Origin: Candidatus Woesebacteria bacterium
Lineage (GTDB): Bacteria; Patescibacteriota; Microgenomatia; UBA8517
Assembly: GCA_016432525.1 (NCBI GenBank)
Contig: CP066693.1
Coordinates: 224,815-288,814, forward strand
Reading direction: 5' to 3'
Length of the DNA: 64,000 bases
Numbering within the stretch: position 1 is the stretch's first letter; every line of letters begins with the position of its first letter. Positions 1 through 64,000 of the stretch are shown one piece after another. The notes under the pieces were generated by a model, which was not told where the DNA came from, did no database searches, and saw only the letters and a list, made by a program, of their open reading frames with translations. The position numbers and the translations under genes were made by a program.

Positions 1-923
1 CGTTTAGTGTTTTCAGAGGTGTAATCGTGATTAAATTTATTTACAACACCCTTTTCGTAAAATTCTTCATATTTACTACTTTTAGTTGTGCTAATTCTAA
101 AATATCCTCCCAAATCTTGAGCGCAAGCTATTTCAGCTTGAGTTGCAAGTGTTTCATGGATTTTTTCTCCTGCTCTAATTCCAATTATTTTGATTTTATT
201 TTTAACATTAAAAATATTAAGAATAGCATGGGCTAGATCCCCAATCGTGGCAGCAGGAGCCTTTTTAATGAACAAATCTCCTTGATTTCCTTTTTTAATT
301 GCTAGTTCGACTAGTCGAATAGAGTCATCTAGAGAGAGAAGAAACCTTGTCATTAATGGATGTGTAACTAGTAGTGCCTTTTTTTGTTTAATTTGATCGA
401 TAAATAGGGGAATAACTGAACCGCGGGTTGCCATAACATTTCCATATCTTACAGCACAAAAGACAGTATCTTTTGAATTTCGTGCATGACTTCCTACAAG
501 TTTTTCTGCCAGAGCTTTGCTCATACCCATGGCATTGATTGGATAGACAGCTTTATCAGATGATAAAAGTACTACCTTTTTAACTTTATTTTCTTCAGCT
601 GCCGAAAAAACATTTTCAGTGCCTAGGATATTTGTTTTTACAATTTCGAGGGGAAAAAATTCTCCAGTTGGAACCTGTTTTAAAGCCGCAGCATGGAAGA
701 TAAAATCTACCTCCCGACAAGCTTTAGTAATAGAATCTTTATCACGTACATCACCAATAATATAAGAAAGTTTGGGAGAATTAAAATAATGGAACATGTC
801 GTGTTGTTTTTTCTCATCACGACTGAAAATAATAATTTCTGAAATTTTCTTGTCTTTTAAAAAATGCTTTGTAACAGCATTACCAAATGATCCTGTTCCT
901 CCAGTAATAAGCAATTTAGACAT
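1..923 (-). CDS. UDP-N-acetylglucosamine 4,6-dehydratase, PseB/FlaA1/CapD family (3'-partial; the C-terminus lies beyond the window start)
   Basis: Reverse-complement translation from ATG (complement of 921-923) gives MSKLLITGGTGSFGNAVTKHFL...IIFSRDE...IGDVRD...HAAALKQVP...RYGNV...GSVIP. The LITGGTGSFG Rossmann motif and SRDE/HAAALK blocks are typical of PseB/FlaA1/Cap5E. The ORF track misses it because it has no in-window stop. Confidence 0.8.
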   Translation of the reverse strand, partial: MSKLLITGGTGSFGNAVTKHFLKDKKISEIIIFSRDEKKQHDMFHYFNSPKLSYIIGDVRDKDSITKACREVDFIFHAAALKQVPTGEFFPLEIVKTNILGTENVFSAAEENKVKKVVLLSSDKAVYPINAMGMSKALAEKLVGSHARNSKDTVFCAVRYGNVMATRGSVIPLFIDQIKQKKALLVTHPLMTRFLLSLDDSIRLVELAIKKGNQGDLFIKKAPAATIGDLAHAILNIFNVKNKIKIIGIRAGEKIHETLATQAEIACAQDLGGYFRISTTKSSKYEEFYEKGVVNKFNHDYTSENTK

Positions 924-927
924 AATA

Positions 928-1605
928 TCAAATAAATTTCTTAACTAATTTTGCTGATTTTCCCCAATATGGAATATCGTAGGCTCTAATAATACCCATG
1001 CGTTTTCTACCAGTTTTTTGTAATATTTCCATTGCAAATTTATGTCTGAAACTGATGACGGGGTAAGGGGAAAGAACACAAATCATTTTTCTTGGAGTCA
1101 CTCGCAATCCTTTTTCTATATTCACTCTCCCCATTTCTCCACTTAAATGAGCTGGCGTGCCATTGGGGAATTTAGCATATCTTTCCTCCAAAGCTTCTAT
1201 TGTTAATTCTCTGGGTGCTATCATTGTACAATTTCCAATGCGATTATTCATTGAATAAGTTGGTTCGCCAAAAGTGAAAAGTGCCCATCTATGCATGTTG
1301 TATGCAAAGGTATCCATCGGAGGTCTGTAAAAACTATAATGACCTTTTGGATATAAAGTATCATCATCAGCGATACCAATATAAGGAGTTTTAGCTGCCT
1401 TAGCACCTCTTAAAACTTGAAAAAAGACATTTGAAACACTCTCCGGTTCTGTTTGAATTATATTCATTCCCCATTTCATCGGTTTTCTTGAAATGGTAAT
1501 AATAGGGTAACCTTCTGCTGCTTCAAGTAACTTTTTTTTATGGTACCGCGCCCATTTTTCAGGAACTTTATTTTGAGTTAGCATTATTATGGTTAGATCT
1601 GGCAT
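928..1605 (-). CDS. Putative GT-A-fold glycosyltransferase (DxD motif ADDD); paralog of 4007..4687
   Basis: 225 aa. N-terminal M-DLTIIM, PIITISRKPMKWG, ADDDTLYP and C-terminal PYWG blocks are shared with the 226-aa product of 4007..4687. Only 2 nt separate it from the upstream gene. Confidence 0.45.
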   Translation of the reverse strand: MPDLTIIMLTQNKVPEKWARYHKKKLLEAAEGYPIITISRKPMKWGMNIIQTEPESVSNVFFQVLRGAKAAKTPYIGIADDDTLYPKGHYSFYRPPMDTFAYNMHRWALFTFGEPTYSMNNRIGNCTMIAPRELTIEALEERYAKFPNGTPAHLSGEMGRVNIEKGLRVTPRKMICVLSPYPVISFRHKFAMEILQKTGRKRMGIIRAYDIPYWGKSAKLVKKFI

Positions 1606-1607
1606 AT

Positions 1608-2393
1608 TTAGGAATTATACTCCCATTTATAATCTCCTCTTAAATAGCAATCTTTAGCTGTGGTAGCTTTCTTTTTTATATCTAATATAGATAGTCTTTC
1701 GCCGTTTAAAAATCTTTTTTCCAATTCTTCAACCGAAATGCCAGTTATATGGCTTGGAAAATCGGTTTGCACCTGATTTGCAATGTTGTTTATTATTTTA
1801 GGTTTATCAAAACAAATCGTTAAAGAACGATTCGGAGGATTAGCCCATAACGCACCTTCCAAAAAATTGGGATTTTTCATATCATTTACCTCTATAATTG
1901 TAAGGATATCTTCTCTTTTAAAGATATGTCCTCCCACTGCCATCGGATAGCCCCAATTGCGTAAGCGGTGATTATACAAATTTCCTCCTTTGGCGTACGG
2001 TCTCCATTCCCATTTATTACTCTTTAATATTGGTTGATTTTTATATCGGTAATTTGGAGCCATTCTTAAACTCAAAGTCAATATATCTGGATTTTTTTTA
2101 AATTCATTAAACTCCGGACAATTTTCCTGAAAAGGATTTATCATAACATCATCATCAACTAAAAAAAATATGTAATCCGTACCGTTTTTTATAAGTTCTA
2201 GTAGTTGTATTTTAAAGTCGTAACGCAAAACAAAATTAACTGAAGGATACATTTTAATTAATTTGTCATATCCTGCCTTAAATGGGGGATCATAAAAATA
2301 AAGAACATTCACTGGAATTGATAGACCTCTTAGTAAAAGCTCTAGTTGGCAAGCTCTATTTCTGCTGAATGCAATTGTGGTGATTTCTGGCAT
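1608..2393 (-). CDS. Glycosyltransferase, GT-A fold (LVDDDVM DxD motif)
   Basis: 261 aa with FFLVDDDVMINP in a nucleotide-diphospho-sugar transferase-like arrangement. Reading-frame-coupled to neighbours. Confidence 0.5.
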   Translation of the reverse strand: MPEITTIAFSRNRACQLELLLRGLSIPVNVLYFYDPPFKAGYDKLIKMYPSVNFVLRYDFKIQLLELIKNGTDYIFFLVDDDVMINPFQENCPEFNEFKKNPDILTLSLRMAPNYRYKNQPILKSNKWEWRPYAKGGNLYNHRLRNWGYPMAVGGHIFKREDILTIIEVNDMKNPNFLEGALWANPPNRSLTICFDKPKIINNIANQVQTDFPSHITGISVEELEKRFLNGERLSILDIKKKATTAKDCYLRGDYKWEYNS

Positions 2394-2396
2394 ATT

Positions 2397-2684
2397 TTAT
2401 AAGTGTAATAAATTATGAAAATTGCTTAGTACTGTAGTGTATGGCTTCTCCCGGTTGAAATCTATACGGTATTTAAATAAGGGATATATTTCACGAAATC
2501 TAAATTTTCTTTCCGTCCCCGGATTTGTATCATGAACAACAATATAATCTGCTGAATTTGTTAATCTTTTTATTTCCTCTTTTCTTCTTGATGGAGGATC
2601 ATGGTCCACTAAAACCACACTCCAGTATCCTGTCATATCAATTTTATTCCAGTCCTCAACGAGATGAATTTCATGGTAATCGTT
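2397..2684 (-). pseudogene. N-terminally truncated paralog of the adjacent SAM-dependent methyltransferase (C-terminal half only)
   Basis: In-frame translation upstream of the annotated Met continues to a stop at 2685-2687. It reads VEDWNKIDMTGYWSVVLVDHDPPSRRKEEIKRLTNSADYIVVHDT, which aligns with residues ~80-140 of the 165-aa methyltransferase (VANWDEVDISSHMGVVFIDHMPSIRRGIDAIRFRNLADYIVLHDT). The glycine-rich SAM-binding motif I is absent. Confidence 0.55.
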
Positions 2685-2694
2685 TTAAACTTTA

Positions 2695-3192
2695 CTAGGA
2701 TGGCTTTAATTCTAAAAACGATAAATCTTTAAAATTACTTACTACAGAAACCCAACCAAGAGCTTCTTTCCATGTATATTGATATTTAAAATGCGACCAC
2801 ATTGTTTCATAACCATATTTTGTTCCTTCTGTATCATGCAATACAATATAATCAGCTAAATTTCTAAATCTAATTGCATCTATGCCACGTCTTATTGAAG
2901 GCATGTGGTCTATAAATACAACTCCCATATGGGATGAAATATCTACTTCATCCCAGTTGGCTACGAATTTAATTCTGTGGAGTTTGCTTTGATATTGCCT
3001 GGCAAAATTGTAGTATTCTGGATCACTTTCCAAGCTTATTAAACGTCGATTCATGTCCCTACATAGCCAATGAAGAAGTGGCGTACTATAGATTCCAGTT
3101 CCTAGTTCTACGATATCTCCTTCACTTTTTAGAAGGATATTAACCAAAATAGCCATATAGGATGTATATCTTTTACCTAAATTTATTTTCAT
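2695..3192 (-). CDS. Class I SAM-dependent methyltransferase
   Basis: 165 aa. VELGTGIYSTPLL is a glycine-rich motif I, followed by acidic motif II and FIDH motif. Confidence 0.65.
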   Translation of the reverse strand: MKINLGKRYTSYMAILVNILLKSEGDIVELGTGIYSTPLLHWLCRDMNRRLISLESDPEYYNFARQYQSKLHRIKFVANWDEVDISSHMGVVFIDHMPSIRRGIDAIRFRNLADYIVLHDTEGTKYGYETMWSHFKYQYTWKEALGWVSVVSNFKDLSFLELKPS

Positions 3193-4004
3193 TATTTTAC
3201 TCCATATCTATTAAATATTTTTACTAATCTTTCAGGTAGAATTTGTACACCGACTCTATTTTTGCCTCGTAAAAAGAAATCGAGTTGGTCGGGACGTGGA
3301 TTTCCAGGATTTATTGGCCTTGGAGCGAAATGGAAATGTGCCACCCTGATTGGTTTTAACGCAGCAACGTAATTTGAACCGACATTGAAGGAGTGGAAGT
3401 TATAGGTTATGTTTGCTTTTTTAATTCTTTCATAAATGTTTTTAGCTAAAGGTATTTTAGGGGAGGGATAACTTTTAAACCATTTTTGAGGACTATGACA
3501 ACAATAGCTAACTCTTGTTAGCACACAAAAAGCCTTTTCTTCATCGATTTGATATTTATACATAATATTTTTAATCGAATTAAAAATATCTTCTGATGAA
3601 TCTTTAAAAAAGAAACTTCCAGTGCTCCATTTTGGATATCGGCCAAAATCTGGCAGTAAAATATCTACCTTGTCAAATTCTAACTCAGATTCTGCAAAGT
3701 TAATTAATTGGTAAGCATCAAGATCATGAAACCAATATATTGTTCCTTTTTCAATTAATTTTCGTTCCAATAAATTAATGATGACGTTAATTTTGCTTGC
3801 TGCCGGACAAAAAGGGCAAAAATTTTCATCTCCTATTACAAACGACTTAACTCCATTGTATTCGTACGCAAAATTGGTTACTAATAGTAAGTCTTGTCTT
3901 TTCCATCCCAAATCTAAACTATTGTCAATTTGAATTTTTACTGCAATTTTTCCCTCATCATCAAAGTCCCTTTTGGGGTTTATATAAATTAATAAATTTT
4001 TCAT
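3192..4004 (-). CDS. Conserved hypothetical protein (unknown family; paralog of 5577..6308; possible sugar transferase)
   Basis: 270 aa. Shares QIDNSLDLGWK, VTNF.EYNGVK, HD.DA, GSFFFKD, NITYNF and HFH blocks with the 243-aa product of 5577..6308. Confidence 0.5.
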   Translation of the reverse strand: MKNLLIYINPKRDFDDEGKIAVKIQIDNSLDLGWKRQDLLLVTNFAYEYNGVKSFVIGDENFCPFCPAASKINVIINLLERKLIEKGTIYWFHDLDAYQLINFAESELEFDKVDILLPDFGRYPKWSTGSFFFKDSSEDIFNSIKNIMYKYQIDEEKAFCVLTRVSYCCHSPQKWFKSYPSPKIPLAKNIYERIKKANITYNFHSFNVGSNYVAALKPIRVAHFHFAPRPINPGNPRPDQLDFFLRGKNRVGVQILPERLVKIFNRYGVK

Positions 4005-4006
4005 CC

Positions 4007-4687
4007 CTAATGTCTATAGCCAATGTCATAATATTTTTTTCTAAAATCAGATCCAGATCCCCAATAGGGGAGCTTATGCCGATCTAATCTATCAGAATGG
4101 GTATAATGCCGCATGCTTTGAGATGTTTTTATCTGAACAACGGCATTTTTAGTCTCATAAAACTCAATTTCATTTTGTAAAAATACATCCTCTTGTTTTT
4201 GATGAGTACGCTCTTTTGGGAAATTTTTTTCTTCAACTGACCAATCTGGAGCACCTTCAAAAAGTTTATTCAAAGTTTCCAGATAAAATTTAGTTCCTAC
4301 AATTTGTGCATGAGTTGCCCCTTCTTCTTTTTTCCAAAAAAATGCCCGATACGTAGGCATTACATACAAATTTCTATTGCGAAAGCATCGATCATCTCTT
4401 TTTGGAATAAATTGAAAATAATCTGGTGGATATAAACAATCAGCTTCGGCAGAAAGTATGAAGCGAGTTTTTACCTCTCGACAAGCAATTTGAACTTGTC
4501 TAAACATATTAAATCCAGATGCTCCAACATCTCCAACGCAAATATTCTTACCAAAGTCGATTGGTTTTTGGGTAACACTAATAATTGGCAATTTGCCACA
4601 AACCTTTAAAATATTATCTCTAATTCTTTGTTCAAATTCAGGTTTCTCACGATTGGATGAATAATAAATAATTGTTACATCACCCAT
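4007..4687 (-). CDS. Putative GT-A-fold glycosyltransferase (paralog of 928..1605)
   Basis: 226 aa. M-DVTIIYYSS, PIISVTQKPIDFG, AEADCLYP and PYWG blocks parallel 928..1605. Confidence 0.45.
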   Translation of the reverse strand: MGDVTIIYYSSNREKPEFEQRIRDNILKVCGKLPIISVTQKPIDFGKNICVGDVGASGFNMFRQVQIACREVKTRFILSAEADCLYPPDYFQFIPKRDDRCFRNRNLYVMPTYRAFFWKKEEGATHAQIVGTKFYLETLNKLFEGAPDWSVEEKNFPKERTHQKQEDVFLQNEIEFYETKNAVVQIKTSQSMRHYTHSDRLDRHKLPYWGSGSDFRKKYYDIGYRH

Positions 4688-4689
4688 TG

Positions 4690-5553
4690 CTATATTTTAA
4701 ATTCTTTCGCATATTCAGAAAGTGCTAAATGCCAATCACGCATTTCTGAGAGTCCAGTTTTAGTAAGCTTTTTGTCACTTAAAACCTCCGATCTGGTATG
4801 AGGGCACTGAAGAGGGAATAGCTTAAAATATTCATTATAAGTAACAGGAATAAGTTCAATTTTTTTAGAAAGCCCTAAAATAGAAACAAACTCCTTAAGA
4901 ACTTCAAAGCGACTCGCCTCTCCCTTTCCAGGGCAGTTATAAGTTCCAAAGGAAGGTTTTTTTTCAACAATATTTTTCAAAGTTTTAGCAAAATCCATTG
5001 TATAAGTTGGGTTACCATAAACATCAGAAATTCCATATATCTTTTTCGCGTCTAATTTTATTTGTTTATAAATTTTATTGACAAACTTTTTATCAACAAG
5101 AGGTCCTCCTCCCATAGCCCATCCGCTTCTTATAATGTAGTGTTTAGGATATGTTTTGACTGCAACTTCGCCATAATATTTACTTCTACCATAGTGATTA
5201 ATAGGATCAGCTGTATCGTTCTCGGAATAAATTTTTTTCTTGCCGTTAAAAATCCCAGCAGTACCAATATATACAATAGGAATGTCTAAAATTTTTGCAA
5301 GCTCAACCATATTTTGGGTTCCAGTGTGATTTGTTAAATATGCGTCAGTTGGATTAAATTCTGCTTTAAAATGATCAGTTTCAGCAGCCAAATGAAGTAT
5401 TAAATCTATTTTTCGGGAAGCATAGGACGTTACTTGCTTTATGTTTCGGACATCGAGCTCAATACTTCCGGTTACAATTAAATCATGGTTATTAAACACC
5501 TTTTTAACTGAGGTGCCTAACATTCCATTAGCGCCGGTGATTAAAACTTTCAT
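4690..5553 (-). CDS. RmlD-like NAD(P)H-dependent sugar-nucleotide 4-reductase (dTDP-4-dehydrorhamnose reductase family SDR)
   Basis: 287 aa. MKVLITGANGMLG N-terminal Rossmann motif, HLAA, and YGRSK catalytic Y-x3-K are typical of RfbD/Cap5F/FnlB-type reductases. Confidence 0.75.
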   Translation of the reverse strand: MKVLITGANGMLGTSVKKVFNNHDLIVTGSIELDVRNIKQVTSYASRKIDLILHLAAETDHFKAEFNPTDAYLTNHTGTQNMVELAKILDIPIVYIGTAGIFNGKKKIYSENDTADPINHYGRSKYYGEVAVKTYPKHYIIRSGWAMGGGPLVDKKFVNKIYKQIKLDAKKIYGISDVYGNPTYTMDFAKTLKNIVEKKPSFGTYNCPGKGEASRFEVLKEFVSILGLSKKIELIPVTYNEYFKLFPLQCPHTRSEVLSDKKLTKTGLSEMRDWHLALSEYAKEFKI

Positions 5554-5576
5554 TTTATAATGTAATCATTTCAAGC

Positions 5577-6308
5577 TTAGCTTATTCCATGGTATTTAAA
5601 AATCTTTATCAAACGCTCGCTCATTAAAGGCATATTAAGACCATTTTTGCCATACATAAAAATATCAAGAGTGGGAAGTCGCCTGCTAAAGGGGTGAAAA
5701 TGTACAATCCGTATCGGCTTAATTGCTCTTTCATAATTTGACTCAACATTCCTCATCCCAAAGTTATAAGTTACATTAAGTCTTTTGCATCTTTCAGAAA
5801 TTGCAGGATCTTGAGTCAGCTCCATCATTACAGTCTCATCTTCAATATCCTTAAAAATCTCTGGCCTTGTTTTTACAAAAATATCCTTGCTATTGTCCTT
5901 AAAAAAGAAACTGCCCATGCACCATCTAGGCCTCCAACCATAATCAGTAAGTCCGCAATCTATATTATCAAGCTCTAACTCTTTTTCTGTTATGGATGAA
6001 TTTTGAATTGCATCAGAATCATGATTCCAGTATATTTTTCCTTTTTCCACTATCTTCTCATCAATTAAAAAGGGGATAATAGCAGTCTTAATTGAACGAG
6101 GCCTCACAGCACAAAAATGTTCATCGGGAACTATAATTGCTTTTACGCCATTATATTCCCAGGAAAAATTTGTAACTACCAAAATATCTTTTGGCTTCCA
6201 TCCCAAGTCCAGACTGTTATCAACTTGTAGTCTAAATTCAGTAACATAAGGATCACCAAATTTTTTCTGTGGAGAAATAAAAACTAATAAATTTTTTAAA
6301 TTTTCCAT
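5577..6308 (-). CDS. Conserved hypothetical protein (paralog of 3192..4004)
   Basis: 243 aa with the same conserved blocks as 3192..4004 (QVDNSLDLGWK, VTNFSWEYNGVK, HDSDA, GSFFFKD, VTYNF, HFH). Confidence 0.5.
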   Translation of the reverse strand: MENLKNLLVFISPQKKFGDPYVTEFRLQVDNSLDLGWKPKDILVVTNFSWEYNGVKAIIVPDEHFCAVRPRSIKTAIIPFLIDEKIVEKGKIYWNHDSDAIQNSSITEKELELDNIDCGLTDYGWRPRWCMGSFFFKDNSKDIFVKTRPEIFKDIEDETVMMELTQDPAISERCKRLNVTYNFGMRNVESNYERAIKPIRIVHFHPFSRRLPTLDIFMYGKNGLNMPLMSERLIKIFKYHGIS

Positions 6309-7078
6309 TTAGGTCTAATTTCCTTTTCATAATACTCCTCCCAAATTCTTAAAGAATAAGCCCAACATTCCTCATTTTTGGAAGGGTTCTCAGCTGTTCC
6401 ATTGTTGTGAGTCCTTGGAAAATCTCTGTGTCTATGAGCATGCCAAGTGTTTTTGTCTATCATCAATTTACCCCCGGCTTTCCAGGTTTTAAATACCATT
6501 TCGTGGCTATCTTGATAATGGGGGCCATAACCTTCATTTTCAAGCTCCCCAATGACTTTGTCCCACCAAGCTCGCCTCATTACCCAACAGGACCCTTGCA
6601 TTGCCATAGATTCTTGAATCGGCTGAGTTGGATCTCCAGGAGCTTCAACTCCTGAGAATTTTCTAACTCCAGGTGCCATGTTAACAATCTTAAGCTTCAT
6701 GAAATCAACTGGTGGTATATTCATAACTTCCCATTTTGTGGGATCAAGGAAATATCGTCTTGGGGTGATGATCCAGTTTGGTTGGCAATCGCGGGTTAAA
6801 ATGACATCATAACCCTTGCCAAACATCTGATGTTCATCGTTGCGCATTAAAAATTCGCCTCTCGAAATTGCGACACCAGCATTAATTGCACGCCTCATTC
6901 CGCGATTTTTGCCAAGATGGAGGACTCTCACTCTTTCTTCATTTTTTATCGGGGTACTTGGCCAGTAACCATCAAGGACAGCAATAATTTCTATTTCTCC
7001 CTCGGCATTTTCAAGAAGTGAATCAATGGTCTTGTGGAGTAGGGGATCTTTATAAGATGGAATTACGACTGAAAGCAT
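6296..7078 (-). CDS. Family 2 glycosyltransferase
   Basis: 260 aa. N-terminal VVIPSYKD, DG and GKNRGMRRAINAGVAISRGEF match the GT2 signature. It is the first gene of the minus-strand operon. Confidence 0.8.
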   Translation of the reverse strand: MLSVVIPSYKDPLLHKTIDSLLENAEGEIEIIAVLDGYWPSTPIKNEERVRVLHLGKNRGMRRAINAGVAISRGEFLMRNDEHQMFGKGYDVILTRDCQPNWIITPRRYFLDPTKWEVMNIPPVDFMKLKIVNMAPGVRKFSGVEAPGDPTQPIQESMAMQGSCWVMRRAWWDKVIGELENEGYGPHYQDSHEMVFKTWKAGGKLMIDKNTWHAHRHRDFPRTHNNGTAENPSKNEECWAYSLRIWEEYYEKEIRPKWKI

Positions 7079-7121
7079 TTGCAGTGATTATATGACACTC
7101 TTGACTCATTCGCTAGTATCT

Positions 7122-7267
7122 AAGGCCGTTGTATATGGGCCAAAAATAGTCGTTATCACAAGAAGAAATAGCATGACTTAATAGATTACGAGAACGTTCT
7201 TTAGAAAAAATAAATTACCCAAAAAAATAATATTGGCTTCATCTCAAGCCGTTTATATGGGCAAAAA
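7122..7267. repeat. Two copies of a ~22-25 bp imperfect direct repeat in the operon's upstream region
   Basis: AAGGCCGTTGTATATGGGCCAAAAA at 7122-7146 and AAGCCGTTTATATGGGCAAAAA at 7246-7267, about 125 bp apart in the 260-bp intergenic region. Possible regulator binding sites. Confidence 0.4.
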
Positions 7268-7338
7268 CTCCTTTCAGAGAATCACAAAAACCGCTCTCAA
7301 AGATAAACGGGAGAGCAGGCTCTGATCCAAAAATAACA

Positions 7339-7947
7339 CTAAAATACATTGTGGAAGTAATCGTATCTTAGTTGCACACGCTTATCCCAGTTGCCTGGGA
7401 ATCCAGAATCTCCCTTAGTGTAACGAAACGAACTCGTGTCTGTATCTTCTCTCATGATAAACCACTTTCCATCCTTATTTGTAAATCCATAGTAAGTGAT
7501 AACATTATCATCAATCTCAGAAATCCTATATCCATCTGTAGGTTGAAGTTGAGCTGGATCAATTTTATTACCATTGATATCTTCTAAAGCAGTCGTTGCG
7601 GGTCCTGTCACTTTTCCAAAAAATGGAACTTGGGTTCTTTTACCAAGAATTGAAAAGAGGAAAAAAGAAAGACCCGCAGCCCCAATAACCTTAAGAAATC
7701 CTCGCTTGTCGATATCGGAAACCTCTTCCTCTTTTTGAATACTTACTGACGGCTTGACTTTGACAATCGACAATTTTGACATCTTATGATCCTTGTCTAA
7801 AAAAGCCTTAAGAGCAAAATAAACAAGCCCTGGATAAAGAACAATAGCAACAGCTAGTTGGACGTAGGTTGTAGCAGTTACAAACATTGCAATTACTACA
7901 AGACTGGAAATTAAAAAGCTGGAATAAACCAAAAACTTACGCATCAA
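7339..7947 (-). CDS. Membrane-anchored hypothetical protein
   Basis: 202 aa with two N-terminal hydrophobic helices. Overlaps the upstream gene's stop by 4 nt. Confidence 0.45.
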   Translation of the reverse strand: MMRKFLVYSSFLISSLVVIAMFVTATTYVQLAVAIVLYPGLVYFALKAFLDKDHKMSKLSIVKVKPSVSIQKEEEVSDIDKRGFLKVIGAAGLSFFLFSILGKRTQVPFFGKVTGPATTALEDINGNKIDPAQLQPTDGYRISEIDDNVITYYGFTNKDGKWFIMREDTDTSSFRYTKGDSGFPGNWDKRVQLRYDYFHNVF

Positions 7948-9032
7948 TTTGGTTCTCCTATATCTATATATATTGCCGATATAAAACCTGTAGAACCGTC
8001 TGTTAATTTAATTCCAAACCATCCTTTATGTTCCGAAATAAGTTCGAAGCTGTCACCATCACGAGCTTCACCGATCTTATCTGATTGGATTGATGGCTTT
8101 TGACGAATATTCACACTCATCACTCCATCTGTAATTTTAACTATTACTCTCGGTTTTGGAGAATCTGTAGGTTTAACAGATTCTGAAAGAACCTGTGAAG
8201 AAATTGGAGTGGGTGAAACTGTAGAATTTTTGTGTACAGAAGCATCAATGTTTCTTATTCCCAAAAAAAGAAGAACAAAGAAAACCCCCGTAGCTGTAAA
8301 TAGTTCAGCCAATCTAGATAAAGGTTTTAAACCTAATCTTTTAAGGTATCTCCTTTCAAGTTGCTTTTGATCATTAGATTCTACTTTTTCCTCGTTGGCT
8401 TTGTATTTTTCAACTAATTCTTCGTAGCCACCAGCAGAAGTTATTTTTGGTTTGATCCAAGCAGTTTCCCTTAACCCCAAATATTCAGGATAAGACGAAT
8501 AACCATCCTTACTATGAAGCTTGCAAGTAAACTCCAAAAGTTTACTCTCCGTTATCTGGCTAGACTTATAAGGTCCAGCGAACAAAGAACCTTTACGCTG
8601 GTATTTTTTATTAAAGTACATTGAATATCTAGTGCAAAGTGATCTCATAAAATTTTCGATAGACTTTTTTATAGTTTGATTCAAAATTAAGTGGAACTCC
8701 GAAGGTGTCAAATAATAGGCAATAAGCTCAACTTTGTCGAAATAATTTTTTGGCAAATGAGGTACGCCTTTATACATACGACCTTTCACTTTAAAAACTT
8801 TTTTGTTAATCTGGAGGTCGAGTGGAGAAGACAAATAGTCTCTCAAATAACCGATAAAGATTTCATAATCTTTTGAATCTTTAAAAATTATCTTATCCTC
8901 AATACCATTATTGTGAATATGAAAATATACGTTTTCTTTGCTTTTACTTGAAAGGTCCTTGGCAAGCATAATTAAAGTTAACTTGTAAGAAGAATCCTTG
9001 CAAGTATGTATCTTAGAGTATAACTGTAACAA
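7944..9032 (-). CDS. IS200-like (HUH/Y1 transposase-like) domain protein fused to a transmembrane segment and a C-terminal SH3b domain
   Basis: N-terminal ~190 aa match the REP-associated/IS200-like pattern: YFHIHNNGIEDKIIFKDSKDYEIFIGYL, AYYLTPSEFHLIL, FMRSLCTRYSMYFNKKYQRKGSLFAGPYK. The HUH motif is degenerate (E-F-H). Then comes the hydrophobic helix GVFFVLLFLGI, and C-terminal VNIRQKPS...GWFGIKLTDGSTGFISAIYI is SH3b-like. Confidence 0.6.
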   Translation of the reverse strand: MLQLYSKIHTCKDSSYKLTLIMLAKDLSSKSKENVYFHIHNNGIEDKIIFKDSKDYEIFIGYLRDYLSSPLDLQINKKVFKVKGRMYKGVPHLPKNYFDKVELIAYYLTPSEFHLILNQTIKKSIENFMRSLCTRYSMYFNKKYQRKGSLFAGPYKSSQITESKLLEFTCKLHSKDGYSSYPEYLGLRETAWIKPKITSAGGYEELVEKYKANEEKVESNDQKQLERRYLKRLGLKPLSRLAELFTATGVFFVLLFLGIRNIDASVHKNSTVSPTPISSQVLSESVKPTDSPKPRVIVKITDGVMSVNIRQKPSIQSDKIGEARDGDSFELISEHKGWFGIKLTDGSTGFISAIYIDIGEPN

Positions 9033-9100
9033 ACCATCTAATTTTTAAAGCCATTGCATTCAAAGTTCATTCTTTTAGAATAAATATATACTTAAATAAG

Positions 9101-9475
9101 ATGAAACAAGAAAATAAACTTAAAGGTTCAAAAGGAGAAAACATAGCAAGGGTATATCTTCAAAATAAAGGTTACAAAATTATTGATCAGAATTTTGAAA
9201 ACAAATTTGGAGAACTCGATTTAATAATGAGTAAAGAAAATACCCTGATTTTTATTGAAGTAAAATTAAAAACAGGTGACGATTTTGGATCTCCAGAAGA
9301 AATGATTAATTCGCACAAATTAAGACAAATTCAAAATACTGGAGTATCATATCTCCAAAAATTTCCTGAAATAGATAATTTATACGCACAAAAACAAATA
9401 GACGCTGTTTGCATAGTTCTGGGACCAAAGGGTAAGGTAATAAGAATAAATCATTACGAAAATATAACCTTTTGA
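9101..9475 (+). CDS. yraN: YraN family (UPF0102) putative endonuclease
   Basis: 124 aa. ARVYLQNKGYKIIDQNF..GELDLIM...LIFIEVK is the characteristic YraN core. Confidence 0.75.
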   Translation: MKQENKLKGSKGENIARVYLQNKGYKIIDQNFENKFGELDLIMSKENTLIFIEVKLKTGDDFGSPEEMINSHKLRQIQNTGVSYLQKFPEIDNLYAQKQIDAVCIVLGPKGKVIRINHYENITF

Positions 9476-9479
9476 CGAT

Positions 9480-10343
9480 ATGAATTACAAAGATTACAAG
9501 ATCCAAAAAATAAAATTAGGAGATAAAAATTACCCTAAAAACCTAAGCTTAATTAAAAATCCACCAAAGTTTTTATTTTCCAGAGAAAACCCGAATAAAA
9601 ACATATTTAAAAAATCTATTGCAATAGTCGGAAGTCGTTCTATAACTCGTTACGGAAAAGATATTATAGATCGCTTTGTTTCTTTCTTTGCTTCTCAAAA
9701 AATTACCACTATCAGTGGTTTCATGTATGGGGTAGATTCAGAAGTTCACAAAAAGACAATAGAATATGGAGGTTTAACTTCTGCAGTTTTTGGCTGTGGT
9801 CTTGATGTGATTTATCCTCCTGAAAACGAAAAACTCTATAGTGACATACTAAATAGTGGGGGAATGATTTTCTCTGAATATCAAAATAATGCCAAGCCTC
9901 ATCTTTGGAAATTTCCACAAAGAAATAGAATCGTTTCAGGATTATCTTCATTTGGAGTTTTGGTAATAGAAGCAGCTCTAAAAAGTGGAAGTTTACTAAC
10001 AGTTAAAATAGCCAAAGAACAAGGCAAAAAAGTTTATGCAATTCCTGGCCCCATAAACTCAACCGTCTCAGAAGGTACAAATTTTCTGATAAAAGAAGGT
10101 CTCGCCCAGATGGTTACAGACCCATCAGAGATTCTTGGCAAACTGCTTAAAGAAAATATAACTACAAAATTAGATCTAACCAAAGAAGAAAAGTTAATTT
10201 ACGACGAACTCTCAAAAGAAGAACTGTCCTTAGATGAACTTTCGGCTAAATTACAAAAATCAATTATCGAACTTTCAACAACCCTTTCATTAATGTCCAT
10301 AAAAGGATTAGTTAGAGAAAGTGGGGGAAAGTTTTATATCTAA
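9480..10343 (+). CDS. dprA: DNA processing protein DprA (Smf)
   Basis: 287 aa. IAIVGSRSITRYG and VDSEVHKKTIEYGGLTSAVFGCGLDVIYPPEN match the DprA Rossmann-like domain. Confidence 0.85.
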   Translation: MNYKDYKIQKIKLGDKNYPKNLSLIKNPPKFLFSRENPNKNIFKKSIAIVGSRSITRYGKDIIDRFVSFFASQKITTISGFMYGVDSEVHKKTIEYGGLTSAVFGCGLDVIYPPENEKLYSDILNSGGMIFSEYQNNAKPHLWKFPQRNRIVSGLSSFGVLVIEAALKSGSLLTVKIAKEQGKKVYAIPGPINSTVSEGTNFLIKEGLAQMVTDPSEILGKLLKENITTKLDLTKEEKLIYDELSKEELSLDELSAKLQKSIIELSTTLSLMSIKGLVRESGGKFYI

Positions 10344-10398
10344 GGAAAAGAAAGAGTATAATTATAGGTAGCTAAAAGTTCTTTGAAAGGAGAACAAG

Positions 10399-10647
10399 AT
10401 GGAGCAGGCAATAGACCAGATAGTTGCCCAAAACGATCAATACAAAGTTATTGTCTATCTAACAAAAGGAGATATTGCCTTAAGAATTATTTCAATCGTA
10501 TCAAATATCACTATCGAATATTGGTATGCCTTGATACCCATAAGCGACGCGTATCTAAAAATACTCGAGAGTATTATGAAGAAAAACGGAACCTCTGATC
10601 TGTTTGATGAGGTGAAATGCTACCTTGTGAGCAGCCATTTAGCTTAA
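10399..10647 (+). CDS. Small hypothetical protein
   Basis: 82 aa. AAAGGAG sits 6-7 nt upstream of the ATG. Confidence 0.4.
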   Translation: MEQAIDQIVAQNDQYKVIVYLTKGDIALRIISIVSNITIEYWYALIPISDAYLKILESIMKKNGTSDLFDEVKCYLVSSHLA

Positions 10648-10654
10648 TTTAATC

Positions 10655-10697
10655 TGCACCCGATTTGAAGTTTTTTAAAAAAACCAAAACGGGTGCA
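10655..10697. terminator. Nested palindrome: GC outer stem TGCACCCG/CGGGTGCA around inner GTTTTTTAAAAAAAC
   Basis: 8-bp GC-rich outer stem enclosing an AT-rich inner palindrome, with T/A-rich flanks, after the small ORF and before galU. Confidence 0.35.
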
Positions 10698-10729
10698 CGT
10701 TTATTTAAACAGGTGTAAAATAATATTCC

Positions 10730-11602
10730 ATGGCAATAAAAGCAGTCATTCCAGTTGCAGGTTTTGGAACCCGCTTCCTTCCGCAGACCAAAGCAATGCC
10801 CAAAGAAATGCTTCCAATAGTTGATAAACCAATTATCCAAATCATCGTCGAAGAACTAGTAAAATCCAAAATTAAAGATATTATTTTAGTAACGGGTTGG
10901 CACAAACGCGCTATCGAAGACCATTTTGATACCCATCCCGAGCTTGAAGCTCAGCTTGAAGTGAACGGAAAACACGATCTTCTTGAAGAAATAAGACGTA
11001 TCACATCTCTTGCAAACTTTATTTATGTTCGCCAAAAAGGCCCTTACGGAAACGCAACCCCTATTCTAAATAGCATGCAGGTTACAGATGATGATCCTTT
11101 TATAGTCTGCTGGGGTGACGAATTTATTCTCTCAGATCCTCCCATGGCAACCCAGTTAATTAACGCTCACCAAAAATATGGTGGAATGATTCTAGGAGCA
11201 ATCAGAACTGAAAATCCAAATGATCGAAAAAGATTTGGATTTGCAACAGGGAAAAAAGTAGAAGAAGGAATAATTGAGGTAAAAGAAATTATAGAAAAGC
11301 CAGGAGTGGGGCGTGCTCCTTCAAATCTTGCAACTGTAGCAGGCTTCCTTTTTACTAAAGACATAAAGCCACATTTAGAAAAAGCAGTTAAAGAAATAAA
11401 TGATCGCGAACCAAACTATATAGATGCTTTAAGAAGTGTCATAAAGGGAGGTAAAACAGATGTTTTTGCACTTGAATTCAAAAACTCAAAATATTACGAC
11501 ACAGGAAGTAAACTTGGATATTTAGAAGCAGTTGTTGATTTTGGTCTACAACACAAAGAAATCAAAAACGAATTTGAAAAATTTTTAAAAACCAAAATTT
11601 AA
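10730..11602 (+). CDS. galU: UTP-glucose-1-phosphate uridylyltransferase
   Basis: 290 aa. AVIPVAGFGTRFLPQTKAMPKEMLPIVDKPIIQ is the GalU N-terminal signature. Confidence 0.85.
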   Translation: MAIKAVIPVAGFGTRFLPQTKAMPKEMLPIVDKPIIQIIVEELVKSKIKDIILVTGWHKRAIEDHFDTHPELEAQLEVNGKHDLLEEIRRITSLANFIYVRQKGPYGNATPILNSMQVTDDDPFIVCWGDEFILSDPPMATQLINAHQKYGGMILGAIRTENPNDRKRFGFATGKKVEEGIIEVKEIIEKPGVGRAPSNLATVAGFLFTKDIKPHLEKAVKEINDREPNYIDALRSVIKGGKTDVFALEFKNSKYYDTGSKLGYLEAVVDFGLQHKEIKNEFEKFLKTKI

Positions 11603-11604
11603 AT

Positions 11605-11826
11605 TTACTTCTTCATCCAAATTGGCATTAAATGCCCTAAAACCCCCAAAGTTAAAAGTGAAAGCCCCCATCTAACAGGATGAGCTCCAACATAAGGATA
11701 TGTTATAAGTATTCCAATCCCAACACCCGCTACTACATGTACTGTCGAATTATAAATTGGATGCTTTTCGAAATATTTCATTACCTTCTTGTACATTATT
11801 CTCACCTCCTCATTTATAATAACCAT
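11605..11826 (-). CDS. Small membrane protein (hypothetical)
   Basis: 73 aa with two predicted TM helices. Confidence 0.35.
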   Translation of the reverse strand: MVIINEEVRIMYKKVMKYFEKHPIYNSTVHVVAGVGIGILITYPYVGAHPVRWGLSLLTLGVLGHLMPIWMKK

Positions 11827-11828
11827 AT

Positions 11829-12503
11829 ATGGCGCAAAAAGTAAAAGTCCTCTTTACTGAATTTGTAACTCACGATGTCAAACATTTTATTGTCGAAAAA
11901 CCTATCGGTTTTACATTTATTCCCGGCCAAGCAACTGATGTTTCAATCCCGCGCCCTGGCTTCGAAGATCAAAAAAGGCCATTTACCTTCACCTCAAGCC
12001 CTCAAGATCTAATTTTAGAATTCACAATTAAATGCTATGTTGACCATAATGGCGTTACTAAAGAGCTTCATAACCTTAAACCAGGGGATGAGATTGTGCT
12101 CGAAGATCCTTTTGGAACAATCAATTACAAAGGTCCAGGTGTCTTTTTGGCGGGAGGCGCAGGAATAACTCCTTTTATTTCAATTTTAAGAAATCTTAAA
12201 AAACAAAATACTCTATCAGGAAATACTCTCATTTTTTCAAACAAAGAAGCCAAAGATATAATTTTAGAACCAGAATTCAAAGAAATGTTCACCCTTCCAG
12301 ACACAAAATTAGTACTTATCTTAAGTAGGGAACAAAGGCAAGGCTATGAATATGGACATATAGATAAGACTAATTTACCAAAATATGTCGCTGATTTTTC
12401 CAAAAACTTCTACTTATGTGGCCCTCCAAAATTTGTTCAGGTTATGAAACAAACCTTGTCTGAGTTGGGAGCAAAAGCTGATTCAGTTGTTTTTGAAGAA
12501 TAA
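11829..12503 (+). CDS. FAD/NAD(P)-binding oxidoreductase, ferredoxin-NADP reductase-like
   Basis: 224 aa. RPFTFTS is an RxYS-like FAD motif, GGAGITP is the NAD(P) motif, and CGPP is at the C-terminus. Confidence 0.7.
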   Translation: MAQKVKVLFTEFVTHDVKHFIVEKPIGFTFIPGQATDVSIPRPGFEDQKRPFTFTSSPQDLILEFTIKCYVDHNGVTKELHNLKPGDEIVLEDPFGTINYKGPGVFLAGGAGITPFISILRNLKKQNTLSGNTLIFSNKEAKDIILEPEFKEMFTLPDTKLVLILSREQRQGYEYGHIDKTNLPKYVADFSKNFYLCGPPKFVQVMKQTLSELGAKADSVVFEE

Positions 12504-12510
12504 ATTTTAT

Positions 12511-12544
12511 GCCGGAAAGCAATTGTCTATGTTCGCTCTCCGGC
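12511..12544. terminator. Hairpin GCCGGA...TCCGGC between convergent genes
   Basis: 6-bp GC stem with a 22-nt loop, A/T-rich flanks on both sides. Confidence 0.35.
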
Positions 12545-12559
12545 AAATTTAAATTCTAC

Positions 12560-12901
12560 CTATGACGCATCATTTATGCCCATTATTATTCCAATAATGA
12601 CTACTGGAATAAGAACGCAACCGACAAAAAAACCTACAAATATTGTTGTGTTGTATATTATAGATTTCTTATCTTTGGGCACCTGGCTCCAACTATGAAA
12701 TCCATTACTTATCCTTAATGTCCATCCATAGAGATAGACTAAAAAAGCTCCAACTGCAGCAATAACCAGCCCTCCGGCAATACTTTCAAAAGTACGATTC
12801 TGGTTTGAAAGGACGGCAATACCAATCAAAATCATCGCAACTCCTGCCAATGCGCTGCAAAAATTAAAGTACCCCAACCAAGGATGCCTCTCTTGCCACA
12901 T
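12560..12901 (-). CDS. Membrane protein (hypothetical)
   Basis: 113 aa with three or four hydrophobic helices. Confidence 0.4.
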   Translation of the reverse strand: MWQERHPWLGYFNFCSALAGVAMILIGIAVLSNQNRTFESIAGGLVIAAVGAFLVYLYGWTLRISNGFHSWSQVPKDKKSIIYNTTIFVGFFVGCVLIPVVIIGIIMGINDAS

Positions 12902-12977
12902 TTCGTTTACTCTCCTTATGGGTATTATTTAAAATCTTTTCATAATACACTAAAAACAATCATATTTCTAGCTTAAG

Positions 12978-13049
12978 AGGCCAGAGCGGGAATCGAACCC
13001 GCGCATAGTGGTTTTGCAGACCACGGCGTTTCCACTTCGCCATCTGGCC
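12978..13049 (-). tRNA. tRNA-Cys (anticodon GCA)
   Basis: Reverse complement is GGCCAGAUGGCGAAGUGGAAACGCCGUGGUCUGCAAAACCACUAUGCGCGGGUUCGAUUCCCGCUCUGGCCU. It has a 7-bp acceptor stem, a GG-containing D-loop, anticodon loop CUGCAAA with U33 and A37, and a T-arm GCGGG-UUCGAUU-CCCGC. No encoded CCA. Confidence 0.85.
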
Positions 13050-13099
13050 AGGGTAATTCCATATTTTACCACAAGAAATTACCCAAAAACGAACTCACA

Positions 13100-13483
13100 T
13101 CACTTTGCCTTTACGCTAATTTTTCGAGGTCTTGAAGCTTCAGTTTTTGGAATTGTAATTTTTACAACTCCGTTCTCAACTTCAGCCTCAGCTTTATCCC
13201 AAGCTCCTCCTGACAAAGCAGTAGTGTAATAATATTGATAATTTAAAGATGAATATTCTTCTTTCTCTTTCTTTTCCTCACTAACATGTGCCTTAATGGT
13301 TACAACTCCATCTTCTATATCAATATCAACATCGGATGGTTTGACTCCAGCAACAACTGCTTCGACAACGATATCTTTCTCGGTATCTCTGACTTTCAAA
13401 CCTCTTTGAAAGATAGCTTCATCAAAGTCGTTAATCCAACTTGATAAACTTCGAAATGGATCTCGCCTTATTATTGCTGACAT
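13100..13483 (-). CDS. Hsp20/alpha-crystallin family small heat-shock protein
   Basis: 127 aa. N-terminal RRDPFRSL and an alpha-crystallin domain with A..NGV..I..PK at the C-terminus. Confidence 0.85.
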   Translation of the reverse strand: MSAIIRRDPFRSLSSWINDFDEAIFQRGLKVRDTEKDIVVEAVVAGVKPSDVDIDIEDGVVTIKAHVSEEKKEKEEYSSLNYQYYYTTALSGGAWDKAEAEVENGVVKITIPKTEASRPRKISVKAK

Positions 13484-13506
13484 AATTTATCACCTCCTTT
13501 TTTCAA

Positions 13507-13533
13507 TTAGCACTCACACTAATTGATTGCCAA
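13507..13533. promoter_or_regulatory. CIRCE-like inverted repeat (HrcA operator) upstream of hsp20
   Basis: TTAGCACTC-N9-GATTGCCAA; the left half is perfect and the right half matches 7/9 of the consensus TTAGCACTC-N9-GAGTGCTAA. Lies 24 bp upstream of the hsp20 start. Confidence 0.6.
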
Positions 13534-13600
13534 AATCATAATAATGACTCTCCCTTTTATTGTCAAGTCTTTTTTGGACTGTTAAACTTGTTAATACTAA

Positions 13601-14172
13601 ATGAGCTTCCTTAAGCCTCTAACACTAACTCTTGTAATCTCTATTTTAATTTTATTTTTAATAAATCTTTTTCAAAACATAAAATCACAATCCTCAAAAC
13701 TAGTTATAGATTCAATACCAAAAACAGAAGTTTTTATTGACGGAAACAGAATCGGGGAAACTCCAGTAAGTGAAATATCCAAAAAAGAGGAAGTTCAAGT
13801 CAAATTAAAAAAAGACGATCTCTCATATGAAAAATACATAACTCTAACAAAGGGAGTTGAAACAATCTTGAAGATTTCTTTAAATCAGGATATTCACAAA
13901 ACCGAAGAACAGATTCTAACTCTTGAAGCCACTGGTGAAAAAAAATCATCTATTTCTCTAACAACAGAGCCAGATGGAGTTCAAATTTATTTAGACGGAA
14001 ATTTGTAGGTGTTAGTCCACAAAAAATTGTAAACATAGAACCATCTATCCATGAAATAACCATGCTAAAAGACGGATTCAATCAAAAAGAGGTTACTATT
14101 AAAACCACCGAAGGCTATACTCTCGATTCTTTCGCTAAACTAGCCAGTAGCGATTCCTCCGTACAAAATTAA
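13601..14172 (+). pseudogene. PEGA-domain secreted protein interrupted by a single-base frameshift in a T-run (~14002-14004)
   Basis: ORF 13601..14008 ends ...GVQIYLDGNL*. The next frame continues (F)VGVSPQKIVNIEPSIHEITMLKDGFNQKEVTIKT to a stop at 14170-14172. Restoring one T gives the PEGA consensus Y.DG.FVG.SP. This is either an authentic frameshift or a homopolymer sequencing error. Confidence 0.5.
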
Positions 14173-15102
14173 AACAACCATTAATATCCAAACAATAACC
14201 GAAGAGACTAAAGCGACATCTTTAAGAAGAAGTTTTTCAGGCGCCTCAGCTCGTCCCTCAAAAATTAAAGCCTCATATCTCATAATGCCAAAAATAGTAA
14301 CAGGAATTGTAATCATTAAAAGTTTTGTTATAGTTGTAGCTTTAGAAATCTCAGCCAAGAAAATCCAAAGTGGAGTAGAAGAGGATGGCGACTCAAAGAA
14401 AGTAAACAAAGCCCAAGCAATCCAAGAAGCACTTCCAAACATAGTGACATAAGAGTTCAAAAGTTCAGGGCTGTATTTTGCCAAAGATTTTCTTGTTTGT
14501 CCGCTTGTTCCCATTACACCAAGCTCAGCCCTTCTTTTTCCTGATGCCAAAAACAGAGCTGTTGATATAACACAAAGTAAAAACCACACTGATAAATGTG
14601 CATCAATTGCAAATGCTCCAGCATAAACTCTAATTACAAATCCCGATGCAATAATTAAAATATCAATTACAGCCAAATTCTTCAAAAACAAAGAATATGC
14701 AACTTGCAACACAAAATAAAAGATTACAAGAATAAAAAATAAATAAGGAAGATGATAAGAAATTTTAAGCGACATCGCGACTAATACGATAAGTTCTATT
14801 ACTGCAAAGGAAATAGGTATTTTTCCAGAGGCGATAGGCCTATTTTTTTTGATTGGGTGAAGTCTGTCTCTTTTTGCATCAATTAAATCATTAAAAATAT
14901 ATGTCGCACTTGTAATGAAATTAAACGCCAAAAATGCCCAAAATACGTAAATAAATCTAGCTCTCCAAAATAATTGTCCTGAAAAAACTAGTGCGGCGAA
15001 AATTGAAAAATTTTTGACCCAATGAATAGGTCTGGCAACAGTAATTAAAGAGTAAAGAGAAAATTTAGTATTTATTTTTTTAACTGTCGGTGTGTTAGCC
15101 AT
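14140..15102 (-). CDS. UbiA-family polyprenyl-phosphate prenyl/phosphoribosyl-transferase (decaprenyl-phosphate phosphoribosyltransferase-like)
   Basis: 320 aa polytopic. YIFNDLIDAKRDRLHPIKKNRPIASGKI carries the NDxxDxxxD plus RP.ASG signature. Confidence 0.7.
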   Translation of the reverse strand: MANTPTVKKINTKFSLYSLITVARPIHWVKNFSIFAALVFSGQLFWRARFIYVFWAFLAFNFITSATYIFNDLIDAKRDRLHPIKKNRPIASGKIPISFAVIELIVLVAMSLKISYHLPYLFFILVIFYFVLQVAYSLFLKNLAVIDILIIASGFVIRVYAGAFAIDAHLSVWFLLCVISTALFLASGKRRAELGVMGTSGQTRKSLAKYSPELLNSYVTMFGSASWIAWALFTFFESPSSSTPLWIFLAEISKATTITKLLMITIPVTIFGIMRYEALIFEGRAEAPEKLLLKDVALVSSVIVWILMVVLILYGGIATG

Positions 15103-16145
15103 AAAATAAGCCCTCCAACAAATATTGCTACTCCGACTATTGTATAGAACTTATTCCGACTGTTCAAATTTAAAGCCACAACCCCAAGTAAAGAAGTTGC
15201 AAACCAATAAAAATAAGCCACTTGTCTTTTACTAAGCCCCGCATCCAGTAGTCTATGGTGCAAATGCCCTCGATCTCCCCAAAAAGGGGATTTTCCACTC
15301 AGTACTCTTCTAATTAATACATATCCCGTGTCAATTAAAGGAATTGCCAAAACAACAGCCAAAACTCCAACTTTCGTGGTAGATATTATCGATAAAATTG
15401 CAAGTATATATGCTCCCAAGTTAGATCCTCCGAATGAGGGCATTATTTTTTGAGGATAAATATGATATGGCAGAAAACCTAAAAATGCGCCAGCTAAAAT
15501 TACTGCAAGTATCAAAACAACAAGCTGGCTCGGGTCATTTATAAATTTTAAAGACAAAAAAGCAATGGTAAGAGCCGAAATAACCATCACTCCAGATAGT
15601 TGTCCATCAACTCCTTTAGCTCCAAAATTAACTGCGTTCATCATATAAACTATCCAGAAAATTGCAAACAAAGAAGACAAAATCCATATTGAATGCATTC
15701 CATAAAAATCAAAAATAATTTTAGGATTTGATAAATCTATTATTTTTCCATTTATTGGGTTGGTCACAAAAGAAATTCCAATCCCTGCTAAAACAGGAAA
15801 AAGCGCAGCTACAAACTGCAGCCCTAATCTAAGATAGGGGCTCAAATCATATTTATCATCCAAAAGCCCTACGATAGTTATAAGTATTGCTCCCAGAAGA
15901 ATTCCCAAAATGTGTTTATCAATTGGCAAAAACAAAAAAACAGAAATCAAAATTGCCAAAAATACTGCAAGTCCACCTCCTCGGGGGACAGGGTAAGTGT
16001 GTATTACTTTAATATGTTTATGCTTTTTAGGATCATCGATAATATTCAATCTCCAGGCAAGTTTAATTACTAAGGGAGTTATTAAATAAGAAAAAATTGA
16101 AGCAAAAACTAAAGGGGCTAAAAAAATTCTTATAAAAAGATCCAT
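15072..16145 (-). CDS. MraY/WecA-family polyprenyl-phosphate N-acetylhexosamine-1-phosphate transferase (GT4 family)
   Basis: 357 aa polytopic. VPRGGGLA, GLLDDKYDL (DDxxD) and G..D.Q match the family. Confidence 0.8.
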   Translation of the reverse strand: MDLFIRIFLAPLVFASIFSYLITPLVIKLAWRLNIIDDPKKHKHIKVIHTYPVPRGGGLAVFLAILISVFLFLPIDKHILGILLGAILITIVGLLDDKYDLSPYLRLGLQFVAALFPVLAGIGISFVTNPINGKIIDLSNPKIIFDFYGMHSIWILSSLFAIFWIVYMMNAVNFGAKGVDGQLSGVMVISALTIAFLSLKFINDPSQLVVLILAVILAGAFLGFLPYHIYPQKIMPSFGGSNLGAYILAILSIISTTKVGVLAVVLAIPLIDTGYVLIRRVLSGKSPFWGDRGHLHHRLLDAGLSKRQVAYFYWFATSLLGVVALNLNSRNKFYTIVGVAIFVGGLILWLTHRQLKK

Positions 16146-16477
16146 TAAAGTTTTGCTATTAAAAAAAATATTCTTAAAATCGTAATTACAGAAAGAAGAG
16201 TTAAAACTATAGAAGTGCCTTTAAATATTTTCCCTAAAAACTTGTTACTTAGTTTTTTGTCTGCAAAAAAATTGAAAGCCACAAACACAATTGAAACAAT
16301 CAAAGGCATAATTAAATAATTACTCTTCGCAAGTTGTTGCTCTCCAATTGCTCTCCCATACAAGAGTGGCACTTCAGGAGGAAGGTTATTCCTAAAAATA
16401 AACAAAAATACCAAAACAATGAAATTCACCAAAAATAAAGTCCCAAAAAACCAATCTCTTTTTATGTCGAAAATCAT
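16145..16477 (-). CDS. Small membrane protein (hypothetical)
   Basis: 110 aa with three TM helices. Shares its start/stop nucleotide with the downstream gene. Confidence 0.4.
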   Translation of the reverse strand: MIFDIKRDWFFGTLFLVNFIVLVFLFIFRNNLPPEVPLLYGRAIGEQQLAKSNYLIMPLIVSIVFVAFNFFADKKLSNKFLGKIFKGTSIVLTLLSVITILRIFFLIAKL

Positions 16478-16511
16478 GCCTTATTTTACCATTTCTATTG
16501 GCATTATCACC

Positions 16512-17984
16512 CTAAAGCTTCGTATTTAATCTCCAAATATTTGCCCCATCTAATTGGAGAACATTGAAGTAATTTCTAGCCAAAAAACTATAAAGTTCAG
16601 GGAAGTTATCAGAATTAGGCAAAACAACAATATACGCAGGTTTATTCTTATTAAGAGCCGATATCACGTCTCCATGTGTTGTAAAGTCATTAATATGATA
16701 TGGTGCAACATATTTTAATGGTGGAAGTCTTCTTGAAAGAGCATAAATTGGCGGAGAATCACCCCAAACAAAAACTTTAGTCCCGGGCATTGTAGTTTTT
16801 GACAAAAAATCAGAAACCATATAGTTTCTGATTACGTTTCCATCAAACTCGGAAAAATACTGCTGCTTAGTTATTCTTCCTGTCGCAAAGCTTAAAAATC
16901 TATTGTAATACGAAATAGTATTATAGTGATAATACTTATAATAAACAGGAACCAGAAGAGCCAAGAAAAGTGGAATTATGGCAAAACTTTGCTCAATATT
17001 TTCATACCCTATTAAAATTGCAACAAGAATTGATGCTGGTGCCGCAACCTGTAATAAATAATGAGGATATGGCCTTTCAGATAAAGTAGCAGCAAAAAGT
17101 GAAGTCAAAAGCCAAACTGTTCCCAAAATAAAAGGAAGGCTCAATTTCTTTCTTTTTATAAAAAGGATTATTGTTCCAATTAAAACAATTGCTCCTCTTC
17201 CTAAAAGTGGTGCATTTCGAACCAAGAATGGTTTTTGTATATCTCCAGGCCTAAACGAAGAAAGATAACCCACATTTTCCAGATATGCAGCTTTAATATA
17301 ATCAAATAAAGCCCCTTTGGTATAATACCAGACAAAAAAGAAAATTATTGGAACCAAAAATGCAACAGAAATAATTAAAGTTTTTCTAATAATGTCTTTT
17401 TTATTTTTCTCAGTTATAAAAAAGTACAAAATTAAGGCTGGTAAATCAAAAGCCGCAGGGATTTTAAAAAGAGCAGCCAAAGAGAATAGTATTCCAGCTA
17501 CAATCAAAGCCCAATTCTTTTTATATCTTAGTGCAATAAAAAATCCTAAGATAATAAACCCAATCAAAAAATTCTCTGCATTAACAATATTTCCCTCCAA
17601 AAGAGGAAGAGTAGTGATAATTGCAAAAAATGTTGTCGCAGCTTTTTGAAGTTTTTCTTTTTTAGGAAACATCATCAAAGTTAGCTTCCAAAATGCATAA
17701 ACAGTCACCAAACTCCAAAAAAGCAAGATTGCTTTAAAAGATACTAAACTTCCAGAAAAACCTGCCAGATAATACAAAAGAGGCGGCTTGTTGTCGTGGA
17801 TATCCTTGTAAAGTGTCAATCCTTGCCTTACCCCTGTGCCCAGCGTCATATAAATCATCTCATCTCCATAGGAGTAAGGCTCAAAAAGTGAAGGGATTCT
17901 AAAAATGACCACGAATGCCAAAACCAAAACTACCCAAGCCGGAGCATGAATTTTCTGTAAAAATTTATTCATTTTGTAAACCAA
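16512..17984 (-). CDS. GT-C fold glycosyltransferase, ArnT/PMT-like (GT39/GT83)
   Basis: 490 aa polytopic. N-terminal PYSYGDEMIYMTLG...KPPLLYYL matches the DE..Y and KPPL.YW hallmarks of ArnT/PMT-like enzymes. Confidence 0.65.
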   Translation of the reverse strand: MVYKMNKFLQKIHAPAWVVLVLAFVVIFRIPSLFEPYSYGDEMIYMTLGTGVRQGLTLYKDIHDNKPPLLYYLAGFSGSLVSFKAILLFWSLVTVYAFWKLTLMMFPKKEKLQKAATTFFAIITTLPLLEGNIVNAENFLIGFIILGFFIALRYKKNWALIVAGILFSLAALFKIPAAFDLPALILYFFITEKNKKDIIRKTLIISVAFLVPIIFFFVWYYTKGALFDYIKAAYLENVGYLSSFRPGDIQKPFLVRNAPLLGRGAIVLIGTIILFIKRKKLSLPFILGTVWLLTSLFAATLSERPYPHYLLQVAAPASILVAILIGYENIEQSFAIIPLFLALLVPVYYKYYHYNTISYYNRFLSFATGRITKQQYFSEFDGNVIRNYMVSDFLSKTTMPGTKVFVWGDSPPIYALSRRLPPLKYVAPYHINDFTTHGDVISALNKNKPAYIVVLPNSDNFPELYSFLARNYFNVLQLDGANIWRLNTKL

Positions 17985-19291
17985 ATAAGCTTAAGATCAC
18001 CAAAATTTTTTACTTCACTTTCATTGTAACCAGGTAATTTAACTTCTTCAACAGGTCCTGAAGTAATTACTCCAATTCTGATGTATCTCTTTTTAGGTAA
18101 TTGATTCACGATATCAACTTTCTCCATTAAAGCAGTCCCAACAAAATAGGGAAGAGCGCCTCCCGGATTATAAATAGGAGCAGGTATTCCATAATATTTA
18201 GACTCCCACAAGTGGTGTGCAGTACCATTCCAGTTAATTAAATAATCATCGCCATGTTTAACTTCTTTAACATAGTCTGAAAATTCTCGAAATGGTAATT
18301 TAGTGGGGTGCGTAAAGTAATTAAAATCAATAACCAAAAACATAGCAATTATAGCTCCCAATAAAATTATATGAATCTTTCGGGTATTTGAGCTCAAAAG
18401 TATCATCGACGCAGGAATGGAGTATAAAAGATATCTATTATAAAAAATTGAACTAAATTTCTGAGAAATTCCAAATGCTAAAAGTATTGGAATCAAAAAC
18501 CAGCTTAATACAAATAAACTTTGTTTTAAATTCTGCCTCCATTTTCTTAAAACTAGTCCTAAAATCACTAAAATCAAGGCATAATCCGAAAGTTTATTAG
18601 AAATTCCAGTAGCTAAATAATCATAAATTAACCGCCTTAAATCAAGAAGCGTCGGTCTTCCAAGCCAAAATCCACTTCCTACCATTTTTGTTTGTGCATA
18701 TAAAAATGGAAGCCAGGGAAGATATAAAATCCCAACAGCTATAAAAGACAAAAACATTTGTCTAATTAGTTTTCTCTTCTTAATCTTGGCCGCCCCATGT
18801 GCAGGTTTAATAAGTTCATACAAAAACCAAAATCCCTGAACAAATAAAGCAAAAAAGGCAAAATGATGGCTGTATAAAGCAAAAAGTGTCGCAACAATAT
18901 AAGCTTTCCAATTTCTCCTCAAAAAAAAGTACATTGAAGCAACAACTCCCAAAGCTAGAATAGAATACATCCTGCCTTCAAAGGCATAGATAAAAAAGAA
19001 AGGATTAAAAAAGCTAAACAAAGCTGCTAGAATTCCTGTTTTTTTGCCCCACAAAAAAGAGGCGATTTTATAAACAAAAAAGATAGCGATACAGTAATAA
19101 AAAAAAGATAATCCTCTGATTACAATCTCAGAAGTCCCAAACAATTGAAATGCAATATGCTCAGTAATGTTATATAAAGGTGGGGAAGTGTCATGGGAAA
19201 TAATTTTTAAAATATCTGGAAGGCTTTTCATCGACAAAATCGCCGAAAAAGCCTCATCTCCCCAGATACTAACATTAAACTGATTGAGCAT
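17969..19291 (-). CDS. GT-C fold glycosyltransferase, ArnT/PMT-like (second paralog)
   Basis: 440 aa polytopic with N-terminal WGDEAFSAILS...SPPLYN. Confidence 0.55.
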   Translation of the reverse strand: MLNQFNVSIWGDEAFSAILSMKSLPDILKIISHDTSPPLYNITEHIAFQLFGTSEIVIRGLSFFYYCIAIFFVYKIASFLWGKKTGILAALFSFFNPFFFIYAFEGRMYSILALGVVASMYFFLRRNWKAYIVATLFALYSHHFAFFALFVQGFWFLYELIKPAHGAAKIKKRKLIRQMFLSFIAVGILYLPWLPFLYAQTKMVGSGFWLGRPTLLDLRRLIYDYLATGISNKLSDYALILVILGLVLRKWRQNLKQSLFVLSWFLIPILLAFGISQKFSSIFYNRYLLYSIPASMILLSSNTRKIHIILLGAIIAMFLVIDFNYFTHPTKLPFREFSDYVKEVKHGDDYLINWNGTAHHLWESKYYGIPAPIYNPGGALPYFVGTALMEKVDIVNQLPKKRYIRIGVITSGPVEEVKLPGYNESEVKNFGDLKLIWFTK

Positions 19292-19310
19292 TAACTAAAG
19301 TGTAGCAAAT

Positions 19311-20801
19311 TTATACTTTCTCCGTCACCTTATACTCCATATACTTTCCAAGCATAAGCCTGGTGTGAGCATCCAATCCCGGAAGTGCTCCAAAAATAAA
19401 TCCGGTAATAGGCATTAAGATAAATTCAAATGGAACTAACAAGGCTCTCCAAAGTGGGAAAGTTGCAGGCCTTTTTGGTTTATAAAAATAATCAATTACA
19501 AACATAATAAGTAGAAACACAAGTCCAACAGTCAAAACAAAAGATGAAAGTTTTGGAACAGTGTACCCCAAAGTTGTTCTTCCAAATGCAGGATTCAAAA
19601 GCGTTGGAAGTGTAAGCCCCACAGTAATCAAAAACCAGTTTACAGGCCACAAAAAATGAGATTTTATAACATTCATAAGTCTCATTGTTTTATCAATCAA
19701 AGGTACTTTATCCACTAAAAAATAATTTTTAATAATCCATGGGACATCTGATACTCCCCAAGCCCATCTCTTAAATTGATCATATTGATTTTTCAAAGTC
19801 TTTATAAGTGTTGGCGATTTTGGAGCATCAGCATAAAGTGGAATATATAAAGGCTCAACTTCAACATTTCCTCCTCTTTTAAAATATGCCTTAAAAAATA
19901 TTCCCCAGTCTTCAGGAATTTTGTCAGGATCCCAGTATCCTGCATCATCCAAAAGCTTCAAAGATAAAGAATAATTTTGTCCGTTAATTAATTTATCTTT
20001 GCGCGAAAGCTGAGATAAATTCCAGATAGATCCAAATGTATTAGGAACTCGCGTGAGTGCTGGCACTTCCCAAATATTATTATAAAACAAAACAGCAGGT
20101 TGCCAAAAATGACTAAACCTATCTGGGTTATCCAAAAACTTAAATGTCAAAACTGAAAAATGCTTTGGGTGAAAAGTATGATCCGCATCCGAGCTTGTAA
20201 CTGTAATATAATTGATATCTTTTTTCATCTCTTTTACTAACTTATTTTTAACCCAAATTGCAGCATATCGCTCATTTGAAGATTTGCCAGCGATTTCACC
20301 GCTTGTTAATGTGTGTTCAGTAAAAAACAAATTCCCAAATTTCTTCCCAAATTTTTCTTTTAAGACTTTCATCTTTAAGGATCTATCCGTCTCATCCTCT
20401 TTTTTCTCCATCGCAACAACCGGAACAATTTGTTTTAAAGGAAAATCCTGTTTAGCGATAGAGTTTAAAGTTCGCTCTATTATATACAAAGGCTCCTTGT
20501 AAGTTGGAATAATAATTACATGAGTGACTTTTTTGTAATCAGGGAAATTTTTAATGTCAGTTAACCAATCATAAGCAATAGTTGCCTGAATTCTAAAATG
20601 GGAAATAATTGCAGCTGTCGCAAGTTCAAATGATTGATAAAACCAATAAATATTAAATAGAAGTATAAAATAGGCAACAAAAGTAGGAATAAAAAATACT
20701 CCCCAATAGGGGAGAAGAATAATATTCCAAGAAACTAGTCCTGGAATTATCTCCAAGATCCGAGTTATCAGTTTTTCATGAGCTCTGATAAATTTTGTCA
20801 T
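19311..20801 (-). CDS. Membrane-embedded family 2 glycosyltransferase (processive/synthase-like)
   Basis: 496 aa. TM helices flank a GT2 domain with VIIIPTYKEP, SSDADH, and the Q..RW motif (QYDQFKRWAWG). Confidence 0.7.
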   Translation of the reverse strand: MTKFIRAHEKLITRILEIIPGLVSWNIILLPYWGVFFIPTFVAYFILLFNIYWFYQSFELATAAIISHFRIQATIAYDWLTDIKNFPDYKKVTHVIIIPTYKEPLYIIERTLNSIAKQDFPLKQIVPVVAMEKKEDETDRSLKMKVLKEKFGKKFGNLFFTEHTLTSGEIAGKSSNERYAAIWVKNKLVKEMKKDINYITVTSSDADHTFHPKHFSVLTFKFLDNPDRFSHFWQPAVLFYNNIWEVPALTRVPNTFGSIWNLSQLSRKDKLINGQNYSLSLKLLDDAGYWDPDKIPEDWGIFFKAYFKRGGNVEVEPLYIPLYADAPKSPTLIKTLKNQYDQFKRWAWGVSDVPWIIKNYFLVDKVPLIDKTMRLMNVIKSHFLWPVNWFLITVGLTLPTLLNPAFGRTTLGYTVPKLSSFVLTVGLVFLLIMFVIDYFYKPKRPATFPLWRALLVPFEFILMPITGFIFGALPGLDAHTRLMLGKYMEYKVTEKV

Positions 20802-20810
20802 CTATTTATA

Positions 20811-22232
20811 TTAACTAATTCGGGGAAATAGCGGTTCACCACTTTTAATTTTTCCTGAGAATTGTTTTTGGATTTTTGCTGTGGTTTCAGGCAAAAATGG
20901 TTCTAAATAGACACCTATTTGCTGTAAACCTTCGACAACATCTAAAAGTATATTGATTTTATTGTTTGTGTCTCTCCAGAGTTCGTTTTCGCTAACCAAA
21001 CCATCTAATTTTTTAATTTTTTCCCAGATATCACCCAAGGCAAAATCAAAGCGGAATTCTTCTATATGCTTTTTGAGGTCAGTTGGAATTTGTATCGAAT
21101 AAAAGTATGATTCAAGATTCGCTATTTCTGCAAGTCTTGCAACCCTGGAAACCAAATTTCCAAGCCCATTTGCTAAATCTGCATTATAAGTTTCCTTAAA
21201 TTTTTCTTCAGAAAAATCTCCATCATTAAAAGGTGAAAATTTAGCCAAAACATAATATCTTAAAGCATCAGCTCCGTATTTATTAATAATCTCGACTGGG
21301 TCAATTACATTTCCCAAAGTTTTACTCATCTTAGCTCCATTAACAGTAAAATAATCATGAACAAATAAAGCTTTTGGAAGATCTAATTTTGCAGAAAGTA
21401 AAAATGCCGGGAAGTATACAGCATGGAAGCGAATTATTCCTTTTCCAATTACATGAAGATCAGCTGGCCACCATTTTTTATATTTTTTCTCATCCCATCC
21501 AAATCCAACTCCTGATTGGTAAATATTTAACGCATCAAACCAGACATAAATTCGCTGCGAACTATCTCCCGGAACTGGTACACCCCAATTTTTTGCGCGT
21601 TCATTGGTCCTTGAAATACTAATATCCTTTAATGGCTCTTTCAAAAAAGACAAAACCTCGTTTTTTCTTTTTTCTGGAAATATTTTAAGCTTATCCGTTG
21701 AAATCAAATCAATTAACTGTTTTTGGTATTTAGAAAGCTTAAAAAAATAATTTTCTTCAGATATCTCTTCAAGTTTTCGTCCTGGATGTTCAAAGCATTC
21801 ACCGTTTTCATTAAGCTCTGATTTCTCATAAAACTGCTCACACCCAACACAATAAAGTCCTGTGTAAGTTTCTTTGTAAATATCGCCCGACTTACCGCAA
21901 AGTTCCCAAAGTTTCTGAGAAGAGGAAAAATGATGAGATGAATCTGATCCTTTCTGCCAAACGTTATAATCACAATTTAATTTCTCAGTTAACTCCAAAA
22001 ACAATTTATTATTTTTGTCAACAAATTCTTGAACAGGCACTTTTTCTTTTTCAGCTGCTTGAACATTCTTTAAAGCATTTTCATCTCCTCCAGATAAAAG
22101 AAGAACTTCCTCTCCAAGAAGTTTATGATATCTGGCAATTGTATCTGCCTGTACAAACTCCAAAGCATGTCCAATGTGAGGCTTTGCGTTCACGTAAGGA
22201 ATAGCAGATGTAATATAAAACTTTTTTCTCAT
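20811..22232 (-). CDS. metG: Methionyl-tRNA synthetase (short form)
   Basis: 473 aa. ITSAIPYVNAKPHIGHA is the HIGH motif, and KMSKTLGN is the KMSKS motif. Confidence 0.85.
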   Translation of the reverse strand: MRKKFYITSAIPYVNAKPHIGHALEFVQADTIARYHKLLGEEVLLLSGGDENALKNVQAAEKEKVPVQEFVDKNNKLFLELTEKLNCDYNVWQKGSDSSHHFSSSQKLWELCGKSGDIYKETYTGLYCVGCEQFYEKSELNENGECFEHPGRKLEEISEENYFFKLSKYQKQLIDLISTDKLKIFPEKRKNEVLSFLKEPLKDISISRTNERAKNWGVPVPGDSSQRIYVWFDALNIYQSGVGFGWDEKKYKKWWPADLHVIGKGIIRFHAVYFPAFLLSAKLDLPKALFVHDYFTVNGAKMSKTLGNVIDPVEIINKYGADALRYYVLAKFSPFNDGDFSEEKFKETYNADLANGLGNLVSRVARLAEIANLESYFYSIQIPTDLKKHIEEFRFDFALGDIWEKIKKLDGLVSENELWRDTNNKINILLDVVEGLQQIGVYLEPFLPETTAKIQKQFSGKIKSGEPLFPRIS

Positions 22233-22277
22233 AGGTGAGCTTATTTTACCATTCCAAGATCTTAATCTAAAATAAAA

Positions 22278-22303
22278 GCCCTTAGTTTTTAATTTCTAAG
22301 GGC
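22278..22303 (-). terminator. Intrinsic terminator hairpin GCCCTTAG-N10-CTAAGGGC
   Basis: 8-bp stem with a U-rich tract 3' on the minus strand, between the 303-aa gene and metG. Confidence 0.5.
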
Positions 22304-22312
22304 GAATCCTGC

Positions 22313-23224
22313 CTAATCCTGTTTAAGTTTTTTAACATCCAAGGATGGCTGTTCATCACTAGTATCTGACTCATCCTCCTCGTAAACTTCCACCGCTTTA
22401 GATTTAAACTTATCACGATTATAAGCAATGTGAAGGATTTTAGATATCCATAGGTTACTATTATTAGGCGTTGACCAGTCAGTTTCATGCTGTATCAAAA
22501 TTTCAACGAAATCATTTGTCTCTAAATAGAGAGAGATATTTCTTACCTGTTCAAATTGTCCCTTCGGAGCAAATTCGTCTAGATATCTCAATAACTCCTC
22601 AGAGTTTCCATCGTAAAGATCCAAAATATCCTTTGTTACAATTACGAGATGAATCTTTTCATTGGAAAGTAGAGATAAGGCTAAAACCGAAAGCTCTCGG
22701 GTAAGATATCTATCCCGAAAATAACCAAAACATCTTTCTTGATTAATCCATGACAAGCTGATTTGTTCATCTCCAGAAAGTTTTGCAATCAAGTCTCGGC
22801 CCCAGCGAGCAGTATATTCAATTGAAACGCTTCGTTCCTGATACGAAATTACAAAAAAATCTCCGTTCTGACGTACGTCTTTTACCTCAGGTCTTCCTTC
22901 TCCTTTAGGTACAAATCTGGATAAAATCTTTTCGGGAAAATATCCTGATTCAATATATTTTTTTACCAAATCAGGATCAATGTAAAGATAATGCAGGCTT
23001 CCCGAATCATCACTCATAGTAGTAACGTCAATGGCTACTACATCAGTTTTTTCTCTTAATGCCAAATCTTTAAGGCAATATGTAATTTCTCCCAGTCCAC
23101 GCCAAAACCCAAAAAACATAAAAGGTGACGATATATTTTTGTTAGGTTCTCTTAATCTCTTTTCCTCAAAACGCTCAAGAAACGATATAATCTTCTCCAA
23201 AAATTGAATCAACTTCCTAATCAT
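22313..23224 (-). CDS. Hypothetical cytoplasmic protein with acidic C-terminal tail
   Basis: 303 aa with no recognisable motif; ends EEDESDTSDEQPSLD. Confidence 0.45.
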   Translation of the reverse strand: MIRKLIQFLEKIISFLERFEEKRLREPNKNISSPFMFFGFWRGLGEITYCLKDLALREKTDVVAIDVTTMSDDSGSLHYLYIDPDLVKKYIESGYFPEKILSRFVPKGEGRPEVKDVRQNGDFFVISYQERSVSIEYTARWGRDLIAKLSGDEQISLSWINQERCFGYFRDRYLTRELSVLALSLLSNEKIHLVIVTKDILDLYDGNSEELLRYLDEFAPKGQFEQVRNISLYLETNDFVEILIQHETDWSTPNNSNLWISKILHIAYNRDKFKSKAVEVYEEDESDTSDEQPSLDVKKLKQD

Positions 23225-23403
23225 GGTGTTTGTTCCTCACTTTGTTAACGAGCTCGCATATTTTACTACTAAATTCTACTAAAAGATAATTTTGCCAGTT
23301 GCAATAAATCCTTATTTCATAGAAAAATATTATTACTGCCCACATTCTTCTTTTGAAGTAATTCATTGGGCAAATTCATTTTTCAAGAAAGGAGGTGATT
23401 ACA

Positions 23404-23997
23404 TTGAGAAAAACTATCATAAGTTTAGGTTTAGGAGCGGCAAGTACATTTCTCATTGCTGGCTCAGTTTTTGCCTCGAACTCATCAATTGATGGAAACG
23501 GAGCCGGATCCATAAATACTATTGTATTAAAAAGCAAAATACACACACTTGTAAGTCAGTCAAACGAAGCCAATTTTTATAACAAAGTTGGAATAAAGCT
23601 CTCATCTGGTAAAAATAAGGCTAACAAAAATACAAATAGTGATGTGACCGTTGGAACAGGTGATTCAACTGCCTTAGTTGATATTACAAACCAAGCAAAT
23701 GCCAATTCAGCATCAGATCCATCAAAAAGCTGTTGTCCTTGTCAACAAAGTCAGTTAGACCCTTCAATTATTGGTAATGGAGCTGATTCAACAAACAAAA
23801 TCATTGTTGAAAATAAATGCTCAACAACTTTGGTTCAGTCAAACGACGCAAGTATATCAAATAACGTTTGGGTAAGCTCAAGTACTGGCGGTAATGTAGC
23901 TGACAAAAATACAGGGGGAAGTGTAAGTTTAAAAACTGGCTCCTCAGACGCAACAGTTACTCTTAATAACTCAGCTAATGTAAATACAGCAAACTAA
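23404..23997 (+). CDS. Secreted protein with two ~85-aa internal repeats and a CCPC motif
   Basis: AGGAGG then 8 nt then TTG start. Signal peptide MRKTIISLGLGAASTFLIAGSVFA. Repeats begin GNGAGSINTIVLKS... and GNGADSTNKIIVEN..., each ending ...N.ANVNTAN/NQANANSA. (The ORF track begins at GTG 23395.). Confidence 0.55.
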   Translation: MRKTIISLGLGAASTFLIAGSVFASNSSIDGNGAGSINTIVLKSKIHTLVSQSNEANFYNKVGIKLSSGKNKANKNTNSDVTVGTGDSTALVDITNQANANSASDPSKSCCPCQQSQLDPSIIGNGADSTNKIIVENKCSTTLVQSNDASISNNVWVSSSTGGNVADKNTGGSVSLKTGSSDATVTLNNSANVNTAN

Positions 23998-24014
23998 TTT
24001 ATATTACTGAATTC

Positions 24015-24041
24015 AAAAAACCCCATTTTTGGGGTTTTTTG
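24015..24041. terminator. Bidirectional rho-independent terminator AAAAAACCCCATTTTTGGGGTTTTTT
   Basis: CCCC/GGGG stem flanked by an A6 tract and a T6 tract, between convergent genes. Confidence 0.75.
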
Positions 24042-24042
24042 T

Positions 24043-24393
24043 TTACTTCTTTAAAAAATAAAATTCAGCAATTAAAGCCGAAATAATCAAAAGCAAAAAA
24101 TTTAAAAAGTTTCCAATTCCCAGGTATCTAAGTATTAAAAAAATTACCACTACTAAAGAAATCAATAGCCCTCGTCTGCTACTCCCAAGTAGGACCGAGA
24201 ATGTAAAAAGACAAGCAAAAAAAAGATTTACAAAAAATAAAACTAGAATTCCCTTAAAATTCGGATCCAAAAAATAAATCATAAAGAAAAGTGTTACCCA
24301 GAACAAAAAAATTACAAAGAGCGTAGGCAAAATATTTTCCCGGGTGTTTATTTGCTTTTTTTTCTGCCTGTGTATAATGTGAGTTGTGGACAT
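24043..24393 (-). CDS. Membrane protein (hypothetical)
   Basis: 116 aa with three or four TM helices. Confidence 0.4.
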   Translation of the reverse strand: MSTTHIIHRQKKKQINTRENILPTLFVIFLFWVTLFFMIYFLDPNFKGILVLFFVNLFFACLFTFSVLLGSSRRGLLISLVVVIFLILRYLGIGNFLNFLLLIISALIAEFYFLKK

Positions 24394-25240
24394 AATTTTC
24401 TTAATTTTAATACTTCTTCTTTTATGTTTTATAGTTTATTTGTTAACTAAAAAAGAAAACTCATCTGAGCTTGTCGGAATAATAAGTAACACCCTAAACC
24501 AAAGGCTTTTGGACTTACAAAAAAGTCTTGGCGAAATCGGAGAGATCGGGCGTGGTATGAAAGATTTTCAGGAATTTCTCAAAAGTCCAAAACTGAGAGG
24601 AAATGTAGGGGAACATGTTCTCAAGCAGTTATTAACAGAAATGCTTCCCAAAAACTCATTTCATCTTCAATATTCGTTTTCTAGTGGCGAGAAAGTTGAT
24701 GCAGCAATTAAAACAACTGGAGGAATTATTCCAATCGATTCCAAATTTCCAATGGAAAATTTCAGAAAAATGACTAAGGCAACAAATGATTCAGAAAAGC
24801 TAAATTTTGAAAAACAATTCATCCGTGATATCAAAATCCATATAGATTCAATTTCAAGAAAATATATTCTGACCACTGAAGGAACAATGGATTATGCCTT
24901 AATGTATATCCCATCTGAATCTGTCTATTACGAGGTAGTAAACAATGCCGACCTGTTTGATTATGCAGGCGCCCATAGCGTTCTTCCTGTTTCGCCAACA
25001 ACTTTTTATGCCTATATGAAAGTTATCTTAACAAGCTTTGAAGGAGTCAAAATTGAGAAGAAAGCAAAAGAAATTCTAAAAAATCTTAAAGCCATCCAAA
25101 AAGATTATGAAAAAGTTGAAGAAAATCTCTCTGTATTACAAAAACACGTCACAAATGCCAAAAATACAATGGATTATGTAACTAACGCTTTTGGTAAGCT
25201 CGGCCAAAAAATCTCCCATACCAAAAAGCTTCAAGGATAA
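24386..25240 (+). CDS. rmuC: DNA recombination protein RmuC
   Basis: 284 aa. N-terminal TM helix, coiled coil, and RmuC core (LRGNVGEHVLKQLL, IPIDSKFPMENF, YALMYIPSESVYYE). Confidence 0.75.
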   Translation: MDIIFLILILLLLCFIVYLLTKKENSSELVGIISNTLNQRLLDLQKSLGEIGEIGRGMKDFQEFLKSPKLRGNVGEHVLKQLLTEMLPKNSFHLQYSFSSGEKVDAAIKTTGGIIPIDSKFPMENFRKMTKATNDSEKLNFEKQFIRDIKIHIDSISRKYILTTEGTMDYALMYIPSESVYYEVVNNADLFDYAGAHSVLPVSPTTFYAYMKVILTSFEGVKIEKKAKEILKNLKAIQKDYEKVEENLSVLQKHVTNAKNTMDYVTNAFGKLGQKISHTKKLQG

Positions 25241-25261
25241 ATAGTATAATCCTCTTAACAT

Positions 25262-28057
25262 ATGCCTAAAAAGAAATTAAATAGAGAGCAGCTTACTGCA
25301 ATTAAATACACCAAAGGGCCTCTTTTAATTGTTGCAGGAGCAGGGACTGGAAAAACGACTGTAATTACTGAAAAAATAAAATATTTAATTAAAAACAATT
25401 TTGCAAACCCCCAAGAAATTTTAGCTCTCACCTTTACAGAAAAGGCATCATTTGAAATGCAAAGTAGGGTAGACGAAGAGCTAGCAGGTTTTTTAGATCT
25501 TTGGATCATGACTTTCCACAGTTTCTGCGACCGCATTCTCCGCGAATATGCTTTTCATGTAGGCCTTCCTAGAAATTACAAACTTTTACAAGAACAGGAG
25601 TCCATTGCTCTTCTCAAAAAAAACATTTTCAAACTTAAACTTGATTACTTCGCGCCTCTTGGAAATCCAACCAAATTTTTAGAAGATTTAAAAAATCACT
25701 TCAGCCGCCTTCAGGATGAAAATATAACCCCCAGTGAGTATTTGAAATTTGCAAAAGGCAAAAAAGACAGAATGACGAAAGAATTAGCCCAAGCCTACAA
25801 AATTTATGATGAAATAAAAATCAAAGAATCCTTTTTGGATTTTGGAGACCTAATCACAAAAACCATCCAACTTTTAAAAACCCGCCCCAATATTAGAAAA
25901 ATTTATCAAGAGAAATTTAAATATTTTTTAATCGATGAATTTCAAGATACAAACTATGCCCAAAATGAGCTAGCTCTTCTTTTAGTAAACAAAGACAAAA
26001 ACATCACAGTAGTGGGGGACGATGATCAGGCAATTTACAGATTTAGGGGCGCGGCGATTTCAAACATTCTAAATTTCCGAAACAAATTTCCGGATTCAAA
26101 AGTAATAGTTCTCAACAAAAACTACAGATCCCCACAAATAATTTTAGATAAAGCATATGATCTGATCAAACACAACAATCCCGACAGACTTGAAGTAACA
26201 GAAAACGTCAATAAAAAACTAATTTCAACCAAAAAGCTTAAAGGAAAAATTAAGTTTATTCACAAAAACAAAGAAACCGAAGAAGTTGAAGAGGTTGCAA
26301 AAAACATAATTGAGTTGACCAAAAAATCTTACGATTTCAAAGATATAGCAATTCTTGTTCGGGCAAATAATCATGCAAATTCATTCATAAAATCTTTTGA
26401 AAGATTAGGTATTCCTTACCAATTCTTAGGTCCAGAAAAACTATTTCAGAAAAAAGAAGTTTTAGAATTAACCTCTTATTTAAAAGTACTACAGGACCCC
26501 GACAACTCGGCATCTTTGTTTAAAGTTTTATCAATTGAAGAGCTGGGGATTAGATCGTTAGATTTAATAAAAATTTCAAATTTGGCAAAAAAGAAAAATA
26601 TAAGCTTATTTGATTCTTGTAAAGATTCAAAAAACGATAAAATTCTGAATATAGTTAATATTGTTGAAAATGATATAGAAAAAACAAAAAAAGAAACAGG
26701 TGGGCAAATCCTATTTTCCTTCTGGGAAAAATCAGGAATTTTATCTCAACTCTCCAAAAATATAGAAGGAAGTCAAGCGAAAATTGAAAACATTGCCAAA
26801 TTTTTTGAAAAAATAAAAACCTTTGAAGAAAACCAAAAAGATCCAAATATTTTTAACTTAGTGGATTGGATTGACTTAAATAGTGAAAAAGCTGATTCAC
26901 AATTTGAAAATAGTAATTGGCAAAACACAAACGCAGTAAACATATTAACTGTTCACGCCTCGAAAGGATTGGAGTTTCCTGTTGTTTTCTTGGTAAATTT
27001 AGTCTCTCTTAGATTTCCATCCCTAGGCAGAAGTGAAGTAATTCCAATTCCAAATGAGTTAATAAAAGAAACTCTTCCAAAAGGCGATTATCACCTCGAG
27101 GAGGAAAGAAGACTTTTTTATGTAGGTGTTACTCGCGCCAAAGAAAAACTTTTTTTAACAGCTGCAAATTACTACGCCGATGCAAAAAGAGAAAAAAAAC
27201 TCTCACCATTTATTTTTGAATCTCTGAGAGATGCAGTCGTTTCTGCTGAATTACCAATTACCAACCCACAACAGCTAACCCTTCGAAATTACGAGAAGGC
27301 TCTTTCACCTCTCCATGTAGATTATTTATCTTATTCTCAAATCGAAACCTTCCAAATCTGTCCGCTTCATTACAAATTAAGATATATTCTAAAACTTCCA
27401 CCAAAAGAGTCAGCAAGCCAAAGTTTTGGTATATCAATCCACAACACACTCGAGGATTTTTACGAAGAGGCAAAAATAAAAAAAATAAATTTAAAATCAC
27501 TTTTTAATCTTTATCAAAATAATTGGATAAACCAAGGATTTCTAGATAAAATCCACGAAGAAAAATTCTTTCAAAAAGGCAAAGAAATGCTCAAAAACTA
27601 CTATCAAAAAGAATTTAACAAAAAAAATATTCCCATTCTTCTTGAACAAAATTTTGTAGCATCACTTACTCACGAAAACCAAAAAATTCAAATAGGAGGC
27701 AAAATTGATAGAGTAGATGAGCTTTCCAATGGGACTATTGAAATAATTGATTACAAAACTGGTAAGTCAAAAACCCAAAAAGAGGTAGATTCTGATTTAC
27801 AACTTACTTTCTATGCTTTAGCGGCAACTAGAATTAAAGAATATCCATTTAACAAAAACCCACAAAAAATAAAATTAACTCTTCATTATCTGGATGAAGG
27901 AATAAAACTTCACACAACTCGTACAAAAAAAGATCTGGAAAAGGCAGTTAAAGAAATTTTTAAAATTAAAAAACAAATTGAAAACTCAGATTTTAAATGT
28001 AACCACGGTTTTCTTTGCCAAAACTGTGAATACTCTATTTTTTGCAAAGAAGAATAA
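25262..28057 (+). CDS. UvrD/PcrA-like SF1 helicase fused to a C-terminal Cas4/RecB-like PD-(D/E)xK nuclease with Cys cluster
   Basis: 931 aa. Walker A GAGTGKT, DEFQDTN, and helicase motifs through VHASKGLEFPVV...YVGVTRAKE. C-terminal GKIDRVDEL...IIDYKTGK nuclease core, ending CNHGFLCQNCEYSIFC. Confidence 0.85.
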   Translation: MPKKKLNREQLTAIKYTKGPLLIVAGAGTGKTTVITEKIKYLIKNNFANPQEILALTFTEKASFEMQSRVDEELAGFLDLWIMTFHSFCDRILREYAFHVGLPRNYKLLQEQESIALLKKNIFKLKLDYFAPLGNPTKFLEDLKNHFSRLQDENITPSEYLKFAKGKKDRMTKELAQAYKIYDEIKIKESFLDFGDLITKTIQLLKTRPNIRKIYQEKFKYFLIDEFQDTNYAQNELALLLVNKDKNITVVGDDDQAIYRFRGAAISNILNFRNKFPDSKVIVLNKNYRSPQIILDKAYDLIKHNNPDRLEVTENVNKKLISTKKLKGKIKFIHKNKETEEVEEVAKNIIELTKKSYDFKDIAILVRANNHANSFIKSFERLGIPYQFLGPEKLFQKKEVLELTSYLKVLQDPDNSASLFKVLSIEELGIRSLDLIKISNLAKKKNISLFDSCKDSKNDKILNIVNIVENDIEKTKKETGGQILFSFWEKSGILSQLSKNIEGSQAKIENIAKFFEKIKTFEENQKDPNIFNLVDWIDLNSEKADSQFENSNWQNTNAVNILTVHASKGLEFPVVFLVNLVSLRFPSLGRSEVIPIPNELIKETLPKGDYHLEEERRLFYVGVTRAKEKLFLTAANYYADAKREKKLSPFIFESLRDAVVSAELPITNPQQLTLRNYEKALSPLHVDYLSYSQIETFQICPLHYKLRYILKLPPKESASQSFGISIHNTLEDFYEEAKIKKINLKSLFNLYQNNWINQGFLDKIHEEKFFQKGKEMLKNYYQKEFNKKNIPILLEQNFVASLTHENQKIQIGGKIDRVDELSNGTIEIIDYKTGKSKTQKEVDSDLQLTFYALAATRIKEYPFNKNPQKIKLTLHYLDEGIKLHTTRTKKDLEKAVKEIFKIKKQIENSDFKCNHGFLCQNCEYSIFCKEE

Positions 28058-28061
28058 AAAT

Positions 28062-28090
28062 TTGACAACCCATAACTATTTTGATATTAT
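28062..28090 (+). promoter_or_regulatory. Near-consensus sigma70-type promoter TTGACA-N17-TATTAT
   Basis: TTGACA 28062-28067, 17-nt spacer, TATTAT 28085-28090. It points into the gene-free intergenic region between convergent genes. Confidence 0.4.
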
Positions 28091-28096
28091 ATCCAC

Positions 28097-28310
28097 ATCG
28101 TCCGATTCGATTTGTTTTTGGCCAAAATAGCGTCAAAAAAAAGGAGAATTTGTATGAGTCCTCCCAAGAATCGTTTCGCTCAATTCGCTTATTAATTCGT
28201 CACCGGCCCGGCCGCGAAAGTCCTTGAGAGGATAATCGCAAGCGTGACGGGGAGTGAACCGTAAATCGATTTATCTTTATCGGTTTCCACTCCTCGCCAC
28301 GCCTCTTACT
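28097..28310 (+). ncRNA. Candidate structured small RNA of unknown class (GC-rich island with long hairpin)
   Basis: Downstream of the promoter lies AAGGAG then a 13-codon mini-ORF (MSPPKNRFAQFAY). It is followed by a GC-rich segment that folds into GCGAAAGUCCU-UGAG-AGGAUAAUCGC and a ~20-bp interrupted hairpin GCGUGACGGGGAGUGAACCG...CGGUUUCCACUCCUCGCCACGC. Local GC is clearly above its surroundings by eye. Confidence 0.3.
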
Positions 28311-28573
28311 TACTTCAAGCCCATAACTAAAAACCCATATTTTTCAATGTCCTCTTTTTTCCAAAATTTTTGATCCTTAGTTTTCAATACAAAAGTGATC
28401 TTTTTAGAAATTTCTCTCCCTGTATACTTTTGTGTTCCTGGGTCGTATTCTTTCAAGATTAACGTGTCTCCTGGTTCGCACTCAAAATCCGCAATTCTCA
28501 TATCAAAGTTTTTAGTGCCAGATAATATTTTTTCAAACATAGTAGGCCATGTTTTCTTTTCAATTTTTCTCAT
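28310..28573 (-). CDS. ASCH/DUF3850-like small protein
   Basis: 87 aa. KTWPTMFEKILSGTKNFDMR...GDTLILKEY resembles ASCH-fold PUA-like proteins. Confidence 0.45.
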   Translation of the reverse strand: MRKIEKKTWPTMFEKILSGTKNFDMRIADFECEPGDTLILKEYDPGTQKYTGREISKKITFVLKTKDQKFWKKEDIEKYGFLVMGLK

Positions 28574-28630
28574 TTGGATATGTTATAATTCCAAGTAAAG
28601 CATAACACAAGGAGGTGTTTATGCGTGTTC

Positions 28631-29503
28631 TTAACACAGTGGTAGTGGTGGCCGAAAACTCATATTATTTCCTAAAAAATCTGTTTTAACAAAACATCCA
28701 GGGTAACTAATTTCTTTACCTCCAAAACTTTTCTTAAAATGACTAAATCCAAGCCATGATCCATTCGGAAACCTTTTGTCATAAATTCCCTCAAAATCAA
28801 ATATCTTTGCCTTATTTTTCTTGCTCCACAAAATTCCTTCCCAAACTATTTTGTATTGGTAAAGTTTCTTTCTTCCGTCTTTATTAGTAAACGCTTGCCA
28901 ATAGTAAGAAACATCTCCTGAGTTTAAAAATATCGCCCCCGAGTCACTTTTTTCTGAAGTTACAAACAGAGAATTCTTTCTAAAAGCTTTCTTCAGCTCA
29001 ATAAGATGTTGAAGTGGGGGAACATACCTTTTGATTCCAACCGCTCCTTTCCAATAATTTCTAAAATCATTTAAATCTCCTAATTCATACTTTCTAATAT
29101 TCAATCTATTATTTTTTTTAATCGCACTTCTGCAATCTTTTTCAAAATCTGTAAAAATTTTTTCTTTTCTTTGCTTTAAATCAATTTGCAATGTCTTCGT
29201 TGGAAGATATGGAGATTTACTTAACTTAAATCCATTTGCTTTGCATTCTGCGCTTTGAGTTTCATTTATAGGTTCAATAATAATCTGAAAAACTCTGTGT
29301 TTTTGGGCAATCTTTCCAATTTTTTGAAAATCCATATTTTGACCAGGTCTCTGAATTTTCAAAACACTTCCAATTAAAGGAAATTTCTTTACAAAAACAG
29401 AAACTTTGTCAATTTTTTCTACATTCCACCCAATTCTTGAAAGATATCTTGCGTATTCTTTGCTTTGTCTAATATCCTGCATTTCAAAAACTTGGGGAAA
29501 CAA
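28631..29503 (-). CDS. FemAB-family (aminoacyl-tRNA-dependent peptidoglycan aminoacyltransferase-like) protein, short paralog
   Basis: 290 aa. CRSAIKKNNRLNIRKYE (K.R.NIRK block), GDVSYYWQAF and the aromatic-rich C-terminus are typical of Fem/MurM proteins. Confidence 0.55.
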   Translation of the reverse strand: MFPQVFEMQDIRQSKEYARYLSRIGWNVEKIDKVSVFVKKFPLIGSVLKIQRPGQNMDFQKIGKIAQKHRVFQIIIEPINETQSAECKANGFKLSKSPYLPTKTLQIDLKQRKEKIFTDFEKDCRSAIKKNNRLNIRKYELGDLNDFRNYWKGAVGIKRYVPPLQHLIELKKAFRKNSLFVTSEKSDSGAIFLNSGDVSYYWQAFTNKDGRKKLYQYKIVWEGILWSKKNKAKIFDFEGIYDKRFPNGSWLGFSHFKKSFGGKEISYPGCFVKTDFLGNNMSFRPPLPLC

Positions 29504-30413
29504 ACTTACTTTTAGCTCTTAATATTGCCCACCTGAATTTTTCAAGAACCTTATAAATTTGGTAAGAATTGTTATCAATAACCAAATCCCATGTTCCCAG
29601 AAACTCAACAACTTTAGGATTAAACCCTTCTTTAAATTTAGTAAATCCCTTATTTTCTTCTCGTCCCCACAAATCAAAAATTTGCAACTTTAATTTTTGT
29701 CCCATTTTTATGGCCTCCCACATCATCAAATTATTTGGCATTACGTTTTTATATTTTTCTGTGCTTGCCCCGTACGGATAATACAAAAACCCATTATAAG
29801 CAAAGAGTATCCATGTGGTTATAATCTCTCCTTTATATTTAGCAACTAAAAGATGAGCAATTCCTGCTTCGCGAAGATATTTCCACATCAATCTATGATA
29901 TTTTTCGTTATGTGCATAAAACCCCTGTCTTTTAGAAGTCTCGGAAGTTAATTCTAAATATTTTTCAAAAGCTTTATCTGAATTATCCTCTATGACTTTA
30001 ACTCCTTTCCTTTCAGCCAGTCGAATATTGTAACGGGTTTTTGGCTTAAAACTTTTTAAAAGCTCCTCCTCTGATTTTGTCAAATCAATCCAAAAAGTAG
30101 TTGAAGTAAAAATTGTTTTTCCTCTTGCAGCTCCTGAATCCTTCAGTGTTTTAATTAATTTTTCTTCTTTTAAAACATTTGGTTCTAGTTTTATAAAAAT
30201 TAAATCCTTTTCTTCGCCAATTTTTTTAAGATCCAAAAGCATTTTAGAGGTGGGTATTGTTCCTTTTTCAAAAATTCCAATTTTTTTATTCAAAACCGGC
30301 ACTTTGTGAATAGTTAAATATCCATATTTGGTTTCCAAAACCTCATTTCCCCATTTTTTACGAAATTCTGCCCAAGAAGGGGACTGCAAAGGGTGTGTAT
30401 TTGGATTTTTCAT
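29484..30413 (-). CDS. FemAB-family peptidoglycan branch aminoacyltransferase
   Basis: 309 aa. SPSWAEF..WG, KPKTRYNIRLAERKGV, LFAYNGFLYYPYGAS and LMWEAIKMGQ blocks match FemX/FemA/MurM. Confidence 0.7.
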   Translation of the reverse strand: MKNPNTHPLQSPSWAEFRKKWGNEVLETKYGYLTIHKVPVLNKKIGIFEKGTIPTSKMLLDLKKIGEEKDLIFIKLEPNVLKEEKLIKTLKDSGAARGKTIFTSTTFWIDLTKSEEELLKSFKPKTRYNIRLAERKGVKVIEDNSDKAFEKYLELTSETSKRQGFYAHNEKYHRLMWKYLREAGIAHLLVAKYKGEIITTWILFAYNGFLYYPYGASTEKYKNVMPNNLMMWEAIKMGQKLKLQIFDLWGREENKGFTKFKEGFNPKVVEFLGTWDLVIDNNSYQIYKVLEKFRWAILRAKSKFVSPSF

Positions 30414-30452
30414 AAGCTAGTTATTGTAGTATATAACGTCCATTAAAGATAA

Positions 30453-32276
30453 TTAATCAAACTCCCATCTTTTTTGTCTTACATAATTTGCGTTTGATTT
30501 CAAAAGTTTTTCTGGAATGTCAATAACAAACCTGCTCACTGGATTTGAAATATTTTGCCCAAAATAAAGCCGCCTCTCGGCATAAGTCATATATAAAAGC
30601 TCTTTAGCTCTCGTAATCCCAACATAGGCAAGTCTTCTTTCTTCCTCAATTTCACTCGCTTCCATCAAAGATCTTGAATGAGGAAAAATCCCTTCTTCCA
30701 TTCCAACCATGAATACAACAGGAAACTCAAGGCCTTTTGCAGCATGAAGTGTCATAAGTGTGACATTATCTTCTTTCCCTTGCTCTTTCGAAGCCTTGGC
30801 GAATAAGGGTTCTGCTTCAACCAAAGCTACATTTTCCAAAAATTCATAGATTTTGGGAAATTCAATTGCAACCGACCTAAATTCTTTTATATTTTCAAGC
30901 TTTTGAAAATTTTCCTCAGTTTCTCGTTTATATTTTGATAAATAATCAGTCTCTTTTATAACCAAATCAAAAAGACCTAAAGTAGTATATTTCGCAATTT
31001 CCAAATTCTCTTGTAATTTTTTAAATTTTTCAAATCTTTTTACTCCCAATTTCTGAATTCTTTTTAAAGAAACACTATCTTTTGGATTAACTAAAACTCT
31101 CAAATACGACAAAATATCTTTAATTTCAGCCCTTTCATAAAATCTAACCCCTCCAACTAAAACATAAGGAATGCCAGAGTGGAGTAGTGCCTCTTCAATA
31201 ACTCTTGATTGTGCATTTGTCCTATATAAAATCGCAAAATCATTAAACTTAAATCCTAAGTCAAGAAGTAGTTTAATCTCAGAAACAATAAAGGAAGCCT
31301 CATCCATCCCGTTCCTAGCCCCATAAATATTAATTTTATCTCCCTCACTTTTTTCAGTCCACAAGGATAATATAGGGTGGGTTTTGTTATGCATAATTAC
31401 AGCATTGGCTGCTAAAAGTATATTCTTAGTTGACCGGTAATTTTGCTCCAAATTAACTATTTTTATATCAGGATAGTTCGAAATTAAATTATTAATATTT
31501 CTAAAATCAGCACCTCGCCATGAGTAAATTGACTGTGAAGCATCTCCAACTGCAGTTAGCGAATTATTTTTACCAACTAAAAGTTTTGTCAGTTGATACT
31601 GAATTTTATTAGTATCCTGCCATTCATCAACTAAAATATGAGAGAATTTGTTTTGCCATTTTCCTAGAACTTCAGGATTTTCTTTTAGAATATTGTAAGT
31701 TTTTATCAAAAGATCATCAAAATCCAGTGCTCCAATTTCTTTCAATTTCTTCTCGTATAAATTATAAATTTTAAATAAAGTCTCCTGAAAATCCCCTTGA
31801 ACTATTTCTGCGTATTGAAGTGGAGTTAGCATCTGATTCTTCAAATCTCCCAATTGATTTTGAATCAAACCCATTTGATATGATTCCTCAGGCAGATCAA
31901 GATCATCAATAATTTCTTTAATTAAACTTTTCTGATCAGAGTCATCATAAATAATGAAATTAGGCAAAATTCCTATAATTTGGCCTTCAATTCTCAAAAA
32001 CTTCACACAAAACGAGTGATATGTAGAAGCCAACGGAGGATCGTTTCCAATAAGTTTATAAATTCGTTCTTTCATTTCGTTTGCCGCTTTATTTGTAAAA
32101 GTCAAAAGAAGAATTTTGTGAGGATTTATATTTTTATTCAAAATAAAATACGCAGCTCTATATACCAATACTCGTGTTTTTCCAGATCCAGCTCCAGCCA
32201 AAACCAACAAAAATTGGCTCTCGTTCATAACAGCCTCTTTTTGTTGAGCGTTCAATTGGTCTAAAATAAGTGTCAC
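30453..32276 (-). CDS. UvrD/PcrA/Rep-type ATP-dependent DNA helicase
   Basis: 607 aa. LNAQQKEAV, AGAGSGKT, VDEWQDTN, LEQNYRST, MTLHAAKGLEFPVV, YVGITRAK. Confidence 0.85.
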   Translation of the reverse strand: MTLILDQLNAQQKEAVMNESQFLLVLAGAGSGKTRVLVYRAAYFILNKNINPHKILLLTFTNKAANEMKERIYKLIGNDPPLASTYHSFCVKFLRIEGQIIGILPNFIIYDDSDQKSLIKEIIDDLDLPEESYQMGLIQNQLGDLKNQMLTPLQYAEIVQGDFQETLFKIYNLYEKKLKEIGALDFDDLLIKTYNILKENPEVLGKWQNKFSHILVDEWQDTNKIQYQLTKLLVGKNNSLTAVGDASQSIYSWRGADFRNINNLISNYPDIKIVNLEQNYRSTKNILLAANAVIMHNKTHPILSLWTEKSEGDKINIYGARNGMDEASFIVSEIKLLLDLGFKFNDFAILYRTNAQSRVIEEALLHSGIPYVLVGGVRFYERAEIKDILSYLRVLVNPKDSVSLKRIQKLGVKRFEKFKKLQENLEIAKYTTLGLFDLVIKETDYLSKYKRETEENFQKLENIKEFRSVAIEFPKIYEFLENVALVEAEPLFAKASKEQGKEDNVTLMTLHAAKGLEFPVVFMVGMEEGIFPHSRSLMEASEIEEERRLAYVGITRAKELLYMTYAERRLYFGQNISNPVSRFVIDIPEKLLKSNANYVRQKRWEFD

Positions 32277-33352
32277 AAGCTATTCTAATGCAAAAGCTAA
32301 CAAAAAATAAAATTCTATTCCTTAAAATTAAAAGAAAAGCTTTAAAACATCTCTGGTTGGCTAGGTTTTTTCTATTGGCAATAATTTTTGTGATAATCTC
32401 AACTCCTGTTATATTTTTTGTATCCTGGTTTAATAATTCGCTAATAAAAAATTTCACCAATCTCGCCGAAGATTTTTTGTTTGCACCTCAATATAAACTT
32501 TCGAACACAGATGGAAGAGTAAATATTCTAGTTTTGGGAAAAGGTGGCATAGGTCACGACGCACCAGATCTGACAGATACAATGATTCTTGTTTCGGTTT
32601 CTCTAAAATCTCCAAAAATAGTTTCAATTTCAATTCCAAGAGATATTTGGGTGTCCGCTCTTCGAGCAAAAATAAATAGCGCATATTATTGGGGAAATCA
32701 AAAAGAAAATCAAGGCCTAACATTAGCCAAAGCAACCGTTGAAAATATAGTTTCAGTTCCAATTCATTACGCTGTAGTGATAGATTTTGGCGGTTTTACA
32801 AAAGTAATAGACACAATAGGGGGGGTTGACGTAAATATTAAATATTCTTTTACAGATAATCAATTTCCAATTGCAGGTAAAGAAGATGATACTTGTAATG
32901 GAGATTTAACTTATAAATGCAGATATGAAACAATCCATTTTGATCAAGGTATAACCCACATGGACGGGGAAACTGCTCTAAAATTTGTCCGATCTCGTCA
33001 TGCAGTTGGAGATCAAGGAACAGATTTTGCTCGTGATGAAAGACAGCAAGAGGTTATCTTGGCTATAAAAACCAAGATTCTATCCAAAGAAGTTTTGTTC
33101 TCGCCTCAAAAAGTTATAGATTTATTAAATTTAAGTAAAAACTATATTCAAACAGACATTAAAACAGAATCTATAGCTGTTTTAGCGCGATATGTCTTAA
33201 ACGGCAAAACCAATATCAAGACATTTGTTTTTCCTCAAGAATTTTTAATAAATCCTCCAATCTCTTCGACATACGATAATCAATATGTTTTTATTCCCAA
33301 TGGAGGAAACTGGTCAAAAGTTCAAGAATGGATAAAATCAATTCTTCCATAA
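32270..33352 (+). CDS. LytR-CpsA-Psr (LCP) family cell-envelope polymer transferase
   Basis: N-terminal TM helix. GRVNILVLGKGG...DLTDTMILVS...ISIPRDIWV and the RSRH...D.R motif. The true start is probably the ATG at 32288, which avoids overlapping the divergent helicase start. Confidence 0.8.
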   Translation: MSQAILMQKLTKNKILFLKIKRKALKHLWLARFFLLAIIFVIISTPVIFFVSWFNNSLIKNFTNLAEDFLFAPQYKLSNTDGRVNILVLGKGGIGHDAPDLTDTMILVSVSLKSPKIVSISIPRDIWVSALRAKINSAYYWGNQKENQGLTLAKATVENIVSVPIHYAVVIDFGGFTKVIDTIGGVDVNIKYSFTDNQFPIAGKEDDTCNGDLTYKCRYETIHFDQGITHMDGETALKFVRSRHAVGDQGTDFARDERQQEVILAIKTKILSKEVLFSPQKVIDLLNLSKNYIQTDIKTESIAVLARYVLNGKTNIKTFVFPQEFLINPPISSTYDNQYVFIPNGGNWSKVQEWIKSILP

Positions 33353-33355
33353 AGT

Positions 33356-34558
33356 TTAAAACTCCACCCATCCAAATTTATTAATCCAAATTACTCCCCA
33401 TAAATTAACAATCACTCCAATCAAAAGCAAAATCCAGTGATATTTTTTAAGTCCTGTCCTTGCAACTCCTTTTATGGTTAAAAATGTTAAAAACGGATAT
33501 AAATCAACAGCAAATCTGTATCCAAATTGAGCCCAACCAGTTCCTCCATGCATAAAAACAATGAATAAAATCGCAAACGAAGTAATACTTGCAATTTTAA
33601 CAACATTTTCTTTAATGTTTGCCATTAAACTAAAGACAAAAGCAGGAGTAGTAATCCATATAGAAAGTCCCCACCAGGATGGTTCTATAAAAGGTGTCCT
33701 ATCTAAAATTTTAGGAAACGACCAAAAAGCAGCTTTGATATTTGATGGAATATAATAAAAGCTCATTACTCCGTGCATAAACCAAGGCGTTTGTGTTTCA
33801 TGTAAAACTCGAGGAAGCAAAAAATAAGCCTTATCCCAAAATACTCCGAAACGAATAAAATTATAAAATGAGTCAAGACCAAAACTCAAAACTAAAGGTA
33901 AAAAAAATAAAATTATATTTTTAAAATTTCTTAAATCACGATTTAATAAAAATATAAAAAAGGGGAGAGAGATAATTGTATGTACTCTTGAAAGATATGA
34001 AATTCCAATACATAAAGAGACAAACCAAACTGATTTTTTGTATAAAGCTGCCCAGATAGCTACAAATAAAAAAAAGGCAGCTGTTATTTGTCCCAAATAC
34101 CAGCTTGATCCAACAGATCCCATATACCAAAGAATTGATCCTAAAGAGATTAAAATTGAGCTCCAAATTGCAATGCGCAAATCTCGCTTAATCTTTAAAG
34201 ATATGTAAAAAGTTAAAATTGGTATTGCTGCAGTCAAAATATGAGCTAAAATTTGTTGCTGAAAAGAGATACCAAAAACTAAAATAAATGGAATTAATAC
34301 TAAAGAAGGCCCAGGAGAATAGGGAACAAAAAATTTTCCACTTTTCCCTGGTATTAACTCAGAAAGCCATGGCGGATTTTCAGTTAAATAATATTTTCCA
34401 TGGATAAAAGCGTTTGTTAGTCGGGTAAAATAATCATAAGGTGTAGCGCCGGAAGAAGACAAAAAATAAACCATGAAAAAAAACAAAAAGGCCAGAACTA
34501 TTTTCATAGTACTTGTTCTCGGCTTTATTTTGAGAATTTTATTATTTAATTTTGGCAC
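33356..34558 (-). CDS. Polytopic membrane protein, possible GT-C-like glycosyltransferase or polymerase (hypothetical)
   Basis: 400 aa with more than ten TM helices. No catalytic motif identified with confidence. Confidence 0.4.
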   Translation of the reverse strand: MPKLNNKILKIKPRTSTMKIVLAFLFFFMVYFLSSSGATPYDYFTRLTNAFIHGKYYLTENPPWLSELIPGKSGKFFVPYSPGPSLVLIPFILVFGISFQQQILAHILTAAIPILTFYISLKIKRDLRIAIWSSILISLGSILWYMGSVGSSWYLGQITAAFFLFVAIWAALYKKSVWFVSLCIGISYLSRVHTIISLPFFIFLLNRDLRNFKNIILFFLPLVLSFGLDSFYNFIRFGVFWDKAYFLLPRVLHETQTPWFMHGVMSFYYIPSNIKAAFWSFPKILDRTPFIEPSWWGLSIWITTPAFVFSLMANIKENVVKIASITSFAILFIVFMHGGTGWAQFGYRFAVDLYPFLTFLTIKGVARTGLKKYHWILLLIGVIVNLWGVIWINKFGWVEF

Positions 34559-36845
34559 TTTAGATCTTGATTATCATACATTTTTGGCCTGGAGCAACAT
34601 ATTAGTTCATAACGGTTTTAATAATTTTTATAACGGTTGGTCTGATTATCTTCCTGGCTATTTATATATTTTATATTTTTTAGGAAAAATAAAAACCATC
34701 GTTCCTTTACCAGAACTTTTTATTTACAAACTACCAGCAATTTTGGCAGATTTGGCAACTGGATTTCTAATTTATAAAATTGTCAAAAAACTAAAATCAG
34801 AAAAACTAGCCCTAATATCTTCAATTTTATATATCGCAAACCCCGCAATTATTGCAAATTCAACTCTTTGGGGACAAGTTGATTCTTTAACAACTCTATT
34901 TACTCTCGCATCTATTAGTTTATTTCCACAAAATTGGCTTGCATCAAGCCTTATTTTAAGTGTCGTAGCAAGCATTAAACCTCAGGGAGCATTAGCAGCA
35001 CCAATTATTTTATTTATGATGATAAAAAGAAAATGGAGCCTAAAAAGTATATCAATCTATATCATAATTTCATTAATTTTCTTTATCTTGTTATTCGTAC
35101 CTTTTAATAATACAAATAATCTAATAGGCTTTATAATTAACCGCTTAAATGTAACTACCGGACAATATTCATACACTAGTATAAATGCATTTAATTTTTG
35201 GGGACTTTTTGGATTTTGGCAACAAGACAGCCTCGTAAAGGCGGGGATAGGATACAGTTTGATATTCTTTTTCTACATCATTTTTGCAGTAAAATTATGG
35301 GATAAAAAGGGAAGTGAATACATTCTGACTTCTATAATTTTCACGACAAGTTTCTTATTTTTCACGAGAATGCACGAAAGACATTTACTTCCAGCTCTTG
35401 CGCCATTATTAATAACAGCATCAATTTATCCGGCAACCTTTATCACTTACTGCTTACTCTCCCTAGGATACATCGCTAATTTATATTACTCATTTGTGTG
35501 GATAACTCAGTCTTTCAAATCAATCTTTTCAGATCTTATTATAAAAGCGTTTACAATCGTCAATCTGTCGTCATTAATTTTTATAATTAAACCAATTTTT
35601 TTTCAAAATAAAACTGAATTTAAAAAAGATCTCCCCGACCCTCTCCCCTCTTTAAAATTAAATAAAAATCAATCAAAAAAATTTTTATTTCTGATACTCC
35701 TATTTGCATTCCTAACCAGAACTATTTCGCTCTCAAATCCAACTCATGAATATTTTGATGAAGTTTATCACGCATTTACAGCCAGAAGGCTCATTCATGG
35801 CGATATTAAAGTCTGGGAATGGTGGAACCCCTCCCCCGAAGGCTTTGCTTATGAATGGACCCACCCCCCAGTTGCAAAACTTGTGATGTGGACAGGGATG
35901 AAGATTCTTGGTGAAAACTCCTTTGGCTGGAGATTTCCGGCAGCAGTAGTCGGAACCTTAACAGTTTACTTAGTTTACAAACTAACTTTTGAAATATTTA
36001 AAGATGAGGCATTAGGGCTACTTGCTGCAGCTACATTCGCTCTCGAAGGTCTTCCTCTTGTTTTATCAAGAATCGGAATGAATGATATTTATTTTTTATT
36101 TTTCACTCTTCTTTCTCTTTTCTTGTTTATTAAAGATAAAAATTTTCTTTCAAGTGTAAGCCTCGGTTTAGCAGCAGCTTCCAAATGGAGTACATTATGG
36201 GCAATACCTATTTTATTTGTAGCCTTTTTCGTTCTCAAAAAAAAGCTAAAAGTAAGCCATATTTTCTTTTTTATAATTCCACTAATTGTTTATTTGGCAA
36301 CTTACATACCCATGTTTACATCAGGCCACACTCTCGACACATTTATTGGAATGCAAAAACAAATGTGGTGGTATCATACAAATCTTAAAGCAACTCACCC
36401 ATACACTTCTCTTTGGTACACTTGGCCATTTTTAATTCGCCCAATTTGGCTTTATACCAGTGGTGAAATAGGAGGATATATTTCAAATATTTACGCTCAG
36501 GGAAATCCAGTAGTTTTTTGGTTTGGAGTTATTTCAATTGCTACAACAATTTTCTATACTATCAAAACTAAAAGTAAAAAATTAGGATTTATCGTTTTCA
36601 GCTATCTTGTGTTTTTTGTTCCTTGGGCAGCATCCCCTCGTATTATGTTCCTTTACCACTATCTCCCCTCAATTCCATTTATGTGTATGGCAATAGCCTA
36701 TGTATTAAGAAAAAATCCCAAATATATTCCTATATTTTTTACTTTTGCCCTTATTGTATTTATTTATTTATACCCACACTTTACAGGTATAAAAGTTCCA
36801 GTTTGGCTCGATAATTCCTATTATTGGTTTGACAGTTGGAAGTAA
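34473..36845 (+). CDS. Large GT-C fold glycosyltransferase with PMT-like domain (two membrane modules)
   Basis: 790 aa polytopic. The second module carries HEYFDEVYHAFTA...WTHPP, like protein O-mannosyltransferase (PMT/GT39) proteins. The first module is ArnT-like. Confidence 0.6.
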   Translation: MKKNKKARTIFIVLVLGFILRILLFNFGTLDLDYHTFLAWSNILVHNGFNNFYNGWSDYLPGYLYILYFLGKIKTIVPLPELFIYKLPAILADLATGFLIYKIVKKLKSEKLALISSILYIANPAIIANSTLWGQVDSLTTLFTLASISLFPQNWLASSLILSVVASIKPQGALAAPIILFMMIKRKWSLKSISIYIIISLIFFILLFVPFNNTNNLIGFIINRLNVTTGQYSYTSINAFNFWGLFGFWQQDSLVKAGIGYSLIFFFYIIFAVKLWDKKGSEYILTSIIFTTSFLFFTRMHERHLLPALAPLLITASIYPATFITYCLLSLGYIANLYYSFVWITQSFKSIFSDLIIKAFTIVNLSSLIFIIKPIFFQNKTEFKKDLPDPLPSLKLNKNQSKKFLFLILLFAFLTRTISLSNPTHEYFDEVYHAFTARRLIHGDIKVWEWWNPSPEGFAYEWTHPPVAKLVMWTGMKILGENSFGWRFPAAVVGTLTVYLVYKLTFEIFKDEALGLLAAATFALEGLPLVLSRIGMNDIYFLFFTLLSLFLFIKDKNFLSSVSLGLAAASKWSTLWAIPILFVAFFVLKKKLKVSHIFFFIIPLIVYLATYIPMFTSGHTLDTFIGMQKQMWWYHTNLKATHPYTSLWYTWPFLIRPIWLYTSGEIGGYISNIYAQGNPVVFWFGVISIATTIFYTIKTKSKKLGFIVFSYLVFFVPWAASPRIMFLYHYLPSIPFMCMAIAYVLRKNPKYIPIFFTFALIVFIYLYPHFTGIKVPVWLDNSYYWFDSWK

Positions 36846-36846
36846 A

Positions 36847-37251
36847 TTATAAAATCAAGAGTAAGGCTGATATTACAAAGAAAACTGAAGCCCCAATTCC
36901 CATCCAAGTTGGCCAATCAATTCCTGCCTGCGGAAGAGTTGTAACTTTTGAAGTGGGTACAGGTGTTGCTCTAATAATTGGTGTACTTGTAGATTTAATT
37001 GTGGCGATTGGTGTAGCAGAAGGGCTTGCAGTTGCAGTGTTAAATTCAGATCCTCCAACAGTTAAACTGGATGGTGTTGGATTAGGAGATTCAGTCGGTG
37101 GTAAGGTAGCTGCTGGAACATTCTCTGGTGCATTTAAAGAAACGCTCTGGTTTCTGAGTTGGTACAGTCTATAAGCTGTAAAAATTGAAACAGCCCCTAA
37201 AACAACAATTGCAATGACAATTAAAGCAGTAGTTTTCATCTCAACCTTCAA
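36847..37251 (-). CDS. Small Pro/Thr-rich envelope protein ending in LPQAG plus hydrophobic tail
   Basis: 134 aa. N-terminal TM/signal anchor, a PT-rich middle, and C-terminal TTLPQAGIDWPTWMGIGASVFFVISALLLIL. Confidence 0.5.
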   Translation of the reverse strand: MKVEMKTTALIVIAIVVLGAVSIFTAYRLYQLRNQSVSLNAPENVPAATLPPTESPNPTPSSLTVGGSEFNTATASPSATPIATIKSTSTPIIRATPVPTSKVTTLPQAGIDWPTWMGIGASVFFVISALLLIL

Positions 37252-38626
37252 TCTTCTTCCAAGCGATTACGCTTCCTACAAAAAGACCTAAAGCTATAGA
37301 AAGAAGCGCGATCGTTGCTCCACCCTCGCCTGCTGTGGGAAGCGCCGAAGGAGTAGAAGTAGGCTTAAGTGTTGCCTTTGGAGTAGGAGTATTAGTTGCA
37401 GCCACCGTAGGAGTTGGAGCAACTGTTGCCTTAGGACTCGCAGAAGGTGTAGGTGTTGGAGTGGGAGTGGGTGTTGTAGGTTTAAGAGTAGCCGATGGTG
37501 TTGAAACAAAAGATGGCTCGTTAGCTGCCTGAACTATAAATGATCGAGTGATACTTCTAAGTATTCCAGCTGCGTCTGTATAAGAAATAGTTATTGTGTG
37601 CGAGCCAGGCTCCAAATTAGAAGGTGGACTCCATTTCCAAACTCCAGTTGAAGGTACAGTTATTTTTGTGCTTTGTGTAGTAGATTGAACTGTTATGTTA
37701 ATGATCTGCCCAGCTGTTGCTGATCCAAAAAATTCGGGTTTAACACTTTTTACCACTTCTCCATTAGTAACACTATCAATAGTCACCTTTTTTGAAACAG
37801 TTGCGGATTGTTTAATTCCTCCAATATTAAATCCAGCTGAAGATGTAGCATTTGTGTCTTGCGGTAAATTTACTAAAGCCGATGGAGAATTAGTAAGATC
37901 CGTCCCTTGTTGGTTTCTAAAATCATAATTGTTTCCTAAAACTATTGTAGGAGTCGGGTTAGCAGCATTTGCGTAAATTTGTGCTGTGGAAACACCCTTT
38001 GATCCACCTTGAACAAACACTGAAAGCAAACTAGTTCCAGAAACTGTTGAGAAAGACGACAAATCGGTTACTCTTGCAGAAGAAAGCGGCAAAACCCACT
38101 TTCCGCTTAGATTTGTTTTAGTTGAAAGGATACTTATATTATCACCACTTAAATAGACAATGGTGTCAGCTGCGGGACCTCCATTGGAAAGAGTCACTGT
38201 TCCAGTAGCAACATAATTATTAGTTGATCCATTAATTGAAGCTCCAGTTTTAATTTGCCAAGCAATTCCAGAATTGTCATACAAAATAGAATTTGAATTG
38301 ATTTTGAAATAATACATAGTTGAAGGTTTTAGCTGTTGCAAGGTCACATAATGAACAGTTGAAGCACTTGCATTATCGGGTAATGCAGTCGCTCCAGGAT
38401 CTTTTGATTCTCCAAAAGAAACAAATCCACTTGTCGCAGTATCAGTCACCCAAGATACATTAAATGAACTATCAGATACGTTAGTAATTTTAATATCACG
38501 AGGTGCAGTAGACGGATTAGCGGAAGAATTAAATATTTGACGATTTCTAATAAGTAACACTGAAGAAATAAAACCAACAACTAAAAAAATAATGCCTAAA
38601 AGCGTTGGGATTTTTATTTTTTTCAT
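37241..38626 (-). CDS. Surface protein with FN3-like domain, Ser/Thr-rich beta region, PT linker and C-terminal LPTAG-TM-KK sorting-signal-like motif
   Basis: 461 aa. N-terminal signal/anchor. PRDIKITNVSDSSFNVSWVTD...YYFKINS is FN3-like. (PT)n linker, then ...SALPTAGEGGATIALLSIALGLFVGSVIAWKKIEG. Confidence 0.6.
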   Translation of the reverse strand: MKKIKIPTLLGIIFLVVGFISSVLLIRNRQIFNSSANPSTAPRDIKITNVSDSSFNVSWVTDTATSGFVSFGESKDPGATALPDNASASTVHYVTLQQLKPSTMYYFKINSNSILYDNSGIAWQIKTGASINGSTNNYVATGTVTLSNGGPAADTIVYLSGDNISILSTKTNLSGKWVLPLSSARVTDLSSFSTVSGTSLLSVFVQGGSKGVSTAQIYANAANPTPTIVLGNNYDFRNQQGTDLTNSPSALVNLPQDTNATSSAGFNIGGIKQSATVSKKVTIDSVTNGEVVKSVKPEFFGSATAGQIINITVQSTTQSTKITVPSTGVWKWSPPSNLEPGSHTITISYTDAAGILRSITRSFIVQAANEPSFVSTPSATLKPTTPTPTPTPTPSASPKATVAPTPTVAATNTPTPKATLKPTSTPSALPTAGEGGATIALLSIALGLFVGSVIAWKKIEG

Positions 38627-38964
38627 CTAAGTTTGGCTCCTTCTGATGCAACAGCCGACCCACTTGCCGGACTACTAGTACCCACTGGTGTGGCAGTAGG
38701 AGCGATAGCTGGCGTTGCTGTCGGTGTCGCTACTTTAATATTACCAATTTCCTCATCAGAAATGTATACCCTTTGTTCTAATTTGCCCAAAACAGTTGTA
38801 TCAAGTGTTGGATCAATTGGTGATAGAATTTCTGCTGGAACCGAAGGAGGAGGTTTTGTCATAAATATTTTTATCACTTCAAAGGCAATCCACACAACAA
38901 TGGTAATCAAAGTAAAAAAACTTGTTTTTACAATTCCTGGAATTTTTCTTTTAGTAGCACTCAT
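38623..38964 (-). CDS. Membrane-anchored Pro/Thr-rich protein (pseudopilin-like N-terminus?)
   Basis: 113 aa. KRKIPGIVKTSFFTLITIVVWIAFE is a hydrophobic N-terminus with FTLI, then a PT/A-rich tail. Confidence 0.4.
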   Translation of the reverse strand: MSATKRKIPGIVKTSFFTLITIVVWIAFEVIKIFMTKPPPSVPAEILSPIDPTLDTTVLGKLEQRVYISDEEIGNIKVATPTATPAIAPTATPVGTSSPASGSAVASEGAKLR

Positions 38965-39617
38965 TTTTTAATTCCTTCAAAATATATCGCTAATCCATTA
39001 ATAGTTAAAACTATCTGCTTAGTTCCATTGGTAGATTTTATTATGTCCGAGCTAAACCCAATCGAAGTTGGAAAAAGCGGCCTTCTCATGTTTTCAATAT
39101 CAGACAAATATGAAAATAATTGATCATAGTTTCCAGTAATATTTAAAGAAACAGGAAAACCCAAAGCTCCATTCTCAAGACTTTGATCAGGTTTTGTGCT
39201 AACTCCAAGTATTTGTGTTGGTCCAAAACTCTCAGAAATAGGCGAAAGATTATCCTTATTCAAAATTCCTTCAAACTGTCTTTGATAGCTAGAAGGATCT
39301 GGGTTGTCAGGTATAGAAGTCGCCAAAATCTGAATTCTATCTTTTTCCTTTTGATAAAGATCAGAAGCTGCAGTCAAATTTTTAATTTTTTGTTCCATTA
39401 TAGAAATCGTCTCCTCTTTGCCTTTATTTTCTTGAATTAATTGTGCAATGGTTCTAGCAGTTGGTCTAATTGCAAAAAGAAAAAATATTATGATTGTAAA
39501 AATCGAAAGCAAAATTTCAATAAATGCTTTGATATCAGATCTTTCGCGATACAAAACCAATATCCCCAAAAATTGCTTCTGATATTTTAAGTAATCTCTC
39601 TGCCAAGTTGCTGCCAT
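38961..39617 (-). CDS. pilO: Type IV pilus assembly protein PilO-like
   Basis: 218 aa. N-terminal TM, coiled coil, and C-terminal ITGNYDQLFSYLSDIENMRRPL matching the PilO core (G.Y..L..FL..L..L.R...I). Confidence 0.6.
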   Translation of the reverse strand: MAATWQRDYLKYQKQFLGILVLYRERSDIKAFIEILLSIFTIIIFFLFAIRPTARTIAQLIQENKGKEETISIMEQKIKNLTAASDLYQKEKDRIQILATSIPDNPDPSSYQRQFEGILNKDNLSPISESFGPTQILGVSTKPDQSLENGALGFPVSLNITGNYDQLFSYLSDIENMRRPLFPTSIGFSSDIIKSTNGTKQIVLTINGLAIYFEGIKK

Positions 39618-39619
39618 TT

Positions 39620-40165
39620 TTATACTTTAGTTAGTTTAATAGTAAACGTTACAAACGGATTATCTTCACTCATATCAAATCCAGTCAAAGTTATATTTGA
39701 AAACAAATTTGTAGCCTTAAGGTTTGAGATCAATTGAACAATCGATTGTTCAGAAAAACTATCTGCCTTTAAACTTATACCATCCTTGTCTGATGTTAAA
39801 GTGTCCAAAACAATATCATTAGGAAGAGCAGAAGTAATCTTAGAAAAAACTGAAGAAGTCAAATTTTTACTAGAAGTAATTGATGAAAATATAGAAATTT
39901 TTGCTTGTATGTTTTTAAACTCATTTTCAAATTTAGAAAAAGACGCAATTACAGCTTTTTTTGATTGGATCTGATCTGTTAAATCGTTCGACCTGGCGTC
40001 CAAAAAAAATCTTGAAATAAAAGCCAAAATCACAACAAATTCAGTAACAATAACAATAATTCTAAAGCTAGAAAGTACCCAATTTAAAATTCTTGCTCTT
40101 ACATCTGACTCTTCCTGTAAATTTGGAAGTAAATTTATACTGTTATTTTTCTCTCGGGCAGCCAC
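39620..40165 (-). CDS. pilN: Type IV pilus assembly protein PilN-like
   Basis: 181 aa. INLLP N-terminal motif, single TM, and periplasmic domain. Confidence 0.65.
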   Translation of the reverse strand: MAAREKNNSINLLPNLQEESDVRARILNWVLSSFRIIVIVTEFVVILAFISRFFLDARSNDLTDQIQSKKAVIASFSKFENEFKNIQAKISIFSSITSSKNLTSSVFSKITSALPNDIVLDTLTSDKDGISLKADSFSEQSIVQLISNLKATNLFSNITLTGFDMSEDNPFVTFTIKLTKV

Positions 40166-40199
40166 ACTTCAATATACCACAAAAATCTTAGTTTGTGTC

Positions 40200-40490
40200 T
40201 TACTTCTTCAAAACTTTTTTGGATATCTTTTTTGGAGTTTTTTCTTTCTTCATACTTTTCAAAGCTACTGCAGAAATTCTTGCTTTAATTCTTGAAGCCT
40301 TATTTTTGTGAATCAATTTTTTCTTTGCAGCTCGATCAGCCAAAGAATAAACATTATCTATATCCTTTTCGGCATGACTTTTTAGAGCTTTCCTAATTGC
40401 ATAAGAAAGACGCGATGTAATAATCTTATTGACAACGGCCTTTTTCTCGGATGAACGAAGGGCTCTTTTTGCTGTTTTTGTAACTGGCAT
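40200..40490 (-). CDS. rpsT: 30S ribosomal protein S20
   Basis: 96 aa, basic; MPVTKTAKRALRSSEKK... Confidence 0.8.
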   Translation of the reverse strand: MPVTKTAKRALRSSEKKAVVNKIITSRLSYAIRKALKSHAEKDIDNVYSLADRAAKKKLIHKNKASRIKARISAVALKSMKKEKTPKKISKKVLKK

Positions 40491-40526
40491 AGCTTTAAAG
40501 TATAATCCGAAAAAGCCAAAAATTCA

Positions 40527-42176
40527 ATGGTAAATAGTTTTTTTAAAAAAAGTAAAAAAATATTGCTTTCTCAACAGCAATCAACTCTTTCTGCTGCTGC
40601 AATAATTATAATAATGTCTGTAGCTTCATATATTCTAGGATTTGTCAGACAAAGAATTATTTTATCCTATTTTACTCCTCAACAGACCAGCCTTTTCTTT
40701 GCAAGCTTTAGGCTTTCAGATCTCATTTTTGAAATCTTAATCTTTGGAACTTACACTTCAGCTCTTATCCCGATACTTACAAAAACATTAAAAGCTGATG
40801 GAGAAAAAAAAGCCTGGGAAGTTTCATCACGATTTTTGACTATCACTATTGTAATTTTTGCCCTCTTTGCAACTATCGTAGGCCTTTTCTCAAACTCATT
40901 CTATAAAATAATAACCCCAGGCTTTTCAGATCTCGATATTCAAAAAGTAGCAAATCTTTCTCGAATTCTTCTAATCTCTCAGGTAATTTTTGTCGCAAGC
41001 TATATTCTTTCAGGAACTCTGGAAGCCTCCAAGAGATTTTTAATTCCAGCTCTAGCTCCAGTCTTCTACAATCTCGGAATAGTTATTGGTATTTTGTTTC
41101 TGTCTGAAAGATTTGATCTTACGGGTGCAGCAATTGCTGTAGTAATTGGAGCCACTCTCCATTTCATGATCCAATTACCTTTAGCTCTTAAACTTGGTTT
41201 TAGACCAAGTCTTTCCCTGAAACTAACCCAAGAAGTCAAATCGATTACAAAACTAGCCCTTCCTCGAATTGTTGACCTCAGCTTTGATCAAATACAACAA
41301 ACAATAGAACTATTTCTTGCATCTTTAATCTCAACTGCCTCATATACTTATTTCACCCTTGGAACAACAATTAGATTGCTACCTGTAAGCCTTTTTGGTT
41401 CCTCTCTTGCAAAAGCTGCCTTTTCAACTCTTTCAGAGCAAAAAGATGAGCCTCAAAAATTTGCAAGAACATTTCTTGCAACTGCATATCAAATTCTTTT
41501 TTGTGTTATCCCTATAGCAACTCTTTTTATAGTCTTAAGAATTCCAGTAAGCCGTCTTTTCTTTGGTACAAAAAATTTTGATTGGCAGGCAACAGTAGAA
41601 ACAGGTTTTGTAATTGCAGCCTTTGCCGTTGCGATTGTTGTACAGAGTTTAGGTCTACTTTTAGAAAGAGCATTTTATGCTCTTCATGATACCCAAACTC
41701 CTGTCTCAATTTCCTTAATTACAACATCAATAATAATCGTTAGTGAATTTATTCTTGTACAAAACCTTCACCTTCCTGTCTGGAGTCTGGCTGCTTCAGC
41801 TTCAGTAGGAATATCATTCCAAATAACCATTCTTATCTTTTTGCTTCAAAAGAGAACAATAAAACTTGTGAGTTTTAAAAATTTCATTCCAATCTTCAAA
41901 ATTATATTAAGCTCTTTCCTGGCTGGTTTAGTAATGTATCTTTTAATGAAAATTTTAGATGTAGCCATTTTTGACACTCAATACACTATAAATCTCTTAA
42001 TTCTTACCCTAATCGTAGCTCTGTCAGGTTTGATAACCTATATAGGAATTTGTTTCATTCTAAAACTAGACGAAGTAACTCTAATTATAAAACTTGTCAA
42101 AAACCAAATTAAGCTTGCTAAACCGAAACCAGGTGTCGAGCCTCTTACTCCCCCTGCTAGTGAAAACCTAAGCTAG
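40527..42176 (+). CDS. murJ: Lipid II flippase MurJ (MviN)
   Basis: 549 aa with 14 TM helices. N-terminal ...SRILGFVRQ...-like block and conserved Arg/Asp positions. Confidence 0.85.
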   Translation: MVNSFFKKSKKILLSQQQSTLSAAAIIIIMSVASYILGFVRQRIILSYFTPQQTSLFFASFRLSDLIFEILIFGTYTSALIPILTKTLKADGEKKAWEVSSRFLTITIVIFALFATIVGLFSNSFYKIITPGFSDLDIQKVANLSRILLISQVIFVASYILSGTLEASKRFLIPALAPVFYNLGIVIGILFLSERFDLTGAAIAVVIGATLHFMIQLPLALKLGFRPSLSLKLTQEVKSITKLALPRIVDLSFDQIQQTIELFLASLISTASYTYFTLGTTIRLLPVSLFGSSLAKAAFSTLSEQKDEPQKFARTFLATAYQILFCVIPIATLFIVLRIPVSRLFFGTKNFDWQATVETGFVIAAFAVAIVVQSLGLLLERAFYALHDTQTPVSISLITTSIIIVSEFILVQNLHLPVWSLAASASVGISFQITILIFLLQKRTIKLVSFKNFIPIFKIILSSFLAGLVMYLLMKILDVAIFDTQYTINLLILTLIVALSGLITYIGICFILKLDEVTLIIKLVKNQIKLAKPKPGVEPLTPPASENLS

Positions 42177-42196
42177 CTAATGCTGAAATAAAGTAA

Positions 42197-42532
42197 ATGA
42201 AACCTCTCCATGAAATTAAATGCGTTCCCTGTGAAGGGGGTGTTGCTCCCCTTAAACGAGATGAGTTTAATGCATATCTCCCTCAAATTCCAACCTGGCA
42301 AGTAGTCAACGACGATCATGCTCTTCAAAAAAACTTTGAATTTAAAAACTTTAAAGAAACTCTAGATTTTGTGAATAAAGTAGGAGCCCTGGCAGAGCAA
42401 GAAGGTCACCATCCAGATTTAAATCTTCACGACTGGAACAAATTAACTATAACTCTTTCAACTCATGCAATTGGAGGCCTTTTTATAAACGATTTCGCCC
42501 TAGCTTCAAAAATCGATCGACTTATGAGATAA
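42197..42532 (+). CDS. Pterin-4a-carbinolamine dehydratase (PCD/DCoH)
   Basis: 111 aa. EGHHPD and F.NF...F.....A.LAE blocks. Confidence 0.8.
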   Translation: MKPLHEIKCVPCEGGVAPLKRDEFNAYLPQIPTWQVVNDDHALQKNFEFKNFKETLDFVNKVGALAEQEGHHPDLNLHDWNKLTITLSTHAIGGLFINDFALASKIDRLMR

Positions 42533-42579
42533 TATCTTCAGCTAATTTCAACTCAAGCACTTTGAAAGGTTGATTAAAA

Positions 42580-42816
42580 ATGAAAGCAGCCAGTTACGTT
42601 CTTGGATTTTTTGCGATAATTGGATTAGGTAGCATAGCTTTACTTTTGATGTTTGTAGCGATGATAGTTTGTCTCACCATTTTAACTCCTTTGTTTCTCG
42701 TAATGTCACTCACAGCCAAAGGAAGAAAGGAAAGAAATCGTTTCATAGCAAACATTCTCGCAGGTCCAGATGGAGGTTATTTTCCAGACGAAGAGGAAGG
42801 TCGAGAATGGGAATAA
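42580..42816 (+). CDS. Small two-helix membrane protein (hypothetical)
   Basis: 78 aa with two TM helices; weak GAAAGG ribosome-binding site. Confidence 0.35.
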   Translation: MKAASYVLGFFAIIGLGSIALLLMFVAMIVCLTILTPLFLVMSLTAKGRKERNRFIANILAGPDGGYFPDEEEGREWE

Positions 42817-42979
42817 CTCATTACCAACACGAAGGTTTTAGAATCATCGTAGGAAGTGCTGCATTCACATTTTGGTTAGGAATGTTTTTCGTTACAATGT
42901 TACTTTCTCTTTTCTAGATTATATAGCGGGCATTCTCACAAAAACTTTGGGAATGCCCTAATCTTTTTTATTAACCCTC

Positions 42980-43016
42980 TTGACAGCTATTAGCACTCAT
43001 GTTATCTTACTGCTAA
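42980..43016 (+). promoter_or_regulatory. hrcA promoter (TTGACA-N17-TATCTT) overlapping a CIRCE operator TTAGCACTC-N9-TACTGCTAA
   Basis: -35 at 42980-42985 and -10 at 43003-43008. CIRCE at 42990-43016, with the left half perfect and the right half 7/9, overlapping the hrcA ATG. Confidence 0.7.
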
Positions 43017-43744
43017 TGACAGATGGACTAACAGCAAGGCAAGCGGAAATTCTCAAAGCTCTGATTACAGAATACATTGAAACAGCCATCCCTGTTGGTT
43101 CTCTCGCTCTTGAAAAGAAATATAGTTTGGGCATTTCCCCAGCAACAATAAGAAATGAAATGGCAAATTTGACCAAATTAAAATATTTAAAACAGCCTCA
43201 CACTTCAGCAGGTAGAATTCCCACTCCTCTTGCTATGAAGTTCTACATAAACCAGCTCATGGAAGAAAAATCCTTAAGTGTAGTTGATGAGGTAAAAACT
43301 AAAGAAAAAGTTTGGGATTCAAGATCAAATTTTGAAAAACTGATGGAGGAAGCAACAGAGGCCTTAGCTGAGAGAACAAATTCTTTGGCAGTCGCAGCAA
43401 CCGACGAAGGCGATGTCTGGCGAGCTGGTTATTCTCACGTTTTTGAAAGCCCAGAATTTTTTGATATTGAAGTTTGTCAAAACGTTTTTTCTTGTCTAGA
43501 AGAGGCAAAACGTATTCACGAACTTTTTTTTGAACATTTAACCGGCCTTTCTCTTGTTGAAGTTTTGTTTGGAGAAGAGTTAAACTGGCCTTTCTTTGAT
43601 CAAATTGGAGTAGTGGGAACCCGTTTTGATGTAGGCGGTCACAAAGGAGCCATCGGTGTAATTGGCCCATTTAGACAAAACTATATGGAAGTTATTCCAA
43701 CAGTAAGATATTTTAGAAATTTAATAGAAGAATTAAGTCGATGA
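43016..43744 (+). CDS. hrcA: Heat-inducible transcription repressor HrcA
   Basis: LTARQAEILKALITEYIETAIPVGSLALEKKYSLGISPATIRNEM is the HrcA wHTH. The likely start is ATG 43016; the ORF track extends to an upstream TTG at 42980. Confidence 0.85.
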   Translation: MTDGLTARQAEILKALITEYIETAIPVGSLALEKKYSLGISPATIRNEMANLTKLKYLKQPHTSAGRIPTPLAMKFYINQLMEEKSLSVVDEVKTKEKVWDSRSNFEKLMEEATEALAERTNSLAVAATDEGDVWRAGYSHVFESPEFFDIEVCQNVFSCLEEAKRIHELFFEHLTGLSLVEVLFGEELNWPFFDQIGVVGTRFDVGGHKGAIGVIGPFRQNYMEVIPTVRYFRNLIEELSR

Positions 43745-44217
43745 AAAAAGTCAAAGAAGAAAAAGTCGCACATAAAAATCCAAAAGAAGAAGAGCTAAAA
43801 AATCAATTAGCAAAAGCATTAGCAGATTATGATAATTTAAGAAAGAGGACAGATGAAGAGAAAAAAGTTTGGATAACGTTTGCAAGCCAAAGAATTTTAG
43901 AACAATTATTGCCAGTTCTTGATAATTTAGAAAAAGCACTAAAACACACTCAAGATCAAGGTTTGGCAATAGCTGTAACTGAATTCAAAGCTTTATTAAA
44001 AGATGAAGGATTAAAACAAATCAATCCCCAAAAAGGAGACGATTTTAATCACGATTTAATGGAGGCAATTGAAACTATTGAAACAGAAGATAAAAATATG
44101 AATAATAAAATAGAAAGCGTGGCAGTTGCGGGTTGGAAATTCGAAGCCTCGCCTGCCGGCAGACAGGATGGTCCAGTTATTCGTCACGCAAAAGTAAAAG
44201 TTTACAAACAAAAATAA
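43741..44217 (+). CDS. grpE: Nucleotide exchange factor GrpE
   Basis: 158 aa. Coiled-coil N-terminus and [18 protein letters not shown]-terminal beta region. Overlaps hrcA by 4 nt. Confidence 0.8.
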
Positions 44218-44222
44218 ATAAT

Positions 44223-46124
44223 ATGGGAAAAATAATTGGAATTGATTTAGGAACAACCAATAGCTGTGTAGCAGTAATGGAGGGTGGCTCACCCAAAGTT
44301 ATTCCAGCATCTGACACAGGTAGAAATATTACTCCTTCAGTTGTTGAGCCAATCAAAAATTTAGTTGGCGACGTTGCCAAACGTCAAATGGTTTTAAACT
44401 CCAAAAACACTGTTTATTCAGCAAAACGTCTTATGGGTCGAAGAATTGATGATAGCGAGGTTAAAAGAACTCAAAAAATGGTTCCTTACGAAATTGTTGC
44501 TGGCAAAAATAAAATGGCATCGATTGAAATCGAAGGCAAAACCTATACTCCCCAGGAAATTGCTGCTCGAGTTTTGATGAAACTCAAAAAAGATGCTGAG
44601 TCTTATTTAGGTTCCAAAGTAGATCAAGCTGTCATTACAGTACCTGCTTATTTTGACGATGCCCAAAGACAAGCAACAAAACAAGCTGGTGAAATTGCCG
44701 GCCTTAAAGTTGAGCGCATTATAAATGAACCAACAGCAGCGGCCCTGGCCTATGGTCTTGATAAGAAAAATGCCCACAAAATTGCTGTTTATGATTTAGG
44801 TGGAGGAACTTTTGATATCTCAATTTTAGAACTTGGTGATGGAGTTTTTGAAGTCAAATCCACAAATGGTGACACCCATTTAGGTGGAGATGATTTTGAC
44901 GAAGTTTTAGTTGATTACATTTGTGATGAATTCAAAAAAGATAACAGCGTTGATTTAAGAGCAGATAAACAAGCTCTTCAAAGAGTCAGAGATGCCGCAG
45001 AAAAAGCAAAAATTGAACTCTCCGCGGCCGATGAAGTTGAAATAAACCAGCCTTATATTACTCAGCAAAATGGCGCTCCTCTTCATTTGACCATGAAATT
45101 AACTCGAGCAAAACTTGAAAGCCTAGTTGATGAATTAATTCAAAAAACAATAAAGCCAGTTGAAGCAGCTCTCAAAGATGCAAAATTAGATCCACACGAT
45201 ATTAATGAAGTAGTTTTAGTTGGTGGTATGACTAGAATGCCAAAAGTAATTAAAGTAGTAAAAGAGTTCTTTGGCAAAGATCCAAATCAATCAGTAAATC
45301 CAGATGAAGTTGTCGCAATTGGTGCGGCAATTCAAGGTGGAGTATTAGGTGGAGAAGTTAAAGATATCTTACTTTTAGATGTTACTCCTCTAACTTTAGC
45401 AATTGAAACATTAGGCTCAGTTGCAACTCCTATGATCAAAAGAAATACAACTGTTCCAGCTTCAAAAACTGAAACTTTTTCAACAGCAGCTGATAATCAA
45501 ACTCAAGTTGAAATTCATGTAACTCAAGGCGAACGCCCAATGTCATCTGATAACAAAGATTTAGGACGCTTTGTTCTTGATGGCATTCCCCCAGCCTCTC
45601 GCGGAGTTCCTCAAATCGAAGTTACTTTTGATATTGATGCATCAGGAATACTTAAAGTTACAGCCAAAGATAAAGCAACTGGAAAAACCCAGCACATAAC
45701 AATATCTGGTGCAGTAGGGCTATCTGATGATGAAGTCAAAAGAATGCAGGAAGAAGCAGAAAAACATAAAGAGGAAGATCAGAAGAAAGCAGATGTTATA
45801 ACAGCCAAAAATCATGCTGACAATTTAATTGCAACAGCCGAAAAAGCTCTCAAAGACGCAGGTGACAAAGCGTCAAAAGATGTTAAAGAAAAAGTTGAAG
45901 AAAAAATAAAAGCATTAAAAGATGTTTTGGAAAAAGGTGACAAAAATGAAATTGAGACAAAAACAAAAGATCTTTCAGAAGAGCTTCAAAAAATAGGTGA
46001 GGCAATGTATAAACAAGAAAAACCAGGTGAAGAAGCAAAATCTGAAGAGAAAGACGATAAAGAGAATAAAAAAGAAGACAAAAAATCAGATGGCAAGGTC
46101 GAAGAAGGCGAAGTGGTTAGTTAA
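44223..46124 (+). CDS. dnaK: Chaperone DnaK (Hsp70)
   Basis: [34 protein letters not shown]. The ORF track's 44133 start is a no-stop extension; ATG 44223 with the canonical N-terminus is the true start. Confidence 0.9.
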
Positions 46125-46146
46125 CTTCAACACTAATAAAAAAATT

Positions 46147-46202
46147 CACCCTCCCTTGCTGACTAATCATTTTTAAAATGATATCTGCCAACAGAGGGAG
46201 GG
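46147..46202. terminator. Bidirectional terminator: nested palindrome ACCCTCCCT...AATCATTTTTAAAATGAT...AGGGAGGGT
   Basis: 9-bp GC outer stem around an inner AT palindrome. A7 upstream and a U-rich tract downstream give terminator geometry on both strands between dnaK and the convergent gene. Confidence 0.5.
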
Positions 46203-46209
46203 TATTGGT

Positions 46210-46749
46210 TTATTCGCTAACTTCTTCTTCAAGTTTGAAGAAGAATCTCATAGCGCGAGCGACATGTTCCAGTTCTGATATCCTTAGCTTCATACTCCAA
46301 ACCAGATTTGGCTCCGCTCCCTCAAATATTCGAGCATTATAGTGGCACCCCCAGTGTGTAATATACATAATAGTCCATTCACCCCAGGTAGGAGCTGGCT
46401 TCAATTCGACTTTCATCTCTGCCACTATATGGAAGCAATTTACTCCATATTCCGTTACCCAGAAATGTGATTCTTCTGAATCTTTGATTTTCTTGAGTAG
46501 AGGAATTGCTTCAGTAAATGCTACCGCTTGGTCTGCGCTAGCAGACCAAACATATTCATATCCCCGAGAATCAATCAAAGGTTTGTCAAGTTCTATGTAG
46601 AATCCTGCAACATGGTGTTGTTGCTGTACTACGAACTTAATCCAATGATTACCGCGCCTTATGGTATAGCTCAGATCTAACACGAGATTCCTCCTGTCCA
46701 CCCGTCTAGTTAAGAGGGGTAGAGATACTAAAGGACGATAAGTTGTCAA
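46210..46749 (-). CDS. Hypothetical protein (locally GC-elevated ORF)
   Basis: 179 aa with no recognisable motif. Higher GC than the surrounding genes by eye. Confidence 0.45.
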   Translation of the reverse strand: MTTYRPLVSLPLLTRRVDRRNLVLDLSYTIRRGNHWIKFVVQQQHHVAGFYIELDKPLIDSRGYEYVWSASADQAVAFTEAIPLLKKIKDSEESHFWVTEYGVNCFHIVAEMKVELKPAPTWGEWTIMYITHWGCHYNARIFEGAEPNLVWSMKLRISELEHVARAMRFFFKLEEEVSE

Positions 46750-46823
46750 AGATCAAAATCTGATCTGATAGAATATATCACGACTTTTGATTTTTCTCGC
46801 CTCTTCCCTTAAAATACACAAAT

Positions 46824-47615
46824 ATGGAAAAAAGTAAAGTTTTAATTCATGTTCCAAATAAAGATAATCCAATACTTCAAAAGGTAATTAATCTTATAAA
46901 TGAAAACAAAGAAGTTCAAACCCTTTGGAAAGTAAACAACATTAACGCAATTGATCGTCTTGGAATGAGTGACCATGGCCCAGTTCATTTTCAGATTGTT
47001 GCCAACTCAGCCATTCGTATTGCCCGACTTCTTAAAGAGGCAGACGTCAAATTCTCTTTAAAAAAAGACTACAATTTAGATTTTAATTATTCAGAACTAG
47101 TCATTTTTCTTGCAAGCATTTTCCACGACTTGGGAATCTCAATCCACAGAGATGGCCACGAAGAATTTAGTTTATTTTTAGCCAATAACTTACTTCGCGA
47201 AATTCTTTCATTTTTAGATGTTGAAGAGCGCGTAATAGTAACATCTGAAACTCTTCATGCAATCATCTCTCACAGAAGTGGAGGAAAACCTCTTACAATT
47301 GAAGCTGGAATCGTCAGAATTGCGGATGCTTTGGATATGACCAAGGGTCGTGCCAGAATTCCATATGAACTAGGGAATGTAAATATTCATTCAATATCGG
47401 GAGCTGCAATCGATGATATTGAAATCAAAAAAGGAGAGAAAAAACCAGTTCAGATAAATATTACTATGAATAATTCAGCAGGTATTTTCCAAATCGACGA
47501 CCTTTTAAATAGCAAATTAATGGGATCTGGCATTGAAAAATATGTATCAGTCAACGCCTTCATTAAAAGAAAAACAGAAAAAAAGCTCCTTCAGGAATTT
47601 GTTATTGAAAGATAA
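46824..47615 (+). CDS. HD-domain phosphohydrolase
   Basis: 263 aa. H...HFQ, FHDLG (HD), H and D blocks in the HD superfamily arrangement. Confidence 0.7.
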   Translation: MEKSKVLIHVPNKDNPILQKVINLINENKEVQTLWKVNNINAIDRLGMSDHGPVHFQIVANSAIRIARLLKEADVKFSLKKDYNLDFNYSELVIFLASIFHDLGISIHRDGHEEFSLFLANNLLREILSFLDVEERVIVTSETLHAIISHRSGGKPLTIEAGIVRIADALDMTKGRARIPYELGNVNIHSISGAAIDDIEIKKGEKKPVQINITMNNSAGIFQIDDLLNSKLMGSGIEKYVSVNAFIKRKTEKKLLQEFVIER

Positions 47616-47678
47616 TTTTTATTGACACCTCATGAAAAGTCTGCCATTCTTATTTATAAGAATTGGTGGTGAAAAATC

Positions 47679-48215
47679 ATGGTTAAGAAAAATTTAGGAA
47701 ATCTGCCCAGCAACTTAATGATAGGTCTTCTTGCAGCATCTATAGCCATTTTAGCTTTGGTGATAGCATTAAGATTTCAAAACATTAAAACTGCTTTCAG
47801 TGCAGGAGGCTTTGATCAATTTGGATATAATTATCAAGCAAGAATTTTTAGCGGTTTAGCTGATGGAGTCGACAAAAATTTAGATGGTAAAGTTTGGGGA
47901 GATCCAACTTATGCCAAAGATCATCTAGTTATGAAATGGTCTAAAGCATGGAATGATGCAAGATTTAACGGTGCCTCTTGGACGCCTGATGCCTATGAGG
48001 ACAATGAATGGAATGGAAAAGTTCCAGGTGGAAGCGGTGAAGTCTGGCATTATAAAATTGTCTGGGTAGGTCCAGAACTAGAAAAAAGCCAATATTGGCG
48101 AACGGGTGGTTATGCAATTTGGGGACAATTTGAAGTAATAATGGATCAAGGCTCTGTTGCTAATGAACATTTTTGGAATGCACATAGCTCGCCAAACGGC
48201 TACGGGATATATTAA
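47679..48215 (+). CDS. Secreted/anchored Trp-rich hypothetical protein
   Basis: 178 aa. N-terminal TM/signal, then an aromatic-rich domain. Confidence 0.45.
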   Translation: MVKKNLGNLPSNLMIGLLAASIAILALVIALRFQNIKTAFSAGGFDQFGYNYQARIFSGLADGVDKNLDGKVWGDPTYAKDHLVMKWSKAWNDARFNGASWTPDAYEDNEWNGKVPGGSGEVWHYKIVWVGPELEKSQYWRTGGYAIWGQFEVIMDQGSVANEHFWNAHSSPNGYGIY

Positions 48216-48303
48216 AAAGCTTTTCAAAGGATTTGTTATTGAAAGATAAAAATCTGAAAGTGAGATATGCTTAAGGTAAGAATACCTCACTTCCTTATAT
48301 TAC

Positions 48304-48576
48304 TTAGCGTTCAACCCATTGATATGGTTTTGTATTTCCTCTTAAAAACATCCATGAAATTGGTAGTAAACTCAAAATTGTAATTATTGACCAAAAGATG
48401 AGCTGCCCCAAAGAACTATGGTTCATTAAAGGCCAGTACCCCAAATATGCTTCTCCAAAAATTACCCCATAATATATGCAAGAAAAGGACATCACGATTA
48501 TAATCTTCTCATGTGCAATTTGATTGCACTTCCGTTTGATTTCGTTGGCTGCCCCCTTGGAAATACCTGTAATCAT
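48304..48576 (-). CDS. Small membrane protein (hypothetical)
   Basis: 90 aa with two or three TM helices. Confidence 0.4.
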   Translation of the reverse strand: MITGISKGAANEIKRKCNQIAHEKIIIVMSFSCIYYGVIFGEAYLGYWPLMNHSSLGQLIFWSIITILSLLPISWMFLRGNTKPYQWVER

Positions 48577-48666
48577 TTAAGCCTCCATATGAAATTGAGT
48601 TAACGAACTGTAACATTATTATAAGATAAGCTTGATATTTTGTACAGAATTAGCAATAATACTACC

Positions 48667-49521
48667 ATGAGTGCTAATTATTACGACACATTAGGAGTTA
48701 CAAAAGAAGCAACTGATGCCGAAATCAAATCAGCTTACAGACGAGAGGCTCTAAAATGGCATCCTGATCGCCACACCAGTGGAGATAAAACCGAAGCAGA
48801 AAAGCGCTTTAAAGAAATAAACGAAGCCTACCAAGTTCTATCAGATCCACAAAAAAAATCTCAATACGATCAATTTGGATCTGTTGGAAGTACTGCCTCG
48901 GGAAATCCTTTCTCAGGAGGATTTTCTGGCCAACAAGGTCCTTTCACTTATACTTACACAAATCAAGGTGGAGCAAACCCTTTTGGCAATTTTGATTTTG
49001 GCGACCCTTTTGATATTTTTGAAACCTTTTTTGGAGGAGGTTTTGGTCGTCGCTCTCCTCGCCTTCCTCAATATTCCATTCAAATTGAATTTATGGATGC
49101 AATAGAAGGAGTTGAAAAAGAAGTAAAAATTGAAGGTAAAAAAAGAAAAATAAAAATTCCAAGAGGAGTCGAAGATGGCACTCGCATTAACTTTAAAGAT
49201 TTTATTCTGACAATTAAAGTTAAGCCCGATAAGCTTTTCAAACGTGACGGCGCAGATATTTATTTAAATTTAAACATTCCATATTCCTTAGCTGTTTTTG
49301 GTGGAAACATAGAAGTTCCAACAGTTAGAAAAGAGGTAAAAATCAAAATCAGGCCAGGCACTCAGCCAGGTTCAATGCTTCGCTTAAAAGGCGAAGGTAC
49401 TCCTATTCTTAATAGTAGAAGCTATGGTGATCAGTATATAAAAATAAACATTGAAGTCCCGGAGCATTTGTCTCGTTCTCAAAGACAGGCAATTGAAGAT
49501 TTAAAATCAGAAGGACTATAA
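48667..49521 (+). CDS. DnaJ-family co-chaperone lacking the zinc-finger (class B/CbpA-like)
   Basis: J-domain YYDTLGV...HPDRH, a G/F-rich region, and a C-terminal substrate-binding domain, with no CxxCxGxG repeats. The start is taken at the Met preceding the J-domain; the ORF track starts at 48640. Confidence 0.75.
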   Translation: MSANYYDTLGVTKEATDAEIKSAYRREALKWHPDRHTSGDKTEAEKRFKEINEAYQVLSDPQKKSQYDQFGSVGSTASGNPFSGGFSGQQGPFTYTYTNQGGANPFGNFDFGDPFDIFETFFGGGFGRRSPRLPQYSIQIEFMDAIEGVEKEVKIEGKKRKIKIPRGVEDGTRINFKDFILTIKVKPDKLFKRDGADIYLNLNIPYSLAVFGGNIEVPTVRKEVKIKIRPGTQPGSMLRLKGEGTPILNSRSYGDQYIKINIEVPEHLSRSQRQAIEDLKSEGL

Positions 49522-49550
49522 ATTTATAATCCTTCTGAATTAGGAAAACT

Positions 49551-49985
49551 CTACATCAATTTGAAAGCCTCCTTTAATATCTCCAAAGTGCTTTCCACAG
49601 GAAAAAGCCAAAGTTGATATCGAATGACAATTCTAGGTTGACCAAATTCGACATGAGCTTGAACAGAGAATAAAGTTCCACGCTCAAAAGACTCTCTAGC
49701 CCAACCTTCAAAGTTTGCCGCAAGCCTCTCAATATCATTGATCCCAATCAGATCTTTATGAATATAAACCTCATGAACCTCTCCATTTTCGTTCGTCCTC
49801 TTGAGTATGAAGAACTTTTTCTTCCGTCGTTTGTAATCATCTGAATATAATCTTTCCGAAACATACTTGGCCACGATATCCTGCAGGTTCTCAGAATCAT
49901 AACCCAAATGATCTACATTCATCTTATTCCTCTTTCTTAAAATGTGCTTATCTTTCGATACTAAAATTATCCCATATTCTGTCAA
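49551..49985 (-). CDS. Hypothetical protein
   Basis: 144 aa with no recognisable motif. Confidence 0.4.
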   Translation of the reverse strand: MTEYGIILVSKDKHILRKRNKMNVDHLGYDSENLQDIVAKYVSERLYSDDYKRRKKKFFILKRTNENGEVHEVYIHKDLIGINDIERLAANFEGWARESFERGTLFSVQAHVEFGQPRIVIRYQLWLFPVESTLEILKEAFKLM

Positions 49986-49989
49986 CAGT

Positions 49990-50066
49990 TTGACTCCTAT
50001 ATTTCAAAGTAGTAAACTTCATCTAGATCGAATACATGAGGTGGGTTATAGCCCGCCTTTTTTTTT
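49990..50066 (+). promoter_or_regulatory. Promoter (TTGACT-N17-TAAACT) followed by an intrinsic terminator hairpin with T9, abutting the nusA start: candidate leader attenuator
   Basis: -35 at 49990-49995 and -10 at 50013-50018. Hairpin GGUGGG-UUAUAG-CCCGCC at 50040-50057, then nine T at 50058-50066. The nusA ATG is at 50073. Confidence 0.45.
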
Positions 50067-50072
50067 AACAAT

Positions 50073-51092
50073 ATGCCAAGACAAGTAGCCAGAACAGAAT
50101 TTGCCCAAGCACTAAAGGCTCTCGCAACCGAAAGAGGGCTAGATCCTAATGTCATCATCGAAACCACTCAAAGAGCAATTGAAGCAGCTTTCCGCCGTGA
50201 TGCTCGTGATCGTGGAGAAGATTATGATGAGCAGGAAGTTTTAGCCGAAATGAATAATGTCACAGGCGAAACAAAAATTTTTGCCTGGCCAAAAGAGCAT
50301 CCAGAAGAAAAAAAGGATGTAACTCCTCCAGGTTTTGGTCGAATTGCAGCTCAAACAGCAAAGCAGGTAATTCATCAAAAAATCCGTGAGGCCGAAAAAG
50401 AAAGTGTTATGGATGAATTTTCAGGACGTGTTGGAAACCTAATCTCTGGAATGATTTTAAGATTTGATGGAGCCTCAGTTCGTGTAGATATTGGTAAAAC
50501 CGAAGGCTTAATGCCAGCCGAAGAGCGCATTCACGACGAGCGCCTTGCCTTAAACCAACGTCTAACCTTCCTTCTAAAAGGAATTGAAGATACTCCTCGT
50601 GGAAAACAAATTATTTTGTCACGAGCAGATTCACAATTTGTAATAAAACTTTTTGCTCGTGAAGTACCAGAAATTGGTTCAGGCAGTGTTGAAATTAAAG
50701 GAATTGCTCGTGAAGCTGGCGCTCGAACCAAAATTGCTGTTGCCTCATCTCAATCTGGTGTTGATCCAGTAGGAAGCTGTGTTGGACAAAAAGGAGTTCG
50801 AGTTCAAGCAGTTACAAATGAGTTGGGAGGCGAACGTGTTGATATTATTCCTTGGACAGAAAACCAATCTGAATTCATAAAAGGCTCTCTCTCGCCCGTT
50901 GAAATAGTAAACATTGCACTCGATGAGGAAGGTAGGAAAGCCAAGGTTACAGTGCCAGAAACCCAACTTTCTCTTGCAATTGGAAAAGACGGTCAAAATG
51001 TGAGATTGGCTAGTAAATTAACAGGTTGGACTATTGATATTGATGGCGCGCCAGTTGTTGTTTCAAAGGATTCACAGTCAAATGAATCTTAA
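50073..51092 (+). CDS. nusA: Transcription termination/antitermination factor NusA
   Basis: 339 aa. N-terminal domain, S1 and two KH domains (GSCVGQKGVRVQAV, IALGKDGQNVRLAS). Confidence 0.9.
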   Translation: MPRQVARTEFAQALKALATERGLDPNVIIETTQRAIEAAFRRDARDRGEDYDEQEVLAEMNNVTGETKIFAWPKEHPEEKKDVTPPGFGRIAAQTAKQVIHQKIREAEKESVMDEFSGRVGNLISGMILRFDGASVRVDIGKTEGLMPAEERIHDERLALNQRLTFLLKGIEDTPRGKQIILSRADSQFVIKLFAREVPEIGSGSVEIKGIAREAGARTKIAVASSQSGVDPVGSCVGQKGVRVQAVTNELGGERVDIIPWTENQSEFIKGSLSPVEIVNIALDEEGRKAKVTVPETQLSLAIGKDGQNVRLASKLTGWTIDIDGAPVVVSKDSQSNES

Positions 51093-51103
51093 TATGTTTA
51101 CTT

Positions 51104-52492
51104 ATGCAAAAAACAGCCTCGAGACCTCCAGTTATTGCAGTTTTGGGCCATGTGGATCATGGTAAAACTACGCTGCTTGATAAAATAAGAAAAACCAATA
51201 TAGCCTCTCGTGAAGCAGGTGGAATCACACAATCAATAGGAGCCTGTGTTGTCAAAACAAAAGAAGATGAAAATATTACTTTTATAGATACTCCTGGTCA
51301 CGCTGCATTCACAAAAATGAGAAGTAGGGGCACGCTGGCCGCTGATATCGCAATTCTGGTTGTTGCCGCAGATGATGGAGTTATGCCTCAGACAAAAGAA
51401 GCTCTTCAAATTATTCGCGATTCTAAAGTGCCTTTCTTGATTGCAATAACAAAAATAGACTTACCCTCAGCAAATGTAGAAAATGCTCTAGTCTCGCTTG
51501 AAAAAGAAGGAGTTTTTTTTGAAAAAAGAGGAGGAGATACACCTTTTGCAGAAGTTTCAGGAAAAACAGGCAAGGGAGTTGACGAACTTCTTGAGCTTTT
51601 AAGTTTAATCTGGCAAGTAAATGAATCAAAATCGACATCTCCAAATCTTTCTGCAATTGTTATTGAATCAGAAAAAGGAAAAGGCGGTGTGGTTGCAACA
51701 GTTATTGTAAAAGAAGGTTCCTTAAAAGTTGGTCAACAAATTTCAAACGATAAAATGACCTGTAAAGTAAGAGGACTTTTCGACGAAAATCAAAAATCCA
51801 TAAAAGAAGTACTTCCCGGCTTTCCAGCTCAAATTTTAGGTTTTGATGAGAGCCCTCAAGTAGGGTCAATTATTCACGAAGGCGTAAAAGTTGCTTCTTC
51901 TCTAGTCTCAAAAATTGAAAACAAACTTGTTGAAAATAAACTATCAATTTTTGTTAAGGCCAAAAAAGATGGGAATCTTGAGGCTCTTTTAAACAGCATT
52001 CCCGACAATTTTCAGGTAATTGGATCAGGTGTTGGAGATGTAACTCAGTCAGATATTACGCTTGCAAAATCAGCTGGAGCTTTAGGAATTTTCACTTTTG
52101 AATCAAAAGCATCTCCACAGGTAGCTAAACTTGCAGAATCAGATGGTGTAAATATCTACTCATTTAGAATTATTTACGAACTTTTAAAAAAATTAGAAGA
52201 ACTTGGGAAAACAGATACAAAGCAAATCCTAGGGAAAGCCGAAATTCGTGCAATATTTCCATTTGATGGCAAACGAGTTGCAGGAGTCAAAATTTCTTTA
52301 GGCAAATTTACAAAAAATATTAAAACTAATTTAATGCGAAAAGAGGAAAAGATAGCCGAAGTTAGAATCGTGTCTCTAAGGAAACAAAAAGAAGAAGTTT
52401 CTGAGCTCAAAGAAGGCGAAGTTGGTGGAATCCTTTTCGTTCCGCAGCTTGATTTCGCTATAGATGATGTGTTACTATCGCTTGAAAAATAA
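51104..52492 (+). CDS. infB: Translation initiation factor IF-2 (short form)
   Basis: 462 aa. VIAVLGHVDHGKTTLLD, DTPGH, and TKID GTPase motifs plus domain II/C-terminal domains. There is no long N-terminal extension. Confidence 0.9.
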   Translation: MQKTASRPPVIAVLGHVDHGKTTLLDKIRKTNIASREAGGITQSIGACVVKTKEDENITFIDTPGHAAFTKMRSRGTLAADIAILVVAADDGVMPQTKEALQIIRDSKVPFLIAITKIDLPSANVENALVSLEKEGVFFEKRGGDTPFAEVSGKTGKGVDELLELLSLIWQVNESKSTSPNLSAIVIESEKGKGGVVATVIVKEGSLKVGQQISNDKMTCKVRGLFDENQKSIKEVLPGFPAQILGFDESPQVGSIIHEGVKVASSLVSKIENKLVENKLSIFVKAKKDGNLEALLNSIPDNFQVIGSGVGDVTQSDITLAKSAGALGIFTFESKASPQVAKLAESDGVNIYSFRIIYELLKKLEELGKTDTKQILGKAEIRAIFPFDGKRVAGVKISLGKFTKNIKTNLMRKEEKIAEVRIVSLRKQKEEVSELKEGEVGGILFVPQLDFAIDDVLLSLEK

Positions 52493-53341
52493 ATGCAAAA
52501 TTCATTTAATAAAATTTTAGAGTCAACAAACGCAAAATCTATCGTAATTCTTCTTCCAACAAATCCATATTTTGACCAGGTAGCGGCAGGATTATCTCTT
52601 TACCTTTCTCTAAAAGACAAATTTGATGTATCAATAGCATCTCCTTCTCCGATGCTCGTCGAATTTAATCGTCTTGTATCAGTTGATAAAATAAAAACTG
52701 AACTTGGAAATAAAAATCTCATTATAAAATTTTCAAATTATGATGCAGAAAATATTGACCGGGTTTCTTTTGACGTCGAAGGAAAAGTGGCTTACTTAAA
52801 AGTAATCCCCAAGCCATCATTTGCTCCTCCTAAAAAAGAACAAATTGAGGCTCAATACTCAGGTGTCTTAGCTGACCTCGCAATCTTAATTGGCGGTGGC
52901 TCTGAAATCCATTTTCCAGCCATAAACACAAAAGATTTTTTGGATGTAAAACTTGTTCATGTTGGGATTCGTGAATTAAGATTAAATGAAGGTCGCGAAG
53001 TAATTTCCTTTGCTCGCCAAGCCTCATCAATTTCAGAACTTGTAGCCAATTTAATCAAAGAAAATGAGTTGAAATTAAATGAGGATATATCAAGCAATTT
53101 GTTAATGGGAATTGAAGAAGGAACCAGAAATTTCACTGGCATTGATGTGACAGCAGATACATTTTTAACCTTTGGTCAATTGATGAAAGCAGGAGGTAAA
53201 AGAATGCAAAAAGTAAGCGAAAGAGAAAGAAAAAGCTTTCCTCCTGGATCAATTCCTGGTGAGCCGCCAAAACCACAGTCTCCTCAAGCTCCAAAATCTT
53301 GGTACGAGCCAAAAATCTTCAAAGGCACCTCAGTAAGTTGA
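52493..53341 (+). CDS. Hypothetical protein; possibly a degenerate DHH/NrnA-like protein
   Basis: 282 aa. The N-terminal IVILLPTNPYFDQVAAGLSL is laid out like the NrnA motif I region but lacks the catalytic His/Asp residues. Pro-rich C-terminus. Confidence 0.3.
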   Translation: MQNSFNKILESTNAKSIVILLPTNPYFDQVAAGLSLYLSLKDKFDVSIASPSPMLVEFNRLVSVDKIKTELGNKNLIIKFSNYDAENIDRVSFDVEGKVAYLKVIPKPSFAPPKKEQIEAQYSGVLADLAILIGGGSEIHFPAINTKDFLDVKLVHVGIRELRLNEGREVISFARQASSISELVANLIKENELKLNEDISSNLLMGIEEGTRNFTGIDVTADTFLTFGQLMKAGGKRMQKVSERERKSFPPGSIPGEPPKPQSPQAPKSWYEPKIFKGTSVS

Positions 53342-54370
53342 TTTTAAATATTTATCAAAAAAAGCCAAAGACCTCTCCATTGCTACATTAAATGAAGCGC
53401 CAGATATATTATGATCAGCTCCTGAATAGGTATAAAATTCAACAGTTTTATTTAAAGCCTTAAATCTATCGTAAAGTCCTTGAGAAAATAGATATGGCAC
53501 CTCCTCATCAGAAAGCCCAGCGTGAAGCTGAACTGGGGTAGTTATGTCAGACAAATAATAATTTGGATCAATCGAATGCCAAAAGTCAGGATTTTCAGAT
53601 AAACTTCCATATTTATTGATTAAATTAGATCTACTTCTGTTTCTTAAGGAAAGCTCACGAGGTGATGGTCTATAAGGCACTTTTCTTTGCCAATTGTTCA
53701 TCAAATCATCATATGTTCCTACAACTCCTCCCCAAATAACCGCCACTTTTATATCACTTGTGTTAACTGCAATATTTCTTAAAGTTATATTTCCACCCAT
53801 TGAGTGCCCCCACATTCCAATTTTATTTGGATTGACGTCTTTATATTTTTTAAGCGACGCAACAGCGTTTAATACATCAGTGGCATACGCTTTTGAATAA
53901 TACGCGCCTTCTGGCTCTCCCTCAGAATTTCCATTTCCTCGATAATCAGATTTAAAAACTATATAATTATTTCTCGCAAAATAATCAACATAGGCAACAT
54001 ATCGCTCAGTTGTCTTATATTGCTCTGGTGGAATATATCCATGATTAAAAATAATAACAGGCCAGCCTCCAGTTGGTTTTTCTCCCAAAGGTACAGTCAA
54101 AAGACCATAAATTTTAAGCCCCTCAGATTTATAAGAAGAAATATACTGCCTATATGTCGAAGTTGAGTCTAAAGTTTGCTCTATTACAAGATCAGATCCA
54201 GGATATGTATCTGCCCGCATTGCCTGAATTGTTAAAGAATCAAGGCTCTTTTGAGAAGCCAAATTCTGGACAATTCCTTTTGAAGCCATATTTGAGCTTT
54301 TCTTTGTTATGACCAAAAAAACAATAAGTCCGAAAATAACAACAAAAATTCCTAAAATTATTTTCTTCAT
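53330..54370 (-). CDS. Alpha/beta hydrolase (S9 prolyl-oligopeptidase/dienelactone-hydrolase-like), membrane anchored
   Basis: 346 aa. N-terminal TM, nucleophile elbow GHSMGG, and downstream D and H positions. Confidence 0.7.
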   Translation of the reverse strand: MKKIILGIFVVIFGLIVFLVITKKSSNMASKGIVQNLASQKSLDSLTIQAMRADTYPGSDLVIEQTLDSTSTYRQYISSYKSEGLKIYGLLTVPLGEKPTGGWPVIIFNHGYIPPEQYKTTERYVAYVDYFARNNYIVFKSDYRGNGNSEGEPEGAYYSKAYATDVLNAVASLKKYKDVNPNKIGMWGHSMGGNITLRNIAVNTSDIKVAVIWGGVVGTYDDLMNNWQRKVPYRPSPRELSLRNRSRSNLINKYGSLSENPDFWHSIDPNYYLSDITTPVQLHAGLSDEEVPYLFSQGLYDRFKALNKTVEFYTYSGADHNISGASFNVAMERSLAFFDKYLKSTY

Positions 54371-54501
54371 TTTATAAATATATCATCAAATATTTCTGAA
54401 ATCTTGCTTTAAGATAATCTCCCTGCTATACTACCCATTGATGAACTTTCAGTTTAAGGTAATGTTCCTTTTACTTAAAGTTGCATGACGAAAGAAAAAC
54501 G

Positions 54502-54768
54502 ATGGCATTAACATCAGAAGAAAAAATAAAAGTAATTAAAAAATTTGCTCGAGAAAAGGGCGACACTGGCTCTCCAGAAGTTCAGATTGCTCTCCTTTCA
54601 TCATCAATTGAGAAATTAGTTAAGCACTTAGAAGAACATGGAAAAGATGTCCATTCTCGAAGAGGGCTTCTAAGCATGGTAGCAAAAAGGCGAAGGCTTT
54701 TATCCTACCTTCAAAAACGAGATAAAACTCGTTTTGAAAACCTCAAAAAAACACTTAATTTAAAATAA
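54502..54768 (+). CDS. rpsO: 30S ribosomal protein S15
   Basis: MALTSEEKIKVIKKFAREKGDTGSPEVQIALL...HSRRGLL..V.KRRRLL.YL. The ORF track starts at an upstream TTG at 54481. Confidence 0.9.
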   Translation: MALTSEEKIKVIKKFAREKGDTGSPEVQIALLSSSIEKLVKHLEEHGKDVHSRRGLLSMVAKRRRLLSYLQKRDKTRFENLKKTLNLK

Positions 54769-57063
54769 ATGCAAAAAGATAAAATAGTAGAAGTAGAAAT
54801 CGGCGGTAAAAAGCTAATCCTCAAAACAGGTAAATTAGCTGGTCAAGCATCTGGCGCAGTTTTGGCCCAGTTAGGTGATACAGTAGTTTTATCAGCAGTT
54901 GTAGCATCTCCTTTAAAAATAGATTTGGGTTACTTTCCATTAACAGTTGAATACCAGGAGCGTCTTTATGCAGGTGGAAGAATTAAAGGTAGCCGCTGGG
55001 TTAAAAGAGAAGGTAGAGCAACAGACGAAGAAATTTTATCTGCTCGTCTGATTGATCGCTCAATTCGTCCTCTTTTTCCTTCAGAATATAAAAAAGAAGT
55101 CCAGGTAATTGTCACAGTTTTATCAGTTGATTTAGAAAACGACCCAACTGTTTTAGGTTCAATTGCGACATCGGCTAGCTTAGCCATCTCAAATATTCCC
55201 TGGCTTGGCCCTATCGGTACTTTGAAAGTTGGTCTTAAAAGCGGTAACTTTTTAATTAATCCCATTTCTTCTGAGCTTAAAGACTCTGAAATGGATCTAG
55301 TTGTTTCTTCAACAAAAGATGCGGTTGTAATGATTGAGGGAGGTATAAAAGAAGTTCCAGAAGAAAAAGTAGGAGAAGCAATAACTCTTGCCAAAAACGA
55401 AAACGACAAAATAGTTGATGCAATTGAAAAACTCGTAAAAGAAATAGGTAAAGATAAAGAACCTCTTCCAAAAACAGAATCAAATACTGAATTACTTAAA
55501 AAAGTTCAAAAATTGCTGCCCGACAAAAAACTAAAAGAAATTGTCTCAGATCTCGCAGTTCACGAAGGTGGAGATTCTTACACAAATGAATTAAAAAAGG
55601 CAATTATAGATGAACTTCCAGAGGAAGACCCAGTTAAAATTTCTGAAATTTTTGAAAATCTTTTACACAAAAAAACAAGAGAAATCATTCTAAATGGTGA
55701 TCGCCCAGATGGAAGAAAACCAAGAGAAATTAGAAAAATTTCAGCAGAAGTGTCAGTTCTTCCTAGAACCCATGGTTCAGGTCTCTTCCAAAGAGGTCAA
55801 ACACAAGTTTTAACAATTGCAACTTTAGGTCCTCGCTCTCTAGGTCAATTAATTGAAACAGCAGAAGGTGAAGAAGAAAAAAACTATATCCATCACTATT
55901 CAATGCCTCCATTTGCAACCGGAGAAGCAGGTCGTTTCACAGGTCCATCAAGACGCGAAATTGGTCACGGAGCATTGGCCGAAAGAGCTCTTCTTGCTGT
56001 TATCCCAGATGAAACAACATTTCCTTATGCAATTCGAGTTGTTTCAGAAGTTATGAGCTCCAATGGCTCAACCTCAATGGGTAGTACTTGTGGTTCAACT
56101 CTTGCTCTTATGGATGCAGGAGTCCCCATAAAAGCTCCAGTTTCAGGAATCGCAATGGGAGTTGTTGTTGAAAATAGCAAAAAATACGCAATTCTTTCAG
56201 ATATAGTAGGATTCGAAGATCATCACGGAGATATGGATTTCAAAGTTGCAGGAACTGAAAAAGGAATCACTGCTCTTCAATTAGATGTTAAAAGCTTGCT
56301 TCTTACGGATAAAATTTTATCCGAAGCTCTTATTCAAGCAAAAGATGCCCGCCTCGAAATTCTTAATGTAATGCTTAAGGCAATAGACAAGCCAAACAAA
56401 AATGTCTCAGCTTTCGCACCAAAAATTGAAATATTAACTATTCCTGTTGAGATGATCGGTGAGTTTATTGGTCCATCAGGCAAAAACATTAAAAAACTAA
56501 TTGCTGAAACTGGCACTCAAATCGAAGTAGAAGATAGCGGTAAAGTTTACGTTTCCTCAACTAACGAGACATCAGTTACCAAAGCCGCAGAATACATCAA
56601 AAACATGACCAAAATACCTCAATCAGGTGAAATTTATCAAGGAGAAGTCAAAAAAGTTTTAGATTTTGGAGCTTTTGTTGAAATCCTACCAGGAAAAGAA
56701 GGAATGGTTCATGTATCTGACATGGCTGAAGGCTATGTCGAAAACGCAAATGATGTAGTCAAAGAAGGAGATAGAGTCCAAGTTCGTGTAAAAGAAATTG
56801 ATAAGATGGGGCGACTAAATTTATCAATGAGGATGGACCCTTCAACCGACAAGGAAAGAACTCCAAGAGAAAGAAATGGAAGAGGTAACTTTGGTGGCAG
56901 AGGTGGAGGATTCGGCGGCAGAAGAAACGGAGGAGATAGAGGAAGGTCAGATAGAGGTGGAGATAGATCCTCGCAGAATAGAAGAAGTGGTCCACATTTT
57001 CCAACCAGTCGTTTTGTAAAAGATAATCCTCGCAGTGGTGGCTCAAAACGTTTTGGAAGATAA
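54769..57063 (+). CDS. pnp: Polynucleotide phosphorylase (PNPase) with Arg/Gly-rich C-terminal extension
   Basis: 764 aa. Two RNase PH domains, KH and S1 domains, then an ~70-aa tail rich in RGG/RG repeats. The start abuts the rpsO stop (TAAATG). Confidence 0.9.
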   Translation: MQKDKIVEVEIGGKKLILKTGKLAGQASGAVLAQLGDTVVLSAVVASPLKIDLGYFPLTVEYQERLYAGGRIKGSRWVKREGRATDEEILSARLIDRSIRPLFPSEYKKEVQVIVTVLSVDLENDPTVLGSIATSASLAISNIPWLGPIGTLKVGLKSGNFLINPISSELKDSEMDLVVSSTKDAVVMIEGGIKEVPEEKVGEAITLAKNENDKIVDAIEKLVKEIGKDKEPLPKTESNTELLKKVQKLLPDKKLKEIVSDLAVHEGGDSYTNELKKAIIDELPEEDPVKISEIFENLLHKKTREIILNGDRPDGRKPREIRKISAEVSVLPRTHGSGLFQRGQTQVLTIATLGPRSLGQLIETAEGEEEKNYIHHYSMPPFATGEAGRFTGPSRREIGHGALAERALLAVIPDETTFPYAIRVVSEVMSSNGSTSMGSTCGSTLALMDAGVPIKAPVSGIAMGVVVENSKKYAILSDIVGFEDHHGDMDFKVAGTEKGITALQLDVKSLLLTDKILSEALIQAKDARLEILNVMLKAIDKPNKNVSAFAPKIEILTIPVEMIGEFIGPSGKNIKKLIAETGTQIEVEDSGKVYVSSTNETSVTKAAEYIKNMTKIPQSGEIYQGEVKKVLDFGAFVEILPGKEGMVHVSDMAEGYVENANDVVKEGDRVQVRVKEIDKMGRLNLSMRMDPSTDKERTPRERNGRGNFGGRGGGFGGRRNGGDRGRSDRGGDRSSQNRRSGPHFPTSRFVKDNPRSGGSKRFGR

Positions 57064-57089
57064 ACTCTCTCCGTGGTATATTATTCGTA

Positions 57090-58130
57090 ATGGACAATGC
57101 TCAAAACCAGCTCTCAGAATTAGTTGAAAAAATAAAGTCAGCTCAAATTCCAGACGATTTAAGAACTCAAGTAAATATTCGCTTAGATCAACTTGCAAAA
57201 TTAACTCAGTCACAAGCCTTTTTGCCAGAATATGATCGTTTGAGCAGATATATTGACTGGATTGCAAATCTCCCTTGGTTTAAGTTAACTCAAGATAATT
57301 TAGATTTAGATCATGCCAGAAAAGTTCTAGAATCTCACCACTTTGGTTTAGTAGATATTAAAGAACGTATTCTTGAATATATTTCAGTTCTTAAATTAAA
57401 AGGTCAAGAAAAAGAACAAATTGGTCGTGCTCCAATTCTTTGTTTTGTAGGATTAGTTGGAACTGGAAAAACAACAATCGCTTATTCGATCGCAGAAGCT
57501 TTAGGTCGCCAAATTGCTCGTATTCCATTTGGAGGTATGGGAGATCCACTAGATTTAAGAGGTCAAAGTAGAATGCATCCAGAAGCAGAACCTGGAAAAA
57601 TTATAAAAGCACTTCGAGTAGTTCAAAGCAAAAATCCAGTTATACTTTTAGATGAAATTGATCGTGTTACAGAACAAGGCAGATCTTCAATCATGGGAGT
57701 CCTAGTTGAACTTTTGGATCCAACTCAAAATAAAGCTTTTGTTGACCATTACATTGATTATCCTTTTGATTTATCACAGGCTCTTTTCATAGCAACAGCC
57801 AATAACACAATAAATATTGCAACAGCAGTCATGGATCGTATAGAGCCTCTAGCTCTCCCCAGCTACACCGATGAAGAAAAAATAACAATTGCAAAAACAT
57901 ATACTCTTCCAAGAGTTTTAAAAGAAGCAGGAATAAAACCAGATGCAATAGTAATTGATGACGATGTCTGGAAAGCAGTAGTTCGTCCTTTTGGTTTTGA
58001 TGCTGGAATTAGAACTTTAGAAAGAACAATAGAAGGATTAGTTAGAAAAGTTGCCAAAATGGTTGTTGAAGGTCAAGGCGCTCAATTTCATATAACCAAA
58101 GATAACGTCAAACAATTTTTGCCCCAGTAA
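57090..58130 (+). CDS. Lon-like AAA+ ATPase module without LAN N-domain or S16 protease domain
   Basis: 346 aa. YIDWIANLPW...LDHARKVLESHHFGL..IKERILEY matches the Lon pre-ATPase linker. GLVGTGKTT is Walker A, LLDEID is Walker B, and sensor regions are present. The ORF ends straight after the ATPase alpha-subdomain. Confidence 0.7.
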   Translation: MDNAQNQLSELVEKIKSAQIPDDLRTQVNIRLDQLAKLTQSQAFLPEYDRLSRYIDWIANLPWFKLTQDNLDLDHARKVLESHHFGLVDIKERILEYISVLKLKGQEKEQIGRAPILCFVGLVGTGKTTIAYSIAEALGRQIARIPFGGMGDPLDLRGQSRMHPEAEPGKIIKALRVVQSKNPVILLDEIDRVTEQGRSSIMGVLVELLDPTQNKAFVDHYIDYPFDLSQALFIATANNTINIATAVMDRIEPLALPSYTDEEKITIAKTYTLPRVLKEAGIKPDAIVIDDDVWKAVVRPFGFDAGIRTLERTIEGLVRKVAKMVVEGQGAQFHITKDNVKQFLPQ

Positions 58131-58189
58131 ACCTCAAAAGAGTATAATACCCATAATGTTCAGTTCTTTAACAAAACAATAAAGTAAAG

Positions 58190-59392
58190 GTGTGTCTCCC
58201 AAAGGAGGAAGTCATGAAGATCGTAGTCTATTTAATTGTGTTTGTCTTGGTTATGTCGATCATTACCAATAACCAAACCAAAACAGAAGCAAAAGAGGAG
58301 CCAAGTGTTCAAAACCTACAATGGTCACCTGATGGAAAACAGGTCGTGTTTGTTGAGGATTTAGATAAAGGCAATCAGGCTATCATGATAGCCAACTCAG
58401 ACGGTACTAATATTTGGCAATTAACTTTCGTAAATGCTGCAACCATCATAGATTGTGTCCTTTGGTCATATGATTCGAAATATCTACTAGTTGGTACAAG
58501 TGGTGGAAGTGGTATTGATCTTAAACTTTTCGAGTTAAGTTCAAAAAAAACAAAAGACATAGAAGCACTTCTTAAACCGTTAAAAATGAGTTTTGCTTCT
58601 TGGTCAACTCCTTCGTGGTCTCCTGACTCCAAACAGATCACATTTGGAGGCAGAGTTAAAGACGGAGAGGTACACCTTCTAATTTTAGATATAAATTCAG
58701 ATAATCTAAGAGATCTAACAAATGAATTCAATCTGCCGCTTGATTTAGAAGAAATAAACCCAGATTGGTCAAAAGATGGAAAACAGTTACTTTTCATTTT
58801 ATCACACTACTCTCATATAGATTATGCGACACACGCTCGTTTGTATTTAGCCAACATTGACGGGTCAGGCTTAAAAGCTATTTGGCCAGCAGATGGAGAA
58901 TCTAACCATTCTATTTCTTATGCTAAATGGTCGCCTGATAACAAGTTGATACTCATTCAAGGAAGTCACGAAGAGACCGAAAATAAAATCATTCCTCCAG
59001 GGATGCCTGATGTTTTCATTCTCGATGTGGAAACATTAAAACTAAAAACCATTAAGCCAGATTCAAAACCTTGGCCTAAATTAAATGCCACTTGGTCTCC
59101 AGATGGAACCAAAATTGCGTTTATGGATCTAATTCCCTATCCGGTTAATTATGGAGTGGATACTGATTTCTTTATTTATGTTTTAGCTATTCACGACGAC
59201 AATTTTTCTTTCGAAGAAGCAATACAAATCGCTTCACCTGTTAACTCAAACCACTATGCATGGTCACCTGACGGAAAACAAATAACATACGACTTAGGAA
59301 TTTCAGGGGGAGATAACACTCATTTTTCAATCTATGTCGTAAATGTAGATGGATCATATACTCACACTTTCCACTTCGACTGGAAGGATTAA
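58190..59392 (+). CDS. PD40/TolB-like beta-propeller repeat protein, secreted
   Basis: 400 aa. N-terminal anchor and at least five WSPDGK(Q/L) PD40 repeats. Confidence 0.7.
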   Translation: MCLPKEEVMKIVVYLIVFVLVMSIITNNQTKTEAKEEPSVQNLQWSPDGKQVVFVEDLDKGNQAIMIANSDGTNIWQLTFVNAATIIDCVLWSYDSKYLLVGTSGGSGIDLKLFELSSKKTKDIEALLKPLKMSFASWSTPSWSPDSKQITFGGRVKDGEVHLLILDINSDNLRDLTNEFNLPLDLEEINPDWSKDGKQLLFILSHYSHIDYATHARLYLANIDGSGLKAIWPADGESNHSISYAKWSPDNKLILIQGSHEETENKIIPPGMPDVFILDVETLKLKTIKPDSKPWPKLNATWSPDGTKIAFMDLIPYPVNYGVDTDFFIYVLAIHDDNFSFEEAIQIASPVNSNHYAWSPDGKQITYDLGISGGDNTHFSIYVVNVDGSYTHTFHFDWKD

Positions 59393-59473
59393 CACTTTAT
59401 TGTTTTAACCAAAGCTTGGGTAAGAACTAACCTCAAAAAGGAATTTACCCAAGCATTCATTTATAATTACACT

Positions 59474-60040
59474 ATGACCAAACAAGAAGCCCTCAGGCTT
59501 CTCAAAATAATAATTCAAAAAGACAAATCACTTCCCTTACGTGATCAAGCAACACAACTAGTTTTTGGAGTGGGAGCGCCTTCTGCCAAAATTTTCTTTC
59601 TAGGTGAAGCTCCTGGCTTTTATGAAGATCAAAAAGGAGAACCTTTTGTAGGAGCTGCAGGAAAACTTCTTAACCAAAATCTTGAAAGAATTGGAATCAA
59701 AAGAAAAGATGTTTTTATTTCAAATATCGTTCTTTTCAGGCCTCCAGCAAATCGTGACCCAGAAGAAAAAGAAATCAAAAGCTTTGAAAAATATATAGAT
59801 AAAATGATTGCCGTAGTCTCTCCCAAAATTATTGTTACCTTGGGAAGATTTAGCATGGCCAAATTCTTAAAAAATGTTAAAATATCCTCTGTTCACGGAA
59901 AAATTTATAAACTACAATTAAAGAACAAGGATATAATAGTGCTACCAATGTTTCATCCAGCTGCAGCCTTAAGAAATCCTCAATTTATGGATAGTTTCCA
60001 AAAAGATTTTTTAAAACTAAAAGAATATGTCAAAGCTTAA
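59474..60040 (+). CDS. Uracil-DNA glycosylase, family 4
   Basis: 188 aa. GEAPGFYEDQKGEPFVGAAGKLL is the family-4 GE(A)PG motif, with HPAA C-terminal motif B. Confidence 0.8.
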   Translation: MTKQEALRLLKIIIQKDKSLPLRDQATQLVFGVGAPSAKIFFLGEAPGFYEDQKGEPFVGAAGKLLNQNLERIGIKRKDVFISNIVLFRPPANRDPEEKEIKSFEKYIDKMIAVVSPKIIVTLGRFSMAKFLKNVKISSVHGKIYKLQLKNKDIIVLPMFHPAAALRNPQFMDSFQKDFLKLKEYVKA

Positions 60041-61682
60041 ATTTATTGCGATATCGGGTACAACTGGAGTTACTGAAAATTGCTATGTTTATGAGTATGG
60101 CAACGACATAATTGTTGTTGATTGTGGCGTTGGTTTCCCGGAGCCTGAAATGTATGGCGTTGACCTTGTTATTCCAGATTTTACATATATTAAGGAAAAC
60201 AAACACAAACTCAAAGGAATTTTAATCTCTCACGGCCACGAAGATCACTTAGGAGCTCTTCCTTTTTTACTTCGTGATGTAAAGTCAGATATCTACGCAA
60301 CTCGTTTAGTTGCAGGTTTCATTAAAGAAAAGTTTGATGATCAAAAAGTCCCTCTTCCCAAACTTCATGTTTTTGATCCAGAAAAAGACTCTTTAACTCT
60401 TGGAGTTTTTAGGGTAACTCCGTTTAGAGTTTCTCACTCAGTTCCAGATGGGGTTGGCTTTTGCATTGATACTCCAGAAGGAAAAATTTTCCATGTTCCA
60501 GATTATAAATTTGATTGGACTCCAGTTGATGGAAAACCATTTGATGTTGCAAAAGCATCAAGTTTAGCATCAGATGGAGTTTTAGCTCTCGCTTCAGATG
60601 CTCTAGGCTCAACAGCTGCAGGTTACACTGAATCAGAAAAAGGAATTGAAGATCATATAAATGCAATTGCAGAAAAAGCAAAAAGCAAAATCCTTTTTAC
60701 GACTATCTCAAGTAACATCTCAAGAGTAAAACAAGCCCTGAATGTGGCAACTCGTCTCAAAAGAAAAGTTTGCTTTATTGGTCGCTCGATTGACAGAAAA
60801 TCCAAAATTGCAGAAAGCCTAGGTTATCTTAAGTATCCCCACAATTTAGTAATAAATAAAAAACAGGCTTTAAAGCTTCCCGATAACCAAATAATGTTTA
60901 TTATTTCAGGTTCCTACGGTCAGCCTGGAAGCGCCTTGTATAGGGTAGCAACAGGCGAGCACGAATGGCTTAAATTGGAAGAAGAAGATGTTGTCATTTT
61001 TTCCGCTGATCCAGCTCCTCCTGGATCCAAAACCAATGTCGATTTTGTTGTCGATAAATTAATCGAAAGCGGGATTGATGTTCACTATTATGACATTCAG
61101 GAAAACCTTCATGTCTCAGGTCATGGATGTCAAGGAGATATTAAAATGCTTGTAAGCATTATAAAGCCCAGATATCTTATTCCAATTGGAGGTTCAATTC
61201 GCCACATGCATGCCTATAAAAAACTTATCATTGAAATGGGGCTTAATGGCCAAAACGTTTTTGAGCTCGGATCAGGCGAAATTGTTGAATTTGAAAAAGG
61301 CTTTGCTCGTAAATCAAAAGAAAAAGTAAATGTTAAAGATGTACTAGTTGACGGGCTAGGTGTTGGTGATGTTGGAAACGTTGTTTTAAGAGATAGACAA
61401 GTCCTAGCCAAAGATGGAATAGCTATAGCTTTAATTCAAATCGACCGGACTAATAACAAGTTATTGGCAGATCCAGAAATAATAAGCCGTGGCTTTGTCT
61501 TTGAAGGCAAAAGTGCAAAGTTTATGAATGAAACTGCCAAAAAATTAAAAATTTTTCTTGAAAGTAAACAACATCTTGATAAACATTTGGCCAAGGATCA
61601 TACGATTGATTTCTTAGAAAAATTTTTCTATCACAAACTCGAACGCCGCCCCATGATCCTTCCAGTTATTGTAGAGGTTTAA
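60027..61682 (+). CDS. rnj: Ribonuclease J (metallo-beta-lactamase/beta-CASP)
   Basis: 551 aa. ISHGHEDHLGALP, the beta-CASP region, and a C-terminal domain. Overlaps the UDG stop by 14 nt. Confidence 0.85.
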   Translation: MSKLKFIAISGTTGVTENCYVYEYGNDIIVVDCGVGFPEPEMYGVDLVIPDFTYIKENKHKLKGILISHGHEDHLGALPFLLRDVKSDIYATRLVAGFIKEKFDDQKVPLPKLHVFDPEKDSLTLGVFRVTPFRVSHSVPDGVGFCIDTPEGKIFHVPDYKFDWTPVDGKPFDVAKASSLASDGVLALASDALGSTAAGYTESEKGIEDHINAIAEKAKSKILFTTISSNISRVKQALNVATRLKRKVCFIGRSIDRKSKIAESLGYLKYPHNLVINKKQALKLPDNQIMFIISGSYGQPGSALYRVATGEHEWLKLEEEDVVIFSADPAPPGSKTNVDFVVDKLIESGIDVHYYDIQENLHVSGHGCQGDIKMLVSIIKPRYLIPIGGSIRHMHAYKKLIIEMGLNGQNVFELGSGEIVEFEKGFARKSKEKVNVKDVLVDGLGVGDVGNVVLRDRQVLAKDGIAIALIQIDRTNNKLLADPEIISRGFVFEGKSAKFMNETAKKLKIFLESKQHLDKHLAKDHTIDFLEKFFYHKLERRPMILPVIVEV

Positions 61683-61976
61683 TTATGGAAAAATATCCTC
61701 CTAATCACCACTCCTCAATGACCTTGAAAGAAGCAATTGAATTAGGAGAATATAATCCTCAATTTCAAACGATAAGGGAGCTCTTGAAAATAGAAGACAC
61801 CATCTTTTGGTTCAATGGGCAGAAATAAACAACATGTTTGATTTTAGTAAAAAACCAGACCTACAGGAAGCTTTAAAAAATATTGAAAAAGATAGGAAAA
61901 AAATCTATTTTGAATTCTCCAAGGTCGCATAACTTCTCCTAGCCTCTTTTAATGATACTGCTATAATGAATCTACA

Positions 61977-64000
61977 ATGGGTAAAAAGAAAAAAAAGAAT
62001 CGAGCAAAGAATAAAAAAGCTTTTAGATTAAAGTTAAAGCCACATACAGTTCATTCTGTTGCTCAACTTACTTTCTTCGCCATGGCTGCTCTCATTTCCA
62101 TTTCTTTCGCAAGACGTGGTCTAATTCTAATCGGAATAAATGATTTTCTTTTTGATTTCTTTGGCTGGGCAACAATTTTTTTACCATTTATATTTTTATC
62201 TTTCGGTTTTTACGTTTCAAAATTCAAAAACCCACTAAGTCAGCCAAACGTTGTTTTAGGAGGTCTAATTTTTTCAATTTCAATGACAGCTCTCACAAAA
62301 TCAGGCAAAATTGGACTTCAAATTTCTGACTTTTTCATAACTTTATTAACCTCAACCGGAGCAACAGTTCTTTTTTTAGCAATGTTATTTATCGGTATTG
62401 TTATTCTTTTCAATACTTCCGTAGATCAACTCATGAAATCTTTTGTTTCGCTTCTCAAATACACTAAAAAATTTCTAGTCGCAGAAAAAGAAACAGGTTT
62501 AGGCAAAAATATAAAACTAGACAGAAAAGAATTAAAAGTGATAGGAGGGAATTCCAATTTTAAGATAAATTCTCCTCCAAAGCTCGATGCGAACAAAAAG
62601 CCAGTTGAAGAAAAACTAGAAGCAAAGCTCGTAAGTAATATGCCCGGTGAAGAACAGGTTTGGAAATACCCTCCAGTGAATCTTTTGGTAAGTGAAGAAA
62701 CTCACAAAGCCGATCGTGGAGACATTAAAGGGAATGCAGCAGTTATAGAGCAAACCCTCGAATCATTTGGAATAACAGCACGAGTTGTCGAAGTAAACAT
62801 GGGCCCAGCAGTTACTCGCTACGCTCTAGAAGTAGCCCTTGGCACTAAGCTCTCAAAAATTACAGCTCTCGAGCGAGATCTTGCTCTTGCCCTTGCAGCT
62901 CCAGGCGGCTCAATCCGTGTAGAAGCCCCAATTCCTGGAAGATCTTTAGTTGGAATTGAGCTTCCAAATAAGAGCCCAGAATTTGTTCCATTAAGAAAAA
63001 TGATGAGCTCGGATATAATGAGAGAATCCACTTCCAAGTTAACTGTAGCCTTGGGTCTTGATGTTGCAGGTGAGCCAGTTGTTGCAAATATTTCTCGTAT
63101 GCCTCATGTTTTAATAGCTGGCCAAACAGGATCAGGAAAATCAGTCTGTATCAATACTTTTCTAGCCTCACTTCTCTTTCGCGCCTCACCTCAAGAAGTA
63201 AAACTTATTCTAGTTGATCCTAAAAGAGTAGAGCTTACAGGCTATAACGATATTCCTCATCTTTTAACTCCAGTAATAGTTGAACCCGAAAAAGTAATCT
63301 CTGCTCTTCGTTGGGTCCTCTCAGAAATGGAAAGGCGCTACAAGCTCTTCCAGCAAGCAGGAGTAAGAAATCTTGAAAGTTACAATGAAATGTCAGGATT
63401 TCAAGCTCTTCCTTATATTGTTGTAGTTATAGATGAACTTGCAGATATTATGCTTTTCTCTCCAGTCGAAGTTGAGGATTCAATTACTCGAATAGCTCAA
63501 ATGAGCCGCGCCACAGGCATACACATGGTTCTTGCAACCCAAAGACCATCCGTTGATGTTATAACAGGTCTTATTAAAGCAAACATTCCAGCTCGTATTG
63601 CATTTGCAGTAAGCTCTCAAGTTGATTCTCGCGTTATTTTGGATGGCAAAGGAGCTGAAAAATTATTAGGCCGTGGAGATATGCTTTATTTAACTCCAGA
63701 ACAGGCAAAGCCAATGCGTATTCAAGGCGCTTTTATTTCAGATAAAGAAATTTCATCTCTAGTCTCATTCATTAAAAACCAGGGCATTGCTCCTCAATAC
63801 ACCGAAGAGGTAACTGCAATGTCCCGACCAGGAGCTGTTAAAATTGCAGGAATTGAAGGGGACACAGACGATCTTTTCAAAGAAGCAGTAAAAGTAGTGG
63901 TTCAATACGATAAGGCATCAGCATCTCTTTTACAAAGGCGTCTTTCAATAGGTTACGCGCGGGCAGCACGAATAATTGATCAACTAGAAGCAGCCGGCGT
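61977..64000 (+). CDS. ftsK: DNA translocase FtsK/SpoIIIE (5'-partial in window; continues beyond the end)
   Basis: N-terminal TM helices, a linker, then the motor: LIAGQTGSGKSV is Walker A, VVVIDELAD is Walker B, and LATQRPS, through the start of the gamma-domain (ASASLLQRRLSIGYARAARIIDQLE). There is no in-window stop, which is why the ORF track omits it. Confidence 0.85.
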   Translation, partial: MGKKKKKNRAKNKKAFRLKLKPHTVHSVAQLTFFAMAALISISFARRGLILIGINDFLFDFFGWATIFLPFIFLSFGFYVSKFKNPLSQPNVVLGGLIFSISMTALTKSGKIGLQISDFFITLLTSTGATVLFLAMLFIGIVILFNTSVDQLMKSFVSLLKYTKKFLVAEKETGLGKNIKLDRKELKVIGGNSNFKINSPPKLDANKKPVEEKLEAKLVSNMPGEEQVWKYPPVNLLVSEETHKADRGDIKGNAAVIEQTLESFGITARVVEVNMGPAVTRYALEVALGTKLSKITALERDLALALAAPGGSIRVEAPIPGRSLVGIELPNKSPEFVPLRKMMSSDIMRESTSKLTVALGLDVAGEPVVANISRMPHVLIAGQTGSGKSVCINTFLASLLFRASPQEVKLILVDPKRVELTGYNDIPHLLTPVIVEPEKVISALRWVLSEMERRYKLFQQAGVRNLESYNEMSGFQALPYIVVVIDELADIMLFSPVEVEDSITRIAQMSRATGIHMVLATQRPSVDVITGLIKANIPARIAFAVSSQVDSRVILDGKGAEKLLGRGDMLYLTPEQAKPMRIQGAFISDKEISSLVSFIKNQGIAPQYTEEVTAMSRPGAVKIAGIEGDTDDLFKEAVKVVVQYDKASASLLQRRLSIGYARAARIIDQLEAAG

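Follow-up and report, generated by a model that had tools for sequence, protein, structure and literature searches.

We propose that the gene on the minus strand at positions 7944-8969 of the analysed DNA (a stretch of 64 kb, here called the window) encodes a membrane-tethered module that has lost catalysis but binds hairpins and that may act as an envelope regulator of the ToxRS type, and we put the probability of this overall reading at about 0.5. Its descent from a domesticated REP-associated-type HUH tyrosine nuclease gene (class 2, RAYT/TIRYT-like) is well supported, and the same is true for the assumption that this ancestral gene type is found in Microgenomates-type CPR bacteria and survives as stand-alone paralogues of approximately 227 aa. 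Many cases of domesticated transposases have been documented well in eukaryotes, but the few that occur in bacteria are poorly understood. To our knowledge, the main bacterial example is that of the RAYTs, whose role in the cell is enigmatic. Our literature searches revealed no description of an architecture in which an HUH domain is combined with a transmembrane (TM) helix and an SH3b domain.

Gene model and domain architecture

The longest open reading frame at this place extends from 7944 to 9032 on the minus strand with the TTG at 9032 as first codon, and an earlier inspection of the letters alone (the sequence-only reading) took it as the gene. The open frame is real, but the start had to be moved. 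Judged from sequence comparison, translation almost certainly begins at the ATG at 8969 and not at TTG 9032; all homologues open with MPAKN or MLAKD at this ATG, and the NCBI call likewise comprises 341 aa. The 341-aa protein has the same sequence as the NCBI entry 'SH3 domain-containing protein [Candidatus Woesebacteria bacterium]', and the 21 additional codons of the longer frame are promoter region. The coding sequence specifies a degenerate HUH (RAYT-like) domain, a linker, a TM helix, a Pro/Ser/Thr-rich spacer and an SH3b domain.

The HUH-fold domain (residues approximately 11-175; 8445-8939, minus strand) was defined from the AF2 model, Foldseek, an alignment to ISDra2 TnpA and motif tables. 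Pfam Y1_Tnp (PF01797) reached only 20.5 bits with the window protein, which is below the cut-off of 23 and covers profile positions 40-110 only, and the NCBIfam RAYT equivalog NF047646 did not match it at E<=1. In the sequence-profile search of the PDB, ISDra2 TnpA was marginal (E about 0.04-0.06) and 4er8 was not matched; since these searches were only marginal, a comparison of folds was needed. The AF2 model of the domain (pLDDT 84-95) matched ISDra2 TnpA in Foldseek with a probability of 1.0, E=5.6e-5 and a target TM of about 0.6-0.65, and E. coli TnpAREP (4er8) with E=3e-4; the matches also include IS608 TnpA.

The single TM helix (residues approximately 220-240; 8250-8312, minus strand) has a hydropathy of 2.16 and appears as a helix at 220-238 in the AF2 model. 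It is predicted to have its N-terminus inside and its C-terminus outside. One TM segment is present in 116 of 120 family members, and the flanking K+R residues amount on family average to 3.0 on the N side versus 1.8 on the C side. The SH3b domain (PF08239, SH3_3; 7965-8117, minus strand), which is predicted to be extracytoplasmic and to bind the cell wall, was recognized by Pfam at the C-terminus with E=1e-9 and 38.9 bits (cut-off 27); PDB 2krs and 4krt were matched by sequence, and 2krs also by fold with a target TM of 0.78. The fold match, the one hydrophobic helix and the SH3_3 match together bear out the HUH-TM-SH3b order of domains that the sequence-only reading had claimed.

The gene is present in one copy within the 64-kb window, and paralogues inside one genome are divergent rather than near-identical. 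Furthermore, no tnpB-like gene adjoins it according to an ORF and Pfam survey of the neighbours, in agreement with the earlier claim, and no Rfam family was matched in the region 7000-9400.

Decay of the active site in the fused family

A search for homologues of the same architecture in CPR genomes resulted in a large family of at least 150 clusters at 50% identity, which is restricted to the uncultivated CPR radiation and in which the TM and SH3b fusion, or at minimum the membrane tether, is conserved. Some of its members carry an extra N-terminal MerR/excisionase-type HTH, which fits a cytoplasmic DNA-binding role. The stand-alone paralogues are present in the same genomes and have intact NHFH and YIHLNP motifs; they score 39-47 bits with Pfam Y1_Tnp, above its cut-off, and 43-45 bits (E~1e-11) with the NCBIfam REP tyrosine transposase model, for which the cut-off is 80. 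In a simple NJ tree of both forms, calculated without support values, the fused lineage is monophyletic and L036 is its nearest stand-alone relative. A pre-fusion state, in which a stand-alone gene would be followed by a TM-SH3b gene of its own, was not found among the stand-alone loci.

In the window copy, the HUH triad reads E91-F92-H93 (nt 8699-8691), as had been noticed before. Moreover, in the alignment to ISDra2 TnpA the position of the catalytic Tyr (Y132 of ISDra2) is occupied by K150 (nt 8522-8520), and the Asn metal ligand at Tyr+4 is missing together with the Y-x3-N-P motif. This ligand corresponds to Asn119 in E. coli TnpAREP (PMC3479197). The fused form has lost approximately 15 residues behind the Tyr motif, and a conserved beta-hairpin with a 'GxPHxPKNY' insert is found at residues approximately 57-76. 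The domain has the fold of ISDra2 TnpA and of the RAYT structure 4er8, and its catalytic set is not intact.

The complete catalytic set of H-u-H, Tyr and Asn exists in 3 of the 154 fused members versus 37 of the 41 stand-alone paralogues, and the Asn at Tyr+4, in alignment-anchored counts, in 11/151 versus 37/40. The first His of the HUH motif is retained in only 78% of the fused family, both His are gone in some members (RFN, NFK, RFD), and the catalytic position is Tyr in only 59%, with Phe, His, Ser or Lys taking its place in syntenic orthologues whose sequence is otherwise conserved and apparently intact. What has been preserved in the fused lineage is the fold, together with many polar surface residues and the two palindromes described below. 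The free variation of catalytic residues among syntenic orthologues strongly supports the earlier notion of a domesticated HUH domain instead of a free transposase.

About half of the family (79 of 154 members) keeps H-u-H and Tyr, which counts against the reading as a dead domain. Together with the cognate-type palindromes that flank the HUH-coding part, this retention would fit a membrane-tethered REP/hairpin nuclease or transposase that is still active, at least in the orthologues with HFH and Tyr, so that the window would contain a decaying allele. We regard such an activity as very improbable, because over 90% of the members lack the Asn metal ligand, the segment after Tyr is deleted, the Tyr itself is exchanged in the otherwise intact-looking orthologues, and the window contains a single copy of the gene and no dispersed copies of the palindrome.

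Relation to known HUH proteins

The window HUH domain shares with RAYT/TnpAREP (E. coli 4ER8; class 2, PMC6006769) not only the fold but also the block pattern of YxHxxNxG, xHFHLL, the F[EQ]G strand and the C-proximal 'YSSY' serine motif. In both cases a single-copy chromosomal gene is associated with imperfect palindromes, which around the ancestral paralogues occur on the flanks as well as dispersed. Unlike RAYTs, however, the fused gene shows E-F-H, Lys for Tyr, no 'NP', the deletion of approximately 15 residues and the addition of TM helix and SH3b, and only two relic palindromes are left to it, one in the role of a promoter and one as coding sequence.

Subclass 2.1 (TnpAY1/TIRYT) is characterized by an HUH core of NH[YF]H, FQ and Y[IV]HLNP and by C-terminal extensions, which are HTH-like tails of the DnaA_C type (PMC6006769). 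Precisely these variants (NHFH, FQG, YIHLNP, SS) occur in the stand-alone CPR paralogues, which also possess a C-terminal tail but have inverted palindromic copies on their flanks, whereas no REPs were found around subclass 2.1 genes (PMC6006769). The fused form differs further from this subclass, since its tail is followed by TM helix and SH3b and its catalytic residues are gone. Neither CPR genomes nor SH3 or TM fusions are mentioned in the class 2 survey (PMC6006769, Quentin et al. 2018).

The best structural matches are IS200/IS605 TnpA proteins (IS608, ISDra2), in which the HUH strand aligns residue by residue and which likewise use subterminal imperfect hairpins as recognition elements. 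In contrast to these elements, the fused gene has no tnpB, no identical copies, a sub-threshold Pfam score and no Y-x3-Q, and it is not mobile.

A conserved palindrome in the putative promoter region

The claim of the sequence-only reading that inverted repeats and subterminal hairpins are missing turned out to be wrong. An imperfect palindrome of 23 nt, CTTGCAAGGATTCTTCTTACAAG (9004-8982, minus strand), is situated 12 nt 5' of the ATG, and a decayed copy exists inside the coding sequence. The 5' palindrome lies within a conserved 34-nt upstream element (8975-9008, minus strand) that comprises a -35-like TTGCAA (9003-8998), a 17-nt spacer and a -10-like TAACTT (8980-8975). A generic inverted-repeat search around the gene yielded chance-level pairs only and did not single out this element. 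It was found by comparing the upstream regions of relatives and then scored by a weight matrix, which was used because a hand-written pattern missed the window copy (4 mismatches). The element scores 38.2 with this matrix, while the next-best match in the 64-kb window reaches 14.5. A homologous element with a score of at least 20 exists in 41 of 47 related loci, in most of them with CTTG 35-36 nt from the ATG, and its geometry is the same in the stand-alone paralogues. As ssDNA, the window palindrome folds with -3.4 kcal/mol (z=-3.0).

The distance between the -10-like box and the ATG is only 5 nt; judged from this spacing only, the mRNA may be leaderless, with the upstream element as its putative promoter. 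A generic consensus scan did not call the proposed promoter in the window, because the -10 box there agrees with the consensus only at T1, A2 and T6. On sequence grounds, we interpret the palindrome as what is left of the 5' hairpin of the RAYT-like ancestor gene, but the element could perhaps be conserved simply because it combines a promoter with an operator to which another factor binds.

With the weight matrix, the palindrome was not found 5' of any other gene in the 64-kb window, and elsewhere in the related loci it appears only sporadically, i.e. no regulon is visible, which counts against a hairpin-binding regulator. A REP-like repeat family is not present in the window either, where 16 palindromes compared to 6-12 in shuffles correspond to about chance. 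One palindrome at 41459 was considered as a REP-like element and dismissed, as it lies inside an ORF.

The internal palindrome and the probable fusion joint

The second palindrome, CTTGAAAGGAGATACCTTAAAAG (8338-8360, minus strand), is a relic of the 3' copy, encodes L204-E-R-R-Y-L-K-R and would mark the fusion joint. It is decayed in the window (weight-matrix score 14.5) and folds as ssDNA with -3.0 kcal/mol (z=-3.5). In relatives the codons of this element are CTT GAA AGG AGA ("LERR"), and its Leu codon is CTT in all rows found via the protein motif versus 27% among Leu codons overall. The element is fixed at synonymous sites and located approximately 15 codons 5' of the TM helix in a linker that is otherwise variable; in about half of the loci, the window among them, the copy is missing or decayed.

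Both window palindromes, at -36 and +609 nt of the gene, match palindromes that flank the intact RAYT-like paralogues, and clear flanking or dispersed copies exist only around these stand-alone genes. There, the palindromes are found at -36, +176 and about +685, they match within a locus and differ between loci, and covariation is seen in 9 of 12 pairs, a level that only 0-1 of 500 shuffles attained, according to the measure used. The stop codon of the stand-alone paralogues sits within the arm of the 3' palindrome, and three of them (L046, L050, L072) read CTT TAA AGG at the place that corresponds to the internal element. This position of the stop codon suggests that the fusion probably arose by its loss through a change from TAA to GAA.

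The internal element is transcribed, and its conserved position before the TM helix as well as its fixed synonymous sites would also be compatible with an RNA-binding domain that acts on a stem-loop in its own mRNA just 5' of the TM-coding segment. Here, the protein or the structure itself would set translation, mRNA stability or the ratio of soluble to membrane-bound product. Such a role seems quite unlikely to us, since HUH domains are known as ssDNA binders (PMC3479197, PMC6006769), in the case of a leaderless mRNA the equally conserved 5' copy would lie outside of the transcript, and the internal copy is lost or decayed in the many loci mentioned above, including the window.

Partner membrane protein and neighbourhood

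The next gene (7339-7944, minus strand) encodes a partner protein of 201 aa (approximately 200) with three predicted TM helices, and its start codon overlaps the stop codon of the upstream HUH gene (TGATG). According to the 80-locus genome scan, it is located directly 3' of the HUH gene in all 41 partner-positive loci and in 0 of 39 stand-alone loci. A 'DxDKRxFLK' motif ahead of helix 3 and a beta domain of approximately 85 aa, predicted to be extracytoplasmic from the AF2 model, are conserved. The partner belongs to no described family: Pfam and NCBIfam gave nothing above cut-off (best Pfam was VirB3, sub-threshold with 17.2 bits vs 23.9), PADLOC gave no match, no PDB fold was matched with E<0.07 (best E=0.08), and its 352 homologues are all unnamed and without Pfam domain. 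It resembles dual Sec/Tat-inserted membrane proteins such as the actinobacterial Rieske proteins (PMC3471235, PMC5449189) in having two N-terminal helices, a twin-arginine-like DKRxFLK directly before the third helix and a folded external domain. Unlike the Rieske proteins, it has K-R in place of R-R (D-K-R-x-F-L-K vs the Tat motif S/T-R-R-x-F-L-K), and no cofactor domain was recognised.

Approximately 30 nt past the partner gene, a consensus scan, as the only source, indicated a terminator-like hairpin with a T-run (7283-7310, minus strand), which probably ends a two-gene transcription unit in the window genome. The conserved downstream neighbour is a co-directional family-2 glycosyltransferase gene (GT2; 6296-7078, minus strand; identified by Pfam), which heads a cluster with an RmlD-like gene (4690-5553) and conserved ORFs of unknown function. 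A GT2 homologue was found in 35 of 48 loci with the two-gene module, usually 20-200 nt past the partner gene, versus 0 of 39 stand-alone loci. In the window, the terminator-like hairpin stands between module and GT2, which counts against a hairpin-binding regulator.

The strict synteny with GT2 and further glycan genes, the constant membrane partner, the extracellular SH3b and a palindrome without regulon-like spread could also be explained if the dead HUH domain serves as a cytoplasmic protein-protein scaffold for the glycan/cell-wall assembly machinery and has no nucleic-acid role. The partner and SH3b would then complete an envelope-spanning structural or assembly factor, and the palindromes would persist only as promoter and coding sequence. 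We consider this scaffold function unlikely. It leaves unexplained the codon-level fixation of the internal palindrome in a variable linker, the conservation of the promoter spacer and the N-terminal HTH fusions.

Divergently upstream of the HUH gene, the window carries dprA and yraN, and the sequence-only reading had linked the gene to DNA uptake via dprA and nearby pilus genes. A membrane-tethered ssDNA-handling protein that acts with DprA and pili in the competence pathway would be in line with this adjacency and with the ssDNA binding of the HUH fold in relatives. However, among about 47 loci dprA/yraN occurs near the module in just one other genome, approximately 7 kb off (L042/L054), other module loci carry different upstream genes, and pilus genes did not turn up within approximately 15 kb. 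Furthermore, the HUH domain is predicted to be cytoplasmic with SH3b outside. The link does not hold up, and a function in DNA uptake is extremely improbable.

Proposed origin and mechanism

The preferred reading of a hairpin-binding module starts from a palindrome-bracketed ancestral gene, in which the 5' palindrome would have carried the promoter of a leaderless mRNA and the 3' palindrome would have provided the stop codon. Loss of this stop codon in one lineage (CTT-TAA-AGG to CTT-GAA-AGG) probably let translation continue into the TM helix and the SH3b domain, and the catalytic positions (first His, Tyr, Asn metal ligand) afterwards became free to vary. The dead HUH domain would now be tethered to the membrane on its cytoplasmic side, while SH3b and the beta domain of the translationally coupled partner would be placed outside on the cell wall.

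ToxR-ToxS combines a cytoplasmic nucleic-acid-binding domain, a single TM segment and an external domain with a co-transcribed small membrane protein that has an external beta domain. The HUH-TM-SH3b protein and its partner would be analogous to this layout. The resemblance concerns architecture only, with DNA binding and regulation by the fused protein being hypothetical. A relationship in sequence or fold does not exist, and no ToxR-type winged-helix (OmpR/PhoB-type) domain was found in the fused protein in Pfam or NCBIfam scans.

From the ancestry of the domain, we infer that it may still bind the relic imperfect hairpins, of which one overlaps the promoter of the gene itself and the other lies within the coding sequence. 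Such binding could result in autoregulation and perhaps in a control of the co-directional GT2 glycan cluster by the state of the envelope, without any cutting or moving of DNA. RAYT binding requires a mismatch or bulge in the hairpin (PMC3479197), and the relic elements, being imperfect palindromes, fit this need. A hairpin-binding regulator is less easily reconciled with the weakness of the window hairpins (-3.4 and -3.0 kcal/mol) and with the decay of the internal copy. Nevertheless, a dead HUH domain that binds relic hairpins is a concrete and cheaply testable hypothesis.

Significance

The path of domestication is unusually legible in this case, because the ancestor type, the fusion joint, the decay of the active site and both hairpins are visible in the sequence. 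In addition, the finding supplies a compact conserved promoter from CPR bacteria, apparently that of a leaderless mRNA. Surface structures are considered a key to the way in which CPR bacteria live as epibionts, and a large CPR protein family, paired with an uncharacterised membrane protein, is found here heading surface-glycan clusters. Tentatively, and with more doubt than confidence, we suggest that the whole transposase-plus-hairpin unit, the protein together with its two recognition hairpins, was co-opted to form a device that spans the membrane and links the cell wall, through SH3b and the external domain of the partner, with one particular DNA locus. In this device the dead HUH domain would bind hairpin or cruciform DNA at the promoter and within the gene and would control the surface-glycan cluster. 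If true, it would be the first transmembrane regulator with an HUH fold that recognises hairpins, as well as a conserved trait of Microgenomates-type CPR bacteria.

Architecture and start of the fused gene

The SH3b fusion gene lies on the minus strand as an open reading frame at 9032-7944, when it is read from a TTG at 9032. Since all homologues begin with MPAKN or MLAKD in alignment with the ATG at 8969, and the NCBI entry identical to the window protein is 341 aa long, we moved the start of the minus-strand coding sequence to ATG 8969, from which residues are numbered; the 21 extra codons of the longer frame cover a conserved non-coding upstream element. The sequence-only reading of a HUH domain joined to a transmembrane (TM) helix and an SH3b domain is correct, because Pfam, hydrophobicity and the fold matches of a structural model all support it. 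The C-terminus is a bacterial SH3 domain (PF08239, E=1e-9, exceeding the Pfam cut-off), and one strongly hydrophobic stretch separates it from the N-terminal half, which matches the Pfam IS200-like Y1 transposase at a sub-threshold 20.5 bits (cut-off 23) and over profile positions 40-110 only. An AlphaFold2 model built from 31 homologues has a pLDDT of 84-95 at residues 11-175 and of 85-94 across the SH3 part. Its top PDB fold match is ISDra2 TnpA (E=5.6e-5, target TM 0.62-0.65), further matches are IS608 TnpA and E. coli TnpAREP (4er8, E=3e-4), and the C-terminal part matches SH3b folds (2krs, TM 0.78).

The membrane tether is conserved, with a single TM segment in 116 of 120 homologues. Lys plus Arg average 3.0 on its N-terminal versus 1.8 on its C-terminal side (N>C in 79, N<C in 15); Pro, Ser and Thr are abundant in the stretch that follows the helix, and no signal peptide was found on the HUH domain. 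From sequence, we infer a cytoplasmic HUH domain and an external SH3b domain. A few homologues carry an extra N-terminal helix-turn-helix of the MerR/excisionase type (proteins P0015, P0109 and P0118; locus L089, 868-1030), which fits a cytoplasmic, DNA-facing N-terminus.

Two classes of related loci

A scan of one genome per species gave 80 loci in two classes. The long class encodes proteins of 355-465 aa with the architecture of the window protein, and the short class stand-alone proteins of about 227 aa with the motifs NHFH, FQG, YIHLNP and YSSY, variants which belong to subclass 2.1 of the TnpAY1 classification of Quentin et al. (PMC6006769). Short-class proteins exceed the Pfam threshold (39-47 bits) and match the NCBIfam model for REP-associated tyrosine transposases (RAYTs) at E~1e-11, under its equivalog cut-off. 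One genome may hold several divergent short paralogues, for example L036, L056 and L063 in one Woesebacteria assembly. A neighbour-joining tree built on the N-terminal domain groups the sequences associated with the downstream partner gene in a single clade (42 tips) free of short-class members, with L036 as the closest short-class sequence; as the tree has no support values, this grouping is indicative only.

The fused family is large, since a HMMER search of the whole library with the N-terminal domain of the window protein found 168 representatives of 50% identity clusters at E<=1e-30, and among the matches listed (best 150 of 168) nearly all are 300-470 aa long. Record titles name Woese-, Levy-, Gottesman-, Davies-, Roizman- and Chisholmbacteria and WWE3. 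Many third-party metagenome assemblies bearing the module (e.g. L006, L008, L012, L014) are titled 'uncultured Gammaproteobacteria bacterium' or 'Pseudomonadales', labels which gene content and a GC content of 31-46% suggest are unreliable.

Loss of the catalytic set

The HUH motif had been described as a degenerate E-F-H, and careful alignment indeed gives no intact HUH/Tyr set: the window protein has E91-F92-H93 (nt 8699-8691) at the HUH position and K150 (nt 8522-8520) in place of the catalytic tyrosine. In the family profile, the strand 'LmpnHfHLL' aligns with 'MPDHVHLLL' of ISDra2 TnpA, and 'sryIh' with its 'qYIe', which holds Y132. Across 154 distinct fused members, the first His is kept in 78% (otherwise R, Q, S, E, C or N), the second in 93% (otherwise D, N or K) and the Tyr in 59% (Phe 30, His 19, also S and K), whereas each is present in 40 of the 41 stand-alone paralogues. 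H-u-H and Tyr occur jointly in 79/154 fused versus 40/41 stand-alone proteins. The Asn four residues past the Tyr, a metal ligand (N119) in E. coli TnpAREP (PMC3479197), is found in 11/151 versus 37/40, and the complete set of H-u-H, Tyr and Asn in 3/154 versus 37/41. Because these substitutions occur among orthologues sharing one genomic context, and conservation along the protein is otherwise highest in the N-terminal domain, catalysis appears dispensable for the conserved function. The residue counts bear on residual nuclease activity, which we rank third of four rival explanations.

Relic palindromes and the origin of the fusion

Comparison of the 150 nt upstream of long-class genes revealed an element with the consensus tACTTGCAAAGTCTCTyCTTTCAAGaTAnnnT, followed 5-6 nt further by ATG-CCT. 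A weight matrix trained on 31 sites scores at least 20 in 41 of 47 loci, including about 10 outside the training set, and in the window it places the element at 9008-8975 (minus strand) with a score of 38.2, the runner-up in 64 kb reaching 14.5. The layout is promoter-like, with a -35 TTGCAA (9003-8998), a 17-nt spacer that is conserved too, and a minimal -10 TAnnnT (TAACTT, 8980-8975); a generic promoter scan of the window did not call it. The start codon coincides with the transcription start expected from this layout, so that the mRNA of the window gene is probably leaderless; no Shine-Dalgarno sequence precedes the gene. The core of the element, CTTGnAA-N9-TTnCAAG (in the window at 9004-8982), forms an imperfect palindrome and folds better than shuffled controls (z=-3.0). 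The proximal promoter palindrome is absent from L089, where a remnant alone lies about 100 nt upstream.

With the same matrix, many long-class genes were found to contain a second copy in inverse orientation, located about 600-830 nt into the gene, mostly near +650 (in 20 of 47 genes by a strict pattern, in a few more by matrix). It overlaps 'HLERRxLA', the sole conserved peptide of the variable juxtamembrane linker, encoded as CAY CTT GAA AGG AGA nnC CTT GCA AG. All rows found by the protein motif use CTT for this Leu, versus 27% CTT among the Leu codons of these genes, which argues for constraint at the nucleotide level. Such constraint bears on the second-ranked rival explanation, that the internal stem-loop acts at the RNA level; the window copy (8360-8338, minus strand) is decayed, with a score of 14.5 and z=-3.5 as single-stranded DNA.

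Short-class genes carry long palindromes with stems of 11-19 bp at three fixed places (in L068, for example, at 7926-7960, 8144-8170 and 8652-8680). The 5' palindrome starts about 36 nt before the ATG, its left arm holds a TTGCA -35, and a TATAAT-like -10 lies just past its right arm; this near-consensus promoter, 5-6 nt from the ATG, suggests leaderless mRNA here as well. The middle palindrome, at about +176 within the coding sequence, encodes a beta-hairpin insert, and the left arm of the 3' palindrome, at about +685, often contains the stop codon. Copies are alike within one locus and unlike between loci, and some loci have extra copies kilobases away. Among 28 aligned 5' copies, 9 of 12 pairs show both-sided changes, a covariation whose values, according to the measure used, 0-1 of 500 shuffles equalled and no slid control attained. 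A RAYT accompanied by cognate REP-like elements has just this pattern; the family of about 227 aa, with intact NHFH/YIHLNP and cognate palindromes, is CPR-specific.

The fused genes descend from this hairpin-associated lineage. The L036 palindrome, CCTTGCAAGG-TTTCT-CCTTACAAGG, is nearly the long-class element. The genes at L046, L050 and L072 end in CTT-TAA-AGG within the palindrome, and the long class has CTT-GAA-AGG at the equivalent point, allowing for a deletion of roughly 15 residues past the Tyr motif. The simplest history would be loss of the stop codon in the 3' hairpin, by which translation was extended into sequence coding for TM-SH3b; the pre-fusion arrangement was not found. The insert, a beta-hairpin plus 'GxPHxPKNY', is kept in the window as a peptide (KVFKVKGRMYKG, residues 57-76, nt 8742-8801, minus strand) without the DNA palindrome. 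Apparently, a REP-like element was inserted into the gene at +176 and became protein.

The earlier statement that the gene lacks flanking subterminal hairpins therefore does not hold, as relic palindromes are conserved at a fixed upstream position and at the fusion joint. Their presence does not rescue an active insertion sequence: the hairpins are relics, the gene occurs once in the window, and no dispersed palindrome family was found within its 64 kb.

Partner gene and neighbourhood

The stop codon of the window gene overlaps the start of a partner reading frame of 201 aa (TGATG at 7946-7942, minus strand), and a terminator-like hairpin with a T-run follows the latter (7310-7291, minus strand). 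Synteny with the partner is strict: in the genome scan, each locus that is long-class or has a degenerate HUH carries a homologue directly downstream, as do seven further loci, versus 0 of 39 stand-alone loci. At L044 (1476-2402) and L079 (7986-8687), a family member with a fully degenerate HUH motif (RFD, EFN) and a TM helix lacks SH3b, yet the partner gene still follows. What stays constant is thus the membrane tether together with the partner rather than SH3b, the pairing being kept in these two loci with the helix retained.

The partner family has 352 unnamed members, none with a Pfam domain. Searches of the window partner against Pfam and NCBIfam gave nothing above a family cut-off, PADLOC gave no match, and no PDB fold matched. 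Three helices are predicted, and a C-terminal beta domain of about 85 aa is conserved, which would lie on the same outer side as SH3b. Conserved 'DxDKRxFLK' precedes helix 3 (at residues about 77-103 as 'DxDKRxFLKxIGxAG'); it resembles a twin-arginine (Tat) signal but has K-R and is located after two helices, a position also known from dual Sec/Tat-inserted Rieske proteins (PMC3471235, PMC5449189).

A GT2 glycosyltransferase gene in the same direction lies downstream (6296-7078, minus strand). Its homologues occur in 35 of 48 module loci versus none of the 39 stand-alone loci, and they usually follow the partner gene by 20-200 nt. An RmlD-like gene and several ORFs without known function follow, likewise syntenic, and relatives have epimerases, nucleotidyltransferases, methyltransferases and heptose-pathway-like genes at this position. 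Five to six Pfam-less ORFs beyond the GT2 gene (928-6308, minus strand) keep their synteny with the module in 9-19 of the 48 related loci, and stand-alone loci lack them; two apparent paralogue pairs among them (ORFs 4007/928 and 3192/5577) share their match position in several loci. At L086 (8692-9651) and L087 (8720-9670), an opposite-strand dCache_1 (extracellular sensor) gene sits between partner and glycan genes. On the window's other side are nucleotidyltransferase, PEGA-domain, GT4, PMT_2 and GT2_3 genes. Beyond dprA, a second envelope-glycan set (13601-20801; PEGA domain, UbiA prenyltransferase, GT4, PMT_2, GT2_3) is present, so that a broad region of cell-surface biosynthesis surrounds the module. 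This setting bears on the first-ranked rival, a scaffold for glycan assembly that acts independently of nucleic acids.

The gene had also been linked to DNA uptake. In the window, dprA and yraN lie divergently upstream, but they are near the module in one other genome only, where two contigs of one assembly (L042 and L054) have identical modules and surroundings, dprA/yraN lying about 7 kb upstream; the duplication is either one of assembly or a large and recent one. As the adjacency is not kept, the idea loses its only support, and we place a role in competence last among the rivals.

Classification and possible function

Among known proteins, those of class 2 TnpAY1 (RAYT/TIRYT) come closest. 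The window protein lacks their HUH motif, Tyr and 'NP' motif and falls below the model cut-offs, so it should not be filed among them; its sequence marks it as a derived, non-catalytic offshoot. The proposal of a domesticated HUH domain thus stands, given the dead catalytic set, the conserved fusion and the RAYT-like descent. Databases name the family 'SH3 domain-containing protein' or 'putative transposase', the main family survey mentions neither SH3 nor transmembrane segments nor candidate phyla (PMC6006769), and our literature searches found no description of the HUH-TM-SH3b architecture.

We propose that the dead HUH domain still recognises the relic imperfect hairpins in the manner of RAYTs, which bind mismatched REP stems (PMC3479197). 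Such recognition would result in autoregulation and possibly in control of the adjacent cluster, with SH3b and the partner supplying envelope input, an arrangement analogous to ToxR-ToxS without sequence relation. Weak points of this mechanism are that the palindrome was not found ahead of other genes in the window and that the window hairpins are weak. For a domesticated HUH transposase, it is unusual that both recognition hairpins are retained, that the read-through fusion joint can be mapped, and that the protein is tethered to the membrane with an uncharacterised obligate partner.

Follow-up and report, generated by a model that had tools for sequence, protein, structure and literature searches.

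The chemistry of lipid-linked pentofuranose donors is already known from mycobacteria and some Gram-negative bacteria. In Citrobacter youngae O1 and O2, three-component pentofuranose systems comprise a polyprenyl-phosphate phosphoribosyltransferase (PPPRS; ORF15), a MATE flippase (ORF14), and a GT-C glycosyltransferase (ORF12) that founded family GT136, and they provide the precedent for a GT-C using polyprenyl-P-ribofuranose directly, with no epimerase (Kelly et al., PNAS 2024, PMC11127046). These systems are serotype-determining modifications of O-antigen side chains. The parts of the mycobacterial DPA/arabinogalactan pathway are Rv3806c, Rv3807c, DprE1/DprE2, Rv3789, the Aft/Emb GT-Cs, WecA, GlfT1/2, and Lcp1. 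In Pseudomonas aeruginosa, the GT-C TfpW puts D-arabinofuranose on pilin, in a system that also includes a PsPA7_6246-type PPPRS and DprE1/E2 homologues.

We analyzed a 64-kb stretch (the window) of a 916,571-bp Candidatus Woesebacteria contig. Six co-directional genes occupy positions 14140-20801 on the minus strand, downstream of metG (Table 1). The block genes overlap or lie no more than 46 nt apart, with spacings of -31, -1, +34, -16, and +19 nt within the block and +9 nt to metG. All five enzymes that the first-pass annotation had placed here in one co-directional block are present at those positions and on that strand; the sixth gene, encoding a protein with three transmembrane (3-TM) helices, was absent from it. 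The gene order GT2-(GT-C)-3TM-GT4-UbiA is found again in 80 species genomes of the Microgenomates and WWE3, so the block is not due to chance. The metG gene is a neighbor only, with no part in the glycan function, and its synteny with the cluster is conserved.

Table 1. Coordinates of the cluster genes and other features of the window.
Feature	Coordinates	Strand	Basis
Polyprenyl-phosphate 5-phosphoribosyltransferase (UbiA superfamily, DPPRS/PPPRS clade), 320 aa	14140..15102	-	NF008978, PDB match, tree, PRPP residues
WecA/TagO-like polyprenyl-phosphate phosphosugar transferase (PNPT, Pfam GT4), 357 aa	15072..16145	-	Glycos_transf_4
Conserved 110-aa membrane protein with three TM helices predicted	16145..16477	-	Recurrence in related loci
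GT-C fold glycosyltransferase, 490 aa, small C-terminal alpha/beta domain	16512..17984	-	AlphaFold2 and Foldseek
Second GT-C glycosyltransferase, 440 aa	17969..19291	-	PMT_2
Membrane-integrated GT2 synthase (hyaluronan/cellulose-synthase-like), 496 aa	19311..20801	-	Glyco_trans_2_3
Methionyl-tRNA synthetase (metG)	20811..22232	-	Pfam tRNA-synt_1g, TIGR00398; opens co-directional run
LCP (LytR-CpsA-Psr) glycopolymer-peptidoglycan ligase	32270..33352	+	TIGR00350, Pfam LytR_cpsA_psr
PMT-family GT-C, 790 aa	34473..36845	+	PMT, PMT_2, PMT_4TMC matches in residues 408-789

The UbiA homologue belongs to the Pfam UbiA family (E = 7e-23) and scores above the cut-off of the NCBIfam equivalog model NF008978 (216.7 bits; cut-off, 207). 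The remaining NCBIfam prenyltransferase models, including those for quinone and heme enzymes, give at most 47 bits, except for PRK08238, a 482-position UbiA model that reaches 164.6 bits against a cut-off of 351 and is matched only at positions 187-412. The sole PDB match is Rv3806c (8j8j, E = 5.6e-33), to which the protein is 34% identical, compared with 16-18% for E. coli UbiA, MenA, and CyoE; the corresponding phmmer scores are 117 bits versus 15 bits or less. The NDxxDxxxD/RP.ASG signature noted in the first-pass annotation is present as NDLIDAKRD (residues 71-79) and RPIASG (residues 88-93). At the positions that contact PRPP in Rv3806c (here R24, K30, Y68, N71, D75, K85, R88, Q133, Y136, K141, and F155), 10 of 11 residues are identical and the eleventh is a Tyr-to-Phe change. 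The first seven are invariant in both family alignments, and in the closer alignment of 11 sequences Y136 is invariant while K141 and F155 are at least 90% conserved. The homologue thus retains the residues with which Rv3806c binds the phosphoribose and pyrophosphate of PRPP; according to the structure paper, phosphoribose-binding sites are not conserved across the UbiA superfamily (PMC10994848). A 100% identical protein is named decaprenyl-phosphate phosphoribosyltransferase (DPPR transferase) by NCBI.

In a neighbor-joining tree, the homologue falls inside the clade of Rv3806c, the DPPR synthase, rather than with UbiA or MenA, so the first-pass kinship survives and clustering with quinone prenyltransferases does not occur. 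A quinone prenyltransferase identity was rejected on this placement, NF008978, and the PRPP residues. The broader suggestion of an aromatic or quinone/heme prenyltransferase, with glycosyltransferases unrelated to it, can draw on Pfam's assignment to the generic UbiA family only, but the identities, the phmmer scores, the low quinone and heme model scores, and the conserved PRPP-specific residues leave it scarcely credible and, as far as sequence can tell, already refuted.

In 71 of 81 loci the UbiA gene directly follows the GT4 gene; here the two overlap by 31 nt. The GT4 product scores 77 bits against Pfam Glycos_transf_4 (E = 2e-21) and 91.7 bits against the wecA model, under that model's equivalog cut-off, versus 41 bits against mraY; residues D96, D97, D180, D272, H294, H296, and H297 are at least 95% conserved among 77 homologues. 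The 3-TM gene is located between a GT-C or GT2 gene and the GT4 gene in about 60 loci. Searches of Pfam and the PDB with this protein returned no match. It carries the loop motif LPPxxPLFYSLPWGxxQL, and because its second loop is K-rich, the positive-inside rule suggests that this conserved loop may face outward.

The GT2 enzyme (Pfam Glyco_trans_2_3, E = 3e-9) has the D, DxD, ED, and QxxRW motifs, with D205xD207, E297-D298, and Q342xxR345W346 conserved; D205xD207, D298, and Q342xxR345W346 are at least 95% conserved among 63 homologues, and identity across Woesebacteria is about 70%. Its top Foldseek matches were Chlorella virus HAS, Xenopus HAS, PcManGT, and BcsA, using a model (mean pLDDT of 66) whose quality holds up in the GT-A core but not in the membrane part. 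It shares the motifs of the hyaluronan/cellulose/chitin-synthase class (D, DxD, ED, QxxRW(A)xG) and its layout, with two helices at the N terminus and about four at the C terminus, but in Foldseek alignments it is no more than 18% identical to any solved synthase, and 10-16% to the synthases themselves. GlfT2 (GlfT) is a peripheral enzyme, whereas the cluster GT2 is a membrane-integrated QxxRW synthase, so the two differ.

Two GT-C genes are part of the block. The 490-aa protein, called by NCBI as 486 aa with a start at 17972, scores 22.6 bits against PMT_2, under the 26.1 cut-off. Its AlphaFold2 model (pLDDT of 90.2) matched AglB, STT3, ArnT, PglB, Pmt4, and AftB in Foldseek, with ArnT giving the top TM-score (0.56/0.51) and with AftB and Emb matches weaker than those of ArnT and the oligosaccharyltransferases. 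The sequence Y39-G40-D41-E42 following TM1 is invariant. The 440-aa protein reaches 30.2 bits against PMT_2 (cut-off, 26.1), lacks TM1, begins at a WGDE motif that is invariant in 13 homologues (W10-G11-D12-E13), and has only remote kinship to the 490-aa protein (hhalign E = 8e-4). Neither belongs to the true PMT family and no polyprenyl-P-mannose synthase is recognized adjacent to them; the first-pass call of GT-C enzymes thus holds against their being true protein-O-mannosyltransferases. The 490-aa GT-C gene is part of the cluster in 50 of 76 loci and missing from it in the other 26, the 440-aa gene occurs in 10 of 60 clusters (including Woesebacteria- and Curtissbacteria-labelled MAGs), and 19 of 60 loci have neither of these nor a PMT-type GT-C nearby. 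GT2 is present in 51 of 60. Since the GT-C is often missing, the invariant partners are GT4, the 3-TM protein, and GT2.

Essentially all ORFs of at least 100 aa in the window were scanned with Pfam and NCBIfam. We found no FAD_binding_4/ALO oxidase of the DprE1/DprE2 kind and no PRPP synthase in the 64 kb, nor, in the cluster or the window, a PAP2 or HAD/PRP phosphatase or a recognized flippase (GtrA, MATE, or EamA). No polyprenyl-P-hexose synthase of the GtrB, Ppm1, or DPM type was recognized in the window. The first-pass observation that DprE1/DprE2 are missing is therefore borne out for these 64 kb, and representatives of ten recurrent neighbor families from 80 related loci included no DprE1/E2 types either. 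An LCP ligase gene (TIGR00350, 98.6 bits; cut-off, 62.3) is present 11 kb from the cluster, unlinked. By analogy with arabinogalactan, it would fit a WecA-primed wall polymer and is possibly the last step of the pathway.

This conserved operon very probably makes a PRPP-derived lipid-linked ribose donor. We give about even odds to the full scheme, in which an envelope glycan assembled on polyprenyl-phosphate carriers is built or decorated with this donor on the outer side of the membrane. Judging from its strong homology, the UbiA-family enzyme would transfer 5-phosphoribose from PRPP to polyprenyl phosphate at the cytoplasmic face, giving polyprenyl-P-ribofuranose-5-P. Between this step and the next there are gaps: the 5-phosphate may be kept, or removed by an enzyme encoded outside the cluster, and the lipid-linked pentose would have to be flipped to the outer leaflet, for which the 3-TM protein is a candidate by position only. 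The fold and gene linkage of the GT-Cs suggest that they move ribofuranose to an acceptor outside the membrane. In what is the weakest step, this acceptor may be a glycopolymer primed on polyprenyl-P by the WecA-like enzyme, made by the QxxRW GT2, or both, which the LCP ligase could fix to peptidoglycan. With no epimerase found, ribofuranose rather than arabinofuranose is the predicted donor sugar. Of the ribose or hexose donor proposed in the first-pass annotation, the ribose option gains support in this way, while a hexose donor from the UbiA-family enzyme is unlikely because its PRPP-binding residues are conserved.

We read the cluster most readily as a variant form of the pentofuranose system described by Kelly et al. 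(2024), with ribofuranose as the sugar delivered, and not as an arabinan pathway; by analogy, it may work like the Gram-negative O-antigen three-component systems and like the part of mycobacterial arabinan synthesis that supplies the donor. As in Citrobacter, a UbiA-family polyprenyl-phosphate phosphoribosyltransferase gene adjoins GT-C genes, DprE1/E2 are lacking (here within the window) so that ribofuranose itself is predicted to be transferred, and the GT-Cs are ArnT-like, ORF12 by sequence according to its authors and the Woesebacteria GT-C by fold. In contrast, the 320-aa Woesebacteria enzyme is a UbiA domain only, without an HAD/PRP phosphatase domain, an unrelated conserved 3-TM protein stands in place of a MATE flippase, and genes for a PNPT and a QxxRW GT2 synthase are packed closely into the same cluster. 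Unlike a serotype determinant, the cluster is conserved across whole Patescibacteria classes, and a pentofuranose-type system appears to be a lineage-wide conserved feature of the Microgenomates and WWE3. The first-pass interpretation is, as a whole, partly supported: an undescribed envelope glycan may be right for the lineage but not for the chemistry, as epimerase-free use of polyprenyl-P-ribofuranose by a GT-C has precedent (PMC11127046), and the proposed resemblance to DPA-arabinan logic extends to the parts list and no further.

That parts list (PNPT, GT2, GT-C, DPPRS, LCP) is what a true DPA-like pathway, with DprE1/DprE2 elsewhere in the approximately 0.9-Mb genome and polyprenyl-P-arabinofuranose as donor, would share with mycobacteria: a homologous first enzyme with a conserved PRPP site, a PNPT primer enzyme, a GT2, a PRPP-derived lipid donor feeding extracytoplasmic GT-Cs, and an LCP ligase. 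The scan covered 64 kb of the contig, leaving room for epimerase genes. However, known systems keep these genes with the PPPRS gene (PMC11127046), and neither the window nor the ten scanned neighbor families of related loci contain them; the window also lacks an Rv3807c-type PAP2 phosphatase and an Rv3789-type GtrA protein, the predicted sugar is ribose rather than arabinose, and the GT2 is integral to the membrane. We regard this pathway as improbable. A system of protein glycosylation, in which the GT-Cs put a pentofuranose or other sugar on type IV pilins or surface proteins, is unlikely, if less so. The P. aeruginosa PPPRS orthologue is cited as the donor source for pilin O-glycosylation (Kelly et al., PMC11127046), and the Pseudomonas system, like this one, pairs a PPPRS with a GT-C in a non-actinobacterial host. 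This lineage is also rich in type IV pili, oligosaccharyltransferases and PMTs are among the top fold matches, PilN and its neighbors lie at 37-40 kb of the window, and pilus genes (T2SSE, T2SSF, and an N_methyl pilin) lie just past the cluster in loci L005 and L006. Yet pilus genes are not consistently adjacent, being 23 kb off in this window, and the matched AglB, PglB, and STT3 chains (approximately 700-860 aa) carry a large C-terminal domain that the GT-Cs do not have. The cluster has no epimerase genes, and its PNPT and GT2 synthase set it apart from the Pseudomonas system; the WecA-like primer enzyme and LCP ligase better suit a wall polymer.

Alternatively, the cluster may hold separate pathways kept together by conserved synteny, with the GT-Cs using a polyprenyl-P-hexose from another GT2 and the phosphoribosyl-lipid meeting another fate, such as that of a membrane glycolipid or a GT4-handled intermediate, a minority view to which we allow a modest chance. 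The metG-tatD-GT2...UbiA order is kept as a block across classes, and as gene order around metG is widely conserved in these small genomes, the linkage may be partly inherited synteny rather than shared function. Many loci also have no GT-C in the cluster, and the tightest partner of the UbiA gene is GT4, with overlapping ORFs. Against this, no polyprenyl-P-hexose synthase was recognized in the window, and in different lineages the UbiA gene has one or another of three unrelated kinds of GT-C beside it (490-aa, 440-aa, or PMT-type), a pattern difficult to account for unless there is a functional link. Such a link is what we propose for the ribofuranose donor. The PMT type is represented in the window by the 790-aa GT-C, possibly a further consumer of the lipid-linked donor; homologues of its PMT half (residues 408-789) lie immediately downstream of the UbiA gene in seven other loci.

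The cluster lies in DNA of about 34% G+C from a Candidatus Woesebacteria (Patescibacteria/CPR) genome and forms part of a run of seven minus-strand genes arranged head to tail, with metG first and the UbiA-family gene last. For the UbiA-family protein and the 490-aa GT-C, entries of 100% identity exist from a Woesebacteria assembly. The intergenic spacings from metG onward are +9, +19, -16, +34, -1, and -31 nt. All of the elements named in the first-pass annotation were found in place; the small membrane protein of 110 aa was absent from its list. A scan for promoter and terminator consensus sequences was uninformative in this AT-rich DNA, and Rfam gave tRNA-Cys as its sole match. The site directly upstream of metG is occupied by a soluble ORF without a Pfam or NCBIfam match, and in relatives it holds Trp-repressor-like or HAD genes (a HAD gene in the related locus L001).

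Features of the cluster and of the wider window (positions counted from the window start)
Feature	Coordinates	Strand	Remark
Second sugar-related region	3-7078	-	
CapD/PseB-like SDR (dehydratase) fragment	3-944		runs off window start
RmlD-like SDR (reductase)	4690-5553		
GT2, 260 aa	6296-7078		
GalU	10730-11602		near cluster
PEGA-domain gene	13601-14170	+	convergent with UbiA gene
UbiA-family, 320 aa	14140-15102	-	last of run
GT4	15072-16145	-	sixth of run
Membrane protein, 110 aa	16145-16477	-	fifth of run
GT-C, 490 aa	16512-17984	-	fourth of run
GT-C, 440 aa	17969-19291	-	third of run
GT2	19311-20801	-	second of run
metG	20811-22232	-	first of seven-gene run
Soluble ORF, 303 aa	22313-23224	-	directly upstream of metG
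FemAB-family gene	28631-29503	-	
FemAB-family gene	29484-30413	-	
LCP ligase	32270-33352	+	
Soluble ORF, 400 aa	33356-34558	-	no Pfam/NCBIfam match
790-aa protein	34473-36845	+	
MurJ	40527-42176		

Strong homology predicts that the UbiA-family product is a polyprenyl-phosphate 5-phosphoribosyltransferase of the DPPRS/PPPRS family. Pfam returns only the generic UbiA family. The protein passes NF008978, the NCBIfam equivalog for decaprenyl-phosphate phosphoribosyltransferase (216.7 bits vs. a cut-off of 207), and the enzyme name is not new, as NCBI already assigns it to this protein. The sister models NF008977 (214.2 vs. 234) and NF008976 (149.4 vs. 474) are not passed; for PRK08238, a UbiA model of 482 positions, the match is confined to positions 187-412 and its 164.6 bits fall short of the cut-off of 351. 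NCBIfam models for quinone, heme, chlorophyll, and archaeal-lipid prenyltransferases all score at most 47 bits. Two entries for mycobacterial Rv3806c were the only matches in a PDB sequence search (E 5.6e-33), though other UbiA-superfamily structures exist. With 34% identity to Rv3806c, the protein is closer to it than to E. coli UbiA, MenA, and CyoE (16-18%); the phmmer scores are 116.9 bits and at most 15.3 bits, respectively, and in a neighbor-joining tree of these proteins the homologue falls inside the Rv3806c clade. The NCBIfam scores, PDB search, tree, and identities together lead us to reject a quinone or heme prenyltransferase identity; the grouping with quinone enzymes that the first-pass annotation had named as grounds for abandoning its proposal was not seen.

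In the cryo-EM structure of Rv3806c, pyrophosphate is contacted by R22, K87, R90, K143, and Y138, Mg2+ by N73 and D77, ribose by Q135, and the 5-phosphate by K28, Y70, and Y157, and the phosphoribose sites are not conserved across the wider UbiA superfamily (PMC10994848). A HMMER alignment pairs the pyrophosphate contacts with R24, K85, R88, K141, and Y136 of the Woesebacteria protein and N73, D77, Q135, K28, Y70, and Y157 with N71, D75, Q133, K30, Y68, and F155. In some mycobacterial species, Phe likewise stands in place of Tyr157 (PMC10994848). The NDxxDxxxD Mg2+/pyrophosphate motif and the K/R cluster are present, and R24, K30, Y68, N71, D75, K85, and R88 are invariant in family alignments of 39 and 11 sequences; in the latter, Y136 is also invariant and K141 and F155 are at least 90% conserved. 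With the PRPP contacts of Rv3806c kept, a hexose donor, which had earlier been left open beside ribose, is unlikely. Pfam shows no added domain in four longer DPPRS homologues (P0161, P0183, P0202, and P0269).

The neighboring GT4 is a PNPT of the WecA-TagO-MraY superfamily (Pfam Glycos_transf_4, 77.1 bits vs. a cut-off of 27), nearer to WecA (91.7 bits, cut-off 326) than to MraY (41, cut-off 192) and an equivalog of neither. Among 77 homologues, conservation of its catalytic residues (D96-D97, D272, and H294xH296H297) is 95% or more. The two GT-C proteins show only remote kinship to each other. The 440-aa protein passes PMT_2 (30.2 bits vs. a cut-off of 26.1); it begins right at the invariant WGDE, without the first transmembrane (TM) helix usual before the GT-C catalytic loop, as do 13 of 13 homologues. 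The 490-aa protein scores under the PMT_2 cut-off; its TM1 is followed by an invariant YGDE. AlphaFold2 models it with high confidence (pLDDT 90.2, pTM 0.89), and every one of its closest structural matches is a GT-C enzyme (AglB, STT3, PglB, Pmt4, ALG6/9, AftB, and ArnT), with ArnT the top match by TM-score (0.56/0.51). A true PMT identity (PF02366, GT39), considered for both as the counter-case named earlier (protein mannosyltransferases with a Dol-P-Man synthase nearby), was rejected on these weak PMT_2 matches, and no Ppm1- or DPM-type polyprenyl-P-Man synthase was recognized in the window.

The cluster GT2 conserves the signature D, D205xD207, E297-D298, and Q342xxR345W346; two helices lie at its N terminus and about four at its C terminus. 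Hyaluronan synthases, PcManGT, and BcsA head the structural matches, obtained with a model of mean pLDDT 66 in which confidence is limited to the GT-A core. By motifs and helices it belongs to the cellulose/hyaluronan/chitin synthase class, and it may be processive. The 110-aa protein, which has no match in Pfam or the PDB, represents a conserved family marked by three TM helices and the motif LPPxxPLFYSLPWGxxQL in a loop. GtrA, SMR, and EamA identities were each rejected, as there was no Pfam match, and none of 55 members of this 3-TM family matched GtrA.

The DPPRS-like family comprises 1,559 clusters at 50% identity (E < 1e-30), and our search patterns retrieved at least 591 GTDB species genomes, of which the best 80 loci were analyzed. 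The labels on most of these 80 are Woesebacteria, Daviesbacteria, Collierbacteria, Amesbacteria, Levybacteria, Curtissbacteria, Gottesmanbacteria, Beckwithbacteria, Shapirobacteria, WWE3, or "Patescibacteria group"; titles such as "uncultured Gammaproteobacteria" or "Pseudomonadales" stand on about 25, which are presumed to be mislabeled. Neighbor counts cover those loci, among the best 80 of the at least 591 and three others, whose flanking DNA was long enough. GT4 lies directly upstream of the UbiA gene in 71 of 81 loci and no more than 2.6 kb away in 76 of 81; GT2 is found in 51 of 60, the 3-TM protein in about 60 loci, the 490-aa GT-C in 50 of 76, and the 440-aa GT-C in 10 of 60. The order is GT2-3TM-GT4-UbiA in Daviesbacteria-type loci, whose cluster has no GT-C, and in seven other loci a PMT-type GT-C comes right after the UbiA gene. 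Because the GT-C component varies among loci, the invariant core is GT2, the 3-TM protein, GT4, and UbiA, next to which different lineages have recruited GT-Cs of three unrelated families. Within Woesebacteria, identity is about 65% for UbiA, 70% for GT2, and 55% for the 490-aa GT-C, which is high for the group and suggests a housekeeping role.

Ten recurrent neighbor families were scanned in the 80 loci, among them GroEL/ES, M23 peptidase, PEGA/SH3, solute-binding, bacterial PH-domain, GAPDH, and SDR proteins. They are not related to the pathway, with the possible exception of an SDR of 313-315 aa (Pfam GDP_Man_Dehyd/Epimerase) encoded on the opposite strand between the GT2 and GT-C genes in five Woesebacteria loci (L008, L012, L014, L016, and L018) and lacking from the window. 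We take its motifs to resemble a UDP-glucuronate decarboxylase (UXS) or GalE-type nucleotide-sugar enzyme; it could be such an enzyme or a lipid-pentose epimerase like ORF13 of Citrobacter. Two other genes were considered and set aside on their probable sequence affinities: a recurrent one of ~270 aa that other classes carry between metG and GT2, a candidate DprE2-like protein or phosphatase, has motifs that read as a TatD-type hydrolase, and one of 222 aa that WWE3 loci carry between GT4 and UbiA, a candidate phosphatase, reads as an OmpR-type response regulator.

Essentially all ORFs of at least 100 aa in the 64-kb window were scanned with Pfam and NCBIfam for the remaining pathway components. 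No PRPP synthase, HAD phosphatase, or small transporter of the GtrA (Rv3789-type), MATE, or EamA families was found there, nor a Pfam match to a PAP2 (Rv3807c-type) phosphatase. Of the MOP superfamily, the window encodes MurJ alone. The UbiA homologue consists of the UbiA domain only. In one related locus (L090, 8001-9258), a distant DPPRS homologue is followed by a 115-aa small membrane protein of the EamA/TMEM234 type, the family of the ArnE/ArnF lipid-sugar flippases, which suggests that small transporters go with the DPPRS enzyme elsewhere.

The pathway logic for pentofuranoses has been published for Citrobacter, Pseudomonas, and mycobacteria, including three-component systems (Kelly et al. 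2024, PMC11127046). As in the latter, a PPPRS gene adjoins a GT-C gene in the Woesebacteria cluster; unlike them, the cluster has neither a HAD-type PRP, fused or separate, nor a MATE-family flippase. It also differs from the mycobacterial DPA pathway, as the window lacks DprE1/DprE2, the Rv3807c-type PAP2, and the Rv3789-type GtrA. What sets it apart from known systems is lineage-wide conservation, the obligatory pairing with both a PNPT and a synthase-type GT2, the new 3-TM family, and the lack of a recognizable phosphatase, flippase, or epimerase. A literature search found no work linking this enzyme family to Patescibacteria.

The best-supported model is patterned on the systems of Kelly et al. 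2024 (PMC11127046) and on the donor arm of arabinan synthesis in mycobacteria. From its strong homology, the UbiA-family enzyme would convert PRPP and polyprenyl-P to polyprenyl-P-Ribf-5-P, which would then be dephosphorylated and flipped by products of genes not identified in the window. Judging from fold and linkage, the GT-Cs may then move the sugar onto an acceptor outside the membrane. The acceptor, the least certain step, may be a peptidoglycan-attached polymer, which is suggested by the tight coupling of a WecA-like PNPT and the presence of an LCP ligase (98.6 bits vs. a cut-off of 62.3); the QxxRW GT2 may provide its backbone. Alternatively, the sugar may go to pilins or other surface proteins, and one relative has pilus genes next to its cluster. 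The shared gene order might also be conserved synteny alone, with the products serving separate functions. A further alternative is a true arabinose pathway whose dprE1 and dprE2 are encoded elsewhere. The earlier statement that no such epimerase is present holds over the range covered: neither a DprE1-type FAD oxidase (FAD_binding_4/ALO) nor DprE2 occurs in the 64-kb window, where the SDRs are the RmlD-like protein and the CapD/PseB-like fragment, and the pair is missing from the ten neighbor families scanned in 80 loci.

A bolder reading, which we consider improbable, is that a core wall polymer defining the Microgenomates and WWE3 is the product of the conserved quartet of GT2, 3-TM protein, PNPT, and phosphoribosyltransferase. 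Because no phosphatase is encoded, the PRPP-derived unit would retain its 5-phosphate, and the GT-Cs, or the PNPT acting on that phosphate, would deposit an anionic, teichoic-acid-like phosphoribosyl glycan by a novel route. The 3-TM protein would then be a new translocator of lipid-linked sugars or a GT-C partner.

The Patescibacteria radiation is very large and mostly uncultured; its members are small, host-dependent bacteria with a largely unknown envelope chemistry. A class-wide cluster yields a testable chemical prediction for them, namely PRPP-derived ribofuranose delivered on a polyprenyl carrier as in the best-supported model, and directs attention to a surface structure with a possible part in host attachment. 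It would carry the recently defined pentofuranose GT-C pathway beyond the variable decoration of O antigens to an apparent housekeeping envelope function, and the conserved 3-TM family is flagged as a newly seen component. Rv3806c and DprE1 are tuberculosis drug targets, and a DprE-independent relative shows which of the pathway's parts are ancestral.

Elsewhere in the window, the two adjoining FemAB-family genes, the LCP ligase, and MurJ point to a predicted Gram-positive-like wall that carries interpeptide bridges and has a secondary polymer attached. The C-terminal half of the 790-aa protein is a true PMT-family GT-C (PMT, PMT_2, and PMT_4TMC); its N-terminal ~400 aa have about five hydrophobic segments and no family match, and homologues of the PMT half lie directly downstream of the DPPRS gene in seven other Patescibacteria loci. 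The second sugar-related region, which like GalU is near the cluster, also contains several ORFs without a family match. In a Microgenomates relative (L014, 4414-5418), an ORF reading like a group II intron/retron-type reverse transcriptase appears to be inserted in the cluster region. The PEGA-domain gene looks frameshifted: its ORF stops at 14006-14008, and a second PEGA-like repeat (GVSPQKIVNIEPSIHEITMLKDGF...) runs on in another frame to about 14170. Relatives have PEGA+SH3_3 proteins of 271-287 aa at this position.

Follow-up and report, generated by a model that had tools for sequence, protein, structure and literature searches.

A conserved spacer between converging genes of a Candidatus Woesebacteria genome as a probable new small RNA gene

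Results

In a Candidatus Woesebacteria genome (Patescibacteria/CPR), the 252-nt spacer (28058-28309) that separates two converging genes is very likely a functional conserved element, and we favor, as the probable reading of its sequence, an independently transcribed small RNA (sRNA) gene on the plus strand that would represent a new, narrowly distributed family. All positions are those of the 64-kb stretch of DNA that was analysed as a whole, hereafter the window. Genomes of CPR/Patescibacteria are tiny and have almost no intergenic space, and our search of the literature on this group found no described sRNAs or riboregulators.

Genomic setting of the spacer

The left neighbor of the spacer encodes a 931-aa UvrD-type helicase fused to a PD-(D/E)XK nuclease on the plus strand and ends at 28057, while the right neighbor, encoding an 87-aa DUF3850 protein on the minus strand, ends at 28310 and is the last gene of a pcrA-femAB-femAB-DUF3850 series. 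Every gene 3′ of 28310 lies on the minus strand up to 32276, a distance of ~4 kb. No gene was called inside the spacer in any of four assemblies, in agreement with the convergent, gene-free region that a preliminary description of this DNA had reported. The same description had listed a TTGACA-N17-TATTAT promoter, a Shine-Dalgarno sequence followed by a 13-codon mini-ORF, and a GC-rich segment with a ~20-bp interrupted hairpin and a second, smaller hairpin; all of these features are present at the positions given below, and its implied coordinates were off by no more than one base. The spacer region is the same in the NCBI contig JACOTY010000017.1 and in two Logan assemblies. In JACOTY010000017.1, 92 nt of the helicase gene (window 27748-27839; around 3730 in L036) are missing, which are present in the window and in the two Logan assemblies. 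The helicase is annotated as 837 aa in that contig because of the missing 92 nt, a difference that reflects either an error of assembly or variation between strains.

A near-consensus promoter at the left end of the spacer

Promoter scanning assigned a −35 hexamer TTGACA to 28062-28067 and an extended −10 element, made up of TG (28082-28083), one base and TATTAT (28085-28090), to the same plus strand. This promoter, TTGACA-17-TGnTATTAT, has 11 of 12 consensus matches plus the extended −10. Just three sites with 11 of 12 matches occur in the 64-kb window when both strands (128 kb) are counted, of which the spacer's alone has the TG, and the chance expectation of such a promoter in 252 nt on one strand is about 0.006. 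Another 11/12 site, with identical hexamers, is located at 13538-13566 on the minus strand, ~48 nt upstream of an Hsp20 gene (13100-13483, minus strand), which has a strong AAGGAGG Shine-Dalgarno sequence and a tRNA-Cys gene just downstream. Since the same hexamers precede this Shine-Dalgarno-led gene, consensus promoters appear to be in real use in this genome. For the spacer, promoter geometry predicts a transcription start at A28097, 7 nt 3′ of the −10 element.

Conservation of the spacer in a close relative

Searching with the DUF3850 protein led to the one close relative available for comparison, a metagenome contig of 3.7 kb from NCBI (L125) that encodes a protein with 91% identity to the query. 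On L125 the helicase C-terminus is 88% identical to that of the window, neighboring proteins are 88-91% identical, and a spacer of 253 nt aligns with the window spacer over its full length. Between the two sequences, third codon positions differ by 23% in the helicase C-terminus, 28% in DUF3850 and 22% in the second femAB gene. In comparison, the promoter part of the spacer (28058-28100) carries 6 substitutions in 43 nt (14%), and the block that follows (28101-28309) carries 5 substitutions in 209 nt (2.4%) and one 1-nt indel, which is ~tenfold less divergence than at synonymous sites (Fisher p=2.7e-14, block against third codon positions). The substitutions in the promoter part (28061, 28071, 28079, 28092, 28093 and 28095) all fall outside the −35, TG and −10 elements, and the −35 hexamer is the same in L125 though its adjacent base, 28061, has changed. 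The last variable site in this part is 28095 and invariance begins at 28096, one base before the predicted start A28097. As far as a comparison of two sequences can show it, the element is under purifying selection at the nucleotide level, beginning at the predicted start.

Two of the five substitutions in the conserved block, G28242A and C28302U, turn the outermost G-C pair of the predicted hairpin 2 (described below) into A-U and are thus compensatory, with a chance probability that we estimate at roughly 0.01-0.03. The others are U28276A in the apical loop of the same hairpin, 28129 A>G in the 5′ domain, and an Ala12Val change in the mini-ORF. With the element present in no more than two genomes, this covariation amounts to a single pair, and it favors neither strand, since the change to A-U fits both. 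Conservation of the spacer in related genomes had been named in the preliminary description as a check, and L125 does keep the spacer, with intact promoter elements and one compensatory pair.

Predicted 5′ domain and mini-ORF

The putative transcript would begin with an AT-rich 5′ domain (28097-28153, plus strand) that contains a palindrome, TTTTGGCCAAAA, at 28116-28127, an A8 run at 28135-28142 and the sequence AAGGAG at 28141-28146. Over these 57 nt, L125 differs from the window by the single substitution 28129 A>G and by an additional A in the A-run. UCGAUUU at 28107-28113 is fully complementary to AAAUCGA at 28264-28270, in the apical loop of hairpin 2, with both segments invariant in L125, and the two could form a pseudoknot.

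AAGGAG lies 7 nt before the ATG of a plus-strand mini-ORF of 13 codons, MSPPKNRFAQFAY (28154-28195, with the ATG at 28154 and the TAA at 28193-28195). CCUCC within the mini-ORF is complementary to GGAG of the Shine-Dalgarno sequence, and AAGGAG, the short ORF and UCCUCCC are able to pair mutually; according to folding, the Shine-Dalgarno sequence and the AUG can be sequestered in a hairpin of −5.6 kcal/mol. The mini-ORF of L125 has a single change, GCT>GTT, which is the Ala12Val mentioned above, and its third codon positions are unchanged, with 0 changes observed against about 3 expected at the flanking rate. Because of this lack of third-position changes, and because the UTR and the 110 nt downstream are equally conserved, the constraint acts on the nucleotides and not on the peptide. 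A protein database search with the mini-ORF pseudo-extended by bridging its stop codons found no homologue, and protein homology was absent from all frames tested.

GC-rich 3′ half, hairpins and possible 3′ end

GC content is 0.51-0.56 at 28150-28310, compared with 0.35 for the window. When the 11 intergenic gaps of at least 120 nt in the window were compared, an 80-nt stretch with a GC content of at least 0.5 was found in the tRNA-Cys gap, in this spacer and in one other. Two hairpins are predicted here on the plus strand. Hairpin 1 (28214-28239) consists of GCGA / AA / GUCCU, a UGAG loop, and AGGAU / AA / UCGC; it has a folding energy of −11.1 kcal/mol (z −3.2) and is invariant in L125. Hairpin 2 (28242-28302) is an interrupted stem of about 22 bp with one A/C mismatch and an AT-rich apical loop, and folds at −25.3 kcal/mol, with z-scores of −4.8 (plus strand) and −6.2 (minus strand). 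A U-rich tail, CUCUUACUUACUU, follows at 28303-28315 on the plus strand, where it overlaps the stop and last codon of DUF3850 on the opposite strand and is conserved in L125. The terminator scan did not call an intrinsic terminator after hairpin 2 on the plus strand, CUCUUACUUACUU standing in place of a U-run; the tail is a possible non-canonical termination tract.

Searches for known families and further copies

Rfam 15, which covers SRP RNA, RNase P, 6S, tmRNA, riboswitches and ribozymes among others, at the gathering score gave tRNA-Cys at 12978 as the only match in the whole window and nothing in the spacer, and searches at E<=10 on 27900-28700 and at E<=5 on L125 returned only eukaryotic miRNA and snoRNA noise far below threshold. 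ARAGORN likewise detected no tRNA or tmRNA in the spacer, the tRNA-Cys at 12977-13049 being the only one in the window. The preliminary description had matched the element to no known RNA family, which is borne out here by zero Rfam family matches even at E<=10; its proposal of an unclassified, promoter-driven structured sRNA is supported by the same result and by the tenfold reduced divergence in L125. Its further suggestion of a leader peptide found no support, since no gene follows on the same strand and the variation in the ORF is not codon-like.

Several other identities were considered and rejected. 6S RNA does not fit, because the predicted folds consist of several hairpins, the two ends cannot pair with each other and there is no Rfam match. 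A resemblance to RNase P CR-I (GAAAGUCC) was judged a chance 8-mer, the element being too short and matching no model. A leader-peptide attenuator is excluded by the minus-strand genes that extend to 32276, with no same-strand gene downstream, and a type I toxin-antitoxin by the hydrophilic nature of the 13-residue peptide. A minus-strand ORF of 32 codons starting with GTG is preceded by no Shine-Dalgarno sequence at a suitable distance, and the two changes that L125 shows in it are non-synonymous. A pseudogene was rejected after tblastn with the genes that occupy this slot in relatives (GATase, ASCH, Phd, ParE and a hypothetical gene) was negative; a MITE or IS-derived element, because it shows no terminal inverted repeats and no target-site duplication and is single-copy in the window; and a replication terminus or dif site, because the GC skew has no turning point at 28 kb.

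No relative of the spacer was found by BLAST among phages and plasmids, and exact-pattern scans with four segments against viral contigs and with one against metagenome contigs gave one chance 18-mer (L041). Helicase-anchored loci, 34 from GTDB and 80 from JGI metagenomes, gave no nhmmer, blastn or covariance-model match; these loci are too distant (27-57% identity) and are without a DUF3850 neighbor. By the same three methods, no further copy of the element was found in 129 fetched loci.

A variable slot in distant relatives

None of the helicase homologues listed falls between 100% and 58% identity. Seven Woesebacteria relatives with helicase identities of 54-59% share the gene order, and in six of the seven there is no spacer, the converging genes abutting or overlapping. 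A distance of 0-5 nt separates the helicase gene from the DUF3850 gene in three of them (L038, L040 and L127), the end of the helicase gene is overlapped by femAB in two (L122 and L123), and a GATase-ASCH pair overlaps it by 4 nt in L124. L039 is the only distant relative with a spacer, which is 444 nt long, unrelated, and accompanied by a Phd/ParE toxin-antitoxin module. Because six of seven relatives with the same gene order have no spacer, the 252 nt are lineage-specific. The slot between helicase and femAB contains DUF3850, ASCH with GATase, Phd/ParE, or nothing among these relatives; genes come and go at this place in the chromosome, and the putative sRNA gene was acquired there by one lineage. 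Some relatives have inteins (Hint / Intein_splicing; L038 8194-8841, P0014, P0022) in their PcrA and helicase homologues, and in an unrelated context (L128 2257-2763) a gene for an IS200/IS605-type Y1 transposase adjoins a 71%-identical DUF3850 homologue.

Discussion

We infer transcription of the element, its plus-strand direction, the position of its 3′ end and a regulatory role from the features described above. A strong sigma-70-type promoter would start transcription at about A28097 and give a transcript of about 205-220 nt with an AT-rich 5′ half and a GC-rich 3′ half. The 5′ half would carry the Shine-Dalgarno-like AAGGAG, the 13-codon ORF and an anti-Shine-Dalgarno-like UCCUCCC that pairs with AAGGAG, and the 3′ half would carry the two hairpins and then the U-rich tail, with termination after hairpin 2. 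The hairpins would most likely terminate transcription, shield the 3′ end and act as an insulator between the two operons that converge here, and the 5′ half would be the likely working part, acting by base-pairing with mRNA or by protein binding. The role of such an sRNA is probably regulatory, and candidate modes are mRNA pairing, protein binding and antisense interference with the DUF3850 operon. Target complementarity within the 64-kb window was limited to 11-13-mers, located either on the wrong strand or far within a gene.

The strand is the point on which the folding data and the conservation data differ. Over the whole range, the predicted fold is more stable on the minus strand (−60.5 kcal/mol, z −3.0) than on the plus strand (−53.2 kcal/mol, z −2.35, or about −2.4), and a long-range helix at 28152-28234 is favored on the minus strand only, through G-U pairs. 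In a minus-strand model the 28129 change also converts G-U to G-C. Furthermore, a terminator-like hairpin of 7 bp with a 10-nt loop, followed by U8, is found on the minus strand at 28135-28165, 145 nt downstream of the DUF3850 stop, in the same DNA as the plus-strand A8 run and Shine-Dalgarno sequence. The spacer could thus hold a functional RNA of the minus strand, namely a structured 3′ UTR of the pcrA-femAB-femAB-DUF3850 operon whose transcription ends at the small hairpin and U8, with the plus-strand Shine-Dalgarno sequence and ATG as by-products of the terminator. We regard this as unlikely. That hairpin is weak (−6.3 kcal/mol, z −1.5), relatives manage without any spacer, and conservation runs past the U8 through 28097-28134 and stops exactly at the plus-strand start; this stretch lies beyond the minus-strand U8 tract, so that its conservation is better fitted by a plus-strand RNA. 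The plus strand is favored also because the promoter hexamers are kept amid variable neighbors and the conserved block starts at the predicted start. Nevertheless, given the better fold of the minus strand and the hairpin with U8, the spacer could also serve as 3′ UTR and terminator of the DUF3850 operon.

We hold two further readings to be improbable, and to about the same degree. In one, the spacer would be a tiny protein gene, with promoter, 5′ UTR, Shine-Dalgarno sequence, a 13-residue peptide and a large terminator, or a dual-function RNA in which the peptide matters. The perfect AAGGAG 7 nt before the ATG is what such a gene would have, Shine-Dalgarno-led genes such as Hsp20 do exist in this genome, and both genomes keep the ORF open, the Ala>Val change being a conservative one. 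However, most genes here are without a Shine-Dalgarno sequence, the one in the spacer can be hidden together with its AUG in the −5.6 kcal/mol hairpin, the database search gave no peptide homologues, and zero third-position changes against about 3 expected, in an ORF whose UTR and 110 downstream nucleotides are just as conserved, is not the pattern of a protein gene. In the other, the spacer would be what a lost cassette or mobile element left behind, such as an orphaned promoter and leader with no function, and its high identity between the two genomes would be due to recent transfer, recombination or assembly artefact. The variable slot and the GC content unlike that of the host would agree with this, as would a 10-bp direct repeat, CCCATAACTA, on both sides of the element. 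The right copy of the repeat, however, lies inside the conserved DUF3850 coding sequence, whose C-terminus (..LK*) aligns with that of relatives to its end, and the copies match at 7 of 10 positions in L125. Since the right copy is ancestral coding sequence and the repeat has decayed to 7/10 there, it is not a target-site duplication. Nor were there terminal inverted repeats, other copies in the window, the 129 loci or the phage, plasmid, viral and metagenome collections, or detectable remnants of the neighbors' accessory proteins. The promoter part has diverged by 14%, which places the insertion before the split of the two lineages, and the boundary of the block coincides with the start site. 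In principle, the low divergence might still be due to recent recombination, with a tract that happens to match the transcript, or to a mixture of strains in the metagenome contig L125, which is 3.7 kb long.

Also unlikely, and more so than the minus-strand transcript, is that the element founds a new family of structured RNAs, gained by a single Woesebacteria lineage through horizontal transfer, and binds a protein or the ribosome, for example as a Shine-Dalgarno/anti-Shine-Dalgarno mimic or sponge. Horizontal acquisition is suggested by the GC content of the element, 54% in a genome of 35%, and the near-total constraint on its nucleotides would then arise because the RNA binds protein or ribosome and is not a simple antisense. 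If this were true, no functional RNA outside the housekeeping set would have been recognised in a CPR episymbiont before it.

Compared with known systems, the element is new as an RNA family, and by type it belongs with the ordinary small RNA genes of bacteria. C-rich (UCCC) sRNAs such as RsaE/RoxS target Shine-Dalgarno sequences, and the putative sRNA resembles independent regulatory sRNAs of this kind in its own strong promoter, a length of ~200 nt, a structured 3′ end, a location between converging genes, a divergence ~1/10 that of synonymous sites, and the C-rich motif UCCUCCC. It is unlike them in having no Rfam match and no canonical poly-U terminator, and in its CPR host. SgrS/SgrT, RNAIII/hld and SR1/SR1P are dual-function sRNAs, with which the element shares a structured, regulatory-looking RNA and a small ORF preceded by a Shine-Dalgarno sequence, although this ORF has only 13 codons, shows no codon-type conservation, and its translation is putative. 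The promoter, the short Shine-Dalgarno-led ORF, alternative pairings between the ORF and a downstream hairpin, and a strong hairpin are also found in leader-peptide attenuators, which differ in having a downstream gene on the same strand, where the next 4 kb are here on the opposite one. Bidirectional intrinsic terminators are similar in placing strong hairpins between converging operons with an A-run on one side and a U-rich tract on the other. In contrast to these, the element is tenfold longer than the ordinary ones of this genome (28 nt, 24014-24041) and has its own promoter, and relatives have no spacer at all at this junction.

If the sRNA reading is true, episymbionts with reduced genomes still acquire riboregulators and retain them, here at a junction where relatives have no spacer. 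The reach of this is limited to an element known from two closely related genomes, and with a defined promoter, predicted start and structure it is a candidate for metatranscriptome mapping.

Other observations in the window

In 16 of 51 long ORFs, a TATAAT-like box ends 5-11 nt ahead of the start codon, compared with 6.5% at random positions, and only about a quarter of the long ORFs have a Shine-Dalgarno sequence. Many genes in the window look leaderless, for example those with boxes at 25242-25261 (upstream of the helicase), 24366-24385 and 11809-11828. A 1.2-kb region at 61683-62859 has no ORF of at least 60 aa, a GC-rich end at 62764-62978 and no Rfam match at E<=1, and may be a decayed gene or an unrecognised RNA. 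GC skew changes around 40000-42000 from consistently negative to about zero or positive, which may mark a replication origin or terminus.
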